Below are positions 1 through 39,501 of a stretch of 39,501 nucleotides of DNA, in pieces. The notes below the pieces were generated by a model, which searched no databases, was not told the origin of the DNA, and saw only the letters and a program-made list of their open reading frames with translations. The translations under genes and the position numbers were made by a program. Source of the stretch: Dirinaria sp. TL-2023a (lineage: Eukaryota); NCBI GenBank assembly GCA_051941275.1, contig JAVEBF010000049.1, forward strand, positions 1-39,501, written 5' to 3'. The first letter of the stretch is position 1; each line of letters begins with the position of its first letter.

Positions 1-2133
1 CGCCTTGCCGGCATCTCGGACGGCGCTCGTAGACTTGAGCGGGGTTGAGTAAGCGGAGGCAAGCAGATGCAAAATCTCGTGGTTTGAAATACTGACTTCG
101 AGCCAGAAAATCGCAGCTCGCTTTCGAGCTCGGCTATCAAATCAAGGAACAATCACCTCAGACGTGGGTGCTCTGGGTACATGCCGGAAATACGGCACGG
201 TTAGAGCAGAGCTTTCGGGATGTTGCCGGTTACCTCGAGATTCCTGGGCGGCAGGATCCCAAAGCAAATGTCTTTCGACTTGTCCACGACTGGTTATGTA
301 ATGGAAAGAGTGGGCGATGGTTGTTGATACTCGATAACCTTGACAATCCTGATCTTCTTTCTGAGGTTGGAGATACTAGCCAGCAAGGGCAAGAGACCGG
401 GGTAAATAGTGAATGCCGGCAGCCGATAACAGCATATCTCCCTCAAAGCCAGAATGGGTCCATTTTGGTTACCAGTCGAAGTAACGACGTTGCATTAAAG
501 CTTGTAGAAGAGAAGGATATCGTAGCAGTACAACCGATGGCCCCGACACATGCGCTGTCGCTATTCCAGAAGAAGCTGGGCCCCCTTGGCCAAAGCGATA
601 ACACCTCGGAGCTAGCAGCAGGACTAGAGTATATGTCGCTCGCCATTATCCAAGCGGCAGCGTATATCTCTCAGAGGGCACCGCGGTATTCCGTATAACG
701 ATATCTTGAAGACTATCGAAGAAGCGATCGCAAGAAGATGAATCTTCTGAACTACAAAGGAGGCCAACTCCGGAGAGACTGGGAAGCCTGAAACTTTATC
801 ATTATTACCTGGCAGATCTTGTTCGAGTATATATAACAAAAACGGCTATTTGCATCTAATCTACACTCGTTGATGAGCTTCTTTGACCGACAAGGCATCC
901 CAGAAACCCTGATTCGGAAGCGAACCGAAATTGGAAATGGTCATAGAAGCCAGGAAGAGCGCGATGAGCATGATAGCGAAGAAGAAGAAAACAAAAAAGA
1001 TAATAAAGATGATGTATCGGAGTCCAATGAGGAGGACGAGTTTGAAGACGACGTGCAGATGTTAAGAAATTACTTATTCCTCTCTATCAACATAGATCGT
1101 ACCTTTGAAATACACACACTGGTGCAATTAGCTACGCGGAAATGGTTGGAGGCCAACGGAAAGCTCGAGCAGTGGAAGCAGTGCTACATCAAGAACCTGT
1201 GCGCCGAGTTCCCAACTGGAAAGTACGAAAATTGGATGTACTGCCAAGCACTTTTTCCTCACGCGAAATTGGCAGTCACACAGCGACCGAAGAAGAAAGA
1301 ATTATTAAGAGAATGGGCTACACTATTATACTATGCCGCATGGTATACGTTGGAGAAAGGGATTATAACCGAGGCTATCGACCTATTTGAAATGGCGATA
1401 AAAGTAAGGAAGAAAATACTTGGTCAAGAGCACGAGGAGACTTTAAGTAGTATGAGCATGATAGGCCAAGCATACAGCTCAGGAGGACGGTGGACAGAGG
1501 CCGAAGAGCTGCAGGTGCAGGTGCTGGAGACAAGGAAGAGGGTGCTGGGCGAGGAGCATCCCAACACGCTGATCAGCATGGGCAACCTGGCTTCAACATT
1601 TGGGAATCAAGGACGCTGGAAGGAGGCCGAAGAGCTTGAGGTGCAGGTGCTAGGGAAGAGGGTGCTAGGTGAGGAGCATTCCAACACGCTAATCAGCATG
1701 GGCAACCTGGCTTCGAAATTTTGAAATCAAGGAAGGTGGAAGGAGGCCGAAGAGCTAGAGGTGCAAGTGATGAAAACAAGAAAGACGGTGTTGGGCGAGG
1801 AGCATCCTCATACGCTGAGCAGCATGAATAATCTAGCTTCAACATACAGCGATCAAGGACGCTGGAAAGAGGCCGAAGAGCTGCAGGTGCAGGTGCTGGA
1901 GACAAGGAAGAGGGTGCTGGGCGAGGAGCATCGCTCCACGCTGATCAGCATGGCCAATCTAGCATTTACGCTTAAATATCAAATTCATTTTGAAGAGGCT
2001 ATCTCTTTAATGGGGAAGCTGCTTCGAATCACGAAAACGGGTTCTCGGCCCTAAGCATCCAGACACGGAGTCGTTACTTCGAGTCCTTTATAAGTGGAAA
2101 AATAAAATAAACGAATATGAGCATTCATATTAA
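1..2133 (+). pseudogene. NLR-like NB-ARC + TPR (kinesin-light-chain-type repeats) gene, disrupted; 5' end lies outside the window
   Basis: Intron-split degenerate Walker A (SRTALVDLSGVE|KSQLA, intron ~49-106), WVHA, Walker B WLLILDNLD, GSILVTSR, and H.LVQ near 1110. These are followed by 42-aa TPR repeats (GRWKEAEELQVQVLETRKRVLGEEHP.TL.SM.NLA). In-frame stops at ~696, ~788, ~834 and ~1722, and a +1 frameshift near 2018. Confidence 0.9.
1489..1965 (+). repeat. ~4 tandem 126-bp TPR-encoding repeats with high nucleotide identity
   Basis: A ~64-nt stretch (gaggccgaagagctgcaggtgcaggtgctggagacaagg...) is identical at 1497 and 1869. The spacing of 372 equals 3x126 minus a 6-nt deletion in one unit. 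Confidence 0.9.
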
Positions 2134-2257
2134 TCTATAACATATTCTTTATTTCGACTATACAAATTACTGTTCTCATATTGTGCCGAAGTTGTGACAA
2201 TGAGTAACTCATTCATTTTCAATTAAATACAAGATCTGAAACTAGTGCGAGCCTGTT

Positions 2258-2810
2258 TTACGACATCTTCGCCACAGGAGCTCTCCATGGTACTGAGGCA
2301 ATTTTTTATTTCTCAATCTGCGCTTCGCTTAACCGCACAACTTTGGCTGTTGGCTCTGGCGGCCCTGCTTCTTCCTCACTCTTGCCATCTCGACTGTGTT
2401 TCCGTTTTCCCTTTACTTTGTCGTGTTCTTTCACCTCCCTTTAAGCACTTTTTGCGATAAGATCCTTACAGCTCATGACCTTCGCCTTCCCTAGGATCAT
2501 TGACTTGATCAATTGTCGAACTTTAGCTTCGTCATCGATTGTGATCAAAAATCAAATTTGATCCTACTGAAGAGCACCCTTGGCAAAAGACCTCTGAGTG
2601 GCAATGGCGAGCTTCTGGACGTGCCGTTGTAAGCTTTGCTTACTGGTCTCATCAAGAGCATTAGCATCCTATTTGATAATCATATTTTGCAGGATTATAA
2701 GCGCCTCTACCGTTACTGGCGTGGCAGACGTTCCTCTTATCTCATCTTGCGGACATGGCTGTACAGTCGCTTCACTGGCTATTGGATTATGTTAGCTCGG
2801 TCGGAGGCTG
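2258..2810 (-). mobile_element. Degenerate C-terminal fragment of a pogo/Fot1-type (Tc1-mariner) transposase
   Basis: Minus-strand translation reads TPVTVEAL...DANALDETSKQSLQRHVQKLAIATQRSFAKGALQ*DQI*FL...DEAKVRQ..KSMILGKAKVMS..DL...KGKRK...PWRAPVAKM*. This matches the typical tail of fungal pogo transposases as I recall them. Several stops are present, and no DDE core or TIRs were seen. Confidence 0.7.
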
Positions 2811-3382
2811 TTGTAGATGTCCAGGAGGAGAAATAACACGGGAACAGTGACATATCAACTATATTTTCATAGATTCATGAGGGAGAGACTTCTGGGGTCT
2901 GAACCGTTGGTGCGTCTCGCAACAGGGTGCGTCTCTCTAGCCAGGGACGGACGTTACTGACTTTGACGGTACTGACCTCCATGGTACCAGAATTTCATGT
3001 GACTGATGGTTAGAATTCGAGGACTCTCGGGATTAAATGCATGCCCACTCTTTCTCCTATCTTCCTTCTGCCTTCAATGCTCTCTGCTCCTACATTTATT
3101 CAAATCTAGCTATATGATATTATAGAGAATGTTCCTATAGAAAGCAAGGTTTAGACCATTTAAAAACGTGACAAATAGACAATAACTAGTACTTTTTATT
3201 CAGATATCGACCGCCTTGCCGAAACAAGACCTATGTTTATGGCCTTACAAGACTATCCGCAACCTTCTCTTCGCTGCTTCACAATTAATACATATGACAC
3301 TACTTACGCCGCAAAATACGTTGGGATACAACTTCAGATTCTTTTACGTTTATTTGCTATTCAGAATCTTAGCCGAATTAAA

Positions 3383-3719
3383 TCATTTCTTCGACGCGTC
3401 CTCCACGGTGGACTTATAAAGATCTTTACAAACGGTATGATCAAAGTCTTTGGATAGTAGGTTAATAGGTAACGGGTACGATGCTCCCTACGCTCCGGTC
3501 AGCTTGAAATCGATGTAGCTGGTTCGTACCTACGATTTCCGATATTGTGGGAGGCCATTGTTCGTGATCGGTCGATCGATAGGTATAATACCTTCCGTTC
3601 CTGCGGATAATCACTGCAACATCTGCATGACACAATCGCGCCAGCTGATCTGCTTTTTTCATTAAGTTCGGTTTCCTTCTGGTGAACTGCTGCGTTTTGG
3701 CTTTTGCTGCATAAGGCAT
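3383..3719 (-). CDS. Small MADS-box (SRF-TF-like) protein, 2 exons (3719-3534, 3487-3383), ~96 aa
   Basis: MPYAAKAKTQQFTRRKPNLMKKADQLARLCHADVAVIIRRNGRYYTY matches the MADS core (F.KRK.GL.KKA.EL..LC...VA.II). A 46-nt GT..GCTGAC..AG intron joins it to GASYPLPINLLSKD...*. Confidence 0.8.
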
Positions 3720-4319
3720 ATTATGAAGTTGTTGCCCCAATTAGGCGGAGACGGGTTAGAAAGTAGATTGCTGACAATCGAACGAAGGTATCCTTGCCTT
3801 ATATACGTGGATAAGTATAGAAGTCTACAATGCTTACCCTCCAAAACTACCCTCCGATGTTTACTTTCAAGAGCCAATTCTGGCTTCTCCAAAATGATTT
3901 CTCCATTATTTCTGGATGCTTCCTGTTCTAGCCCCTGTTGACCCAATGGTTCGCAAAAGACCTTGATATTCGCGCCATGGAACGGACGCCATTCTGGACA
4001 ATCCTTAATCCCGAATAACTTGGATCCCTGTTGACTGCTCTACGTTCTTGAGCTTTCTTAGATATGTGCTTGTTAATGGCTTCCGTATTCGACTATCCTC
4101 CAGCTTACACCAAGTCTACGGCAACAGCAACCTAGAAGATTATTAATAAGCCTAGCAGTATGATTACTATTGTGATGGCCATAGTATTTATCACAAAATG
4201 TACGATATCAACTGATAGTTCTCCTACCCGTGATCGAAGGCCTTCAAGTGTTCGACCAAGGTCGCCTCGAGAGTCTCCGGCCAGATCCGGAGATGGCTCT
4301 ATCTTGGATTCGTATCAAG

Positions 4320-5539
4320 CTAGGTGTACTGCTTCAAGCGTCCTGCGATGGCACTGAAATCGTCTTCGTCCCGTAGCTTACCATATTGTACCAGACTTTC
4401 CGCTGCTGACCGCATAATCTCACACATCCTCGATATGTGCGCGTATGAATGGTGGATGTGCTGGACCAGGGACTTTAGATACGGATCAGTGTACCTTGTA
4501 GTGTTATAACTATAATGAGAGTCAGCAGAGTGTTCTTGCATAAATGGGTATATGACATTTTCCTGGCGATAGCGGGTCCACAAATTAAGAGGAGGCCTAG
4601 GCCAAGTCCTGGTATGCTGTCCCCGCTATCAGCAACGAACCCATCAACTAGTATTGACCATCGTCGCCCATGTCGCAGGTCCTTCTTGAGCGCTTGCTTC
4701 ACGCGCTCGTAATCTTGCAGGTTCCGATCTGCGTAGATATGTGTGAGGTATTCCTTGTGTGCCTTGTTGCTGTTGTTTTCTCCACTTCGGCGTGTATGCT
4801 TATGGATATTTTGTTTGGCCTGAGCTTCGGCAAAGAAGCTGGTGTAGCCGTCCAAGTTTCGCATCTCCGCGATCGATCGCCGCCATTGGTGGAGATCATC
4901 TTCCACATCCAAATGGCGGAGGATGAGATGATAATGCAATCGACGAACCTGTTTCGAGTTACCTTCTAGAGTCCATGTGAATACCTGATCTGATGCCATC
5001 GCAAATATCCCCTCCACCTTTAAAATGTCCCAGTAAGTTTTGAGGCAATGAAGGAGGTTGCTACGTGGCAAGTTTTGCACGACCATGTCGAGCGTATAGT
5101 ACTCCGACGTCCTTCTCTTGTGATGTTGCTTTGGTCCCTGACACGACTCGCAAAGCGCCCCGGGTGTGCCTTTTCCAGGAGGTACATGATTGGCGAATTT
5201 TTGCTGAGGTGAGCACGGCATGGAACACGAAAGGTTGCTGGCGTCAGTGATGCAGTCTTCATTAATGTATTCCATCCACGAATTGTCGCAGAGTTCAACT
5301 TCAGGCTCTAATACTAGCGACTCGGCAGCGGTAACACTCGTCAAGTAAGCTTTTGCTGCTTCCTGTCCCATAGCACTCTTTAAGTCATTAATGACCGCGG
5401 CGAGTCGCTGTCGTATGTTTTGTGGTACTTCCAAAGTCATGCCGGATAGCGGTAGCGAAAGTTGAAAGAGCCACGATCTTGCAGACATAGACTTGCGGAC
5501 CTTATGGGTCCGCAAGTATGGGGTTCTAGAAGGATCCAT
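4320..5539 (-). CDS. Hypothetical fungal orphan protein (at least 2 exons; start uncertain, 5539 or 5596)
   Basis: A 373-aa ORF plus a downstream exon (YNTTRYTDPYLKSLVQ...) joined by a candidate intron at ~4557-4511 with a GCTGAC branch site. The C-terminal helical region contains DLRHGRRWSILVDGF..LGLGLLL. Confidence 0.6.
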
Positions 5540-6224
5540 CTGACAATTCCTCCGCAAACCCCCACCAAAAACAATTGTAAGCCAACCGAATGTCATGATA
5601 TCAAGTGACTAGACGTTTCACATCCGTTTCAACGACAGCTGTCAACATCCTTCCTCTTGTGACAGCTCAACACCAATTTAGCCGCATCTCCCGGCTTTTT
5701 AATTGGGGTGAACCCAGCTATAAACGGTTTCACTTAAAAATAGATTTTGATTCTTCCCCTTCATTCTCCTTTTGGTATATATGATATAGCCATTTTTGTA
5801 GTATTTGCTGTCCTCTGTATGTCAGATATTATGCATTGGTTTGGAAAGGCAAGAACAATATCAACGCTATCTGTAGACTTTAAATACACATCTCTGCAGT
5901 AAGTCCTGTGAAATAATAAACCTCCAGACACTATATTCGCCAAACCTGCCATATCTTCAAACGTTGTTCTGAACAGATGTTCGATGTTTAAAAACTAGAT
6001 ATTTGAAGATGTATAGTGATGGATTTCCGTAAGTCTCAGAACGCATGTTGTCTTGAGCCAAGTGTTGCATAACATAAGATGTCCTAAGATGCAAGTCGTA
6101 GGACGATGGGTGTTCAAAGACGAACAACGTCTTAAAACGATCATAAGGTAGTATTGAGCCAGTGTTGTAAAAGGCAGCAACTGCAAAAGCCAGTACTGTG
6201 AAAGCTATTGTCAAGCCAGTGCCG

Positions 6225-6509
6225 TAAGGATTTCCGAACCGTAGGGCAAGTAAGGCCTCAAGGTGTCAAAGATTGCACGGGCTTTTACACCAAGAAATGC
6301 CGTAGGGCAAAGATATCCCTTAGGGCTTTCTTCACACTACAGCTGTGATTCCCCCACGGCATCTATGGGCCTACTCACACTGGGCCCGTAGGGGCTTGCT
6401 TACCATAGGATTTTGCTGAACCCTAGGGCATTGGTTTACGGTGTAAAAGCCCGTGCAATCTTTGATGCCTTGAGGCCGCCTTACTTGCCCTACTGTTCAG
6501 AAATCCTTA
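6225..6509. mobile_element. MITE-like element: ~285 bp, long imperfect terminal inverted repeats, TA at both ends
   Basis: 6225-6290 (taaggatttccgaaccgtagggcaagtaaggcctcaaggtgtcaaagattgcacgggcttttacacc) is the near-exact reverse complement of ~6439-6509. Weaker symmetry extends further inward. No coding capacity. Confidence 0.75.
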
Positions 6510-6809
6510 ATGCAATTACATCAACAAGGCTAACCAGCTGATGTATTCCTTAGCAATCCTAGTATTGACAATTTTCACCTACTGTGGGAACGTATCAGAG
6601 ATGTGGCCGTTAATGGCTTTCAGTTCCTGCCCAAGGATATCAAGTAGGTATGTATACTAATACGAGGGGGAGTACGCCTTTACGGTATGATTGACATCGG
6701 TCACAGTTGATAGCGATGAGGTTCAAAATCAGCTTACTTTAATTGAAACCAGGACTCTAGGTCATGTATGGCAAAAGGCCAGCCTTCTGCTGCGAATTCC
6801 CATCACTAC

Positions 6810-8303
6810 TCCTGCAAGTCTCGTCCCCGCTTACGGGGTCTCGGGTCTCCAGAGAAGGAGTTATTGGGCGTTGGCGGGTTCGTGGTTCCAAGAACTTTTG
6901 ATGGGTTCTAAAATGATAAGTGCTTCCCCAATCTTGATTTTTCGAGGCCCCTTGGCGATGTCAATGATGTTTTAAATAGTGTTGTTGTACCCTCGGATAC
7001 CGTCCGCCTCGAAAGTTGAGTATGATCGGAGGTAAGACATAAAGAAATGTTTCTTCTCAGGATCGAGCCAACGGAGGTAGACTATGGCCTGTCTGTGAGA
7101 CGACACAATCGAGAAGTACACGGTATCCCGCATCAGATCTATTTCAGTAAGTCCAGCCGCCGTAGCCTCCTCAAGAAGCCACACTATCGAGTTGACAGAA
7201 TGCGATCCGCTGCCAGCAGCCTGCACCTCTGCTGTGGTTAGAACTCCACCAGCGGACTCAGCTTTCAACTCAAATGAGAGAAATGGAAATGTGCTGCGTT
7301 TTGCCGGTTAGGAGTACGGCCGTACCCTAGGATGATTGACGACGTTGTTCTGTTTGACTGTCCAAGGAGATTTTGAACCACGCGGATAGGCCAGATAAAC
7401 ATCCGGTTTGGGCGCCGGGTGTTGTCGCATTGGGGGTTATTTGGCATAGCGACAGTTCTCCATTAAGTGTTTCCACCCCCTATCAAGCCACAATACCCGA
7501 GCGGAAACATAGGCGTCCTAAGAATCTTGTTTGTTGGTCTTTCTGAGTTATGCGCGAGTTCCTCCGTTGCGTCCATGATTGCGAAGACAGCTTGGTCGTC
7601 TAGTTGTGATGAGGACCAGTTTTGCAGTATTCGCTCTTTTAATGGCGTAAGCTCTTCAGGTATTTTCCTTTCTGAAAGGTTCATAACGATGCCGTGGCCG
7701 CAGAGCGTATCTGTGTACGTAGCATCTGAAGTACCGGGTGCCTTGTTGCTCGAGGAGTTGAACCAAGACACAAGATTTTCGGCATATTGTGATTCTTGCT
7801 GCGACATTTCCGGAGCGTCGTCAATTTTAACCCGGCGCGTTTGGGTTTCGGGTGTGAGCCGCTCGCTGGCCGTTTGTGCTCGACGAAGTCAGAGCAAGTT
7901 TCACAGCTTTGTGGGCGTTTGAGTTCAACTTAATCAGAGCGAGACGGACAGCTCGGTGGCGAAAATATACGAGGACTGGCTGGACAGGAATCGGCGCGAG
8001 AATAAGGAACTGCATCAAGCCAGACGCTCAACTGCGGGTTAGCGGTAAGCTGCTTGGTAGTTGGCGGACAATGATCAAGAGATCTGAGCAGCGATGACTT
8101 GAGCCGTTCTCGCAGTCCGAAGAGTCGCAGAGGGCGCTGGACTGGTTAGGATGCCCGTCTCGTGACGAGTAGGGGGGAGTTGGCAATTGATCTGGCGACA
8201 GCCGGCTGCACTTGCTCGCGGGCTCAAAATCAAATTCGAGATCGGTAAGAGTGTGCTTGAAATCTCTTACGGGCGTCAGATGGAGGACATTTTGAGGGTG
8301 CAT
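6810..8303 (-). pseudogene. Decayed fungal PD-(D/E)xK-nuclease-like gene (DUF7924-like)
   Basis: Fragments in shifting frames give a low-complexity N-terminus, then PKPDVYLAY..., FPFLSFELKAESAGG...AEVQAAGSGSHSVN..., YFSIVSSHRQAIVYLRW..., FFMSYL..Y and KNIID. Stops and frameshifts occur near 7465, 7330 and 6972. Confidence 0.65.
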
Positions 8304-8935
8304 AGTATTCAAAGATGGAGGATGACTTGCAGATGGATTTGTTTGAAACGAGGGCAGGTTGAGCGCGGCAGGCGATCCGCCCCCACCTCTAACGGGTTTT
8401 ACGGCAAGTATGATAGTCGGCATGGTTCGGAGTAAGCGGAGATAATTGTCTGGTTCGTGCACGGCCGGTCTGCGGGACGCAGACCAAATAAACTGCTGAT
8501 TCCATCGAGTGCTAAGCCAAGGTGACGACTCTTCGTATTTAGCGCTGTAACAGAAGAACATTCTACTCATTGGCTAACCCTAGCGCAACAAACGAAGCGT
8601 ATACATAACGACTGGCTATCTTCTGCAGTGCTGGCACTCGATCTCTGCAGGTGGATCATTCCACGAAGCTGAAGCAAAGAGGTTCAAGATAAATTAGCAG
8701 TGAAGGGTAGTCAATAACATGCACTGTTCGCCTTTACAAGTAGCCACGCAGAAAGGTAGGAAGACCTCATCGCCTACAACCGGCTGGAAACGGAAAAGGG
8801 GTGCAACCTTTGCTGTGTTTCCCTATTTGGTAGTCCGCCAAGCCATTTCTCGCATGGGGTAAGCTGCGTGCATGTCAGCAAACCAGTTCGCCAATCTTAC
8901 CTTCACTTCCTTCCAATCTGTCCAGTACCCTGTCA

Positions 8936-10857
8936 ATGACTCCTATCACAGAAATCTTTGTGAGAATTATTGCTGACGTTGACCGGCTGCATAAACACTG
9001 TTCTGACGAGGTAGAATTGGTCAGAAGTGGCACGCGTCGCATTCACCGAAGACTCCACTTGGTTAATGTTGGCGCTGGGGGCTTCCTGACGGCCCCATGC
9101 AGCCCCCACGTGCCAATCGGACCCACGCGCGGCTCAAGCTCTCCTGAGGACCTTTACAATTGGCAAAGGGAACTCCATACTACTGTATTTTATATATCAA
9201 TATACCGCCTCTGTTGATGAGCTGCGAGACTGAAGAATTTTAGGGACCCGGTCCTAGTGTGGTTACCAGGGCCATTCCGCAGCAGTCTTGTGCCGTTTTA
9301 CAGACTTCTCATTCACCAGCTGGACTGGTAAACTCCTCTCAGGCAGGTCCTACCACGACTTTATCAAACCGTTCGACCTCCTCTCTTTCTCCCTCAATCG
9401 GCACGCAATCGCCATCATCGCCGCCCATATTACTTCAAGCACAGAATGCCGATCCTGTTGACAACCGGATCGACAACGGGCCACAAAGTGGAGTGGAGGA
9501 TTCAATGGACGATGAAGACCTCGCACTTCCATATTCTGAGACCTCTTAGACTGACTGCAACCGGGGCTCCACCACAATTGGAGCTACACCTTGCTGTACC
9601 CACCCTCACCTTTCGGGTCGACGAGAGCTGAGCCCATCTCTACAAGAGTGTTCGCCTCCACAAAGTCCTTCAAAAAGCCCCCCTTTCGAGCAGCGAACCC
9701 AATCATTGACGCGATCAGCATCGGGCATGACTCCAAAGAATCGAACCGAAACATCTCCAAGATCAGGAGCCGTGCTTATACACAACGAAGATCCAGACCT
9801 TCACCATGGCTGGACAGGGAAGAGACTGAGACCACAGACGGGTCGAGGGATCGAAGTACGGGAAGGGAGAGATGACAACCCGATCCAGGTCCCGTTAGTG
9901 TCATCAAAAACCGGGACGGCAAGGAAAAGAAAGGCTGCAGGTACGAACAGCTCCAAAATTGCACAGCGATCAGAGGATGACCCAATTGATTCCATGGCCC
10001 GTCAAATTGGACATGCAGATAGGGTTGGAGAAATGCAGCAAAAGATTACGAACTGCAGAGCGGACCGGATCAACCTCTTGCTCTTGTAGAACCTGATCTA
10101 AATGCTGGCGTCGTCTCGTGTGAAGCAGATCCTGCGCCCCTCTTCCGGGTCGTTCCAACCGTGGCGCGCCAGATCGAAGAGAGTGCTGCCCGTGAACAGC
10201 TCTCCTGTATACGGAATCGCTTGGCCCTGGCAGAATTCTATCGCGCTTATTTCGCAGCCCAAGCCCATCCAGACCAGTTTCTGCAGATTGTCAATCAAGT
10301 CCTCCCCACGTTGACCGCCTGCTCAGCAGCACTGAGTCGAATGAAACGGGCCGAGGTGAAAACTAGGTTTATTGATCTGGTGTTCAATCAATCGGGAGGA
10401 AACCGAAACCGGAAAAAGGATTCCACTCGGGTGCATGATTGGCAAACCTTGGGTCGACCTTGGTTCAATATGATATCACGGTTCGGAAATGGCGTTTTGT
10501 TGCTTATACCAGCAGAACTCACCAATGACAGGCAAGCTTCCTTGCAATCCTTGGTGCCATCAGGAATCGCTTATTTGGCTGACATCTACGAGCAGGCTCA
10601 AGCGGTTGGACTGGGGAGGATTTTCCAGACTATTGAATCTCCTTGACCAAGATAGGAATCTTCAGGCATTGCTCAAGACGGCGTACAAAATGTTTCAGAG
10701 TGTTCACCCCGAATCTTATGAAGGCATTGAGAGAGGTGCACGCTCTATGGCAAGCGGAACTCGTCCATTGCGTGTGGTCTACAGACTCAGATATCCCGCT
10801 CCTCACATGGCGTGCAAGGCCTATGATTATCTTTCTCTTCTTTCCATGCCTTCATAG
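8936..10857 (+). CDS. Hypothetical multi-exon orphan gene, possibly partly disrupted
   Basis: Chain of same-strand ORFs (8936, 9259, 9706, 10161, 10489). Candidate intron ~9185-9243 and a GC-AG intron at 10532-10595 (gcaagc..gctgac..cag). A frame change near 10085 is unexplained. The C-terminal region contains WQTLGRPWFNMISRFGNGVLLL. Confidence 0.5.
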
Positions 10858-10872
10858 GTGGGCTGGACTATC

Positions 10873-12846
10873 TTATAAGACCTCCGCGATGCGCTCTAGC
10901 TTCTTCACTACATCCTGCTCAACCATTCGCTGCAGTCTTAGATCAATGCTGGTTTCGTCCTCTCCCAGCCACTCTGTTTCCTCGGTATCAACCGCTTCGA
11001 AACAAAGCTTGACGACTTGACTAAAAGCGTCACCGCATGCACTTCCAACTTGATACAAGCATGGCCTCAAATCTGCTGCGTCCGGGAGGAGATTTGATTT
11101 CCCTAAGAGCCACGACCGCACTTGTAAGAGTGAAGTCGGCTTAGCTTCCGACAGATTCAAGCCTACAAGGACCTCGACACGCTTCCATAAAGCAATTTCA
11201 AGAAGCACAACGCCGAGGCTATAGAGGTCGTATGATTTGCGATATATGCCGTCACTTTGACTAGATTGCGATCGCGGATGCCGATAAATGTCTTTCCAAG
11301 GATTGAATTTGGGTTTTTCCGTCATTTCATCAATAATACTTGGACGGGAAAGCTCAAATCCAGAGACCAATGGCTTACTGAGATCCAGTGGTTTACTGGA
11401 CGCGACTGGAAAGACAATGCTGTCCGCCCGCAGTGCTTTATGTAACCAACCAACAGCATGAAAGCTATTGACAGAGCGCGCTAAAACAGCACACAGAGAC
11501 GCACGCGCACTAAGTGACGGTACTGATTCTTGTCCCAGTATGTCTTGAAGGACGATGATGTCAGGGGCCGCATCGTCATTGAGCGAGTTCTCGAATGCAA
11601 TGCCAAATCGATCCGCAACACTCTTGTTCGAAGCCTTTACATAGCCGAGACATAGCGGAGCCCTGAAACCTTCTGGCTTGACAAAGCATAGAAGATTCGC
11701 AAGCAGGCTTATTCGACGCTCAATTTGCTCGCTCTGCACATACAGATCGGTCCATTCTATCCACACTCTCCGTTCTTGATAAGTACCGCTGGATCGCCGC
11801 TGAAGGGTCTCATGCTGAGAAGTGTTTTTTGTAAGCACAAATTTATCTAGTGGGAGCGGAGTACTTTTAGAAAGAAGATTCGAATCTACAAAATCCGGGC
11901 TTTTTGGTATACTTGACAGATTTAATTGAATCTTAATCTCTGTAAGCTGTTTGAGATAATCGTTCCTCTGCCTCTGGGCCGCTGCCTCCTCTACAGCTGT
12001 CCGAGACAAAGAGTAGTTGTATGGTCCACCAATTCTGGGTTCAAAATCCTGCGCGTTCCTCGGGTGTGGTTCAAGGGCTTTGACCAGAGTCGTGAGGCTA
12101 ACCAGGTCATTACGAACCTGCAAAATCTCTAGATAGCTCGTATTTATTGTTTCTTGCAGCCTGTGGAGCTGCGAATTATCCAGGAGGGATATCAAATATG
12201 TATTGAGACCCTCTAGCCTTGCTATCAGTGCTTCAAAGGAATCTTTGTCCACGGTCACCCAAACAAGACGTTTTGGTTCCATCACGATTGTCCGTAGCCT
12301 TTTGCCACTTTGAGCCACAGCGGTAGCGAGTCCGTGAACTCGACTGAGGGTGCCGGCTTTCGGATATGCGAGATTATTCTTTTCCCCAAGGGCGCCATCA
12401 CGTTCTGGTATCATTCCTAGACTCTGAAGGTTGAGCTCTCGTTTTTGATCATCACTCCAAAGTACACCTTCTGGTGACTTCATATTTTCGTATTTGCCAT
12501 TCTTCTCAGCGAAACTCTCGAGTAAGGTCTTGACTTCAGCAAGGACGGCTATCAGAAGAGACCGATTGACTCGAAAATCCTTGCAGCCGATTCCTTCCAG
12601 GTCTAAGATTCCCATTTCTAGACTGAAGTTCAGAAAGCGTTGCTGCTCGATCTGCAGCCGCAAGGTGAGGTAGCGATATGTTTCTGGGAAATTTGCTGCT
12701 TCCCGATAGAATTTGAAGCCTGCTCAGATTCAGTACAGTTTTATCTTGCGCTATCATGTGAAACCTTTGATGCATTCGTCAGTAACCTGAATGATAAGAG
12801 CCGTTACACCGACTGCAGCTCCCAACAGTGACAGAGGATCTGCCAT
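10873..12846 (-). CDS. HeLo-domain + pseudokinase protein (MLKL-like architecture), 2 exons (12846-12765, 12719-10873), ~642 aa
   Basis: The spliced N-terminus MADPLSLLGAAVGVTALIIQVTDECIKGFKFYREAANFPETYRYLTLRLQIEQQRFLNF aligns by eye with the HET-S HeLo N-terminus. The HeLo end motif is KRLVWVTVDKDSFEALIARLEGLNTYLISLL. The C-terminal kinase fold has degenerate motifs VWIEW, HKALRADSI, SGFELSRP, YRHP and DLYSLGVVLLEIALW. Confidence 0.88.
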
Positions 12847-13398
12847 ATCGTTTGAAACAAATTCTTTTGATGCAGCGCAATAAAGAGTGTCGCTCCTGGA
12901 AATTGTATTCAGTGCAAGATCTTAAAAGTAATGACTCAACGGATAAGCCGAGCTGGCGTGCTGGAGCCCCTTGTCAAACGTGCCAAAGTTTGTTTCAGCG
13001 TGAGCGGCACGACCCCTCTCAGCCAAGGAGCCTGCTCTCTTGCATAACTCAGCTATGACGTCAAAAGCTCCGGTTGGAGATCTGGCCTTATAGCATACTC
13101 CTGCAATCTGTCCAAAGCCCTGAGCACGATACAGTCCGTTTTGTGTCATAAGGTAAAAAAGATCGACGGTTATCGGCATCCAGGAGCATGCAAGTCTATT
13201 AAAAGATATTTGGACGAAGGTTCACGCCGAAAAGTCCAAGCCGGTGTTAAACAAAGCCCATCCCTTTGCAAATACACTGGCAGGCTCTGACGTTAGATAT
13301 CATATTAGCTTGCTCGACTTAAAGCTACAGTGCACATAATTATAAGTCCATATACGCAGGCGAATATTACCTAAAATTCGACTTGTTTGAGTGGGACG

Positions 13399-16300
13399 AT
13401 GAGACCCTTCACGAGGAGATTAGGAGCAGGCAAGAATGTCGACAACGAGAGCAATATACCCCACTCCTCACATTCAACGGGATGCCAACATTTCGACCAG
13501 CAGAAGTACTTGGAAGCTGAGCAGGTTTTTCGGCAAACAGTTCAAGGGCGCGAGAAAGTGTTGGGCAAAGAGCATGCCAATACGCTTATGAGCAAACATT
13601 GGCTGGCATTGTCTGTATACAAACAAGAGCGATATCCTGAAGCCGAACAGCTGTTCCGACAAACAGTTCAAGGGCGCGAGAAAGTGTTGGGCAAATATCA
13701 CCTCGATACGCTTATGAGTAAAGAGTGGATTGCAGCATCTATATACGATCAGGAGCGATATTCTGAAGCCGAACAGGCTTATAGACATTTGACCTACGAA
13801 TATGAGAGAGCGTTGGGCAAAGAGCATGTCAATACACTCCAGAGCAAACAATGGCTGGCAGCACTATTACTCAATGAGCAAAATCTGTTTTCTGAAGCCG
13901 ATCAGCTTCTTCGGCAAGTAGTTCAAGGACGAGAAAAGGTGCTAGGTGAAGAGCATACCGATACACTCATAAGCAAACACGATCTAGCATTCTCACTCCT
14001 TCAGCAAGAACAATTTTCTGAAGCCGACCAGCTTCTTCGGCAAGTAGTGCAAGGACGAGAAAAGGTGTTAGGGGAAAGACATGTTAAAACTCTTAACAGT
14101 AAGCATCTGTGGGCTGAATCACTTCACGGATTAGGAAGATATGTCGAAACAGAGCAGTTTTTTCGGCAATTGTCACAAGAACAAGAAAAAACACTGGGTA
14201 TAGAGCATAATGACACACTTACAAGCAAACAATGGCTAGCACAATCATTGAGTAAACAAAAAAAGTATATTGAAGCCGAACAGTTGTTTCAGCACGTGGC
14301 TCAAGGGCGCGAAAAAGTGTTAGGAAAAGAGCATCCACATACGCTTATGAGTAAAGGCTGGCTAGCACGATTACTCAATAATCAGAAACAGTACCCTGAA
14401 GCCGAACAGGCTTATCAACACCTTATTTACGGATATGAAAGAGCATTGGGCAAAGAGCATGCCGATACATTCAGGAGCAAAAACGGGCTGGCAGAATCTC
14501 TTTATGGGCAGAAAAAGTATGCTGAAGCCGAACAAATGTTCCGACAAGCAGCTTACGGGCGTGGGAAAGTATTAGGCGAAGAGCATGCCGATACGCTTAT
14601 GAGCAAACATTGGCTGGCAGCATCTACATACGAACAAGAGCGATATTCTGAAGCAGAACAAGGTTTTCGACAAGTATTACAAGGACAAGAAAAAGTTCTA
14701 GGTAAAGAAGATGTCGAAACACTCAACAACAAAGACTGGCTAGCACAATCACTAAGTAGACAAGAAAAGCATACTGAAGCCGAACAGTTGTTCCGACAAA
14801 CAGTTCAAGGGCGCGAGAAAGTGTTGGGCAAAGAGCATGTCGATGCGCTTATGAGCAAACATTGGCTGGCAGTTTCTATATACGATCAAGAGCGATATTT
14901 TGAAGCTGAGCTTCTCTTGCAAGACGCAATGCTTAAATGTGAAAAGATCCTAGGACTGCAGCATATCGATACTTTTCGGACTAGATATTGGCTAGCTCTT
15001 ACGCAGCATGGATGCGAGAAATATTCTGATGCTAGAAAGCTCCTCCAGCAATCAGTCCAAGAACGAGAAGAGATGCTAGGTCAAAACCACATTGAAACTG
15101 TTAAAAGCAGACATTGGTTAGCACGTACGCTTTATGTACAAAAAGAGTACACAGAAGCGGAAGTGCTTTTACGGCAGTCAGCGAATGATCGGGCACAGAT
15201 GTTAGGTCAGGAGCATCTCGAAACTCTCGAAAGCAGGCACTGGTTTGCACGTACGCTTCACGAGCAGGGAAGACATTCTGAAGCAGAAGAGATCTTTCTA
15301 CAGGTGACGCATGGACGGGATAAAGTCTTGGGTTGGGAACACAGCAAGACCCTCGAAAGCAGGCACTGGCAGGCAGACACATGCTACAAACAGAGGAAAT
15401 ACAGTGAAGCCGAACAGCTCCTGGAACAAGTAATGCAGGGACGAGAGAAGATACTAGGTGTAGAGCACCAGGACACCAAAGACAGTAGGAGTCTTTTACA
15501 GGAAACACTGCGGGCCATAAGGGCACTCAAAGGAGGAACAAATGCAACAGGAATCGCAATACTTGGCCGCTTGGGCGAACTTTTCGAAGACAAACAGAGA
15601 AGCAACGCTAAGTATAGCGATCCGGAAATTAGTCAAATCTCATCATTGCTGAAGCACTCCAATCCGCGATGGAGCCGAGTTCCACGAACCTACGTCATAC
15701 TCCGGACTATAGGCTATTTGAATCTTTTGGACGAATTCATTGACCTTGGATTTTCGGACTACTGGTTCCCGGTTACCGAGAGAAATCTTCCGGGGTGTCT
15801 TCATCCGAGTCATCGATCGGAATTCATAGCTGTTCAGGAGTTAGTGTTAACTAAATCGATCGGTCTTGAAAAAGGCGAAGACGGGCAGCATGCTCATTTC
15901 CGGCGACACGAACCGCTACCGTTTGAGGAGAAAGGGGTATTGGGGTCGGGAGGGTTTGGGCAGGTAGACAAGGTGCTGAGCCTGGTGAGTTTCAGGGAAT
16001 ATGCCAGGAAGCGAGTGTCACGAAGGCAAGTCTTTGGTGGACGGGGAACAGAAGAGATGAAACAGTTGGTAGCCGAAATTGCAATCCTGAAACGCCTAAA
16101 GCACCGTCACGTGGTCGAACTTCTGGGGAGCTACACTGATCCGAAGTACATTGGGTTGATCATGTCCCCAGTGGCAGACATGGACTTATCGGCCTATCTT
16201 GCACAAGCGGATGTTACAAGGCATGGAGAGTTGCGGACCTTCTTTGGATGTCTAGCGCGGGGCCTGGAATTTCTCCATGAGCAAAAGATTCGGCACAAAG

Positions 16301-16839
16301 ACATCAAACCTGGCAACATCCTGGTGCATGGTGGCAATATACTCTTCACCGATTTTGGTCTGTCGGCTGATCTTGCAGACGCAGACGGCAGTACCACATT
16401 CAGCATGGTGAACGGGATAACACCTAGATATTGCGCACCAGAAGTGGCTTTATTTGAGCCACGTAACACGGCGTCTGACATCTGGAGTTTAGGTGTTGTC
16501 TTTCTTGAAATGACGGCTGTCCTCAAGGGGAAAGCTGTGGAGTTCATTCAGGAATTCTTGAAAGGGCACGGATCTAAACAAGCCTTTGTTCGGACCAACC
16601 CTGCTGCGTTGACAGAGCTTGTTGTAATACTGCAAACAAGCGGGTACATGTCGGACAACCAAGCGCTGGAATGGTCTCGACAAATGCTTCAGATTGAGCA
16701 GCAGCATCGCCCTACGGCTGTCACACTTACTGCATCCATTATTGGTGCACGGCAATCCGCAGATGGGAGCGGACCGTTTTGCGGCATCTGTTGCATGTCA
16801 CTGGATGATGACTCTACTGACGTGTCCAGCGATTTTTGA
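13399..16839 (+). CDS. TPR-repeat (16 x 42 aa) + Ser/Thr protein kinase, single long ORF of ~1146 aa
   Basis: First ATG at 13399. TPR units (EAEQ.FRQ..QGREKVLG.EH..TL.SK.WLA) are followed by a linker (WSRVPRTYVILR..FSDYWFP) and a kinase with GSGGFGQV, YARK, HKDIKPGNIL, DFG, TPRYCAPE and DIWSLG. Confidence 0.93.
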   Translation: MRPFTRRLGAGKNVDNESNIPHSSHSTGCQHFDQQKYLEAEQVFRQTVQGREKVLGKEHANTLMSKHWLALSVYKQERYPEAEQLFRQTVQGREKVLGKYHLDTLMSKEWIAASIYDQERYSEAEQAYRHLTYEYERALGKEHVNTLQSKQWLAALLLNEQNLFSEADQLLRQVVQGREKVLGEEHTDTLISKHDLAFSLLQQEQFSEADQLLRQVVQGREKVLGERHVKTLNSKHLWAESLHGLGRYVETEQFFRQLSQEQEKTLGIEHNDTLTSKQWLAQSLSKQKKYIEAEQLFQHVAQGREKVLGKEHPHTLMSKGWLARLLNNQKQYPEAEQAYQHLIYGYERALGKEHADTFRSKNGLAESLYGQKKYAEAEQMFRQAAYGRGKVLGEEHADTLMSKHWLAASTYEQERYSEAEQGFRQVLQGQEKVLGKEDVETLNNKDWLAQSLSRQEKHTEAEQLFRQTVQGREKVLGKEHVDALMSKHWLAVSIYDQERYFEAELLLQDAMLKCEKILGLQHIDTFRTRYWLALTQHGCEKYSDARKLLQQSVQEREEMLGQNHIETVKSRHWLARTLYVQKEYTEAEVLLRQSANDRAQMLGQEHLETLESRHWFARTLHEQGRHSEAEEIFLQVTHGRDKVLGWEHSKTLESRHWQADTCYKQRKYSEAEQLLEQVMQGREKILGVEHQDTKDSRSLLQETLRAIRALKGGTNATGIAILGRLGELFEDKQRSNAKYSDPEISQISSLLKHSNPRWSRVPRTYVILRTIGYLNLLDEFIDLGFSDYWFPVTERNLPGCLHPSHRSEFIAVQELVLTKSIGLEKGEDGQHAHFRRHEPLPFEEKGVLGSGGFGQVDKVLSLVSFREYARKRVSRRQVFGGRGTEEMKQLVAEIAILKRLKHRHVVELLGSYTDPKYIGLIMSPVADMDLSAYLAQADVTRHGELRTFFGCLARGLEFLHEQKIRHKDIKPGNILVHGGNILFTDFGLSADLADADGSTTFSMVNGITPRYCAPEVALFEPRNTASDIWSLGVVFLEMTAVLKGKAVEFIQEFLKGHGSKQAFVRTNPAALTELVVILQTSGYMSDNQALEWSRQMLQIEQQHRPTAVTLTASIIGARQSADGSGPFCGICCMSLDDDSTDVSSDF
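13513..15500 (+). repeat. Array of 16 tandem ~126-bp TPR-coding repeats
   Basis: 16 EAE-type units counted. An identical 44-nt block (tgttccgacaaacagttcaagggcgcgagaaagtgttgggcaaa) occurs at 13652 and 14789. Confidence 0.9.
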
Positions 16840-17974
16840 GACAATGCCTAGATCTGTACGACCAGAATGCTTTACATCAAGCTTGGATGGGTGTATGTCG
16901 GTATTGTCAGCGCCTTTCGCCTGATCCATGGAGTGCTGATCAAGTCCCCATGGAGGATACTCTTCGAGCGCGCCCTCCCTCAACGGATCCTCGCAGAGTC
17001 TGCAAGAGTGCTGCGCAATTTGATCCCCATCAACAATACGCGTAGTCAATGCGGGCACAAAGTATATGAGATAGATTCCATAATGCCCAATGTATAGCGC
17101 CCAAGGAAAAATCAAAGCTCTAGAACCTAATACCAAGCGACATGTTCATAAGCAAACCACGTAAGAAAAGCATAATCTCCCATCAAAACCGCAATTGCAG
17201 CTCTCTTCGTTGCAGATAAATTCGATAGCCTGGTCAGAATGACGCACGTGTTCGTAAATGTATTGGCGACCATTGTGTTTGTAATAGGCCGCTATACACC
17301 TTGTTTCCTCGTCAACTTCTGGCCTTTCAAGCCATACAAGCTCGTCTGCCTGTAACAATCATATCACGTGACCGCATGATCAACTTAGCATCCAGACATT
17401 GCGGTAGTCGGATGCCGTCTGCTGGGGCCAATCGATATATTATACCATTAATGTTGATAGTTGTTAATTATGACAGACAATGCTGTTATAAACTTGTCCG
17501 TGAAGGTGTCTCCTGATTTCAAGCAAGTGAGTCATATTTAGCTGCGATGCGCACTCTTCTCACCCTGATATCTTCTTTCTAGCTTATGGTTATGCATAAG
17601 CTTGCTCGGATATGCTCCAAACGATATCACGGTCAATGTCTCGAAAAACAAAAAACCCCATGTAAAGTACTTCGACCGCTGAACCAGACGGAGAATCTCT
17701 GGCTCGTCAAGCTATGCACGCAAAAATAGAAAATAACCTTTGCGGGATTGGGTGCCGTTTCCGTCTCATGGAATGGTAGGTATAAGGCGCTTATGGGCGA
17801 CTCTAAATTAAAGTCGAGGCAATGGGGGTAGCGGAAAAGATCAAGTCTAATCTGGGTAGGAGAGGGCCCAGGGGAAAGGGAGGGGAGATGAAGAACACAA
17901 CAGGCCGAGATCTTGTAGCCAATGAAGTCAAGCTGTCTTTGAAACTTCAACATTCAAGGCTTTGGCAAGGCACC

Positions 17975-20317
17975 TTACGTTGAAGCTTGACGTTCTTCCC
18001 TCTTTCCGCGAGCACTCCTTCTTTTCCCTCCACATATGATTTTCCTTTTCCTCCTCGTACGACCCTGCTTGCCCCAATAAGTCGCGATGGCATCACGGAG
18101 AGAAGATACATCTTTCTCTGCCAACCATGCCTCGGCTTGAACCTTGAAGATCCGCCCCTTGCTTGATTGCTCATCTCCGGCGACCTTGGTGACCTCCCAG
18201 CAGGTGGTCCCTACTACAATTGTAGGCCGGCTGCAGCGAGGTCTACCACGACCTCTGCGGGCCAAGGGAAGAGAGGAAGCCATCAGAGCTTGGAGAGCTT
18301 GGGTATCGGACGAATCTTGCTCTCCTGGAATTGTAGCGTCAGCTCTGATCCGAAAAAGGAGACACGATTATCACCAACCTTCCGTATCGACGCCAACGCC
18401 AGCCCTGCGACAGTTCTTGCCAGGAAATCTCCCACCGTCCACCTCGAGGCCCTTCATCCCTGGACCCGCGATAATATCTTCTCCGCCATCCATTACCCCG
18501 TCTGCATCTCTGGGCCCGTCCTCAGCTCCATCAACACTGTGGTTCATATCTTGGCAACCGTCTCCAGCCTGGCCGTCCTTAATACCATCAGGCCCCGGCT
18601 GGTCCTCAATGTTTCCTGTCTCTTGGCATTTGCTCTCAGCTGCGCCGTTCTCGGCCTCCGGATCGGTGTTGAAGAACTGGCCGATGTCCAGCCAGCTGCT
18701 GTCTGGCTGCTCTCGAATATTCAACGCAGCAGTAACCAGTCCTCCCGCCTCTTTATCGCCAGTCACAGTGTTCTTCATCTGGCCCTCATTTGAACTGCTT
18801 ACGCCCGACGACATGGCGCGCGGAGAGGTTGTAGTAGAGGAGGCTTCGTGTCTGCTTTCGCTGCCGAAGTCGTCTAAAGAATCATGGCCGCTATCCACCT
18901 TGATCGGGTTACCTACTAACGGTCAGTACTAGCCTTGAGGATATATTCAGGCCTACTCGCATGTAGTTTCCCCTGTTGCGGGCTTGCTGAGGACGCCAGT
19001 TTTGCAGATGATCTCTGGAGGTTGATGGAAGCGGGGATGATGCGGGCGATCACTGGGATTCTGACAACAGAGAGGAATTATGTCGTCCCAACTTGGTACG
19101 CCATGTTGATTAGATATACTGGCCATTTCCTTGTCTGCCTTAACGCCGTTAATATCTATTTCCGGTGCGCGAAACGAATCGAGGGAGTCCTTCTGCAACG
19201 GACTAGTTCCGTTTTGAGATTGGATCAGGTTGGGATCATACGGTGTTCCACCCGAGTTCTGGCTCGCTCCAGGAGCCACATAATCAACTCCTTCCCAGCG
19301 AGGCGATGGAATGCAAAGTTTGGAGGTTATGGACCGCCCATTACTACGCACGCCTGACTTAGCTGGAGGTTCGTAGAATTGGAGGGAATCCATATCAACA
19401 AAAACCATTGTAGGGCCCAATTACTAGAAGCAGCCAAAGGACACCCCTCAGCCGATCTCGTTCGTGAGGAGTTAAGAATGCCAATGACAGGTAAAGGGAA
19501 AGGCGAGAAGAATTATAGATGCCCGGAGCTGCCCAGCAACGGGCTGAAAATCTCCCAATTAGCCAACTCCTCTCCACCTCTGTCCAGAAAACGTCGATCG
19601 CCGATCTCCAGTCGTTCGCCTTGCATCAAGTTGCACGCCCAGGCGCAGCTCCCGGCCATTGCAACCTCGTATTTGATCCACGTCCCATGCGAGCTGAGCA
19701 TTCCCTGCATCTTGACATCCTATACGGCTTATTTCCACTGTGCCCCTCGGAGACGTCCACACTGGTCGAGCCACGTCAGCACGGCCAGCCCCTCAGCTGT
19801 CCGTTACCTAAGAGCTCCACCAACGCTCATTTTGGGGACCATTGATATCGCCTTCCCAGATTGGGAGACAAGGATGTGGGTCAGCCGAGACACAGCGATA
19901 TCCCATCCTTCGGAGAGGCAAGCTGAATGGCGCACGCCTCTTCGGGCGTACTTCCCTACCCGGGCAGCGCTGAACACTGCCGTCGCTGCCACGTCAGACC
20001 GATTTGGCGCTTAAACCCCACGCGAGCTGAACTCGACGAAGCTTCCAACCATCCCAGGCCGAGCTGATGCAAGACCCAGGTCTGACTGATGTAAGAGGCG
20101 TCAGCACACCTCTTACAATAATTTAGCCTCGAGCCGTGCGTTGGTGGCGTAGCGAAAGGATCCTCACTTGGAACGTGAGGCACTTTTTCGATTGGTTTCG
20201 TCGCGAGAAGGGAAGTTTCGACCAGGGGTCTATTGCGCCCACACCGTCGTCATCACCACGCCTATCGCCCGCAGCTGGCGGCCGGCTAGAATGCAGTAGG
20301 GCGCAGCGCCGACACAT
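17975..20317 (-). pseudogene. Putative multi-exon orphan gene, probably degenerate, ending in an AT-hook and a short chromodomain-like segment
   Basis: Same-strand ORFs 18953-19420, 18371-18898 and 17975-18283, with a plausible intron (gttggt..gctgac..ccag, ~18378-18325) giving ..RRGRGRPR..WEVTKV...KGRIFKVQAEAWLAEKDV...AIATYW. The upstream part does not assemble into a clean frame. Confidence 0.35.
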
Positions 20318-22068
20318 TGGGAGGCCTTGGGGCCGAGGTATGCGGAGGGTAATCGAGAGAGTATGGGAAGTCGGCGAAAATGAGGAAGCTCTAGTAGCAA
20401 TCGCGGTGGGAGAGGTTATGACTGGAAGTCAACAGGGTTGGAGTTCACATCGACCGTCGCAGCTGGGTAGCCTAGGTTGCAGGTTGCAGGTGTGGGTCAA
20501 GGTCCGAGCGAGCAATCAGGAGACGGGAGAGGAGGAGCCGACAACGCAAGCCTTGCACGAGCATGGAAGGACGATGGAAATTTTGGGGACGAGGAGAGAG
20601 GGGAACGCGGTACTTATATGTTGGGAAAGCGGCGAGGGGCTGTGCCGGTCCACCTTGCCCGATCGGGGGGACGCCAAACCCGGCCTGGCGGACACCTCGA
20701 CCCAGATAACAGAGTATGTCCAGGGCAGGTAGGCGCCCGTGCGCTGAGCGATCATGTCTCAAAGTAGTATTTGGTCTCGTGCCGGGAAGGATTACGCCAA
20801 TAATAGTCCTGGCACTGGCAGACACCTGCAAAGCCACTCGGGTCTTCCGAAAGGCACCTTGGATGAGATGAGCGTCCGGCGGATTACTACTGAATACCTA
20901 CCGCAGATAGGGTATAGATGGGCCCCCTTGGAATGGCCCCCGACAGCCAATTCTTGGCACCGCTAGGACATGAGATACTCCTCCGAATTTGGTAGTCCTT
21001 GAGCAAGGATACTTACCGTAAGGTAGGTTTGTGATAGGATTAAGCCTTGAGTGACGGCAGTTCGATACTCCATTATCACAAAGTTAAGAGCATCTTCTCA
21101 TCAGCGGCAATATGCAGCTGCGATATGTACGTGTTTTGACGACTTCAGGATGAATGAATGCTTGTCAGGCCACTCAACGATAGCCTACCTTACGAATTGT
21201 CGATTCATTGGACCCATAGAGATATCTACTCCTGTGCTTATGGATTAGACAATCGTGATCTAGAGTTATTATCAAATTCGAATGTGCCAGCTGGTTCTGT
21301 GAGAGGCACAGTAGCAGCCGTATTCTTGATTTCAAATCATATTAGTCAATTCAAGACTACATGTAGAAGTCTCGTCCACAGAGGAGAGAAAACAAAAGGA
21401 CAGAGGCTCGGAGTAATGAGATCTAAAAGGAGTAGTCCAAAAATGCTTGGGAGTGAAATGAAATGTGTGGCCTGCTGGCTAAGTTTCAGCATTTTGAGTT
21501 AAAGCCCGACTTCAGCTCGAGGTCCAAAATGTTGAAGGAAGACTGCTCGTCGCATGATACTCCTCACATGCTGGCAATTATCAGAAAGCAGGTACATAGG
21601 CGGGCTGGAAAGTGAAGATCAAGTGGCTGTTCAAAGGAGCGCTTGAAGAGTTTGTCAACCATGCCACAGCCTCAGGTTATACATGTTCCGAAAGGCTGGA
21701 GCAAAGGGGGAAATTCGTTCTCATACTCAACGCTCATCTACTCGGATAACCTGCTTTATCTTGTAGGCAGGACAAGCAGAATCGTATTTAGTGGCAGGTC
21801 GTTTCGTTACCTCGTAGAAAGGCTATCACTTGAGGAAGCTGCAATGTATGTGTAGTGGTCCCTTGTACTTCCTCCTGAGGAGTATGACGTAGAAGCGCTG
21901 CCGAAGCCATCGCGGCGGTATAGATAGAGGTCTTTCCGATAGTGATTGCTTTTTTAAGACATGCTATCGCTTAATAAGTTGCGACTTCGAGGTTTCAAGG
22001 TATTTTTTTGGTACACAGCTGGCTAAATACATGCTACTGACAATGGTACGATATGTATCAGGCCAATA

Positions 22069-24147
22069 TTAGCCTTCTTCACCCGGACCAGGACCCCCTT
22101 GTCGTCCCTATCTCTTGTTAGTCTAGGCATTCGTGTAGTTCAGGTCTGACTTACCATTTGCCTTGCCTTCAATATTTCATCGCAAAGTAACAGGTTCGAT
22201 GCTATGCCTGAACTGGACGCTATGCAATTGCGCAGAACTCTGAACGAGTCATATACACCCTCCTGGATCGGATCCATCGGCTCACCGGTCTTCAGGTCAA
22301 GCCCGACTATATTGCCCTCTGATTGCTCATCCTGCAAAGCGGCCACTGTGGAGCTTCATTAACACCCTTTTGAAAGAGGGAAACACGAGATCACTTACAG
22401 CAATCTTGTATGTCATGCCCTGAATTAGCAGCCAAAGTCTTCGGAATGACTAGCAAAGCATCTGCAAAAGCCGAGACGCCGTACTTAGCTTTCCCTTTCA
22501 CTTGTTTCCTAAAGTCCTCGCTCGATAAGTGAGCGGCACACGCTATCTGAAAGGCTCCTGCTCCTGGTACAACGCTTTTATCGACGATCATATTGTAAAC
22601 ACTCCGCAGACCATCGCGCACAGCATCTGTGATCTGCGTTATTGTATGGGCATTGGGTCCTTTGATTAAAAGAGTAGAAGATTTTGGATCTTTGACGTCC
22701 TCCTGCGCCTGGAATTAGCGAGCTGAAATTGGACAAGCTTTGGATGTCTTACGATGAAAGTATATTTCTCTTCTCCCAACTGATGTTCATAAACGAGGCC
22801 TGCCCAGCCAAGAACATCTGGGGTTAAATCGTCCACGCTGTTTTGTGCAGTTCCGCCGCAGACCAGCTGTAATCTTTCCATATTCCTTCTTTTAGCACGT
22901 CGCAGAGCAAAGATCCCGTTCTTGACCAGTACATCAAGACTCAGTGGATCTATTCCTTTCTGGTTGATTATGACAAAGCCTTTCTTTGGATCATTCCCAC
23001 AGACCTCCTTTTTCAGCTCCACGATCTTTCGGAGTTTGTCATCGACAAATCTCCGCTCACTTTCGACAAGCTTTTCCCGCTGCTCTGCATTTGAATAGTA
23101 GAAGCCCGAGTTGACCTCCGACTTTTCGTACTCTAGACTTACATTCAAGGTGAGAATATAAGCATTTTCGACTCGCTTTGGCATGTCTGGATGCCTAGCG
23201 CCGTGATCGAGCGCTAGTCCCTTGATTAACGAGGTATCAGATGCGGTTCTGTGTTGCATTTTCATGATCTCGACCATATGAAGGTCCGGCTTCGCTGGAG
23301 GATGGTAGATCGATAAGACGGCGTCGACGATGGCGGGCGTAAGCTTTCCAGCAAGTGTTGCGTTAAGCTTTGTTGCTAACGATGTCCGGGCTACCGAAAG
23401 TAGGAGCTCTCTGTCAACTTCTTTCTGAAGCTTGAATGAGTCCAGAAACTACAGCCGAATTAGTAGGGATTCATCTGGCAGCTTGCAAGTATTAACTTTG
23501 AGCGTTTCTGTTTTAGCAATTTCGTAACCGTCTGTAATTATTCGTGGGTGCAGTCCTTCTGTTATGTATCGATCTGCTTGCTTCAACAACTCTCCAACCA
23601 TCAAGACCACTGATGTTGTTCCATCTCCGGTGATATCGTCTTGCGCAGTAGCTGCTCGAGCAATCATGACCTATGGCCCTTAGCATACGTGGCACAAGAC
23701 CCACAAAGCAACGCCTACCGCAGTCGGGTTTTGTATTTGCTGAGTTTTGGTCAGCCTTCCTTGAAAAAATTTCCAACTGAGAGACGGACCATTTCCCTCA
23801 ATAGAACGTTTCCATCCTTAGTCAATTTGATCTGCTTGCTGGTAAGCACGATTTTCTAGTGGCGAAAAACCTGGGATCAGGCCCATACAGCTCCTGCCCC
23901 ATCCACAAGCCTGAACAACGTAAGCCATAGCCTTTTACCAAAACTCCGAAATGTACAAACATTTTTATGGTACCAGTTGGTCCCAGGTTCGACTTGAGAA
24001 CATTTTGCAAGCCTTCACCAGCTGATATATTGACCTGAAGGGCTTCTCCTCGCCTCTGAATCGAGTCAGTGTCTGGGTATAGCTTGGAAAAGACTCAATA
24101 CACACCCTCGACTCCGCTTTAGGATTCAGAAGCTGTGCAGCGGACAT
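22069..24147 (-). CDS. CCT6: T-complex protein 1 subunit zeta (chaperonin CCT), multi-exon
   Basis: [77 protein letters not shown] and [11 protein letters not shown] are all present. Confidence 0.97.
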
Positions 24148-24456
24148 AGCTTAACAATTCAGGCTTAGATAGAAAAACTTAGCATTGCAATCTCGAGTCC
24201 ATCCTCATAATTTCTGCCTTGTGTTATCAAATATGCTTTTGTACTCGGCAGAGCGCGCAAACAATTTTGACGCGGCGCGCTAGGGCTGAGATTGAATGAT
24301 CCCTGCAACATTAAGCGAAGCTTGAAAATCATCTCTACCTTACATCTCGAGCTTCTTGGGCCTTGCTACAGGGCAAGGATTGCACAATTACTTCTGCCTG
24401 GGAAGCGTGCTATCCGCTTATCCTTCGGCGTGCAGAGGTCAGCCCAGCATCTCAAG

Positions 24457-26262
24457 ATGTCGGTCGACTATCTTCTGCATGAGTCCTCTGTGGGCTATGC
24501 GATATTTCAAGTCGTCCACCAACCAGACACAGTCGGCAACCGATTGAAAGAAGTTCAAGATTCCGTACAGGTATATATTTGCAGTCGATGGGAGCAGAGA
24601 GTAGTTTTGACATCATTCTAGGATCTGGCCAAATTTGGGAAGATGGTGAAGCTCGTCAGCTTCGCGCCGTTTCAGTACGAGATGATCAATTAATTGACCC
24701 CAGTAAAACCCGTTACTGATTGGCATACAGAGGTGCAGCCCAGGCGCTAGAGAATGCGAACGAAATATCCGAGGGCATTGCATCGGAGTATCTTACGTCG
24801 CTACTAGAGGTCAATCTGCCCAAATCGAGCAAGAAGAGCAAAGTCACTCTTGGGGTCTCGGATAGGAATCTCGCTGGTAGTATTAAAGCCGCTTTTCCCG
24901 GCATGGAGTGCGAGACGGGGGACACGAGCGAAATAGTCCAAGATATGCTTCGTGGCATACGGCAACATGCGCCCAAGCTTCTGAAGCAGCTACAAGAAGG
25001 GGACGTTGAGCGGGCACAGCTTGGTTTGGGGCATGCATACTCAAGAGCTCGGGTTAAATTCAGCGTGCAAAAGAACGACAACCATATAATCCAAGCCATT
25101 GCGACATTAGATCATTTGGACAAAGCTATCAATACTTTTTCCATGCGAGTCCGCGAGTGGTACTCATGGCACTTCCCAGAGCTTATCCGGATCGTCTCCG
25201 AGAACCAGGCGTATGCTCGATTAACCCTGTTTATTCGCGACAAAAAACGCCTGTCAGATGATGATCTGCCGGAGCTGACTACGCAAGTCAATGATGACGA
25301 GACAATTGCAAGAAGCATCATCGATGTAGCAAAAGTGAGCATGGGCCAGGATCTCTCCGAGAGCGACATGGAACACGTCACAACATTCGCATCGAAAGTG
25401 GTCAGCTTAGCAAGCTATCGCAGAACATTGCACACCTACCTGATCGAAAAAATGGGCGTCGTGGCACCGAACCTGGCAGCGCTCATCGGCGAGGTGGTCG
25501 GCGCGCGACTGATATCCCACGCGGGCAGCTTGACGAACCTGTGCAAGTATCCCGCGTCGACGGTGCAGATCCTCGGCGCCGAAAAAGCGCTCTTCCGGGC
25601 CCTGAAGACGAAAGGCAACACGCCGAAATACGGCCTGATCTACCACTCCTCCTTCATCGGCAAAGCCGGGCAGAGGAACAAAGGCCGGATCTCGCGCTTC
25701 CTGGCCAACAAATGCTCCATCGCATCGCGGATCGACAATTTCTCCGAAGCGCCGACGACGAGGTTCGGCGACGCGCTGAGGAAGCAAGTCGAGGAACGAC
25801 TGGATTTTTATGACACGGGCGCTCCGCCCACGAAGAACGAGATGGCTATGGTCTGTGCTTTCCCCCGCGCCCCCCGCAGGTGAACGCATGCGTACTATGA
25901 TGACTTTTTAACTAACATGACAATAACAGCGCAACGCAATGGACCACGTCCTGGAAGAAATCGACGTCCAAGACCCGACCGCAACAGTGGACAAAGACAC
26001 CGAAATGGCTGACGTCGCCCCGCGCGCCGTCCAGAAGCAGGAAAAACAGAAAAAGGACAAGAAGAAAGATAAAAAGAAGGAGAAAGAAGAAAAAAGGGAA
26101 AAGAAAGAGAAGAAGAAGGAGAAGAAGAAGCGGAAGCATGATGAGGTGGTGGATGGTGGTGGTGGTGAGATCGAGAAGAAGCCTGAGCTGCCCAACGGGG
26201 AAGAGCTGGCGGAGGAGAAAAAGAAGAAGAAAAGGAAGAAGTATAAAGGGACCGAGGAATGA
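24457..26262 (+). CDS. NOP56: Nucleolar protein 56 (box C/D snoRNP core); introns 24571-24621, 24675-24730, 25851-25929
   Basis: MSVDYLLHESSVGYAIF, AQLGLGHAYSRARVKF, MRVREWYSWHFPEL, YPASTVQILGAEKALFRALKTKGNTPKYGLIYHS and GRISRFLANKCSIASRID, plus a KKE/D-rich tail. Confidence 0.96.
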
Positions 26263-26942
26263 TAGTCCTTCTTTTCTTTTTCCCCATCCTTCCCTCAAAC
26301 TCCTCTCTAAACCTATCAATCCTTTGCGAATATTTATTTCTGCGCGAAAGGCCAGCATGGATGGACGGAGTTTTTACCTAGGCACGTAGGTAGATCAAGC
26401 GCTGCGGAACGAAGGTATCTTCAGCGATTTAATTGTACGTTTTTTTTTTTTTTTAGCCCAAACAAAAGATCTCGGCGAAATGGGGATGTAGCACGATCTT
26501 CGAGTGAGTACTGTACTCGAAAGCGAGATGTAAAAATCCTTAGAAGCCAAAAATCAATTGCATACAACCAACCAACCTGAGGGGATGCATATACGTTCTC
26601 AAAAAGCCAAGCGCTTTGGTCTTCTGCCCTGAACCGCACCCCCAAAGAGTTGGTCTGTCGAGATTGGGAAAGATCAGGAAAGAAAAGAAGAATTACACCA
26701 TTAATTAGTTAGTCAACTTTCGTGATAGGTAGGTTTTAGCAACAAAAATCTTGATATCTTATGTTACTGATACACTTCCGAGCAGCACTATATGTAACCT
26801 CTCCATGAGCCACGCTCAGTTATCTGCTTGTACGAATACACATATCATGATCCCCGATATCCCTCAACTCTCCGTCCACCTTATGCGTTCAATCTACAGC
26901 ATACGAGGGAGGGGCTCTGCTGCCATTTCTAAATCTGGCATC

Positions 26943-26945
<3 letters not shown>

Positions 26946-26975
<30 letters not shown>
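26946..26975. repeat. (TC)n microsatellite just downstream of the RTF1 stop codon
   Basis: About 15 TC units read directly. Confidence 0.9.
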
Positions 26976-26977
<2 letters not shown>

Positions 26978-26979
26978 CT

Positions 26980-29057
26980 TCAGATATCGATCTCGATTCC
27001 AAAGTCCATCGCACCAATGATCTCATCATCCGCGCAGCTACGTCCGATGCGAGGCAACCCTCCTTGCGGTTGCTTCAACGGAGTAACCTGCCTCTTCACC
27101 TTCGGTGTCGGCGTTCCGCCTCGACTCCCAGTGACTGGGGTACCCGCTCGGCTACCGTCGCTCTTCCCGTCGAACAAGTCATCGATTGCCTGCTTCGCTT
27201 TCGGCACGGCCAGCTTATCGGCATTGACATCGTAGTGGGTTTTCGCCCTCGTCTTGACACGCGCGAAGGGATCCATGACTCCCTCACCACGGGCAACGGC
27301 TTCCATTGCGAGCCTCTCCGCTTTCTTCTCTGCCCGCTGCGCTTTACGGACGTCTTCAGTGTTGGCCTTGCGGTTTGCACGATTGAGTGCTGCAAGGCGC
27401 TCTTGCTGAGTCAAGCCTTCCTTGGGAGGGCTGGGAGGACGTTGGTGAAGTTTGGTGCCAAAGGCAAGCTTAGGGCCATCAATAGCGGCGAGCTCTGCAT
27501 CGAGCTGAGCGATGGCGGTTTCATCACCACGCTTCTCGGCGAGGCCGCGGCGGCGCATGATATCTTCTCGTTCAATGTGTGCGAAGCGGGCTTGGAGGAC
27601 GCCGGCACGCTTGAGTTTAACGTCAAGCTCTTCATTAGTCCAGGAGCGATTTATCAGGTTATTGATGTCCGCGATTTTGGAGATGAGGGAAGTTTTGGTG
27701 GGAAGGACCAAATCTTCGGATGTCATGGTCTTGATGTACCGTTCAAACTCCGCCTGTATATATTAGTTGAAGATTGGACATGCAGAGAAAACTTAAATAC
27801 CGATGTGAATTTCTGGTTCGAGCAGGCTATGAAAGGCATGTCTTTCTGAGACTTGCCGATGGCGACCGTAGCGTATTGGTTGGTAGGGAACGCTTTACCA
27901 TTAGCACTCTCAATAGCGTAATGCTTGCCTTCATTAAAGCCTAGGCTTGTCAGCTGCAGAAATTGTGAATACCTTGATCGAAATACCTGTGATCTGTGCA
28001 ACACGATAGATGGATTCGCCGGAAGCTTTGTCGATTCCAATATTGACACGGACGTAGCAACCCGTTATAGCTTCGTTAAAGCCAGGATAAAAGCAGACCT
28101 GAGCAAAATTATCGCGGCCCACGCGTACACGCTCGTAGTCCACTAGCTGTGCTGGTTCTTCCGCACGCTTTGTTTGAGCAGATGGGGCACGCTCATCCCA
28201 CTCAACTTCGCTGTCCCCATCGGCATCTGCATCAGACTCGTGGTCAAGAGGGGAAGACTCCTGCAGCTTGCGATTGCGACGTTCTTCGCCCTCAAGACGA
28301 CGTTGTTCAACTCGAGCCTTATTCTCTTCACGTTGGCGAGAGTAGGCTTCGATACGAGAAGAGTCTCCAACTTTCCGTCCGCCAAGTGTTGTCTTTTGGC
28401 GAGTGCTCTTTCGCTTTGGGCTATCTTCCAGCTCTGCAGTATCGGCTTTACGTTTCTTCTCGGATTTTGCTTCAGCGTTTCCACGAGCTTGGAGAAGGCG
28501 TCGAAGATGCTGATCTTGTAGTTTGCGTTCTCGGAGCTGCGCACGCTCGGCTAGGATGGACTCACGCTGAACTTCGGATAAGGACATTATCTCTCTCTTA
28601 TCTTTTTCAGAGAAGAACTGGCCATCGACAGGAAATATCGGGCTGTCGTCACCGACTTCCCTCGCGGGTGAGGTCTCTGATTCGGATTCTGACATTGGGG
28701 CGGATTGTAGGGACTCTGGAGACGAAGGGTTTGAAGAACTGATGGAAGGTGTAGTGAGCAGCATACTCTGTGATGGTGTAATGAGGATCAAGTGCAGAAC
28801 ACTTACGCCTCCCCTTCTTCGGAATCATCCTTCTTAGCCTTTCTGCGACTCCGGCTAACAGTTCCGTTCACTTTGATTGTAGGGTTTTGAGCCATTCTAG
28901 GCTGTGTAGACGAGGCTCTATTCATGCTGTCGCTTTCGTGGCCAGCGTGCGAGGAAGGAGAGGAAGCCTTTGCGTCACTAGGAATGTGCTTGGTGTCATC
29001 TTCCCCAGAAGAGTCGCCTCCCGCAAGCGCGAGAAGCTCCGCATCCAAATCCGCCAT
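26980..29057 (-). CDS. RTF1: Paf1 complex subunit Rtf1 (Plus-3 domain), multi-exon
   Basis: MADLDAELLALAG start, HMD-like SLSEVQRESILAERA, Plus-3 region GCYVRVNIG...YRVAQI...MPFIACSN, and C-terminal LAALNRANRKAN...DPFARVKTR. Confidence 0.93.
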
Positions 29058-29568
29058 AGTGTGTTAGCGCTTTGTTGCTTCACTACCTAATTCTGAGGCT
29101 ACGTTGCTATAGTGACGTGACGAAGCCCGCTTCGTACTTCCAAAGTTCAAGGTAATAGCCAAAAGATAATGCCAAGTATAGAATTTGGGAGAGTCCCAAA
29201 ATGTTGAACGTCGATATTTATTAAAACAGGAGGACTCTTGAAGTCCAGGAATCGAGCCAAAGTCGTAGGTTGGGAAGAACCTGCTCAAAAAGGTCTTGAA
29301 TCATTTGAGGAATCGAGAAGAACAATGAAAAGCTACTCCAGTGAAGTGGTTTTCGGGACACCCGTTGAGAGTGAAGCTCCGACGCTAAAATAGACGCGCT
29401 TTTAGCGCGGTCTGCCCCGAGCGATAGCGGGCCGAGGAGGCCTCGGGCGTGTCGGTTCATCATAACCCTAATACAACCCTTGGATATGAATTGAGCATAG
29501 GTAGGTACCTTAGGTACAGCTAGGTGAGGTATTGGATTGCTGTCACTTGCGTCAGAGTAATTTCCACT

Positions 29569-30397
29569 ATGAACGTAGCCAAAGCCCTCCGATCAACCTT
29601 CCAACAGTCTCTTTGCCACAGACATCCGATCTATGATTTTCTCCTCCCTAACGTCTCCCAGCTCCCTCGTTCGAGAGCGCGACATGCATCCACTTCCGCT
29701 CCAGTACTTGAATCCGCATCTCCATCTCCCCTTTCAGAGGAGACACCTCCAAAAGCAAAAAAGCGAAGACGTCCCCTTTCCCGAGAACAGCAGGAATTCT
29801 TAGACAGTGCCGTACGTACATCTCTTCTTCCCGTCCATAGCTATTTCACGCTAACGATTCCAGCTCCGAGTGAATCATGCCGGCGAACTCGCCGCGACGC
29901 TCATATACAGCGCCCAAACACCTCCGATTCTAAAATCGCATCCCCATCTCCGTTCTCTGATGCATCACATGTATGCCCAGGAAGCAGGACACTTCTCAAC
30001 TTTTTCCTCGCTGCTTGCGAAACACCGTGTACGTCCCACAGCCATGTATCCGGTGTGGACAGCCGCTGCCACCATATTAGGGTGGGGGACTGCGATCATG
30101 GGACGGGAAGCCGCCATGGCCTGTACAGAGGCTGTAGAGACAGAGATTGGCGGACACTACAACGGACAAGTGAGGGTGTTGCTGCAATGGATGAGAGAAA
30201 TGGAGGATCGAGGGGAAGAGGTGGGCGATGAAATCCGGGAATTGGTCGGTACGTTAAAACGGATACGTGACGAAGAACTAGAGCACTTGGACGAGGCAGT
30301 GGAGCAAGATGCGAAGCAAGCTGGCGGATACACGCTGTTAAACCGTGTGGTGAGAAGTGGATGTAAAGGAGCCATCTGGATTAGTGAAAGAATTTGA
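29569..30397 (+). CDS. COQ7: 5-demethoxyubiquinone hydroxylase (Coq7/Cat5); intron 29812-29863
   Basis: LRVNHAGELAATLIY, QEAGH, AAMACTEAVETEIGGHYN, IRDEELEHLD and GCKGAIWISERI, with a mitochondrial-leader-like N-terminus. Confidence 0.95.
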
Positions 30398-30478
30398 TTT
30401 CGTTGATGCTGCTCTTGGATATACAAAAAGCATTTATGCCCTTTCGTCTCGAGCAGCGGTCGACGGCCAGATTTTTAT

Positions 30479-31643
30479 CTACTTGGTCCACGGTAAAGGC
30501 TGAGCGTACCACTCACACTTCGTTTCTCCACCTCTCCAAAAAACCAAAGGTCCCACACTCCTCGGGATGCCGGAATGACAGACTTCGAGTAGCTGTTCCT
30601 CAGTCCAGCCTCTGTCCTCGCGCTTATCTTGTAAGAAAAGTTGGGCAGCATAAGGGTCCTTTTGCCAGGATCCGAAACCCTTGTTCTCCTCCCCAATGTC
30701 GAGATCAAGCCTTGGAACAACATCTTCTGGCGGATCGATACCGACGAACGTGAATCGATCGAGCGGCCATCGTATAGCTCGGCAATGCAGCTCGATGAAA
30801 CGCCGTTTCTTGAAGTCGTGGGAAATCAGCGTGATATGTTTAGGCCACCGCCTCAAAATCGTATAATAGCGCAAGATGGAGAAGAGCAAATTCTGGTAGG
30901 AGTCGACAGCGGCATCTTCGGTGACGATGTGGCTGCTCACTTCGGGCTCGGCCAAGGGAATTTGATAGTACTCATTTGCTCGCGCTGCCCACTGTACATT
31001 ATTACGATCAGTCAGAGCCTACAGAAAATACATGGAGACTAATTGGCGGTCCGAGCTTTGAAATACGCGGCAAAAAAAAAAAGAGCACGCCTAAAGAAAA
31101 TTCTATGTACGATATTAATTTCCGTAGGATAGGAGAGTTTCAACTAGAAATCGTATTGTCTTATCCACCGTAGTCATAAAATGCATATAAGAAATATTGC
31201 AATTCAATGAGACCGATTTGACATACAAAATACGAGGCTGCCTCGCTCAATTCCGTCCGATCCTTCTTCGTCGGGCCACTTCAAATCGTAAGTCCAGCGT
31301 TGAGGAACAGGGAAGTAGTCTTTGGCAGAGCGTACCCCGAGAACACTAGCAATGAATTACGATTCTCGCTTAATTTCTGGAGACCGGTTTTGATGTGCTG
31401 GACGAAGGTTGCAGTCTCACCCGGGTCCTGGAAATCTTCGATGAGCCTGAGAAGCGTTAACAATTGTCGAGACCTGCGATGTAGAATCGCTCGGGCTACT
31501 GATGATCTTTGTGGGCTGGTACTGCTTATTCAAGTTGCAACTCACCATTCCAGCGGGATACTCCCTTTTCCAGGGCCGGGCAGGCAGATAGCATGGCAGC
31601 ATACGATGATCAGATGATTAATGAACCACCGGCGTGTCGGCAT
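30479..31643 (-). CDS. Conserved fungal DUF218-like protein (yeast YOR238W-like), multi-exon; alternative in-frame ATG at 31718
   Basis: HLIIVCCHAI, GETATFVQHI, LLVFSG, SEAASY, AVDSYQNLLFSI and ISHDFKKRRFIELHCRAIRW. Includes a ~230-nt AT-rich intron near 31226-30993. Confidence 0.8.
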
Positions 31644-32067
31644 GGCCGGCGAACGATGCTTGTGATATTCGACAAGCCACTTGGCTGCGAGAATCCGCTT
31701 GTCTGCCGGTTCCGCCATCTCCCGCTGTATCGAAGCACGTGATGAATAGAATGTACAAAACTACTATATTCAGTTGAAAAAGCAAATTTGGTGTAAGGTA
31801 TGCAATCTTGAAGCTTGATGTCTAACATGCAACCAGCTTGATGCTCGTATGTAATTACAACCGGTCTCGTCCTTTCTTGACAAAGAAGTATCTGTTCCCT
31901 ACATGGAGGGATAGCCTGGGTAGGAACGCTGGGCACCCATCCGTCAATGCCGCCTGCTGCAGGTTTCGAATGCGCCTGACTATGCTTGTGGATAATCGCT
32001 AAATCGAATCGCTAAGCTGAACTCAAAGGCTAAAATAGAAAGATTCCTCACAATGAGTAGACCCAAT

Positions 32068-39501: not shown

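Follow-up and report, generated by a model that had tools for sequence, protein, structure and literature searches.

A divergent gene pair of a lichen-type fungus suggests that kinase-triggered cell death has a counterpart in fungi. Gene A (12846..10873, minus strand) and gene B (13399..16839, plus strand) are arranged head-to-head in the window, i.e. the complete stretch of 39,501 nucleotides of Dirinaria sp. TL-2023a that was analysed. The former encodes a HeLo domain and a pseudokinase, the latter an array of TPR repeats and a kinase with intact catalytic motifs. On balance we favour the view that the pair is a conserved sensor/executioner cell-death module, in which the kinase of gene B activates the MLKL-type protein of gene A. 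This view is founded on what was observed: the domains of the two proteins, catalytic motifs that are dead in one and live in the other, the affinity of the pseudokinase to MLKL, and the conserved linkage of the genes and their co-divergence. The element that is newly added is the conserved pairing of a HeLo-pseudokinase gene with a repeat-bearing kinase. In the literature searched no description of a gene pair with this arrangement was found, and to that extent the original prediction, that no characterised fungal pair of this kind was known, can be maintained; the layout of gene A itself, a HeLo-type domain with a pseudokinase, is nevertheless already in print, as the available portion of PMC12881547 attests.

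Organization of the gene pair

The two genes had been read as intact, divergently transcribed and some 550 bp apart, which proved accurate: 553 bp separate the start codons at 12846 and 13399. The features of the locus are the following.

12765..12846, minus strand: exon 1 of gene A, 82 nt, with the start codon, the first 27 codons and 1 base
12720..12764, minus strand: intron of gene A, 45 nt, GT..AG, phase 1, placed from the sequence and orthologue protein models
10873..12719, minus strand: exon 2 of gene A
12085..12719, minus strand: remainder of the HeLo domain, the part in exon 2 (Pfam PF14479)
11869..12084, minus strand: linker with long helices between HeLo domain and pseudokinase (AF2 model)
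10873..11868, minus strand: pseudokinase (DUF7580 region) and stop codon of gene A (Pfam, AF2, motif alignment)
12847..13398: intergenic region between the divergent starts, 552 bp, shared by both genes
13399..13494, plus strand: N-terminal 32 residues of gene B, preceding the repeats
13495..15513, plus strand: 16 TPR_10 units of gene B (Pfam, unit register, TRF)
15514..15921, plus strand: linker and conserved pre-kinase segment of gene B
15922..16725, plus strand: protein kinase domain of gene B (Pkinase, residues 842-1109)
16726..16839, plus strand: C-terminal tail of gene B with Cys-rich motif and stop codon

As read from the sequence, gene A starts with the ATG at 12846 and has two exons, the second of which is an open reading frame without internal stop. 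The exon junction is the same in the protein models of annotated orthologues, and 13 of the 20 related loci inspected have an open reading frame resembling exon 1 some 125 bp upstream of exon 2. In 5 of these 20 loci the starts of both genes could be located, at a head-to-head distance of about 0.3-0.63 kb. The intergenic region presumably acts as a bidirectional promoter. A fragmentary NB-ARC/TPR_10 gene is located 9 kb away (window 96-2036) and is unrelated to the pair.

Gene A encodes an MLKL-like protein

The HeLo domain of gene A is recognized by Pfam with confidence (PF14479, E 2.7e-24, 86.6 bits against a cutoff of 23.2), exon 2 alone covering positions 19-205 of the 205 in the profile, and the profile of the gene-A family matches the HeLo structure of HET-s (2wvo, E 9.4e-5). 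Exon 1 supplies the hydrophobic N-terminal helix of the domain, and the N-terminus is the same in the annotated orthologues; gene A thus appears to have kept a helix of the type needed for membrane attack. The AF2 model is of low confidence over the HeLo part (pLDDT 30-60). It places linker helices at residues 160-217 and 234-271 (pLDDT about 45-72), which may, with low confidence, be likened to the brace of MLKL.

The C-terminal 330 residues are modelled by AF2 as a kinase fold (about residues 290-616, pLDDT about 80-95), in a region where DUF7580 scores 26.3 bits, slightly below its cutoff of 27. At least 500 kinase chains were matched by Foldseek, and in VIA the nearest chains were MerTK (Z 22.8, rmsd 3.1 A over 269 residues), BRAF (Z 22.3) and SYK; MLKL is absent among the best 50 VIA matches (Z 20.5-22.8), an absence that amounts to no exclusion. 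The fold is catalytically degenerate, as had been proposed on first reading: HRD is replaced by HK-Ala and DFG by GFE, the Gly-rich loop (GxGxxG) is missing, and gene A of the window also lacks the Lys at the end of strand beta3. The replacement of the HRD Asp by Ala or Gly and of the DFG Asp by Gly is found in all 35 family members analysed, and so is a Ser/Thr preceding EKP in the activation loop.

The single gene A sequence gave no match at E <= 1 among solved structures. The profile of the 35 family members, searched against the PDB, retrieved the MLKL pseudokinase first (4m68, E 8.1e-8), with ten MLKL sequences ahead of any other kinase and LIMK1 next (6e-4), and the GFELSR of the family was aligned onto the GFELSK of MLKL. 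The analogy to MLKL drawn in the original prediction is therefore stronger than was visible at the time, considering both the rank of MLKL in the profile search and the common GFE.

Gene B encodes a repeat-bearing kinase

Gene B is one uninterrupted open reading frame (13399-16839, 1146 aa), and the 16 TPRs and complete set of catalytic motifs first ascribed to it are corroborated by TPR_10, Pkinase and 38 relatives. The TPR_10 array (E 4e-105) consists of 16 units of 42 aa with one spacing of 43, in line with the period of 126 bp found by TRF. The mean likeness of the repeats is 46% at the amino acid and 58% at the nucleotide level, whereas the most dynamic fungal NLRs have near-identical repeats, more alike than these units. 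In the kinase domain (Pfam Pkinase, E 1.4e-41, residues 842-1109) the beta3 Lys, the alphaC Glu, HKD, the Asn and DFG are invariant in 38 of 38 relatives, and all catalytic motifs, including G-loop and APE, are either invariant or at least 90% conserved among them. On these intact motifs, gene B is predicted to be a catalytically competent Ser/Thr kinase. The pre-kinase segment contains many invariant columns in the 38 relatives and is matched by distant partner kinases too. In the tail a Cys-rich motif is conserved (CGICC at residue 1128), for which a role in acylation or metal binding would be speculation.

The best solved match of the kinase is DAPK2 (E 2.5e-23), and the best 60 solved matches include DAPK1-3, BRSK2, EGFR, PLK2, ASK1, ULK3, CaMK, PKA and similar kinases. 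No RIPK occurs among the best 60 of 1384 or the best 60 of 2384 solved matches. A RIPK/TKL-like assignment by sequence was rejected, the best solved matches listed being of the DAPK/BRSK/ASK1/CaMK type. Between the kinase folds of gene A and gene B, identity amounts to no more than 24% over 121 residues.

Neither protein contains a NACHT, NB-ARC, amyloid-motif or RHIM family of Pfam at E <= 0.01. A regular-expression search for [IV]Q[IVLC]G, which we take to be the RHIM core, and a search for a PP-like amyloid pattern likewise gave no hit in either protein. The description of the pair as free of NLR and amyloid elements holds at the window locus; it does not extend to close kinase relatives, as elsewhere a WD40 or a NACHT-type NPHP3_N module takes the place of the TPRs.

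The two genes are linked in other fungi

Adjacency of the orthologues elsewhere, a check set beforehand, was found in three fungal classes. Among named species the linkage extends over seven, from Lecanoromycetes and Leotiomycetes. The orthologues have consecutive locus tags in Protoblastenia rupestris, Gyalolechia fulgens, Gyalolechia sp. 1, Pseudogymnoascus australis, Venustampulla echinocandica and Mollisiaceae sp., and tags that are two apart (next-but-one) in Gyalolechia marmorata. In the Dothideomycetes Elasticomyces elasticus and Curvularia clavata, HeLo domain, pseudokinase, TPRs and kinase are found in single gene models, possibly a fusion of the pair. On metagenome contigs the TPR-kinase adjoins the gene A orthologue in all six informative orthologue clusters, four times divergently and twice in tandem (loci L014 and L015), and a relative at about 95% identity has both genes on one contig. 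An orthologue-cluster locus with a truncated HeLo domain (L006) is without partner kinase.

The picture is different for the distant HeLo-pseudokinase paralogues, for which a gene-B-like kinase is the divergent neighbour in only 6 of 26 informative clusters and no neighbour in the other 20. Where the whole gene is visible, the distant partners carry ANK or C-terminal TPR_10 repeats. In Lepraria finkii, L. neglecta, Puttea exsequens and Xanthocarpia ochracea, no HeLo-pseudokinase is listed on a contig equal in length to that of the TPR-kinase. In the 977,347 bases of loci, all gene-B-like matches, counted as such if they extend into the pre-kinase segment or show at least 35% identity, are in a gene that adjoins a HeLo-pseudokinase.

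The kinase-fold domains of the two proteins have diverged together (Mantel r 0.94 over 22 pairs, a value reached by none of 5000 permutations). Their trees, the congruence of which had been put forward as a check, largely agree: they have 9 of 19 splits in common, whereas with shuffled labels 0.18 are shared on average and never more than 2. The pairing is not a matter of chance, because the genes are linked in named species and in metagenome clusters and their trees share these splits. Nor is it universal, because 20 of 26 distant clusters have no such kinase as neighbour and the TPR-kinases of four lichens no listed partner.

Variation at the locus and possible allorecognition

The number of TPR units differs by exactly 6 (756 bp, 6 x 126) between loci with 96-99% identical flanks, and in a second case, with equally similar flanks, by about 8 (about 1008 bp, 8 x 126). 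Partner open reading frames in one cluster comprise 1198, 955, 703 and 609 codons at 93% identity or more. Within one distant cluster the kinase is gone from loci L062, L067 and L068, each with at least 6 kb of upstream sequence available, and kept in the sister loci L059, L063 and L066. Together with the exchange of WD40 and NPHP3_N modules among the kinase relatives, the variation in repeat number would fit a sensor-like behaviour of gene B.

These observations would also suit an allorecognition locus of the heterokaryon-incompatibility type, at which polymorphic TPRs sense the product of a non-self allele and the kinase fires the linked executioner; the products of incompatibility genes in fungi are typically repeat proteins that are polymorphic and linked to death effectors (available portion of PMC12881547), and both the differences in repeat number and the presence or absence of the kinase are as expected for such a locus. 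We regard this as unlikely. The loci come from short-read metagenome assemblies in which tandem repeats can collapse, so that the differences in repeat number could reflect assembly, and the loci may belong to more than one species. Moreover, unlike many specificity regions of het genes, both the kinase and the pseudokinase domain show good conservation from class to class.

Proposed mechanism

For the pair we infer the following course of events, which comprises sensing by the TPR array, binding and phosphorylation, a direction for the control, and finally cell death. Gene A would be a fungal MLKL-type executioner, the HeLo domain of which could attack the plasma membrane and would be restrained by the linker helices together with the C-terminal pseudokinase, the latter serving as switch. 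Gene B would be its dedicated upstream kinase, with the TPR_10 array as the input part, for the binding of a ligand or a protein or for clustering. An engaged array would switch on the C-terminal Ser/Thr kinase, which would then phosphorylate the pseudokinase in its activation loop, with the invariant Ser/Thr that precedes EKP as the best candidate site. Phosphorylation would free the HeLo domain, which would oligomerise and permeabilise the membrane. The module would thus be a fungal analogue of the step from RIPK3 to MLKL with the sensor repeats fused to the kinase, and would run without a NOD module or an amyloid relay.

The sign of the control could be opposite, with the kinase restraining the MLKL-like protein through constitutive phosphorylation or through binding, and death following when the kinase or the TPR array is disturbed, e.g. 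by a pathogen effector, as in a guard or an antitoxin-like system. The linkage and domain evidence fit that arrangement equally well, and a shared divergent promoter would provide balanced co-expression of restrainer and killer. The kinase-less loci show that the pair can be uncoupled, which is odd for a pure restrainer: loss of an essential antidote next to an intact killer should be lethal, yet such haplotypes exist. As the only characterised precedent, RIPK3 acting on MLKL, is an activating one (available portion of PMC12881547), we consider control of the opposite sign improbable.

There is a small chance that the pair signals without killing, with the HeLo-pseudokinase recruited to the membrane to serve a stress or immune pathway as scaffold or channel. 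In plants, MLKLs can provide immunity that is separate from cell death, and the gene-A family is very large, its 1741 representatives at E <= 1e-30 suggesting varied roles. Nevertheless, the N-terminal hydrophobic helix for membrane attack is conserved in gene A, and every fungal HeLo/HELL protein characterised in the available portion of PMC12881547 is cytotoxic once activated.

The 10-kb flanks of the nearest cluster have a single element in common with the window (window 3322-4754) and none of the right-flank genes of the window. Plain vertical inheritance of both genes would by itself be expected to give congruent trees. That gene A and gene B are neighbours by descent only, without functional tie, is nevertheless hardly credible: a vertically inherited block can yield congruent trees and adjacency in relatives, and the 20 partnerless distant clusters would agree with it, but the adjacency holds in Lecanoromycetes, Leotiomycetes and Dothideomycetes with flanks that differ even inside the Lecanoromycetes, it persists despite the switch to tandem and a possible fusion, the theme recurs in pairs of distant paralogues that carry other kinds of repeat, and gene-B-like kinases in the loci always adjoin a HeLo-pseudokinase.

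Beyond the activating module at this locus, we tentatively entertain a wider reading, namely that filamentous ascomycetes possess their own death axis from kinase to MLKL, in which dedicated kinases are wired to interchangeable sensor modules and may switch on linked HeLo-pseudokinase executioners by activation-loop phosphorylation. Of these modules, TPR and ANK are seen next to a HeLo-pseudokinase, and WD40 and NACHT-type modules are known from kinase relatives of which the neighbouring genes are out of view.

Implications

The pair bears on the way in which fungal HeLo-type executioners without a prion domain are switched on, and on a kinase-gated MLKL mechanism outside animals. As a two-gene unit of one executioner and one cognate kinase it is a directly testable candidate, for which natural variants are at hand: tandem and possibly fused pairs, ANK or TPR sensors beside the executioner, kinase-less haplotypes, and kinase relatives with WD40 or NACHT-type modules. 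If the module functions as proposed, it would stand beside amyloid templating and protease-gasdermin pairs as a third kind of fungal immune signalling, and would shed light on how necroptosis arose in evolution. For mechanistic work it would then offer a sensor-kinase-pore system that is compact and genetically linked. Should the wider death axis exist, phosphorylation-gated killing of the MLKL type would be an old or recurrent eukaryotic immune logic and not an animal invention, and the variable repeat arrays would make the loci fungal receptors for non-self or pathogens without NOD or amyloid relay.

Comparison with known systems

With animal RIPK3/MLKL the pair has in common a helical membrane-attacking N-terminus, linker helices and a C-terminal pseudokinase, with a catalytically intact Ser/Thr kinase as the proposed partner. 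MLKL and gene A both have GFE for DFG and have lost the catalytic Asp, and MLKL is the top solved match of the profile. Unlike RIPK3, gene B is of the DAPK/CaMK type by the best solved matches listed and has no RHIM core. Moreover, kinase and sensor repeats form one protein, and the genes are physically linked, whereas to our knowledge the animal RIPK3 and MLKL genes are not.

The plant MLKLs (AtMLKL1-3, wheat Pm13) resemble gene A in the combination of HeLo domain, brace and pseudokinase. They act in immunity, and auto-repression by the pseudokinase has been proposed from cryo-EM (10.1101/681015, available portion). The portions available of these sources report no dedicated adjacent activating kinase for them, whereas gene A adjoins gene B. 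In fungi, HeLo-type proteins with a pseudokinase domain are mentioned in a sentence of a figure legend (available portion of PMC12881547). The printed HeLo/HELL-(pseudo)kinase proteins, or 'fungal MLKL homologs', have the architecture of gene A, but their mentions, in the portions available, come without partner gene, activation route or genomic context.

TPR_10 arrays are typical sensor repeats of NLRs. Gene B is like fungal NLRs in its TPR_10 repeats and kinase class, and its relatives carry NPHP3_N or WD40 before the kinase; kinases are one of the listed classes of fungal NLR signalling domains (available portion of PMC10197012). It differs from fungal NLRs in having no NOD module, and with N-terminal repeats and a C-terminal kinase it reverses their usual order of effector, NOD and repeat. 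The fungal NWD2/HET-S, HELLP and HELLF clusters are similar in that a sensor gene with superstructure-forming repeats adjoins a HeLo-type executioner (available portion of PMC12881547). In contrast to those clusters, gene B has no NACHT/NB-ARC, neither protein has an amyloid motif, and the regulatory C-terminus of gene A is a pseudokinase instead of a prion-forming domain. The relay proposed for the pair would accordingly differ in kind, being phosphorylation and not amyloid templating.

The gene pair

The head-to-head arrangement of a HeLo-pseudokinase gene (gene A) and a gene for a TPR-bearing kinase (gene B) stands as the original prediction described it, with both genes intact and their start codons 553 bp apart. 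The window is fungal DNA whose genes have introns, and the model of gene A includes a short first exon.

Features of the two genes (window coordinates unless residues are given)
ATG at 12846, minus strand: gene A exon 1, 82 nt, ending after 27 codons and one base (from the sequence)
12764-12720, minus strand: predicted gene A intron, 45 nt, GT..AG (from the sequence and orthologue junctions)
Open to the stop at 10873-10875, minus strand: gene A exon 2 (from the sequence)
13399-16839, plus strand: gene B, single ORF of 1146 aa (from the sequence)
Gene B residues, plus strand: kinase motifs, namely G-loop 849, beta3 Lys in YARK 868, HKD 966, DFG 985 and APE 1013

The N-terminus of gene A and its exon junction are the same in annotated orthologues of Pseudogymnoascus, Venustampulla, Xylaria and others, and 13 of the 20 related loci examined have an exon-1-like ORF some 125 bp upstream of exon 2. 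For both proteins the nearest named relatives belong to lichen-forming Lecanoromycetes. Separately, the contigs of four runs showed no joints; one of them, 322 nt long and from a run that is RNA by guess only, ends at 12718, beside the position 12719 where exon 2 is predicted to begin.

A repeat-bearing kinase with intact catalytic motifs

The product of gene B consists of a TPR array, a linker, a conserved pre-kinase segment and a protein kinase domain, in that order. The array occupies residues 33-705 and comprises 16 units of 42 aa (Pfam TPR_10, E 4e-105), which corresponds to a period of 126 bp in the DNA (TRF), and the units resemble each other with a mean identity of 46% at the amino-acid and 58% at the nucleotide level. 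The kinase domain (Pfam Pkinase, E 1.4e-41, residues 842-1109) has catalytic residues that are invariant or at least 90% conserved among 38 aligned relatives. The same level of conservation in these relatives, at least 90%, is found for a Cys-rich C-terminal motif at residues 1127-1132 (window 16777-16794, plus strand); it is pure speculation that acylation or metal binding at this motif might recruit the kinase to a membrane.

The best solved matches of the kinase are DAPK2 (E 2.5e-23), BRSK2, ASK1, CaMK and similar enzymes, and RIPK is absent among the best 60 listed. A recent duplication as the common source of this kinase and the gene A pseudokinase was rejected, since over 121 residues the two share 24% identity (E 0.008). 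The kinase family extends beyond the orthologue group, with at least 1042 matches among 8000 candidates (120 of them listed). In relatives the kinase also follows WD40 repeats or an NPHP3_N module of NACHT type; sensor modules have been swapped around a constant kinase.

A HeLo-pseudokinase with affinity to MLKL

Gene A carries a HeLo domain (PF14479, E 2.7e-24, residues 2-213 of the exon-2 translation), followed at residues 403-611 by a DUF7580 region that scores 26.3 bits, just below the Pfam threshold of 27. The single sequence had no matches in the PDB at E <= 1. A profile built from 35 family members returned ten sequences of the MLKL pseudokinase at the top (best 4m68, E 8.1e-8), then the HeLo domain of HET-s (2wvo, 9.4e-5) and the TKL kinases LIMK1 (6e-4) and IRAK4 (9e-4). 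In this search the GFELSR of the family aligned on GFELSK of mouse MLKL, and thus the substitution of GFE for DFG in MLKL is common to the family.

An AlphaFold2 model made from the 35-sequence alignment has a protein-kinase fold at residues ~290-616 (pLDDT ~80-95); the HeLo part was modelled at a pLDDT of 30-60. With Foldseek the kinase-fold model matched at least 500 kinase chains, and VIA-align placed MerTK (Z 22.8, rmsd 3.1 Å over 269 residues) and BRAF (Z 22.3) among its matches; MLKL was absent among the 50 VIA matches listed. Two long helices modelled between HeLo and the kinase fold may, with low confidence, be likened to the brace of MLKL.

Each of the 35 aligned members has Ala or Gly for the HRD Asp and Gly for the DFG Asp, and lacks the Gly-rich loop. 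Equally without exception, the activation-loop residue that precedes EKP carries a hydroxyl (Thr in 31 members, Ser in four). The family counts 1741 representatives (50% identity) at E <= 1e-30 and is, as far as Atlas shows, ascomycete.

Conservation of the pair

The original prediction depended on the two genes being neighbours elsewhere, and this was indeed found: their locus tags are consecutive or nearly so in seven species of Lecanoromycetes and Leotiomycetes (Mollisiaceae sp. presumably belonging to the latter), with two fused models in Dothideomycetes besides.

Locus tags of HeLo-pseudokinase and TPR-kinase genes in named genomes
Protoblastenia rupestris: 003985/003986, consecutive
Gyalolechia fulgens: 001338/001339, consecutive
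Gyalolechia sp. 1: 003128/003129, consecutive
Pseudogymnoascus australis: 005509/005508, consecutive
Venustampulla echinocandica: 07780/07779, consecutive
Mollisiaceae sp.: 001190/001191, consecutive
G. marmorata: 007180/007182, two apart

The fused models, of Elasticomyces elasticus (1339 aa) and Curvularia clavata (1517 aa), unite HeLo, pseudokinase, TPR and kinase, and could be either true fusions or merged tandem neighbours; under either reading both genes are adjacent and co-oriented. Four further putative pairs apparently have both genes on one contig (376301, 26265, 8733 and 8839 long). For four TPR-kinases, those of Lepraria finkii, L. neglecta, Puttea exsequens and Xanthocarpia ochracea, the near-length and the shorter-length search alike listed no HeLo-pseudokinase on a contig of matching length.

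A scan of metagenomes yielded 80 loci with HeLo-pseudokinase genes (L-numbers), grouped at >=93% nucleotide identity into 43 clusters. Seven of these were regarded as orthologue clusters, with pseudokinases at least 48% identical, one of them (L011) having a flank too short to judge. Within this group a TPR-kinase adjoins the gene A orthologue in 6/6 informative clusters, whereas among more distant clusters (pseudokinase 30-45% identical) only 6/26 informative ones are flanked divergently by a gene-B-like kinase. The partner is divergent and upstream in the large orthologue cluster (9 of 11 loci) and in L010, L012 and L017, tandem and downstream in L015, and represented in L014 (2790-3305) by a decayed-looking, remnant-like ORF of 172 codons in which TPR-like sequence runs into the far end of the kinase. 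One contig of a relative that is ~95% identical likewise carries gene A and the beginning of gene B with the spacer between them. At L006 (10001-11293) a truncated, decayed-looking gene retains the HeLo end and pseudokinase, with no partner within 10 kb upstream.

Partners in the distant clusters are found at L021, where the kinase is combined with ankyrin repeats, at L059/L063/L066, where TPR_10 units are C-terminal to it, and at L047, L053 and L079; the sixth is probably L041. The remaining 20/26 have no gene-B-like divergent kinase, or just an ordinary-looking kinase further downstream. Even within a single cluster (>=93% identical) L062, L067 and L068 are without the kinase of L059, L063 and L066; L062 becomes homologous to L059 at a point that lies within the first part of the kinase gene, ~0.7 kb upstream of the HeLo-pseudokinase, and the spacer of L063 holds an insertion of ~1.85 kb. 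The pairing is therefore not universal. Convergent kinases 1.6-3.8 kb downstream were not counted as partners, being ordinary- or decayed-looking: those of L030, L039 and L048/L055/L057 match in the kinase core only, at 30-32% identity (Pkinase 208-236 bits), and that of L034/L035/L037 is 32% identical with two in-frame stops.

The orthologue cluster closest to the window (L004, L005, L008) shares a single element with it in its 10-kb flanks, at window 3322-4754 (tblastx 63-78% identity, both strands), and therefore the pair has been kept while its surroundings changed. The ORF that overlaps this element (4475-5608, minus strand) has no Pfam family, and no right-flank gene of the window recurs beside the related loci examined. 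That right flank (22666-39499) contains housekeeping genes for a TCP-1/cpn60 chaperonin, Nop (snoRNA-binding), Plus-3, COQ7 and Sec1.

The two domains also diverged together. Their distances correlate with r 0.94 over 22 pairs and r 0.89 over the 16 orthologue pairs, values reached in 0 of 5000 permutations each, and with r 0.73 in eight pairs of a subset rich in paralogues. The maximum-likelihood trees share 9/19 splits, against a mean of 0.18 and a maximum of 2 in 2000 trials with shuffled labels. Much of this correlation and congruence would be expected from common descent alone.

Variation in the repeat array and nearby NLR-type genes

Within the large orthologue cluster, whose loci are >=93% identical, the partner ORF measures 1198 codons in L001, 955 in L023, 703 in L003 and 609 in L007. 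Compared with L023, L003 is shorter by exactly 756 bp (6 x 126) and L007 by ~1008 bp (8 x 126), between flanks that are 96-99% identical. This looks like repeat-number polymorphism; the repeats inside these arrays are 84-87% identical in DNA, and collapse during short-read assembly is the other reading.

Some 9 kb past the 3' end of gene A, at window 96-2036 (plus strand), lie NB-ARC / DUF7779 / TPR_10 fragments of an NLR-type gene; they fall in several frames, and the beginning of the window truncates them. The gene may be decayed or intron-rich. Its TPRs are ~40-46% identical (tblastx) to the partner-kinase arrays of related loci. A second NLR-type gene near such a pair, an ORF with DUF7779 and TPR_10, occurs at L079 (8814-11366, minus strand), just downstream of and convergent with the HeLo-pseudokinase, which there also has a divergent kinase upstream.

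Discussion

We lean towards reading genes A and B as a two-gene death module, in which the repeat array would serve as input, the gene B kinase as relay, the pseudokinase as switch and HeLo as output. More specifically, we infer that the TPR array senses a trigger and that the kinase binds gene A and phosphorylates the invariant hydroxyl of its activation loop; phosphorylation would activate the protein, and cell death would be the outcome.

The same arrangement could carry the opposite sign, in a restraining or guard version of the module, which is unlikely. A similarly low rating goes to the machine in an allorecognition role, with its variable-looking repeat array. A non-lethal signalling role seems quite improbable, and that the genes are mere neighbours about equally so.

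The pair is real and conserved and, as far as searched, undescribed. In the largely non-subscription literature searched in full text, no account of a HeLo-pseudokinase gene with a linked repeat-bearing kinase was found, in agreement with the initial statement that no characterised fungal pair so arranged is known. The claim that neither protein has a NOD domain or a prion-forming motif likewise held in Pfam and pattern searches; neither protein contained what we take to be the RHIM-core and PP-like patterns. As a compact gene pair, it makes testable what triggers prion-less fungal HeLo executioners, and whether phosphorylation-gated MLKL-type death exists beyond animals.

Homologues of MLKL are known from fungi as well as plants, as stated in PMC11476962, and the effector domains of fungal NLRs include kinases, according to a passage of PMC10197012. 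Judged from alignment and model, gene A appears to have every sequence and fold feature of MLKL-type proteins that could be tested, and the module is proposed to work like RIPK3-MLKL, although gene B differs from the RIPK kinases in its sequence affinity and has no RHIM. With the NWD2/HET-S type it shares the linkage of a sensor to a HeLo executioner, but it differs in operating without a NOD module and without amyloid motifs. The pair joins two known kinds of system, namely kinase-gated killing by MLKL and the linked sensor and executioner genes of fungi.
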